NCBI GenBank assembly: GCA_002269645.1
Contig: NIVC01000130.1
Coordinates: forward strand, 248,001-312,000
Origin: Macrostomum lignano
Taxonomy: Eukaryota
Reading direction: 5' to 3'
DNA length: 64,000 nt
This document shows, piece after piece, positions 1 to 64,000 of the stretch. Within the stretch, counting starts at the first letter, position 1; every line of letters starts with the position of its first letter. The notes below the pieces were generated by a model. It ran no database searches and was not told the origin of the DNA. It saw only the letters and a list, made by a program, of their open reading frames with translations. The position numbers were made by a program, and so were the translations under genes.

Positions 1-592
1 ACTACTTGCAAATCAGTAGTAAGTTACACAGAAGCGTTTTAATGTATTTTTAAAGCCAAGGCTCATTTTTCGGCTCTTACCCCTTAGCTTAAACACTTCA
101 ACAGTGCCTTTCCACACAACCCCCCTTTCCTTTTTGCCTTGGAATTCCAGCCTAAAGCATTCCAACCATTTCTTTATTTTAATTATAAAATAGCTTATAC
201 ATTCTTCATTGCTACTGAACTGAAAGTAGAAAGCTATTTTACTAACTACGAGTATATATGCCTGAGTGGCCCATCTAGCTATTCTATTATCTGTGGTCTT
301 AATCAAAGTAGAACATTTTTAGTAATCCTTGAACTATTGAACAATTATTATGTTTAATTCATGCAAGTACGACCAAAAATACGTGACGGCATGGAGACGA
401 AATATTTAGGAAGCGAAAGTTTCATATGTACTTTGAAGAGCCGGTATACGAGCGCAACACGCTTCGAATCAATGGTGACTACTGATTGGTCTCAACCTCT
501 TAAAAACTAATTATTTTTAATAGCCTTAAAAATGATTACCCTGTCAGATATTCGAACTAATTCGCCATCGCAATTTTCAATTTTGAAACCAG

Positions 593-1014
593 GCAAATGC
601 CTTCTTACAACTGGTTATTGCATCGCCGACGTATGGGCCGCCGAAATATTTCCAACATCGGTGCGCAACAATGGCCTGTTTTTAGCGACCACCTTGGCTA
701 TGCTGAGCAATATAGTGGCTCCGGTTATTAATACTCTATCGGACGTTGCCACGTTCCTTCCTGGATTAATTTTCGGCATAACTAGCATAGTGAGCGCTTT
801 GTCGTTGCTACTCCTGCCAGAGACAAAAGGCCTACCGCTGCCGGAGACTGTGCCGAGCTCCGAGGGGCTTGTCCGTGGCCGGGAACGACAATGGGCAATT
901 GAAACGTTCAGCAGGGAACGAGCGCAGAGTCTGCTTGACGACGACGACATGGAGGCTGTTAACAGTCAGCGCACTATAAAGCAGAAGCCAATGGAGGAGA
1001 CGACGATTGCATAG
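593..1014 (+). CDS. Terminal coding exon of an SLC22/organic cation transporter-like MFS protein (5' exons lie outside the window)
   Basis: After the acceptor AAACCAG (591-592) the frame reads (G)KCLLTTGYCIADVWAAEIFPTSVRNNG...LLLLPETKGLPLPET. This matches the SLC22 'ELFPTxxR' and 'LPETKG.PLP' motifs around TM10-12. Stop TAG at 1012-1014. Confidence 0.85.
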
Positions 1015-1107
1015 TATAGCGGTTTCTTCTGAAAACTTGGAAGGATTAAAGCTGATGGGATCCACTCTGAGCTTCAGATTTGCGTATCTTAATCTAGATT
1101 CTAGAAT

Positions 1108-1637
1108 GTCAATCCCGATCCCAAAGACAGCCAGTCCCGATCCCAGACAGCCAATCCCGATCCTAGAGACAGTCAATCCCGATCCCAAGGCAGCCAATCC
1201 CGATCCTAGAGACAGTCAATCCCGATCCCAAGACAGCCAATCTCGATACCAAAGACAGTCAATCCCGATCCTAGAGACAGTCAATCCCGATCCCAAGGCA
1301 GCCAATCTCGATACCAAAGACAGCCAATCCCGATCCTAGAGACAGTCAATCCCGATCCCAAGGCAGCCAATCTCGATACCAAAGACAGTCAATCCCGATC
1401 CTAGAGACAGTCAATCCCGATCCCAAGACAGCCAATCCCGATCCCAAAGACATCCAATCTCGATACCAAAGACAGTCAATCCCGATCCCAAAGACAGCCA
1501 ATCCCGATCCTAGAGACAGCCAATCCCGATCCCAAAGACAGCCAGTCCCGATCCTAGAGACAGCCAATCCCGATCCTAGAGACAGACAATCCCGATCCTA
1601 GAGACAGCCAATCCCGATCCTAGAGACAGACAATCCC
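1108..1637. repeat. Minisatellite, 21-22 bp unit AATCCCGATCC(C/T)A(A/G)AGACAG(C/T)C, about 25 copies
   Basis: Directly visible tandem units starting about 95 nt after the SLC22 stop. Confidence 0.95.
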
Positions 1638-2319
1638 AAGCTATGTGCTTTTTAACTCTAAAAATGTTTCCTAAAAAATCATTAAAAGCAAAAATGTCTG
1701 ATGACAAAAGTAAATCTACATTCATTAAATAGTTTGATTTAATTGAAGCATATACCATTGAGTACAAATAGTGCTTTTTTATTATAGGTGCAATAGTAAT
1801 GTTAACATAAAATATAACATGTTTACACAACATAAGAATTGTATTGAATGGTACCATTAAAGAATTCTGAAATACATGTAATAGCATTATAATAACAATT
1901 TTCTGAAAAATTGACTTCTCAATTTTTTGTGTTAACTAGATAATTTAAAGCCAATAACTACTAGTATGGTTACCTCAAAAAAGCTATTTAGAAATAACAG
2001 CTTATACAAAAATGTGAATACTATAATTTTATGAACTTTGAGTCCATTAATACAATATATTGAAAAAAATTCATTGAAGCTTACATATTAATTAAAGCTT
2101 TACTGATAGTCTGATACTAAATACTAGCACTAATATTTTTATAAAACTAATAGTATTATATTTAAATTTTGCACAGATATTAGTATAGCAACTCCTTAGT
2201 CCATGGACTGAACAGCCAAATGTAGCCTTCAGATATGTGGCACAAAAGCTATGGCTGAGCTGTTGGTTGCATATATGGCCATTAAGGCAGGTGTTATCAT
2301 TTATTATTATTATTTATAA

Positions 2320-3985
2320 TGATCCAAATAACATCATTTTGCACAATTTTATAGTAGCAACTTCCTTCACCATAATAACTTTAACATATAAAAAACAGAC
2401 AATGGAAACCAAAGTTAAGAATAAAAATATAGCACAAACTTGGCTATAGATTTACAGTAATTCAAAAAGCTTGCCAAAATAACAAAAGTACTTTTGATTG
2501 AATGCACCCAGACTTCTTTGTTAGGCTACTATAACAAAGAGATATCTATGAAAAAACTTAGAGAAACATAAAACTTTTAAAGCAGCAAAATATTTCCCAC
2601 TGGGCCCCAGCTTCATTGCTTTTTGTTTTTCCCTCTTGCTATACCAAAAATCCTTCCATGTGCACAGAGATGTGCATTTAAGTATTGCTCAGAGGAGTAT
2701 AATATATACCCTTTGGAAAAAAAGAGCATCATGTGATCAAGATTCATGAGGAACTTTTATTGGCTCGTAGGTCTAGTGCAGTCATTTACTATAGTCATTT
2801 TACATATTTACTGTAGCTAGCTACCTGTTTGTTAGCTATCACTCTGAAATTTTGCTAATTTGTTGACTTATAATCAGTCTATAACTAAACTCCCATTATA
2901 TTTTGGTTCATAAATTTTGTTTACATTGTGTTTTTTCTTGTCAAAGTTATTATGAAGAAGAAAGTTACTATTATAATAGCCTGTCAACTTGTGTATTGAG
3001 GTCAATCTAAGCTTATAAAGTGGAGTCTAAAAAGTAACCAATATATACAAATGACATATCATTTAACTTACAGTAATACTAGGAGGCTGGATTTAGCAAG
3101 TGACAAAAATTAGACCTAGGATAGGAGAAAACAAGCAAGGGGATAAGTAGGAATTCTACCTTATGAGCTCAAGTTTAATAGTCCTATATAAGAATTGCTA
3201 CAATTACAAGGGCTGTCCAAAAAATAGTGTTACTTTTCACTATAGCTTGTATCTCTTGTTCTGCTGATCCAAATAACATCATTTTACACAAATTTATAGC
3301 AGCACCTCTTTTCTTTATGTTAACTTTAACATCATTAAAAACAGAAAATGGAGACAAAAGTTGTAAACTAAAATGTAGCAGGACCTTGACAATAGACTTA
3401 TAGTAAATAAGCAAGTTAAAAAAAATCAAAGTGGTAGCTGACAAACAGGTAACTGGCCGCAATGAATGCTGCAAAATGACTGTGGTAAATGACTGCTAAG
3501 ACCCATAAACCGATGAAAGTTGAGCATAAATTGTGGCTCAACTTTTACCCTATCCCCCAAATGGTGCATATCACACTCCTTTGAGCAACACTTGAATGCA
3601 CATCTAGGAATTTTAGTGTAGCAAAAAGAAGGGATAAACAGCAATATAGTTGAAGCCTAGTTTAAAATATTTTGTTGATTTAAAAGCCATATACTTCTTT
3701 AAGTTTTTCCATAGATATCCTTTTATCACAGCAGCCTAACAAAAGTCTAAGTGCATTCTATCAAAAGTACTTTGACTACTTTTCAATAACTTGTTGAATT
3801 ACTGTAAGTTGATTGTCAAGGTTGCTATATTTTAGTTTATAACTTGTTTCCATTGTCTGTTTTTAATGATGTTAAAGTTAACATAAAGAAGAGAGTTGCC
3901 ACTATAAATATGTACAAAATGATATTATTTGGATTAGCAGAAAAAATATAGTGAAAAGCAACACTACTTTTTGGACAGCCCTCAT
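2320..3985. repeat. Three diverged copies of a ~230-250 bp AT-rich segment: 2320-2570 and 3209-3432 (direct), ~3700-3982 (inverted)
   Basis: GATCCAAATAACATCATTTT occurs at ~2320 and ~3265. AGGGCTGTCC (3209) is mirrored by GGACAGCCCT (3973), with colinear reverse-complement similarity between. Confidence 0.75.
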
Positions 3986-4730
3986 ATATACTAAAATAGC
4001 AAAGATTCCACAACTTTTTATCAAAATGGATAGGGAGGCCATTCCTAATACAACTATTAATGGCTTGTCAAACAAAAAAAGCACAAAGCAGAAATGTCCT
4101 AATAACTTCTGCATTCATTATATAGAAAAAAACATGCATTTTAGAGCTTTATTTCAAAGACTAAATATTAAACAATATATTTTACTATTAAATTAAAAAC
4201 AGCCTTTTTCACTTATAGCATTAAATATTTTAACAAAAAATATAAAAACATAGATAATAAAAGAACTTTGCTATATTCAAGCTACAAAGCAATTTAGTTT
4301 AAAATTGTATCATCAAGATAGATTAATGATATAATTTAAAAACTGCTTAAATTGATATTACCTTGAATAAAAACAAATTCTAGGAGAATATCTACTATTT
4401 ACTGTAATTATTTACTGTAATTCTATGAACTGCTGTTTAGTTATTTTTTTTTAAAATTAGGCCTAAACTTAAAAAAGACAGTGTATGTAATATTCTTAAT
4501 ACTTTCTACATTCTACAACTCAAGTACAAGGCTTAATACCTTCTACAACTACAAGTTTATAAAATATAACTTCTTACACTATATCTTAGTCTGGGCCTAT
4601 TGAAGTTTAAAATGATCCTGAACTTCAGGACTTCTACATAAATAAGCATCCTTATTTGCTGTCCCGCTGGCTGCAATTCTTAATTTTACCAGGTTAAATG
4701 ATACTGTCAAATAATTTGGAGAGAAGTGTC

Positions 4731-4971
4731 TTAATATTCAGCATTTAAAAAAATCTGTGAGTACTTAATACTCAGGTATTTGGCCACTATTCCTATAGAG
4801 TTATAAAATTTAAATCTCAAAATAAGAGTTTCATATTAATACAATTTCTAAATCTAAATGCAAACGTACTATAATAGATTAAATAGTTAATATTCAGCAT
4901 TTAAAAAAATCTGTGAGTACTTAATACTCAGGTATTTGGCCACTATTCCTATAGAGTTATAAAATTTAAAT
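4731..4971. repeat. 85 bp exact direct duplication (4731-4815 and 4887-4971)
   Basis: TTAATATTCAGCATTT...ATAAAATTTAAAT is present twice with a 71 bp spacer. Confidence 0.9.
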
Positions 4972-4992
4972 ATATTTTTATTAGGCCTAGGG

Positions 4993-5303
4993 CAGGTTTT
5001 TTATGCCAATAGGGTGTAACTTACACCTTGAAATTTGGATTTGCACCCACTTTTTTGGCACTGGATGCAACTCGTGCATCTGCATTTTTTGAGATCAAGA
5101 TTTTTAGAAAAAGTTACAAACAAAACATAATGAATGCATAAATATGAATATATTGTTTCAATATTTTTTTGAATCTTCATTGAATACTTTCCTTAAATTT
5201 AGACCTATAATCTATATGCAAGTTGCATCCTGGTTTTCATATTTGCATCCATTTTTAAGCTTGAGATGCAAGCTTGCATACACATTTTTGGCAAAAAAAC
5301 CTG
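4993..5303. mobile_element. Putative non-autonomous hAT-like MITE (311 bp)
   Basis: TIRs CAGGTTTTTTATGCCAA / TTGGCAAAAAAACCTG. The 8-bp flanks gccTAGGG / tagTAGGG match at 5/8 with central TA. Confidence 0.55.
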
Positions 5304-6898
5304 TAGTAGGGCCTAAATAGTTCTTTTAAAACCTTTTTCTTAGAAATTTTCTATTTAAAAAGTAAGCTTACATTTTAATTGTCATAACAAATCTGACTAC
5401 TAACTATCTTTAAAACGAAATTTAATTTCAACACTTTAATACACGTTCAGATTACAGAATTATTTTTTGTATTTTTTATATCTTTATAATATTTATCTCA
5501 AATACAGACGTTAGTTTCAGAACATTTTCATTTTATAATATTTTTTCGCTGATTCAGCTTAGAAAAGCCTCTGTTTAAAATGTTTTAAAAGAAAATTTTC
5601 TTAATCCAATAAAGGCATAGAAAAGTCTAGAAAGTGTTTCATATTTACCTCTAGTTTTAATGTACATTTTACAAAAAATATTTAAAACTTCCGGCTTTTA
5701 GCCTTTAATTTGTATATTTCTAATAAAACAAAATTTTCAGAATTGTTTAAAACTTTTTAAAATTATGATGCTTTTGTTTAAAAATAATGCTTTTAGAAAC
5801 TTTTCAAACTCTAAAGTGTTTTTTATATTGCTTGCATTAGAGCGATTAAAGAAGTACGCACTGATTTGTTTTTAAGTACAGTTTAAGTTCAAGCATTGCC
5901 CGGCCATGTTTCATGTTTTGAACTTTCATCGTCTGCACTGCAGTCTTATATATTTTTAGCATTTTCACTGACACTAGTCTTAACATTCATTAAGATTGTT
6001 AAATATGACTTCAGTTAATAAATATTGAATATTGGTCACGTTATACAACTAGCCTTTTAAGTATTTTGTGTCTGTTCGATGTTTGATAGTGTGACACTCG
6101 CAACAAATATTAATATTTATTGTATTACACATAGCATTTTTAAAATCCATGGCTTACTTTAAATCTATTTTAGTACAAAAAATTGACTGATTTAAACTTT
6201 TTTTAAATTTTATGTTATTTTATGATGTAATACAACAAACTTTTTTAATATTAATATTTTTTATTATAGTATTGTCTTGGCTGTATATATATTTATTACC
6301 ACTAAGAACTAGGTTTTTACACTTAATATTACAATCGATAACTACAAAAGATTATATTTTTTATTCTATCTTAAGATTATGTATTTAGTATCATCTTTGA
6401 ATCTTATTACCCTAGCCTAGCAATTATGCAGTGGCTAAATTAAACATATAAAAAACTATTTAAGTAAACTTGCATTGGCTCAAATATTTAATTTTTAGAA
6501 ATAAAAATTTTAACAGTTGATGAGGAAAAGACCTTTTATGCAAAGCACAATCAATATCAAATTTATATTTAAATTCAACTAAACAAGCTTTTAGTCATTA
6601 GCAATTAGTCAGGTTTTATGTGAGATATCTACCTGAAATTTGCATCATTGGAATAATAATTTTCAATTATATATGTCAAGCTCTTGTCTTATATTAAGCT
6701 TTTATTTAATGTAAAACGATGTGTATAATTATCTATTTGAATACAGTGTATACTATAAGAGTAACTTCTAGTTATTTCATTTTTTATAATTTTTTATTAT
6801 TTCAGAAACAAAACTATTAAAATCACGAGTGTTAAACTGTAATTCAGTTTCAACACTAGAATTTTCAAGGAAATCTATCTCAGAAGAAAAAAGGAGTC

Positions 6899-37012
<30,114 letters not shown>

Positions 37013-37220
37013 CACCGGATGTGGATTTTGCAGTTGCGCTACTAAGTTTTTCTTCGAACCTAAATGCGTCTTTAGGGTTTTCGATTTTTTTATTCTGTGC
37101 GTCTGCAGTGCATGCTTGCAGCTTGATTGACTTGGAAGCTCCGGATTGTTGACTCCATTACGTAGTTTTTAAAATCTCTTACCAACTGGGCACCAACCTC
37201 ACTCCGCGTGCTTCATTTTA

Positions 37221-37400
37221 ATTGGCTGAAGCTTTATAAAAATCTCTACCCCCAGTGTACTGACCGGCCTCACCCCTAGCTTTGCTCTCATTGGCTGAAG
37301 CTTTATAAAAATCTCTACCCCAGTGTACTGACCGGCCTCACCCCTAGCTTTGCTCTCATTGGCTGGAGCTTTATAAGACTCTCTACCCCAGTGCACTGAC
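37221..37400. repeat. 68-69 bp repeat x~2.5 downstream of the spectrin stop
   Basis: ATTGGCTG(A/G)AGCTTTATAA at 37221, 37290 and 37358. Confidence 0.9.
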
Positions 37401-38854
37401 CAATTCATTGACTGGAGGCGCAAAATGCTGAGTTTTCTAAGAAATTTTCTGCCAGTCATGCGCGCGAGCTCAGACGCGCCTAGAAATTGAAAAAAGAAAA
37501 ACTCACGCGATGTACTTTAGGCTGATTCGTCTATTCTTTTTAGTAAGTCTGAATACTCTTCTAGCACATAGTAATTGTTTAGTATTAACTAGCTATCCTT
37601 CAGTTTTTAAGTCAAATTGTTGTAAAGCTTCTGTAGGCAGTATTTTTATGTAATAATTCCATCTTTTTTTCGTTAGTTCCACCATTCCGGTCAGAAGCTG
37701 CTTCAATGCTGCTTCAGTTTTTATCAAATTGTTTCTGAATATTTTGTGTGTTTAGTTTTTTTCTAATTGCCGTTAAATTTAAATTTAAACTTTAGACAAT
37801 CCACACTGCTCTGGTCTTTGCTTTAATATCATACCTCTTTTTTTCCTCTCTCAGTCAGGTCATCGAGGGTCTTCCTATAGCACCTGTGTTTAAAGCAATC
37901 AACTGAAATATTTTATTTTTTTGTTTAATCTCTGCTATATTCCTTCAAACGTTCCTTAACGACTTAAACGTTAAGCTGCACTGCACTGGGCTCTTATTTA
38001 TTCAGCGCATTCTTTTCTCATGCTTTTAGCTAGCAATGTGAAGCACTGAAACAAAAAGCTAGTTGAATAAAAAAAGTCTCTTTTCGTACTACTCGCCGCG
38101 CCTGGCAAGTCAGTAGTGTAGTAAGGACGCGTTTTTATTATCATTATTTTTATTCTAGACTTGTTTAAAACAATCTTATCTAGCTTTCATAGAATTTATT
38201 CTTAGAGATTTTTTCCCTAGAAACAGCTGTTCCCTTTTTCGATTTTTGAGATCGGCTGTCATTTTTGCTTTATAACCCCCTCTATACCGGTATTACCTAC
38301 TATGAGTAGCTTTTGAGCACGATAGCATCAGAGACATATCAGTTGCGACCTCCCTTCTAGCTTTAAATGATTTCAGTTGGCTTAGCCTCTACGCCCTCGA
38401 TTGTAAAATTACTTTAATTACATATTTTTTCTAAAGGTTTAAAGGTTTAACTGCCATTTGCTTGTTAAGCAACTATTTAAGTCAAGAATATATATATTGC
38501 TTTGCTTTGCGAACTGTAATAGCCTTTTTTATTTCTAGCTATTCTGCTTTTGTTTCCTTTTTTCTAAAAAAGAAGGACCTTTCTGGAACTGGTCGATAGG
38601 CCTAATTGTTAGTTAAACTGCTGTCGCTTTTCATTCCGCACCTGCCGCTTCTCCTTGTGGCTTCGATAAATTCGCGCAATATTATATGCTGCTAATGTTT
38701 TAGCTATATAAATAAACTAGGTAGTAGTAAGGGAGGCGAAGAAATAGTTTTTTTTAATCGCTTAGAAGCTTGTGAAAGCAAATTATAATAATTTGTTTTT
38801 TTTACAGTCGTTGACTTACTTCTGCCTAAATACATGATATAGTTAAATACATGT

Positions 38855-39240
38855 AGTTTGGTAGATAGGTAGGTGATAGACAGGTAGGTAGGTATTTAGA
38901 TAGGTTACAGATAAGTAGGTGGGTAGACACAGGTAGGTTGGTAGTTATGTACATAGGTAGATATGCTAGATAGGTACATAAATAAAATACACATAGTTAG
39001 GGTAGATAGTTTTTTAGATAGGTAAGTAAGTAGAAGGGTAGACAGGTAGATAGGTATGTAGGTACACAGCTAAGTAGCTATGTAGGTAGGTAGTTTGTTA
39101 GGTATAGGTAGGTAGATAGTTTGGTAGGTACAGCTAAGTAGGTATGTAGTTAGGTAAGTAGATACGTAGGTAGGTAGGTAGGTAGGTTACAGGTGGATTA
39201 GTTATGAAGGTGGAAAGATAGGCACATGCAAGTAGATACG
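38855..39240. repeat. Degenerate (TAGG/TAGA)n microsatellite
   Basis: Directly visible. Confidence 0.85.
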
Positions 39241-39491
39241 TAGCCATGTTAGTATGCAAGTTTTACCAGAGCGCATACACGCAACTCATATAGCTCCATT
39301 TGACAAACTCAAATGAATTTGGTGAAAACACGAGCCCCTTAGTAGCAATGCAGTTCCTAAAAGCAATAACAATCAAGTTAAAAACCTGACAAATGACAAT
39401 GCCATATCAATTCCTTTGCAGTTGAAGTCTGTAGCAAACTATAGCACAGGATCGCTTGCTCAGAGTCATTGTTATCATTGGGTTTAGCCAA

Positions 39492-40119
39492 TCAGCGCAT
39501 GTCGAACTTCACCCATTCGCCGCTGGTTCCAACGCTTTGCTCAACCAGCGAGTCAGCAAATTGCAGCAGGCGGCACTTCTTCATCTTGCTGTTGTACATC
39601 ACCTGCCTGGAGTTGCCAGCCTGCAGCGCACTGGCAATGCACATTCTGCCGCTGACTGCAGGCTGCTGAACATCTTCGTAGCAGTACCAAGAGTGGTAGT
39701 GCGTTCGATTGAACTCGGTAGCAATCCACGAAGATGCTGGATTCGTCATAAGTGAGCTCGTGCTGTTTGAGCCAACATATCCGTACCTGACTGTGCAGGG
39801 CCATGTCTCCGATTCTGTTGTCGGCGGTTTTTCTCAGGCACAGCTCGACGGACGCTGTCCGACGCTAGATAGTCGATCGCGGAGCTGTCCATTGGGAAAA
39901 TGCCGTTGCCGTTGAGCCGCTGCTAGCCCGCTGCACTGCCGCCTCGAATGTCGCTTCGCACCAGGTGAAGCTGTGAGCTGGATTGACGAACACGCACCGA
40001 CTGGCTTGCAGGCTGAACGGCTGGGGGCATTGGGCTGCTGACTCAGACTGGGACTGGGACACTCGAGTCAGAATAACCAACAGTTGGACTAGTAGCAACG
40101 CTAGATTCTTCGTTGTCAT
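39492..40119 (-). pseudogene. Frame-disrupted secreted protein gene: signal peptide, C-type-lectin-like N-terminus, Cys-containing (PAN/apple-like) C-terminus
   Basis: ORF 40119-39865 has a hydrophobic leader then CPQPFSLQASRCVF...WCEA (CTLD beta-0/alpha-1 pattern). ORF 39749-39492 (...CIASAL...VMYNSKMKKCRLL) lies in a different frame. No frame reads through and I saw no clean intron. Confidence 0.45.
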
Positions 40120-40954
40120 GGTTGCTATGCCAGTTGGGATTTTTGAAGCCTATTTATTCTCGTTCGATACTTATTTTTAGTTTAAAAGATCCTTTGTTTT
40201 CCAAGCATTTGACATCAAAGTTGAAGTGTTGTGTTGACTTGTGCGAATGTGACAGAACTATCTGCTCCATGTAGCTACATGTCAATCTATCTGGGTATGA
40301 AAATCCAAAAACAGTTCTTCTGTTTCACGGAACACTTGATTGTAATTAATGCATTCACAGAGCTGCATACACACGTGTCCCAAAAAACTTGACTTTCCCA
40401 CATTTATTACGACTATATAGCGAACATGCATTTATATTATTTAATGACAGACTACCTTGAGCATCTCTTCGGGTACTGAATTGAAAGTAATAACAAAAGC
40501 CATTGGATTCTTCGGGTTTTAGATGGGTTTTTAGGAGAAAATCGACTTGCCCATTTAGTAGATTAACAGATTTATTTTATCAGTATTTCTGCAGGTAGCT
40601 ACTCGTATTATAACACAATTGCTTCTTTTGTACTCGTATCAGTCTTTTACATGCAGATCGGTACGGCATACATTATGTCACTTTACGTTCCGATGTTCCT
40701 TATATCTTATACAGATAAAAAGAGTCACGTCGGCAGAAGCACAAATGTTCTGAACATACTCGTATCTGCATAAAATACCGTACTTTAGCGTAGCAATGTA
40801 CTTTTCTTGTAAATGGGTGGGAACAGTGAAGCTAATATAGGGTTTTGGAAACAAAAAACTAATTAATAAACTAAACAGAAACTGCATAGCTATCGCTCAA
40901 TTTATAGGGAAGAGAATTATTGTTAGTTCTCTAATTAATTTTCTTGAACTGGCT

Positions 40955-41635
40955 TCACCATCCCATGATGCTCAGGAGAGCAGCCCCGGTGATAGCTCCG
41001 GTCACACCCCCGGTAACAGCACCGACGATTTTCCTTTTCCCCCAGCTGAGGAGGGTGCTACAGGCCTGTTTAGCGCTGTTGAAAACGTTCTTAGCGTATT
41101 CGCCCAAGCCAACGCGGCCACGCCACACGTCACCAAAGCCCAGACACTGCAGGCTGATCTTCTGCCCGTAGCGACACAGAGTGGCGAAGTGCTCGCAGTT
41201 GTTGGTGACAGGGTTGTAGTCCCAGTACTTGTCCAACCAGCTGCGAGCGTCAAACACAATCTGCGGCCTTGGCTTGGGCAGCAGATCATTATCGTGCAAG
41301 TTGTTCTTGCGCACCAGTTCGCCACAGAATACTTCCACCAGTGGGCCTCGCTCAGCTGGGCCCGATTTAACAATGTGAATGACGTCACCATTGCCTACAT
41401 AAACAGCGTAGTGGCTGTAAAAATACTGGTGCAACCAGTTGCCTTTCTTCTGCACGATGTCGCCAGGCTGCAGATGGTTCACCAGGCTCTCGGGATAGCA
41501 AAAGTCGGAGGTGTCATGTCCACGGGCCTGTCTGCCGACATATTCGTCGAACGCTCTCAGCGCTGAGCAGCGAGTGTCTCTATAACCTCCGCTGCTGCTG
41601 CTGCTGCTGCTGCTGCTTGAATGTGACTGTCCCAT
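40955..41635 (-). CDS. PLAAT/HRASLS (LRAT-family, permuted NlpC/P60) phospholipase A/acyltransferase-like protein, 226 aa, intronless
   Basis: PGD.I...Y.HYAVYVGNGDVIH and Y....NNCEHFAT..RYG motifs give the His/His/Cys triad. C-terminal Gly/Ala hydrophobic tail. Confidence 0.92.
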   Translation of the reverse strand: MGQSHSSSSSSSSSSGGYRDTRCSALRAFDEYVGRQARGHDTSDFCYPESLVNHLQPGDIVQKKGNWLHQYFYSHYAVYVGNGDVIHIVKSGPAERGPLVEVFCGELVRKNNLHDNDLLPKPRPQIVFDARSWLDKYWDYNPVTNNCEHFATLCRYGQKISLQCLGFGDVWRGRVGLGEYAKNVFNSAKQACSTLLSWGKRKIVGAVTGGVTGAITGAALLSIMGW

Positions 41636-44519
41636 TCAGATGCCCTTGGATTAGGACAGCTTAATCCTACTTTAGGATTCGCTCTGAGAGAGGAAACCTA
41701 ACCTACGTAAAATTTCTAGTGCATCTACTTAAAAATTCCAGTCGTACTCGTTTATATATTTTTTCACTAAGGCGAATAGAATAAAAAAGGCTTCAAATTG
41801 CCCTTTAATCGAGCTTCCTCTGTGGTGCTGTACGAAGCGTTTGAATATGCTACCATATAAAGTACATTACTACTTAGTCTTGGACAGTTCATGGACAGCT
41901 GTACACAGAAGACAGCGCTCATTAAAAGAGAACTTCAGTTTACCTGCTTGAAGCTGTTATCTCAGGTCAGCTCATGTTTGCAAAGCCCTGCAAAAGAAAG
42001 CAGCACATTGTTTATGGGAGTTACTTATGATGGTTTTTGACGCTCGCTAAAGACAGAAAAGGACGCCAACGGTGCACGCAGCACTGAGACCTTAACAGCG
42101 TCTATAATGTTGGGCACATTTTGGCAATGCTGCCGTTTGTTTCTCGTACTCCTAAGTAAATTGGTGCAATAAAACTAACCAGCATCAAATAAACGAACGA
42201 GTTACGATAATTCGGCATTAATTTTTAGTTGTTTTGTCTTAGTTGGTTACAACTGATCCAGAAAAGAATTGCCCCGAAGACGCTCTGGATTACTCCACCG
42301 GGTGACTCTCGAACAGAGTGCCAGATATGCCGTGCATGTTGAACTTCGTACATATCTTGAAGGGCAGATGCTTCAGTCGTCAAATTGAGTAGCTCCGTAG
42401 AGGGGACAATGTCAGCTGATGCAATGATGCAAGGTGGAGCAGCAGGGCCTTTATCCATACGCTCGTACATCCAGCCACAGCGTGCATAAAAAAGTCTTGA
42501 ATACTCCACAGGACAAGGAATCAGAGCTGGCTAAAGCCAAGGACCACTAGCAGATATACATGTACGTACTGAATGGCCGCAGCGGATTTAAGGAATGACG
42601 ACGGTTTTCGGACAGTGTCTCTGTCGCAGGTGTTTAGCTACGAGCGTACAAGCAAGTACCTCTATATAAGACAGAATGCTGAAGACCCTCTTTTAATCTG
42701 TTTCCCTTAGTAAAATTCGTTTTTGAAGAAATATATGCCGAAAAATGGCTTAATTAGCGGTATTATCGACGTAGTATAATATAAGTATTGTATTTTACTA
42801 TTATATGCAATGTGTTGAATAGCATAGCAGTATTGACACACTGTATTGTAAGTGCACACTGAGCCCTCAACCAGCTGTTTTTGATAAGGTACAAAGAGAA
42901 AAAAGCTCGTCATTTCTAAATTTAGTTTTTCCTGTTCTCACAGTTTTCGTCGACACAAAAGGACTATAGCCTTTTATGTCCCCAGCTTTTATTAACGCTG
43001 TGTAAATTACAATGAAGCGGTGTCACATGCATCAACAGTAATAATAAATTATTAGGTTTATAGGGCGCGAAAGTTTGTGCCTCATTCATTATGTCTGCAC
43101 CAGCAACAATGGTACACTGTACAACGATTCCGATTAAAATATCAAAAATTCGTTAGTAATAGTTTTAATACGCCTAGTGTATGTTTCAGTAGGCACTCGT
43201 ATCATCTGTCATTGTGGCAAGTGGAAAATCACAAAATTTTCCACTACAAAACTTGGCCGATGAAAAAAAGAACTGAAAAGAGGCAAAGCTGCGCGCACGT
43301 GACACGTGAGCAGCTAATCATAATTTTCTCCATGTTTTTATGTCAAGACAAAAAATAAAGCATATATACGCTTATGCTATACTGGATCGTGAGTAGCAGG
43401 TCAAATTAACTGAAAGATAAGTGCCGAGTGGTTTTCTCTTTTTATGCTATAGTGACTCGCAAGTTGAGCCACTGACTATGCGTTTTGACTGCTGTAGTGC
43501 TTGCTACTTGTAAATGTAGCCTTCTACCTTATAGCTTTTAGTGTGTCATTGTAACATGACGCAATGGTTGCCTCTATTTTATAGCTAATGTAGCAGTTAA
43601 TTTATCAGTTATAACAGTAATAATAGCAGTTATTATTAAGTGTGATGCAATCTTCCTGCATATGAGGAACATTTCCAGGCCTATATATAAGATTGAGTTT
43701 TTAGCGAGCTACACACACAGCTAAGAGTCTTTTTACACGGCACTACAATGTGAGTTGGCTACGTCAATTAATCTGTTAATTTCAGCCTCAAACCGGGCGT
43801 GAATGCAGGAAAGTACGAGTACATGTAAGTACAGCAACATGTCTAAAAATAGTATTCACATACGCTAAAGCAATACACACGCTAATTGTGCACTTTTCAT
43901 TGAAGGGCGGTATACAGCTACGTGCACATGGTTCTTTTACCACCACATTTGCATAAAATATAGTAACTTACCTTTTGTAGCTTCTGATTCTCATTCTAAG
44001 AAATCATATTTTGTCCGAAATTGTTTTGTATTACTCTGAAGCCATAGTTTTTATAGAGTTTTTTTCGGTCAATGTGCAAAATACTCGTAGCCCACCCAAG
44101 TGCAAATAACTCTCAGTTGAAGTGCGACATATTCAAGTCAAATTGTATATTTAAAGCTACTAAAAGACTAAATCAAGTGCATCATAGTTAGTTCAACTAG
44201 CAGACACATTCGTTTCTGTGTGTGCTCTGATAACTAATTTGCACATGACTTAGCTATTTTAGCAGATAAAAAAATGAATTTTATGCTGTTGGGATGGCTA
44301 TGTTGAATTTGATTTGGAAATTGTTCTGCTTGACCGAAAAAACCTACATTGGCCTCCTACATCACCTCCGTTAGCAACAGTCTACCACAAAAGAAGCAAG
44401 CGAAGACGACGTGCACCTACACGACGGCTCTTCGCTTTCATGCTGCATATTTTTCCTGGCCTCGATAGCTAAATCTGACATTTAAAAGAGCACATTGACA
44501 AGCTGCTCTCTGCAGTCAG

Positions 44520-46240
44520 ATGAGCAGTCGCAATGACACAGATCTTCTAGACCAACTTATAACCGGCTGCACAGATCACGAAGCTGCACCGGAACGTGGC
44601 TGTGAGTTTCTATGGTAATTGCTTCAAAATGGGTACCTAAAGTGCAATTTTGTGAGCGGCCATACATTAATATGGAGATCTTGCATGAAACAAAGTTTGT
44701 ACCTTAAGAGATTATATCGCTGACCAAGGCTCGGATTCGCTAATACTAACAAATTCCTTTGCCATAATAAATCAAAACCTATTTTAACACCGTAAATTTG
44801 CAGTCATCCTAGTCCAAGCCGTAGTCGGCGCATCTCACCCCAGTCAGCTGGTCTGCAACACTCGCTTACAGACTTCAGTTTCTCCAGAGCTGGCTAAATC
44901 TGGTTTGTTTCGAAAAAGATTATCGAATTCCACATCAGCAGCTTCTGCTGAAACTACTTACTGCTGTTGCTATTGTAGTGCAGATTCCCAGACGGGGCAG
45001 TCAGTCGGTCATTCTGCAGCCTGTCTGATGTCAGTACTATCAGCATCGACGACAGCAGCCTTCAGTAACATGCGCCTGAAACGAACAAAAACTGCCCAAT
45101 TGTTGAGCAGCCGTGAGATCTCCCAAGTAACTGGAACTGCATGGCAATTCGGTTGTCCTAAAGAGCTGATAGCGTTGGTTTCAGTGAGAGCACTTGCAGC
45201 TATAGGAGACGTTCAAAACGGTTTGAAGCTTCTACCAGGACACGTCCTTGAAGCCTGGCACTACTTGGAGGAGAGCATCGAGCCTGATTTACTGAGAATC
45301 GCCGCGAAAGTTGCCCAACAGATCTTGTCGACAGATGCTGAGCCGTCACCACAGGAGAGGGAACGAGTAGTTCGACCCGAGGTTCGTGCCCAAGATTGCC
45401 CGCCGCTAATGACCGATGGCTCCAGGGCTGCAGCTGCCACAGTTAATGGTGGGTAAAAATCAGTACTCAAAAGCAAAAAAACTGTGAAATCTTAAATGCT
45501 GTTGGCTTATGACTTTATTATATTGTACATGTAACCTAAATGTAGTAGTTAGAGCATCGGACCAACGACTGAAAGGTCGGACTGAAACAATATGTGTCCT
45601 TGAGCAAGACACTTAACTCTGCATTGCTTCAGTTCACCCAGCTGTAAAATGGGTGCCAGCATTAGCTGGGGTAATTGAGGCTGTGTGTGACGATCTCCAG
45701 TCCTTGGACTGAACAGCCGTACGCAGCCTTCAAATGCGCCGAGCAATAGCTGCGGCTGAGCTGTCGGTTGCACAATCGGCCCAATTAGGGCAGGTGTAAT
45801 CAATTATGATTATTATCATTAATACTCGTATTATTTAATATTATTACGTACGATTGAGTAGCATGCTTCTGCAAAAGTCAAAAATAATTATTTTATCTGC
45901 TCATTTTCAACAACACGTCATCCCTAATGCTGGAAATATTTCTCCAGAAGTGCAGCCAAGTTTGCCGAATCAGACCTACTTTTTTTCCTCGGTAACTCGA
46001 TCAGGTCATTTCCCAGAGCCAAGTCCAATCAGCAGAACCGCAAGCAGTCAGTCTCAGCAGCAGCAACCACAACTACAAGTACTAGACGACCGATGCAAGA
46101 GCTGCCACAGACAGGTGCTGAGTCGAACCTTGTTGCCATGCGCCCACCTGGCACTGTGCCAGCAGTGCTCTGAGATCAATCAAAGCTGCCCAGTCTGCGG
46201 ATCGGCAATATTGGCCACAATTGTGACTTACATCTGTTAA
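44520..46240 (+). CDS. Divergent IAP-like E3 ligase (degenerate BIR-like region, C-terminal C3HC4 RING), 3 exons, 339 aa
   Basis: join(44520-44601,44804-45448,45948-46240) = 1020 nt with phase-1/phase-1 GT-AG introns. RING CKSC...LLPCAHLALCQQC...CPVC at the extreme C-terminus, as in IAPs. The RING is secure; exon 1 and the BIR assignment are less certain. Confidence 0.7.
45545..45822 (+). mobile_element. tRNA-derived CORE-like SINE, copy 1 (in intron 2 of the RING gene)
   Basis: A-box-like TAGTTAGAGCATCGG; GTGTCCTTGAGCAAGACACTTAACTCT...CAGCTGTAAAATGGG resembles the CORE domain; (ATT)-type tail. A homologous inverted copy is at 54515-54760. Confidence 0.75.
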
Positions 46241-46809
46241 TTGCGCCAATGTGTAGCTACATGTACTTGACGAGTGGCCCTTTTAAAGTGGCCACTTTTA
46301 AAATGGAGGTGTTGGGTTTCCGAAATCAACTCTCCCTCTCGTCTCCGACGCGACATTCGTTCTCTCGTTCCTATAGCCTCATTCGACATTGCCTCAGCTA
46401 ACGCATTTCAGGGCCTCTAGCACTAAGGAATAAGACATATTCAAGTGAGTTTGCAAGACCACGCACTGAACTGAATTCCTGCAAAAATTCCAGTAAAAGC
46501 GAGTACATGTAACTGTCCACCCGAGGGCCGAGGCAGCGTCTATTTTACATGTATACATGTACATGAATTTCCAAGATTCAACATCTAAATTAGCCATGAA
46601 AATTTTAATTTCGATTTCGAATTCCAGAAAAAAATCGAAATAATTCCCAATCTTAAACAGACATTTTGTGTAGAAAAACTATATATGACTTATGTGTGTG
46701 GATCGAAAGAGAAGTAAAGAAGCACCTGAAGATGTAGTTGGAGTTGTATCTTATTGTACGCTCTGCAACCGCACCCCCATCATCCCGCACCCCACTCTAC
46801 GTTTCTGTC

Positions 46810-46935
46810 GACTGCTCAGCGCCCATCACAGTGCAGAGACTGCTCAGCGCCCATCACAGTGCAGAGACTGCTCAGCGCCCATCACAGTGCAGAGACTGCT
46901 CAGCGCCCATCACAGTGCAGAGACTGCTCAGCGCC
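46810..46935. repeat. 28 bp tandem GACTGCTCAGCGCCCATCACAGTGCAGA x~4.5
   Basis: Directly visible. Confidence 0.93.
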
Positions 46936-47227
46936 GATTGCACTTCTACCACTAGCAAAATTTAAAATTTCGATTTCAATTTCGATTTTGGAAAATTCTG
47001 TCAAAAAAGTCGATTTCGTCTTCAATTAAAAAATCAGTTTCGATGATCCATCTCTATCATCATGCTTATGTCCAGCACTCCACGCTACCCGGACCTCTAC
47101 TCGCTCCACTTAGGCGTCTCATCTCGCTTGTGTTTTAGCTTGCTTCTGTTGTGCAATCGTGCCCTTTCTCGCCCTCCTGCCCCGCTCCAACCCTCCAGTC
47201 TGCCCCACCCCTCCAATCAATAATCAA

Positions 47228-47586
47228 TGTGTACGCCGATCACGCCACCTTGCACCACCACCCCATACTGTACATTTGTTCTTAAGTTATATTCATGTAC
47301 GCGTAGGACCAATGAAAAATATATAGTCGCTGTCTGGAGGGCGACTCCTCCCTTGCTCGCGTTGGTCCGCCTCCGTTGGCTATTGAATAAAACGACTCGT
47401 CTACCATAAAAAGTGCACGGCGAACTGCATCGGCTACGGTGTGTAAGTTCGTATTCGCGAGTTACTGTCCTTTTTCCTGCTTCTCCCTAGGGCGCGGGAC
47501 GGGAGCTCTGACTGGGGACCTGGGGGTCGCAGCTTCCCGACAGGTTAAAGCTGTAGGCGTCGCTCCGGAGGACGGGGCTCACAACA
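47228..47586 (+). mobile_element. Possible solo LTR
   Basis: GC-rich island bounded by TGT...ACA, with a TATA-like AAATATATAG followed by AATAAA. No convincing TSD found. Confidence 0.25.
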
Positions 47587-47861
47587 CTTCTTTTTATCCG
47601 GATTATTTTAATTTTGGTAAAAATACTTCTAAAATAGTCTAGATGCGTTAAAAAATTACTCATAAATAATAAATTTTAAATAAAGTTTCATTTATTTTTG
47701 TTGCAAGATCATTGATGATCATTGGTGTTTATCCATGTACATGTAACTCGTGTTGCTTATTGAAGAACAGTTTTCTTTCGTCAACACAAAATTTCTGATC
47801 TTCTGGTAAAGTGGCTCGCTTGGCAAGTAAAATAAAGAGAAATCCGAAAATCAACATGTGG

Positions 47862-47910
47862 TTTTTTTCGACGCGTTTCGCACACCTAAGTGCATCGTCA
47901 GGTATATATA
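47862..47910 (-). ncRNA. Minimal type I hammerhead ribozyme motif of the Penelope-like-element type
   Basis: Minus strand reads C-CUGACGA-U-GCAC(UUAGGU)GUGC-GAAA-CGCG-UC-G: catalytic core, 4-bp stem II, palindromic stem III ACGCGU and a GUC cleavage triplet. Stem I pairs poorly. Confidence 0.65.
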
Positions 47911-48600
47911 ACGAAAGGTGTGAGTAAGCGAATTTATGAATTATTTGTCAATGAAACGTATCTAGCTGGTGAGTAAGTATTTTGTATGTACAAAGTAGTA
48001 GGAGGTTGATTGTCCGTAGGGCGGGGCGAAGACCAATAGGCAGAAAACAAAATATAATTGAATGAGCACTACAACAAGGTCAGTGTGCTCTCTCACTCAG
48101 AATACACGGGGGACATGGCCTGCACCACTGTGTTGGAGTTGCGTATTAAGGGTGGGCGACTGGTTTTTTATGTACAAGGCTTCTAAATCTTGATCTTGTG
48201 ATCAGATGGGCATCGATCGATGATTTTAAAACGTTCTTCAGGTTTTACAAGTAAAACGTACTTCAGATATATGAACTGATCTTCTGTCATATAAATTGAA
48301 TTTCTTCTCAAGCCTAAATTTTTCCACAGAGAAGTTGCCAAACAAAGACTGAACAAAAGGGGGTCTATCTAGAGCGATGCTCTATTTTAAAGTACAGACG
48401 ACATAGGGCAAGATGAATAATTTGGCGAAAAGTGTAGTCCAATATTGACGTCAATATGTAGGAGTACGGAGTCCAACTTGACTTTCCAGTCCAGTCCTGG
48501 TGCAGGTGAGCAACCGATGCAACAAGCTTAAGACTTATATAGTGTGCGACTGCTTGTGTGGAAGGTCAAATGATCCGACCTCAAGTTTGATTGTGGGTGC

Positions 48601-48895
48601 CAGGGGTGTCGCCACCGGCAGGGGGGGGGGGAACATGTCCCCCTTGGTAGGGGGAACATGTCCCCCTACAAGGACTATTTGTAGAAGCTACATGTATGGG
48701 GAGGCCAATGCTTTGTCACCCCCCACCCCTCCTTGTGCCCTGTTATGGAAATCAATAATTTTGCTTCAGGGTGACAAAACATAGCACCTGCGGCGCCAGA
48801 ATGAGCGCTGACAACACGGATTCTGAAAATAATGTGAATTCTTGGCTTTGTCCCCCCCCCCACCATCATAAAACCCATGGCGATCGACGCCCCTG
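48601..48895. mobile_element. Putative hAT-like MITE (295 bp)
   Basis: TIRs CAGGGGTGTCG / CGACGCCCCTG. The 8-bp flanks GTGGGTGC / GTACGTGC match at 6/8. Confidence 0.6.
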
Positions 48896-49438
48896 GTACG
48901 TGCTGCCGTTTTTGTTGCTTAAAAAAGTACATAGCGAGTCATCGGCCACTAGCAACGAGTATATAGACTGGAAACGTACGGCGGATCTGCCATCAAAACG
49001 CGGCTGCCACCTTTTATGTCGACGACAATATTAAGGAAGCGAATATTATGCAATAGGTCGCGATCTGTACCAGCTCTCTCTGCTTTCTGCAAAGTAGATG
49101 GAAAATCAATTAAATGAGTGCCATGTATATGCATATGGCAGCACCAAGGACTATTTGTAGATAAAACGTAGGTTGTAATCTTCCAGTGTGGTCCTTCGAT
49201 CTTTTGCAGACAATTAACATGCAAAATTGTGAGTGCCGCTTTTAGTGACACAGTGTGTACAATCCTTATGCCAAAATGGTGTGATAAATGCTAATCATTT
49301 AATACAATATATTGCCATTGGTAATCGACTGCATATCATATTTTTGCTTACGAAAGAGTGCATATGTATAGCTAGAAGAATTTCTGGCAGCCAACAAAAT
49401 TATTATTTTTTAAATAAACGCAAATACTCGTATATAGT

Positions 49439-50296
49439 TACGAAGGGTGGGCAAAAAGCTTTTGGCAACTGGCTCATAACTTTTTAAATAAACGTTTAAA
49501 TGCAAACATTTTTATCTCATAAATATGAGTCTATTTTGCGTTTGTTCGTAAATTTTCAGCTCATTGCACGGACTTTTTTGTTCCCTAGAGCATTTTTAAT
49601 AAACGTACAGTTTCGTTTTCGGCCTTCTCTTCAAATGGAATCTATCACTGCTGATCAGTGGAGATTTTATGTTTTCATGCGATCGCAGCTCGGAGAAAAT
49701 TCTGCGCCGGCCCATGGGTTTCGCTCACATGGAAGCTCAGATGTTCGTCGTCTTTTTTCAGCATCAATGGGCCAGAGACAGTTGTTATGGTGGCAAATGG
49801 ACAGAACGTCATGCCACGTTCTATACTGGCGAGGTTTTGCCTAAATTCGTGGCTTCAGTCATGGAAAAGCAGCCAACCCGCCTCCAAAGTGGCAGAATCA
49901 CTTAAGCACCACGACAAACGCCTCCAGCCACACTGCGGCCATGAAAACGAGCTTTTTGGCCGATAACAAGCTAAAGGTGATACCGCACCCTCCATACAGT
50001 CCTAACTTGGCGCCCTGCGACTTCTGGGCCTTCCCGAAGCTGACCGAACGCATGACTGGATGCCATTTTCAGCGGCCCCAAGACCTGGCTCGCCGCATCA
50101 ATTCAGAGCTGAACACCATGACAGACATCTAGTAGGAGTACCGCGCTGCCTTCGAGGCATGGATACGTTGTCACCAGAAATGCATAGAACGTTGCGGAGA
50201 TTACATTGAAGGACTTTAATACAGTTTAAATATTTGGGACCAACAATTTATCTGCAATTGGGAACCTAGTAAAACTTTTTGCGCAACCATCGAGTA
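49439..50296 (+). mobile_element. Internally deleted, frameshifted mariner (Tc1/mariner) transposon
   Basis: Transposase remnant HHD....H...TSFL...LKVIPHPPYSPNLAPCDFWAFPKL...W....QKCI...GDYIE. Imperfect TIRs (CGAAGGGTGGGCAAAAAG vs reverse complement CGATGGTTGCGCAAAAAG, 15/18) with TA at or next to both ends. About 860 bp versus about 1.3 kb for a full element. Confidence 0.9.
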
Positions 50297-51639
50297 CGTA
50301 ATTAAAGACTTATTAATTTTTATAATAAAATTTTGCAGGTAACCAAAAAGTATTTACGAGACGTCTCTTATTTTTGAATAATTTTGTTTACCACAGTACT
50401 TCCGAGAAATGTGACACACGTATAAGTTTTGAACTTCGGACTATACGCGCGCGCCTGAAGCCACTCTCACTCTCACTCTACCCTGTATAGTACTAATACA
50501 GTCTAACCTAAGAATTAAGTTTTTGTACACTTTACAAACCACTTATTTTAAAAATATACACAGGCGCAAGAGCCAACTTTTTAAAAACGGCTGACGCGCG
50601 GCCAGGGAGTTTTCGGCTTGGCACTCCCTCGGCATACTTAATAACAACATACGCGCGCGCGGCGCGCCTGAAGCCAAACTTTGCTTTTTAATTTTTTGAG
50701 CCAAACTTACTAGTACTACTACTACTACTGAGCTCTGGCTCTGGCATTGGCTAAAATTGTAATATGAAATGGGTATAAAATACTTTGTTTCATTTAAATG
50801 AAATTAATAAATGCTAAATACATGAATACTAACGTCATCATATACTAACATCATATTAACATATTAACGTCCAAGTCAATACTAATGTCATAACGTCAAA
50901 CGAAAGTGACAGTCACTGAGTCACAGACAAAACTGGCTACCACTACCACTGGCACATTGGCCGTGGCTTGTGGCAGCAAATGAAACCATCGTCAGTGATA
51001 TATTTATGTAGAGCTGCTGTCTAACCAGCTGACAATTGTCAATACAAGCCCTAGTTAAATTTCTTTTTTACTTGGTTTTTTCGAAGTTCTAGGGGGCCTA
51101 TTCACAATAGGCCTAATCATATGTAATGAAAAAAATATGTCAATATTCAGTTATTCAGTAAGCTAAAGAGTAAAGACTAAGTGCACATTTATTTAGCTAG
51201 ACAGTAGGAGTAGGTGTTGTTAAAAGGTTTAATTCTGGCATTACTGATATTATCCTTGCTTAGATTAATGAAAGTTTAGAACTTAATATATATATATCAT
51301 ATTTCACTAAGTCTAATAACTAATAAGGGCCTAAAGTAGGCCAACTATGATTGTATTATATGACAATCTTTTAAATAACAATCTAGTAAAGTGTTTTTAT
51401 TCAATTGTTTTTTTGGGGATTTAGGATTTTATGATTCTAGCACTTTTACAAATTAGCACCTTATGTTCATTGTTCATATAGGCCTATTTAGGTCTACTCT
51501 AGCAATCCTCTAGTTTTGCACATTTAATTAATTTTTTTAAGTTTTAACAATTTTTGAATGAAGTTTTACTCTAAAGTTTTAATAAGTTTAACAAGTTAGG
51601 GTTACTGTTATAAGATAGGGTCTGTGAATATAATCCAGT

Positions 51640-52156
51640 CCATAGTGCAGAAGGACAGGTGTACGACGGAAATTTCTGTCGTACATTGAGGTTGGTTGTT
51701 GTATATATCGTACATCGTTCATTTTTGCAAGGGCTCTTTGTTGTACATGTCGTACCGTCGTTGGCCACACTGTCACTGTCGTACATCTCTGACTAGAAAG
51801 CTATATGCATAGGCATTTAAAAATACAATTTCGTTTTCATAATTAAATTAAATTTATTCAAAGTTCTTTTTACAAGGCACAAATAAAATATAATCTTGGC
51901 ATACTTAATAATAATTTTTTATTATGTGGCACCAAATTTCACATTTTTATATTCAAGGCCACACAAATGTGCATCCGTTGTTTTAATCTTAACCTTGTTT
52001 ATTTCTTTTTTGAAATGCGTATTTTTTGAAATGGTTTCTGCATTGTAGTTTGTCGTACAAAAAAAATTACTTAGTTCACTTGTGTTGTACTGTCGTACAG
52101 CAGGCTAAAACTGAAATTTGCCTTCCGTCGTACACAGAAATCCTTCTGCACCATGG
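51640..52156. mobile_element. Putative MITE with 8-bp TSD (517 bp)
   Basis: TIRs CCATAGTGCAGAAGGA...TGTACGACGGAA / TTCCGTCGTACA...TCCTTCTGCACCATGG. Flanks AATCCAGT / AATCTAGT match at 7/8. Confidence 0.7.
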
Positions 52157-52887
52157 AATCTAGTTTGGTAACTGCCACTTTAGTACCTGCCACTTTAGTA
52201 ACAAAGAATGACCATTCCAGTAATAGGGCCTAGCCACTTTGGTAACTGCCACTTCTATAATAAAGCAGATTTATGACTATCAACATTAGGCCTATATCTT
52301 TGAAGCAAAATTAGTAGTCATAATTTTTATTATTGTAATGGCTTTTGCTAATTTAATCATTTTGCTTTTATTATTTATGCTATGTTTTTATAATTTAGCT
52401 TAGGCCTAGTTAGTTAATAAAATAAATAGTTAGATTATTTAATATTAATTATTAAGTCTATTAAATTATTGTTTATAGTAAATTAAAACTGAGAATAAAA
52501 TATCAGCTATCATACATATATAATTTTTAGTCTTAGAAATTTAAGTTAAAGTAATAGAAAAATTGTATACAATTGCCTATAGGCAATACATTTAATGAAT
52601 GGATATTAGGGAAAATAGTACATACCTATGGTTTGATATAATTTTTTTCCTCTATAACACTTTGATATTATATTTTGGACAGAATATATGCAATATGCAA
52701 TGTTCATTTTTTTAATACTTTAACATCACATTTGCAGCATCTGCCATCAAGCCAATTCATTGTTAGCATATTGATTAAGCCATCTAGACTTTTGTTGTTT
52801 AATAAGAATTTAACTGCATCATTATTCAGTCCATCTTGGTTTGCTACTAATAGTAGAATAAGCAAATTTTGCTCCTATAATCAAGTC

Positions 52888-53107
52888 ATGACTGACAATA
52901 TTAGCAAGGCTACTTCTGCAACTAATCCTGCTATACAGACAGTGATTAATGATGTAGTAAAATCGCCTGAGGATAAACACTCTTATCGAGCTCTAGTGCT
53001 AAGCAATGGCATTCGAGTCATGCTTGTTAGTGATAGTGAAGCTGATAGATCAGCTGCATCTCTGTGTGTTTTGGCAGGCAGCATTAATGAACCTAAGGCT
53101 TGGCAAG
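52888..53107 (+). CDS. IDE: IDE exon 1 (from the first ATG; may extend 5' to the acceptor at 52737)
   Basis: ATG at 52888; donor G|GTAATT. Confidence 0.88.
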
Positions 53108-56100
53108 GTAATTGAGCTTTTTATTGTATTGTAAAATGTACTCTGACATTGGGACTGGATTGAAACTTAATAGTGAGTGTGTTCAGTTCGAGTCAGATCA
53201 TCTGTCATTCAATAGTGAGTGTGTTCAGTTCGAGTCAGATCATCTGTCACTCAATAGTGAGTGTGTTCAGTTCGAGTCAGATCATCTGTCATTCAATAGT
53301 GAGTGTGTTCAGTTCGAGTCAGATCATCTGTCATTCAATAGTGAGTGTGTTCAGTTCGAGTCAGATCATCTGTCACTCAATAGTGAGTGTGTTCAGTTCG
53401 AGTCAGATCATCTGTCATTCAATAGTGAGTGTGTTCAGTTCGAGTCAGATCATCTGTCACTCAATAGTGAGTGTGTTCAGTTCGAGTCAGATCATCTGTC
53501 ATTCAATAGTGAGTGTGTTCAGTTCGAGTCAGATCATCTGTCACTCAATAGTGAGTGTGTTCAGTTCGAGTCAAATCATCTATCATTCAATAGTAAGTGT
53601 GCTCAATTTGAATCAAATCATCTATCATTCAATAGTAAGTGTGCTCAATTTGAATCAAATCATTTATCATTCAATAGTAAGTGTGCTCAATTTGAATCAA
53701 ATCATCTATCATTCAATAGTAAGTGTGCTCAATTTGAATCAAATCATCTATCATTCAATAGTAAGTGTGCTCAATTTGAATCAAATCATCTATCATTCAA
53801 TAGTAAGTGTGCTCAATTTGAATCAAATCATCTATCATTCAATAGTAAGTGTGCTCAATTTGAATCAAATCATCTATCATTCAATAGTAAGTGTGCTCAA
53901 TTTGAGTCAAAATCATCTATCACTAAATAGTGAGTGTGCTCAAGTCTTGGGTAACCATCTGTCACTCAGTACTAAGTGTGCCCAGTTCGAGTCATCCATC
54001 ATGACTCCAGTTCGAGTTAAAATATTTCGTGATCTGCTTACACTGCACGATAAAGTACTGATAAAGAAACTGACACCATTTATTCACCTCAGGCCTGGCC
54101 CATTTCTGCGAGCACATGCTATTCCTTGGCACAGAGAAATACCCAGTGGAGGACAGCTATTCAAATTTTATTAACGAGCACGGTGGCATGAACAATGCTT
54201 ATACGGCTGAGGATCACACCTGCTATTTTTTCGATATTGCGCCTAAACATCTCGCTGAAGCGCTGGATCGATTCAGTCAGTTCTTCCTGTGCCCTCTGTT
54301 CACCCCGTCTGCTACTGAGCGTGAAGTGCAGGTAATCAATTTGCGTAATTTTATTGTCCATCCGATTTAGTTTAACTATTTAAAATTTTCAAAACAAATA
54401 TTTCTACTAAAAGTAGCGTATAGAATACGTTTGAACTATTCGACTTCGACTGGATTAGAAAGTCAAAGGGCCGCTGTGCACCCGTGGAAGCATGTGTCTG
54501 CGTGTCTGCGTATAAAAAATTAATAATTGGTTACACCTGCTCTAATGGCCAGATGTGCAACCGACAGCTCAGGCGAAGGCTGTGTACGGCTGTCCAGTCC
54601 AAGGACTGGGGGGTCGCCACACACCCTCTATTACCCCAGCTAATGCTGGCACCCATTTTACAGCTGGGTGAACTGAAGCAATGCAGAGTTAAGTGTCTTG
54701 CTCAAAGACACAAATTGTTCCAGTGGGATCGGGAATCGAACCCCCGACCTTTCAGTAACTAAAATCCGAAGTCAGCTGACACAAATTTCCAAATCCCCTC
54801 CACAGGCTGTCCACTCGGAGCATTCGAAAAACATTCCACAAGATGTTTGGCGTATGCAACAACTTGAGCACACTCTGGCTAATCCTGAGCACGATTATGG
54901 GGATCATTTCTTCACTGGCAGCCTTGAGACTCTGCTGCCAGATTCTTCGAAAGCCGGCGAGCTGAGAGAGCAGCTGTTGAAATTTCATGCTGAAGAATAT
55001 TCTGCTAATAGGCTGCACCTGGCCGTGCTGGGCTGCGAGTCTCTGGATGAGTTGCAGTCCATGGTTGTGAGCACCTTTGCTAGCGTGCCTAATAAGAATC
55101 TGCCGGTGAGACGTTGGGATAAGCATCCCTACGATGGGAGCGAGTGCGGAGTCAAGGTGAGGTATTTGTAATGAATATGGGGATTTGTAATGAATATGGG
55201 GATTTGTAATGAATATGGGAATTTGTAATGAATATGGGAATTTGTAATGAATATGGGGATTTGTAATGAATATGGGGATTTGTAATGAATATGAGGATTT
55301 GTAGTGAATATGGGGATTTGTAATGAATATGAGGATTTGTAGTGAATATGAGGATTTGTAATGAATATGAGGATTTGTAGTGAATATGGGAACTGGTAAT
55401 TAATATGGGGATTTATAAAGAATATAAATAGGGATTTTTAATGAGCACAGCATATCCAGAAAGTCCAACAAGCCTCTTCCTCCAACTGGGCCCAGGTGTA
55501 CGCCGTGACTATCAAAGACGTGCGCACTCTGCAGCTGGTATTCCCCATGCCAGAGCTGCGCTATCACTACAAAGGCGCGCCTGACCGCTACCTCAGCCAC
55601 CTGATTGGTCACGAGGCTCCTGGCAGTATACTGGCCTATCTGAAGCGCAAAGGCTGGAGCAACGCCCTGTCCGCCGGCTGCGGCGGCGGCTCTCTGGGCT
55701 ACGACTTTTTCAAAGTGTCGCTCGACCTCACCGAGGAGGGCGCCAGACGCGAGGACGCCGTCATTGCCACCCTGTTCCGCTATATTGACATGCTCCGGCG
55801 GGAAGGACCCCAAGAGTGGATTTATAATGAGGAGCGCGATTTGGAGTACATGTCGTTCCGGTTTCGGGATAAATCCCAGCCAATCGACTTGACCGAGCGA
55901 CTGTCGGCCAAGATGCTGTATTATCCTCAGAGGGACGCCCTGGCCGCTAAGGTGGTGCTGAGCGAGTACATGCCCGACAAGATTACGGAGTTGTTAAATT
56001 TAATGACGCCAGACCGATGCAAAGTCTACATTGGTAGTCAGGTGTGATTCATTTGGTATTTTTTGGCGAGAGCTTTTTATAAATTAGAGACTTTATCAAC

Positions 56101-59100
56101 TAGTGACCCCCATACATACTAGATACAGTAGTTATCCTGACCCAAAATGACCTCGGTTGACCTCGTACTTATACTCGTACACAATAGACATGGACAGTAG
56201 TTGTCCTGACCCGAAATGACCCCAGTTGACCATATACGCAATAGACATGGACAGTAGTTGTCCTGACCCGAAATGACCCCAGTTGACCATATACACAATA
56301 GACATGGACAGTAGTTGTCCTGACCCGAAATGACCCCAGTTGGCCATATACACAATAGACATGGACAGTAGTTGTCCTGACCCGAAATGACCCCAGTTGG
56401 CCATATACACAATAGACATGGACAGTAGTTGTCCTGACCCGAAATGACCCCAGTTGGCCATATACACAATAGACATGGACAGTAGTTGTCCTGACCCGAA
56501 ATGACCCCAGTTGGCCATATACACAATAGACATGGACAGTAGTTGTCCTGACCCGAAATGACCCCAGTTGGCCATATACACAATAGACATGGACAGTAGT
56601 TGTCCTGACCCGAAATGACCCCAGTTGACCATATACACAATAGACATGGACAGTAGTTGTCCTGACCCGAAATGACCCCAGTTGACCATATACACAATAG
56701 ACATGGACAGTAGTTGTCCTGACCCGAAATGACCCCAGTTGGCCATATACACAATAGACATGGACAGTAGTTGTCCTGACCCGAAATGACCCCAGTTGAC
56801 CATATACACAATAGACATGGACAGTAGTTGTCCTGACCCGAAATGACCCCAGTTGACCTCCGTATCTATTTAATTTGCCCGCCCGCCAGTCGGTCAAGGA
56901 CAAGTGCACCCGAACCGAGCCGTACTACGGTGTCCAATACGGCGTTGAGAAATTCTCGCCCGAACTGCTAGCGGCCTGTCGCGGGGATTATCAACAGCTG
57001 GCTACTGCTGACAGCTTTTGGCCCAACGGCGAACTGCCAGACTCGGAGCTGCACTTGCCTAGTCCTAATCCGTTCATTCCGACCGATTTCTCGTTGAAAT
57101 CGGCCACCGATCAGCACAGAGACTCGCCTCCGCCAGCCTCTGCCGGGCCTCTGATCCTGCGATCGGACAGGCGGGGCCGGCTGTGGCATCGGTTAGATTA
57201 CGATTACGCACTGCCCAAAGCTTGCTACACTATCGAGCTGATATCTCCGTGCGCTTACACAGATTCTTATGCCGCAGTTTGTTCCAATCTTTACTTTCAA
57301 CTATTGTCCGACGCATTGAACGCGTTGACCTACGATGCCGAATTGGCCGGATTGAATTATCGAATTGATCCCACGGAGAATGGCGCCGTTCTGCATTGTT
57401 CCGGTTATAATGACAAATTGCCCGTACTGTTGAATAGCGTTCTGCAGAAGATGACTAAGCCAGACTTCAATCCTGTTCGATTTGCTAGTCTGTACGATCA
57501 TGTAAGTTTGTAGTGACTTTCTATGGCTTTTGTGTGACCCGTGAGATCTGATTGTCTATGGCTTTTGTGTGACCCGTGAGATCTGATTGTCTATGGCTTT
57601 TGTGTGACCCAAGAGATCTGATTGATTACATGGCTTTTGTGTGACCCGTGAGATTTGATTGTCTATGGCTTTTGTGTGACCCGTGGGATCTGATTGTCTA
57701 TGGCTTTTTGTGTGACCCGAGAGATCTGATTGTCTATGGCTTTTTGTGTGACCCGTGAGATCTGATTGTCTATGGCTTTTTGTGTGACCCGTGAGATTTG
57801 ATTGTCTATGGCTTTTGTGTGACCCGTGAGATCTGATTGTCTATGGCTTTTGTGTGACCCGAGAGATCTGATTGTCTATGGCTTTTGTGTGAACCGTGAG
57901 ATTTGATTGTCTATGGCTTTTGTGTGAACCGTGAGATTTGATTGTCTACATGGCTTTTGTGTGACCCCTGAGATTTGATTGTCTATGGCTTTTGTGTGAC
58001 CCGTGGGATCTGATTGTCCTTATGGATTTTGCGTAACATGTGAGATTTGATTTGAGACTTATTTAAACGGAATTTGTGTCATGAGATTTCTGGGAAATGT
58101 GAGCTGTGATGATCCTCATGCAAGTTCGTCATGACCTCATGCATGTCACCACTCTAGTCCGCCAGTGTCACCCACTGTCGCCCAATTTAGATGGAACGCA
58201 GTTTGAAAAACTTCAAGTTGGAGCAGCCCTACCAGCACTGCAGCTTCCATATGAACCTCATCTGCAAGACTCTGGTGTGGACTCCCGACGATCAACTGGA
58301 TGCTTTGGCCAGTAAGTCAATGCAGATTAGTGGTCTGGTTATCAAAACTGTGCTTTGGTTATGTAATATCACCCCTATCAGACTGAAGTCTCACCCCTAT
58401 CTACTCAATCAGTCTAAAAGTAAACTTCTCTCTCGACCAATCCAAAACCTCATCCCCGCCACCTTAAAATCTCAGCCCCCAAAAACCCAGTCACTCCAAA
58501 CCAACGCAAAATCTCATCCCATCAAAGTCAAAGTCTCACCTCAGCAAACTCAAAATCTCACACCCAATAAGTCCAAAATCTCACCTTAACCAAACAAAAA
58601 TCTCACCATAACCAACCCAAAATCTCACCCCAACTAATCCCAAATCTCGCCCCAACCAACCAAAAATCTCACCCTAACCAACCAAAAATCTCACATCAAC
58701 CAACCAAAAATCTCACCCAACTAATCCCAAATCTCACCCCAATCAACCAAAAATCTCACATCAACCAACCAAAAATCTCACCCAACTAATCCCAAATCTC
58801 TCCCCAACCAACCAAAAATCTCACATCAACCAACCAAAAATCTTACTCCAACTAATCCCAAATCTCACCCCAACCAACCAAAAATCTCACCTGAACTAAT
58901 CCCAAATCTCTCCCCAACCAACCAAAAGTCTCACATCAACCAACCAAAAATCTCACCCAGCTAATTCCATCTCACCCCAGCCAACCAAAAATCTCACCCA
59001 ACTAATCCCAAATCTCACCCCAACCAACCCAAAATCTCACCCCAACTAATCCCAAATCTTACCCCAACCAACCACCCCAACCAACCAAAAATCTCAAATC

Positions 59101-62015
59101 AACCAATCAAAAATCTCACCCCAAATAATCCAAAATCTCACATAACCAACCCAAAATCTCGCATCGCCAGACGTCACGCTGGACAGCGTGCTGCAGTTCA
59201 GTCGCCAGATGCAGTCCCGCCTGTACACGGAGACCCTCGTCTACGGTAACGTCGCCGCGACAGAGGCCGAGCCAATCGCCGACTCGGTTCTGGCCTCTCT
59301 GACGGCAACTCCGGTACCGAGATCGGAGATCGCTCGAGCTCGCGACTTCCTACTTCCGGCGGGCACGCATCACCTGTACCGCAGCGTGCACTCGCATCAC
59401 AAGGACTCCGCGTGCGCTGTGTACTTTCAAATTGAGTCCGACGCGGCCGGCGGATTCGACGCTAAAATTCGAACTCGCGTCCTTTGTCGCCTACTTGGGC
59501 AAGTAGTGCAGGAGTCCTATTTTGATTCTCTGCGGACTAAACAGCAACTGGGCTATTTGGTTGGCGTCAGGACTTCGGCTGGGGTTAACACTGACGGTCT
59601 GATTTTCTTTGTGCAGTCTGACAGGTGAGAATTATCAGTTTTGATCATCTCCCACAAGAATCGCCATCTCACCCAAGAATCGCCATCAAGTTTCCCACAA
59701 GAATCGCCATCAAATCTCCCACAAGAATCGCCATCAAGTCTCCCACAAGAATCGCCATCAAATCTCACCCAAGAATCGCCATCAAATCTCACCCAAGAAT
59801 CGCCATCAAATCTCACCCAAGAATCGCCATCAAATTTCCCACAATAATCGCCATCAAATCTCACCCAAGAATCGCCATCAAATCTCACCCAAGAATCGCC
59901 ATCAAATCTCAAGAATCGCTATCAAATTTGCCACAAAAATCGCCATCAAATTTCCCACAATAATCGCCATCAAATCTCCCCCAAGAATCGCCATCAAATC
60001 TCACAAGAATCGCCATCAAATCTCACCCAAGAATCGCCATCAAATCTCACAAGAATCGCTATCAAATTTGCCACAAGAATCGCCATCAAATCTCACCCAA
60101 GAATCGCCATCAAATCTCACCCAAGAATCGCCATCAAATCTCACAAGAATCGCTATCAAATTTGCCACAAGAATCGCCATCAAATCTCACCCAAGAATCG
60201 CCATCAAATCTCACAAGAATCGCCATCAAATCTCACCCAAGAATCGCCATCAAATCTCACAAGAATCGCCATCAAATCTCACCCAAGAATCGCCATCAAA
60301 TCTCACAAGAATCGCTATCAAATTTGCCACAAGAATCGCCATTTACTCCCTCAAAGCATTCGCCTCTTCGATATTCTCCATTGCTATTGTCGCATTAGAA
60401 TCAATATTTAACAATTAAGAATAATTTCCATCCGGATGAAACTCACATCAGGCACCCAGTGTACCTGGAGGAGCGAATCGACGCTTTCATCGACTCAATT
60501 GCCGACGATCTCAAATCGATGCCGGACGAGCAGTTCCAATCTCACGTGGCCGCTTTAAACTCGGTGATCACTGAGAAGCCCAAAAAGATGACTGCACGAA
60601 ATCAGCTGTACTTTGAAGAGATTCGCCGTGGCACATTGTGCTTCGATCGCAAAGAGCGCCTGTCTGCCTGCCTGACTAAGATCACTAAGGATGACCTGCT
60701 GCAGCACGTCAATGTGAGCGATTGATCATTGATTCTTTAATTTCTACCCTAACCCCAACCTGAAAAAGACCCTGCACTCCGAGCTGCTACAAAGACCCTG
60801 TACTCAAGACTACAAAGACCCTGCACTCAAAACTACAAAGACCCAGCACTTGAAGCTACAAAGATCCTGCATTTTAATCTACAAAGACCCTGCACTCTAA
60901 GCTACAAAGACCCAACACTTTAAGCTACAAATACCCTGTACTTTAAGCTACAAATACCCTGCACTCTAAGCTACAAATACCCTGCACTTTAAGCTACAAA
61001 TACCCTGCACTCTAAGCTACAAATACCCTGCACTCTAAGCTACAAAGACCAAACACTTTAAGCTACAAAGACCAAACACTTGAAGCTAAAAATACCCTGC
61101 ACTCTAAGCTACAAAGACCAAACACTTTAAGCTACAAATACCCTGTACTTTAAACTACAAATACCCTGCACTCTAAGCTACAAATACCCTGCACTCTAAG
61201 CTACAAAGACCAAACACTTTAAGCTACAAATACCCTGCACTCTAAGCTACAAATACCCTGCACTTTAAGCTACAAATACCCTGCACTCTAAGCTACAAAT
61301 ACCCTGCACTCTAAGCTACAAAGACCAAACACTTTAAGCTACAAAGACCAAACACTTGAAGCTAAAAATACCCTGCACTCTAAGCTACAAAGACCAAACA
61401 CTTTAAGCTACAAATACCCTGTACTTTAAACTACAAATACCCTGCACTCTAAGCTACAAATACCCTGCACTCTAAGCTACAAATACCCTGCACTCTAAGC
61501 TACAAATACCCTGCACTCTAAGCTACAAATACCCTGCACTCTAAGCTACAAAGACCCTGCGCTTTTTATTCCTCTTTCCTATCCAATCTAGCGAACAGGA
61601 TCAGTGCTCCCATTTCACGAGTATTTCAAGACTTTGCCACGCGTTCCTCATTATAATATGCTAATGAACAGGCCGCCGCGTTCAAATTCCCTTTCTCCAG
61701 ACCTGGCTAAGCAAAGATTCGAAGCAGAGGCGCCGTCTGTCGTTGCACGTTGTCTCCGAGGAGACACACGGCGGCATCAAAGATGCAGACTATGCCAACT
61801 ATACGGTGAGGGCTGGGGTTCGACTCTGCAAATTCATATTTCACTATTCACTATTCATTTCTCGCCCCCCCCAAACCGCGCAGGGAGTCAACATTCCGAG
61901 CGTGCAGGAATTTCAACGCCGCCTGCTGCTTGGCCCGCTGCCAGCGCCGGCCGCTCCGGAGTCGCGGTTTCTGTCCGCATCTGCGGCTACCGCTGCCGCG
62001 GCTGCTAAACTCTGA
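52888..62015 (+). CDS. IDE: Insulin-degrading enzyme (insulysin, peptidase M16A), 10 coding exons, 3042 nt = 1013 aa + stop
   Basis: join(52888-53107,54093-54331,54806-55156,55496-56041,56890-57501,58191-58311,59171-59624,60452-60713,61701-61805,61884-62015). All GT-AG and in frame. Motifs: [29 protein letters not shown] (HxxEH), [11 protein letters not shown]-terminal AKL. Confidence 0.96.
53170..54010. repeat. 42 bp minisatellite, about 20 copies in two subfamily blocks (IDE intron 1)
   Basis: 14-aa periodicity [12 protein letters not shown](F/L)N switching to [14 protein letters not shown]. Confidence 0.96.
54093..54331 (+). CDS. IDE: IDE exon 2 (HFCEH zinc motif)
   Basis: CCTCAG|GC CTG GCC CAT; donor CAG|GTAATC. 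Confidence 0.95.
54515..54760 (-). mobile_element. tRNA-derived CORE-like SINE, copy 2 (IDE intron 2)
   Basis: Reverse complement of the 45545-45822 element; retains a B-box GGGTTCGATTCCC. Confidence 0.75.
54806..55156 (+). CDS. IDE: IDE exon 3
   Basis: CCACAG|GCT GTC (EV-Q-AVHSEH.KN); donor AAG|GTGAGG. Confidence 0.95.
55164..55415. repeat. 19 bp minisatellite ATTTGTA(A/G)TGAATATG(G/A)GG x~13 (IDE intron 3)
   Basis: Period 19 measured at 55164/55183. Confidence 0.95.
55496..56041 (+). CDS. IDE: IDE exon 4
   Basis: CCCAG|GTG TAC; contains [13 protein letters not shown]; donor CAG|GTGTGA. Confidence 0.93.
56110..56860. repeat. 57 bp minisatellite x~13 (IDE intron 4)
   Basis: 19-aa periodicity in all three minus-strand frames. 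Confidence 0.96.
56890..57501 (+). CDS. IDE: IDE exon 5
   Basis: CGCCAG|TCG GTC; donor CAT|GTAAGT. Confidence 0.93.
57522..58030. repeat. 35 bp minisatellite CTATGGCTTTTGTGTGACCCGTGAGATCTGATTGT x~14 (IDE intron 5)
   Basis: Directly visible. Confidence 0.95.
58191..58311 (+). CDS. IDE: IDE exon 6
   Basis: TTTAG|ATG GAA (R.L.NF..EQPYQH); donor A|GTAAGT. Confidence 0.92.
58560..59158. repeat. ~20 bp A/C-rich, nearly G-free minisatellite AAAATCTCACCCCAAC(C/T)AA(C/T)C (IDE intron 6)
   Basis: Directly visible; runs to within about 12 nt of the acceptor. Confidence 0.93.
59171..59624 (+). CDS. IDE: IDE exon 7
   Basis: CGCCAG|AC GTC; donor AG|GTGAGA. Confidence 0.93.
59648..60345. repeat. 21/24 bp minisatellite AAGAATCGCCATCAAATCTCAC(CC) x~30 (IDE intron 7)
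   Basis: 8-aa periodicity QESPSNLT. Confidence 0.95.
60452..60713 (+). CDS. IDE: IDE exon 8
   Basis: CATCAG|G CAC CCA ([10 protein letters not shown]); donor AAT|GTGAGC. Confidence 0.93.
60765..61560. repeat. 23 bp minisatellite GCTACAAA(T/G)ACCCTGCACTCTAA x~34 (IDE intron 8)
   Basis: Directly visible, with a GACCAAACACTTTAA variant. Confidence 0.95.
61701..61805 (+). CDS. IDE: IDE exon 9
   Basis: CTCCAG|ACC TGG gives [19 protein letters not shown], matching IDE 'RR.K.SVHV'; donor ACG|GTGAGG. Confidence 0.85.
61884..62015 (+). CDS. IDE: IDE exon 10
   Basis: CGCGCAG|GGA GTC AAC (I.S..EF.R.L.L.P); ends AAKL-TGA. Confidence 0.85.
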   Translation, partial: GVNIPSVQEFQRRLLLGPLPAPAAPESRFLSASAATAAAAAKL

Positions 62016-62169
62016 GATTAGTCTGTGGCTGCCAGGATTGATTCTCGTTTTCCTGACAATCTGAATTGTATTTTCTTTTCTTGGGGTGGTAATTAGGGAT
62101 GTTTTATTTTGGGTGTTCAACTGGGATGTTTAATATCGATTTTTATTTGTCTCTTTATTGAGAAATTAT

Positions 62170-62870
62170 TTATTTACTTGCTTTTTAAGTGTTTATTGTG
62201 GATTTATTTGACTTTTGAGTGTTTATTGGGGATTTGATTTGTGTTTATTGTGGATTTGTTTGATTTGAGTGTTTATTGTGGATTTGATTTGTGTTTATTG
62301 TGGATTTATTTGATTTGAGAGTGTTTATTGTGGATTTGATTTGTGTTTATTGTGGATTTGTTTGATTTGAGAGTGTTTATTAGGGATTTAATTTGTGTTT
62401 ATTGTGGATTTGTTTGATTTGAGAGTGTTTATTGTGAATTTATTTGATTTGAGTGTTTATTGTGGATTTATTTGATTTGAGAGTGTTTATTGTAGATTTA
62501 TTTGATTTGAGAGTGTTTATTGTGGATTTGATTTGTGTTTATTGTGGATTTGTTTGATTTGAGAGTGTTTATTGTGGATTTGATTTGATTTGAGAGTGTT
62601 TATTGTGGATTTATTTGATTTGAGAGTGTTTATTGTAGATTTATTTGATTTGAGAGTGTTTATTGTAGATTTATTTGATTTGAGAGTGTTTATTGTGGAT
62701 TTGATTTGTGTTTATTGTGGATTTGTTTGATTTGAGAGTGTTTATTGTGGATTTATTTGATTTGAGTGTTTATTGTGGATTTATTTGATTTGAGATTGTT
62801 TATTGTAGATTTATTTGATTTTAGAGTGTTTACTGTGGATTTATTTGAGTTGAGTGTTTATTCTGCATCT
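62170..62870. repeat. T/G-rich ~22-31 bp minisatellite GTGTTTATTGT(G/A)GATTT(ATTT)GATTT(GAGA) downstream of IDE
   Basis: Directly visible. Confidence 0.93.
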
Positions 62871-64000
62871 TTTAATGAGGTGTTTGTTGCGAATGTTTAC
62901 TTTTGTGTTCTTGTTTTTTGTTAATCGTTTTTACTTATTGTGTTTATTTTTGTGTTTAATTGTGGTTGTTTTTGGTGTGTTTTTCTGAATTCATAAGAGC
63001 TGCACCATGGGGTGTTTAGGTTATAGTTAAGGGCATTTTAGGCGGTCTTAATCCGAAAACCGAAATGGCTCGGTCTAAACCGAATACCTCCCAACTGAGT
63101 GTTTATGGGTATTTTATAGGATTGCATGTGCAATTTCAGAACAATAAGCGATTCTTTGTTTTAATTTTATCTACTCTATCTTGTTATTAAACTTGTATTT
63201 AACATTTAATATACATTTAGTTTTAGACTTCAACGTAACTTTAGTGAACAGAAAGATTGTTGTCAGTAGTAGTTCTATGCAGTAGTATGTATTGCTACAA
63301 AACTATTTTGATTATCATTTTATCATCCATCGATCGAAGTGAACGCAGCATGCACCAATTTTATTAAATATATTTTCTCTTGTTTTTGTTGTTAATCTTG
63401 TTCTGTTTGGTTCTAATTAATAAAGTCTGATTAATATTTAAAGAAGCAGTTCACGAAGATGACGGTAAAATTCTTTTCTGCAATAATCTTTTAATTTTTA
63501 GAGTTTTGTTTTACACTCTCTCTTATTTAGTTTGGTGCGATATAATTTTCAAAACCAGTAGTAGTAGTAGTAGTAGTATTTAATAACGTCAGTAGGTAGT
63601 TAAACTAGTAGCAGATACTTTCGAATCTTTTACTCAACCTAATTGATTTTGGCATGATTTTCAAATACGAGAGTATACTACAATAACTTTCACTGTCTAC
63701 TTGTAAAGCAGCATCTGCAGCCCCAGTTTTATAGTCTATGGCGCATGTTCAATGTTTACAACTATGCCTAAGGGACCGCGCATCACTTCAATTCAGATTT
63801 TACTAGGAAAAACAGTAGCAGATTTTAAATCATACGAAGTCCGCCGCACACTCATGGCATTCTCGATTTACAAACCCGAGATCTTCGTGCTCGTGGTTCT
63901 TTTTGTGATAACAGATGCCATGTGCATCCATGCTTTAAATGAAAGGGTTTATCCAACGTTGTGTAAGTGCTGTCATTCAGTTCATGCATTTTTGCTCCAT

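What the first reader, a model, noticed from the sequence alone, without database searches (positions are those of the whole stretch)
52738..52890. Met-less mitochondrial-type presequence on IDE starting exactly at a splice acceptor: AUG possibly supplied by a spliced leader
Seen: an acceptor (…TTTAACATCACATTTGCAG, AG at 52736-52737) is followed by exactly 150 nt, in frame, with no stop and no ATG, before the first ATG at 52888. It encodes HLPSSQFIVSILIKPSRLLLFNKNLTASLFSPSWFATNSRISKFCSYNQV: 5 K/R, no D/E, rich in S/L/F. By a rough estimate, 50 open codons in DNA this AT-rich has about a 2% chance. Established: human IDE has a mitochondrial Met1 isoform about 41 aa longer than the cytosolic Met42 form; flatworm spliced leaders end in AUG, and this AUG can initiate translation in Schistosoma. 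Inference: SL trans-splicing at 52738 would create M-HLPSS… and make mitochondrial targeting of IDE depend on trans-splicing, with leaky scanning or another 5' end giving the cytosolic/peroxisomal form. The alternative is an ordinary upstream phase-0 cis exon carrying the ATG.
Basis: partly seen in the sequence, partly recalled or inferred. Interest (0 to 1): 0.8.

Follow-up and report, generated by a model that had tools for sequence, protein, structure and literature searches.

The report
Spliced-leader start codon on flatworm IDE
In the flatworm Macrostomum lignano, the insulin-degrading-enzyme gene has 50 extra in-frame codons with no start codon of their own; the ATG at the end of the trans-spliced leader almost certainly supplies it, a known flatworm trick seen here on a protein known to have two start sites.

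Summary
The window is Macrostomum lignano scaffold NIVC01000130.1. Position 52738 follows a TTGCAG acceptor. From there, 150 nt run in frame to the first ATG (52888) with no stop and no ATG in any frame (joint chance about 4e-4).

The deposited CDS (PAA89941.1, marked 'partial') starts at exactly 52738, and so does the CDS of both other genomic copies. In this annotation, 5' gene boundaries came from spliced-leader (SL) reads.

In two of the three copies, the bases before the junction read ATTGCATG, the 3' end of the 35-nt SL, instead of ATTTGCAG. This assembly was polished with RNA-seq, so I read that as an imprint of SL-bearing reads.

The M. lignano SL ends in ATG, which lies in frame. So trans-splicing at this site is strongly, though indirectly, supported, and the mature mRNA encodes M-HLPSS…-IDE.

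About 80 of some 105 metazoan IDE orthologues examined have a similar 20-84-residue extension before an internal Met.

The mitochondrial function is not shown. The composition of the extension does not clearly differ from random AT-rich open frames: 11% of them score as high.

SL AUGs as initiators, and trans-splicing-dependent mitochondrial and cytosolic isoforms, are already known in flatworms. This is a new member of a known kind, of moderate interest.

The parts
52415..52737 (+). Proximal upstream region, taken to be promoter plus outron. It is AT-rich (21% GC) and is the only upstream block next to the gene that is shared by all three genomic copies.
   Evidence: blastn L001 vs L003: window 52415-52736 at 87.5% identity, with no match immediately further upstream. 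Differences over -330..-12 are 9 (L002) and 29 plus 6 indels (L003). GC is 0.21. No GTRAG donor lies within the last 600 nt.
52703..52737 (+). 3' splice-site region used for SL trans-splicing: T-rich tract, branch-point-like CTTTAAC, and TTGCAG acceptor (AG at 52736-52737).
   Evidence: Sequence. It matches the M. lignano trans-splice acceptor motif [T/C]TNCAG (PMC8629364). In copies L002 and L003 the last bases read ATTGCATG, which is the SL 3' end.
52738..52887 (+). 50 codons with no ATG of their own, in frame with the SL's terminal ATG and with IDE. Candidate N-terminal presequence (M)HLPSS…SYNQV.
   Evidence: no stop, and no ATG in any frame. The deposited CDS PAA89941.1 starts at this base. 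All three copies are 100% identical here. GC is 0.32.
52888..52890 (+). First genome-encoded ATG (Met51 of the SL-initiated protein). It corresponds to the internal, cytosolic start (Met42) of human IDE. Its context GTCATGA has a purine at -3, against U at -3 for the SL AUG.
   Evidence: tblastn with human IDE (sequence from memory) begins 12 codons downstream, at 52924. An internal Met at the same place is found in about 80 orthologues.
52888..53107 (+). Rest of IDE exon 1. The donor CAAG|GTAATT is phase 1.
   Evidence: Gene model, identical to deposited protein P0242.
54093..62015 (+). IDE exons 2-10: 54093-54331, 54806-55156, 55496-56041, 56890-57501, 58191-58311, 59171-59624, 60452-60713, 61701-61805, 61884-62015. 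The zinc motif HFCEH is at 54101-54115. The C-terminal AKL (PTS1) is at 62004-62012 and the stop at 62013-62015.
   Evidence: The 1063-aa translation equals PAA89941.1. Pfam PF00675, PF05193, PF16187 and PF22456 are precomputed for the cluster.

Best explanation
The window holds one of three near-identical copies of the M. lignano insulin-degrading enzyme gene (BOX15_Mlig011578g1).

Proposed mechanism:
1. The pre-mRNA is transcribed from the AT-rich ~320-bp region upstream.
2. The outron is removed by SL trans-splicing at the TTGCAG acceptor, so the mature mRNA reads …UUAUUGCAUG|CAUCUGCC….
3. The SL's terminal AUG sits about 32 nt from the cap, in a weak context (U at -3). It is in frame with 50 stop-free, AUG-free codons that run into the IDE ORF.
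4. Ribosomes that start at the SL AUG make a 1064-residue form, M-HLPSS…-IDE. Its extension stands where most metazoan IDEs carry their mitochondrial presequence.
5. Ribosomes that scan past start at Met51 (G at -3). They make the 1013-residue form, which ends in the peroxisomal signal AKL.

Shown here: the sequence anatomy; the species and its SL; the reading-frame relationship; the annotated 5' end at the acceptor in all three copies; the SL-tail imprint; and the presence of the 'extension + internal Met' layout in about 80 of the roughly 105 orthologues examined.

Inferred: actual use of the SL AUG (by analogy with Schistosoma), leaky scanning, and mitochondrial import of the long form.
For: Species and gene:
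- 100% identity to M. lignano PAA89941.1. The window equals NIVC01000130.1:248001-312000.

Trans-splicing at 52738:
- The 5'-partial deposited CDS starts at the base after the AG in all three copies. The frame stays open 24 codons further upstream, so the transcript must end within 0-2 nt of the acceptor.
- 5' boundaries in this annotation were cut at peaks of SL-containing reads (PMC5730564).
- The acceptor fits [T/C]TNCAG.
- Copies L002 and L003 read CACATTGCATG|CATCTG where L001 reads CACATTTGCAG|CATCTG. The changed bases reproduce the SL 3' end.
- The assembly was Pilon-polished with RNA-seq.
- Protein models from the older ML2 assembly start 'LQHLPSS' (TTG CAG) for all three copies. So the native sequence is TTGCAG in all three, and the imprint comes from SL-joined reads.

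SL sequence: it ends in ATG.

Frame: SL plus exon 1 translates as MHLPSS…, and the next ATG in any frame is Met51. Joint chance is about 4e-4.

Conservation: 0 of 150 differences among the copies, against 9% plus indels just upstream.

Orthologues: about 80 of some 105 metazoan IDEs have a 20-84-aa, acid-poor, basic extension before an internal Met.

Precedents:
- The SL AUG initiates in vivo in flatworms.
- Human IDE Met1 gives a mitochondrial form, and Met42 has the better Kozak context.
Against: - No junction read, ribosome footprint or peptide was seen directly. The trans-splicing evidence is all indirect: annotation boundary, motif and imprint.
- The extension is a weak presequence by composition. 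It has 5 basic residues in 51 (10%, against a mean of 16%), only 2 Arg, and a hydrophobic moment equal to the null mean. The classifier gives P=0.57, and 11% of random AT-rich open frames score as high.
- With zero substitutions among the copies, there is no dN/dS test of coding constraint. Exons may also have been homogenised by RNA-seq polishing.
- Cestode IDE models show no such extension, so the arrangement is not evidently conserved across flatworms.
- AUG depletion is also expected of an ordinary 5' UTR.
Confidence: 0.55

Rival explanations
1. The mRNA is trans-spliced at 52738, but the 150 nt are functionally a 5' UTR. The SL AUG is mostly bypassed, or it adds a neutral N-terminal tail with no targeting role. 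The open frame is tolerated rather than selected.
For: The composition of the extension cannot be told apart from random AT-rich open frames (11-15% of nulls). GC (0.32) lies between the outron (0.21) and the coding part of exon 1 (0.42). One in three SL AUGs is in frame by chance: 28% in S. mansoni. Cestode IDEs lack an extension.
Against: An in-frame, stop-free and AUG-free 150 nt is unlikely by chance (about 4e-4). An in-frame SL AUG with no stop must yield the extended protein whenever it is used. The extension sits exactly where most metazoan IDEs have a presequence, at a similar length. It is perfectly conserved among copies that differ by 9% just upstream.
Confidence: 0.3
2. An ordinary upstream cis exon carries the ATG and is spliced in phase 0 to the acceptor at 52737.
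For: In parasitic flatworms, cis- and trans-splicing often share acceptors (PMC12582326). Only 6.5 kb upstream was scanned in detail.
Against: The RNA-seq-guided annotation has no upstream exon in any of the three copies, and the CDS is flagged partial. No GTRAG donor lies within 600 nt. The only phase-0 ATG…GTRAG candidate in 46241-52737 (51137-51157) loses its phase or its GT in the other copies. The SL imprint points to SL, not an exon, at the junction.
Confidence: 0.05
3. The ATG is genome-encoded in two of the three gene copies. ATTGCATG|CATCTG in L002 and L003 is the true sequence, so only the window's copy depends on the SL.
For: That is what the deposited assembly reads for NIVC01002067.1 and NIVC01001237.1.
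Against: The four changed bases reproduce the SL's last 8 nt exactly and remove the AG. The assembly was polished with RNA-seq. Models from the independent ML2 assembly begin LQ (TTG CAG) for the variants matching all three copies. The deposited CDSs of these copies are still 5'-partial and start at H, not M.
Confidence: 0.07

Closest known systems
Flatworm SL 3'-terminal AUG used as initiator methionine (Cheng, Cohen, Ndegwa & Davis 2006, J Biol Chem; 'slORFs', PMC9851317)
   Same: The SL ends in AUG. That AUG is in frame with the recipient ORF, and no genome-encoded ATG exists for the N-terminal part. In S. mansoni, 28% of SL AUGs are in frame and more than 40 cDNAs need the SL AUG. In E. 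granulosus, 143 of 187 SL clusters are full-length only with it.
   Different: Those studies are in parasitic flatworms (Neodermata). [quoted passage not shown] Most reported cases add a few residues. Here the SL AUG would head a 50-residue extension on a protein with a second, conserved internal start.
Human and mouse IDE Met1/Met42 alternative initiation (Leissring et al. 2004, Biochem J; summarised in PMC10296325)
   Same: Two in-frame starts 41-50 codons apart. The upstream one is in the weaker context and gives an N-terminal targeting sequence. The downstream one gives the main cytosolic form. Both proteins end in the C-terminal PTS1 AKL.
   Different: In mammals both AUGs are in the gene. 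Here the upstream AUG is absent from the gene and comes from a separate SL RNA. Mitochondrial import is shown for the human sequence and only inferred here.
Echinococcus granulosus thioredoxin glutathione reductase: mitochondrial and cytosolic variants from trans-splicing (Agorio et al. 2003, J Biol Chem; described in PMC4662733)
   Same: A flatworm enzyme whose mitochondrial versus cytosolic form depends on how the SL is joined to the pre-mRNA.
   Different: In TGR, two mRNAs differ by inclusion or skipping of exon I, which carries the signal. Here there is one acceptor and one mRNA, and the choice would be made at translation, between the SL AUG and Met51.

Membership tests
M16A insulysin / insulin-degrading enzyme | HxxEH zinc motif, four M16-type domains, and full-length similarity to IDE | tested here: met
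   HFCEH at 54101-54115. tblastn to human IDE matches across ten exons. 39-44% identity over about 90% of the length to metazoan IDEs, with PF00675, PF05193, PF16187 and PF22456.
M16A insulysin / insulin-degrading enzyme | C-terminal PTS1 (A/S-K-L), as in animal IDE | tested here: met
   The protein ends …AAAAAKL*. Most orthologues end in KL.
SL trans-spliced mRNA of M. lignano | Acceptor AG within the species motif [T/C]TNCAG at the mRNA 5' end | tested here: met
   TTGCAG|C at 52732-52738. Motif from PMC8629364.
SL trans-spliced mRNA of M. lignano | No upstream cis donor or exon paired with that acceptor | tested here: met
   No GTRAG lies within 600 nt. The only phase-0 candidate in 6.5 kb is not conserved. 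No upstream exon is annotated in any of the three copies. More distant exons are not excluded.
SL trans-spliced mRNA of M. lignano | RNA reads with the SL joined to the exon | not testable with these tools
   Indirect evidence only. The annotated 5' end falls exactly at the acceptor, in an annotation whose boundaries come from SL reads. An SL-tail imprint, ATTGCATG, is present in two RNA-seq-polished copies.
SL-AUG-initiated ORF (slORF) | The SL ends in AUG and that AUG is in frame with the main ORF, with no intervening stop | tested here: met
   The SL sequence ends …TTGCATG. SL plus exon 1 translates MHLPSS… into IDE.
SL-AUG-initiated ORF (slORF) | Translation actually starts at the SL AUG | not testable with these tools
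   Needs ribosome profiling, N-terminal proteomics or reporter constructs. Shown in vivo only for Schistosoma (cited).
Mitochondrial matrix-targeting presequence | N-terminal, 20-80 residues, no acidic residues, net positive, rich in Ser/Leu | tested here: met
   51 aa, D/E 0, K/R 5 (+H), S/T 24%. But the same is true of 6-15% of random AT-rich open frames.
Mitochondrial matrix-targeting presequence | Amphipathic helix and overall presequence-likeness above background | tested here: inconclusive
   Hydrophobic moment is 0.51 (11-residue window) and 0.35 (18-residue window). This equals the null mean and is below the orthologue mean of 0.66 and 0.45. The ad hoc classifier (CV AUC 0.93) gives P=0.57; 11% of nulls score as high and 15% of real IDE presequences score lower. 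MitoFates and TargetP were not available.
Mitochondrial matrix-targeting presequence | Import into mitochondria and cleavage by MPP | not testable with these tools
   Experimental.
Dual-start (leaky-scanning) dual-localised protein, IDE type | Two in-frame AUGs with no AUG in any frame between them, the upstream one in the weaker context | tested here: met
   In SL plus exon 1, ATGs occur at mRNA positions 33 and 186 with none between. The contexts are UUGCAUGC and AGUCAUGA. Judging these contexts uses the general vertebrate Kozak rule, which has not been verified for M. lignano.

The most novel reading that the evidence does not exclude
The ATTGCATG|CATCTG sequence in two of the three gene copies is real, not a polishing artefact. 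In that case the tail of the spliced leader, with its ATG, was copied back from SL-bearing cDNA into the genome by local gene conversion. This would have turned a trans-splicing-supplied start codon into a genome-encoded one and destroyed the acceptor. It would be a snapshot of how an SL-borne initiator can be fixed in, or lost from, a gene.
Probability: 0.05. Interest if true: 0.75.

Novelty: new member of a known kind. Interest (0 to 1): 0.42.

Why it matters
Every known flatworm SL ends in AUG, and why that AUG is conserved is still debated. This locus is a clean test case. IDE's two-start, two-compartment layout is established in mammals, and most of the roughly 105 animal orthologues examined here show the same extension plus internal Met. 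Here the first of the two start codons is missing from the gene and can only come from the SL.

M. lignano is the one flatworm with routine transgenesis (PMC5730564). So the dependence of the long, putatively mitochondrial form on trans-splicing can be tested directly with reporters.

There is also a practical point. RNA-seq polishing appears to have overwritten a trans-splice acceptor in the Mlig_3_7 reference with the SL tail, creating a false genomic ATG. If this is common, it affects gene models and splice-site statistics for this model organism.

Tried and rejected
- Rfam scan of the window at gathering threshold: nothing found, so no SL RNA gene here. A search for known SL sequences in the window gave no real hit.
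- Exact look-up of a neighbouring single-exon LRAT-like protein, to identify the organism: not on record.
- First protein search with only the N-terminal 320 aa: it missed the species' own protein, and every listed hit was under 560 aa, which suggests a limit on hit length relative to the query. Repeating with the full 1063 aa found it.
- My recollection that the Schistosoma phytochelatin synthase mitochondrial form uses the SL AUG was wrong. The paper reports no trans-splicing (PMC3101182).
- Cheng 2006, Agorio 2003 and Leissring 2004 are not held in the library. They are cited only through papers that describe them.
- Cis-exon search in 46241-52737: one candidate, rejected on non-conservation.
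- Cestode IDE N-termini as a test of conservation within flatworms: they are acidic and not comparable.
- Paralogue IDE2 as a control for the rule '5'-partial CDS start equals acceptor': its start does not follow an AG, so the rule is not general. The downstream WSC-domain gene starts 2 nt after a CCCAG.
- dN/dS across the three copies is impossible, because there are no substitutions in the 150 nt.
- Other Macrostomum species are not in any searchable collection here.

Full report
**What is there.** The window is AT-poor overall (44% GC) but locally AT-rich around the finding. At 52732-52737 the sequence reads TTGCAG and the next base is C 52738. From there, 150 nt translate to HLPSSQFIVSILIKPSRLLLFNKNLTASLFSPSWFATNSRISKFCSYNQV and run straight into the first ATG at 52888.

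First, the frame is open for a further 24 codons upstream of the AG, back to 52666, again without an ATG. So it is not the ORF that begins at the acceptor. Second, the 150 nt contain no ATG in any frame.

Dinucleotide-preserving shuffles gave these chances:
- No in-frame stop: 0.03 with the region's own composition, 0.009 with upstream composition.
- No ATG in any frame: 0.017 and 0.058.
- Both together: about 4e-4.

**The gene.** I completed the model by hand, and every junction is a canonical YAG|…|GTRAG site. The exons are 52738-53107, 54093-54331, 54806-55156, 55496-56041, 56890-57501, 58191-58311, 59171-59624, 60452-60713, 61701-61805 and 61884-62015.

The protein has the HFCEH zinc motif and ends in AKL, the same peroxisomal PTS1 as human IDE. 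Met at 52888 aligns 9 residues upstream of human Met42 (counted from the alignment). It is therefore the counterpart of the 'cytosolic' start.

**The organism and the deposited annotation.** A search with the full 1063-residue model returns M. lignano proteins at 100% identity. The cluster holds three GenBank entries, all flagged 'partial' and all beginning HLPSS…: PAA89941.1, PAA61130.1 and PAA70440.1. It also holds three UniProt entries from the older ML2 assembly, all beginning LQHLPSS….

PAA89941.1 equals my model residue for residue. Its locus (NIVC01000130.1:290738-320015) is identical to window 42738-64000, and its gene range is exactly 52738-62015.

The frame stays open upstream of 52738. 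A 5'-partial ORF called on a transcript would therefore have been extended if the transcript reached further. So the transcript used for annotation ends within 0-2 nt of the acceptor, in all three copies.

The paper behind this annotation says 5' gene boundaries were set by cutting transcriptional units at peaks of reads that carried the spliced leader (TBONE pipeline; PMC5730564).

The species has a single 35-nt SL, CGGTCTCTTACTGCGAAGACTCAATTTATTGCATG. About 30% of its genes are trans-spliced. The top acceptor motif is [T/C]TNCAG (PMC8629364), and TTGCAG fits it.

**An unexpected piece of evidence.** I aligned the three copies. The window's copy reads CACATTTGCAG|CATCTG. The other two read CACATTGCATG|CATCTG.

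The four changed positions remove the AG, create an in-frame ATG, and make the last 8 nt identical to the 3' end of the SL (…TTTATTGCATG). Upstream of those 8 nt, the sequence is the ordinary outron.

The assembly was polished with Pilon using RNA-seq reads as well as Illumina DNA reads (PMC5730564). The native ATTTGCAG already resembles the SL tail ATTGCATG: it differs by one deletion and one insertion. SL-bearing reads could therefore align across the junction and be taken as a 'correction'.

The ML2-based models for the variants matching all three copies start with LQ, that is TTG CAG. This indicates that the native sequence is TTGCAG in all three. I therefore read the ATTGCATG as an imprint left by reads in which the SL is joined to CATCTGCC.

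That is indirect evidence, but it is specific to trans-splicing at this base. The alternative is that the ATG is truly genomic in two copies. I cannot formally exclude it without the raw reads, and I put it at about 5-7%.

**Consequence for the reading frame.** Joining the SL to exon 1 gives ATG|CAT CTG CCA…, which translates to M-HLPSS…. The next ATG in any frame is Met51. Whenever a ribosome starts at the SL AUG, it must therefore make IDE with a 51-residue extension.

In other flatworms the SL AUG can initiate in vivo, and dozens of mRNAs need it (Cheng et al. 2006, as reported in PMC9851317 and PMC3510090).

The SL AUG has U at -3 and C at +4. Met51 has G at -3 and A at +4. With no AUG between them, this is the layout expected for leaky scanning. 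It mirrors human IDE, where the better Kozak context of Met42 makes the cytosolic form dominant (PMC10296325). Applying the Kozak rule to M. lignano is an assumption.

**Is the extension a presequence?** Evidence in favour:
- Of about 105 full-length metazoan IDEs examined, about 80 have an extension of 20-84 residues before an internal Met that lies 10-30 residues ahead of the KSxEDKRxYR motif. These extensions have 0-2 acidic and 3-13 basic residues.
- The M. lignano extension (51 aa, 0 acidic, 5 basic, 24% Ser/Thr) falls inside that range and ends in a similar basic-aromatic-Ser stretch (…SRISKFCSYNQV|M).
- The 150 nt are identical in all three copies. The 320 nt just upstream differ by 3% (L002) and 9% plus indels (L003). 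Other exons differ by 0.4-1.9%.

Evidence against over-reading:
- 'No D/E and at least 4 K/R' occurs in 6% of stop-free shuffles and in 15% of real stop-free AT-rich windows of this genome.
- The hydrophobic moment equals the null mean.
- I trained a small classifier on IDE presequences against such windows (cross-validated AUC 0.93). It gives the extension P=0.57. 11% of nulls score as high, and 15% of true presequences score lower.
- The human IDE presequence is itself only moderate by MitoFates, at 0.399. A weak score is therefore not disqualifying, but targeting remains an inference.
- With no substitutions among the copies there is no dN/dS test.
- Other Macrostomum genomes could not be searched here.

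**The cis-exon alternative.** There are nine GTRAG sites in the 6.5 kb between the previous same-strand ORF and the acceptor, and none in the last 600 nt. Only one follows an ATG in phase 0: 51137-51157, MSIFSYS|GTAAGC. In the other two copies an 8-nt indel changes its phase, and in one of them the GT is lost. No upstream exon is annotated in any copy. I put this alternative at about 5%.

**Comparison with what is known.**
- SL-AUG-initiated ORFs are established in Schistosoma and Echinococcus.
- The Echinococcus TGR gene makes mitochondrial and cytosolic variants through alternative trans-splicing and exon skipping.
- IDE's Met1/Met42 system is established in mammals.
- Yeast Ste23 is a matrix protease.

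The present case combines these. A conserved two-start enzyme has its first start outsourced to the SL, with a single acceptor and a choice made at translation. In the Macrostomum papers that the searches returned and I read, the SL's ATG is mentioned only in passing, and none of them describes this locus.

I classify the finding as a new member of a known kind.

**Confidence by layer.**
- Trans-splicing at 52738: about 0.9.
- Some translation from the SL AUG: about 0.75.
- Mitochondrial targeting by the extension: about 0.5.

Noticed in passing
L002:9990-10000 and L003:9990-10000 (equivalent to window 52727-52737): In two of the three deposited gene copies, the trans-splice acceptor ATTTGCAG is replaced by ATTGCATG, the last 8 nt of the spliced leader. 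This removes the AG and creates a genomic-looking ATG. It is probably an artefact of polishing the Mlig_3_7 assembly with RNA-seq reads, and it may affect other trans-spliced genes in this reference.
   Followed up: partly
window 51639-52157: A MITE-like insertion of about 0.5 kb with 17-nt terminal inverted repeats (TCCATAGTGCAGAAGGA / TCCTTCTGCACCATGGA) and internal GTCGTACA repeats. It lies 580 nt upstream of the IDE acceptor. It is present in this copy and absent from copy L002, so it is a recent insertion.
   Followed up: partly
window 53169-53994, 55164-55425, 56178-56858, 57520-58052, 58491-59160, 59647-60342, 60786-61565: Seven of the nine IDE introns consist largely of a minisatellite array (periods 19-65 nt, 10-34 copies). 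The neighbouring spectrin gene's introns show the same.
   Followed up: no
L003:18618-18748 (equivalent to window 61884-62015): Copy Mlig002690g1 has a 1-nt indel in the last exon. Its deposited protein (PAA70440.1) is frameshifted at the C-terminus and lacks the AKL peroxisomal signal. This is either an assembly error or a copy that has lost PTS1.
   Followed up: no
window 63121-63128 (also L002:20452-20459 and L003:19712-19719): A second 8-nt match to the SL tail (ATTGCATG|TGCAATTTCAG) lies 1.1 kb downstream of the IDE stop, in all three copies. The ORF after it is short, so this is probably chance.
   Followed up: no
L004:3001-9886: M. lignano has a second, divergent IDE paralogue (BOX15_Mlig019571g1, 44% identity) with no N-terminal extension and no PTS1 (it ends PARF). 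Its 5'-partial CDS does not begin after an AG.
   Followed up: partly
window 6899-37000 (+), 40955-41635 (-), 44905-46240 (+): Other genes in the window are a large beta-spectrin-like gene (calponin-homology domain plus spectrin repeats), a single-exon LRAT/NlpC-P60-like protein of 226 aa, and ORFs ending in a C-terminal RING finger. The 226-aa LRAT-like protein is not on record by exact look-up. The RING-finger ORFs are not among the called genes within 10 kb upstream of IDE.
   Followed up: no
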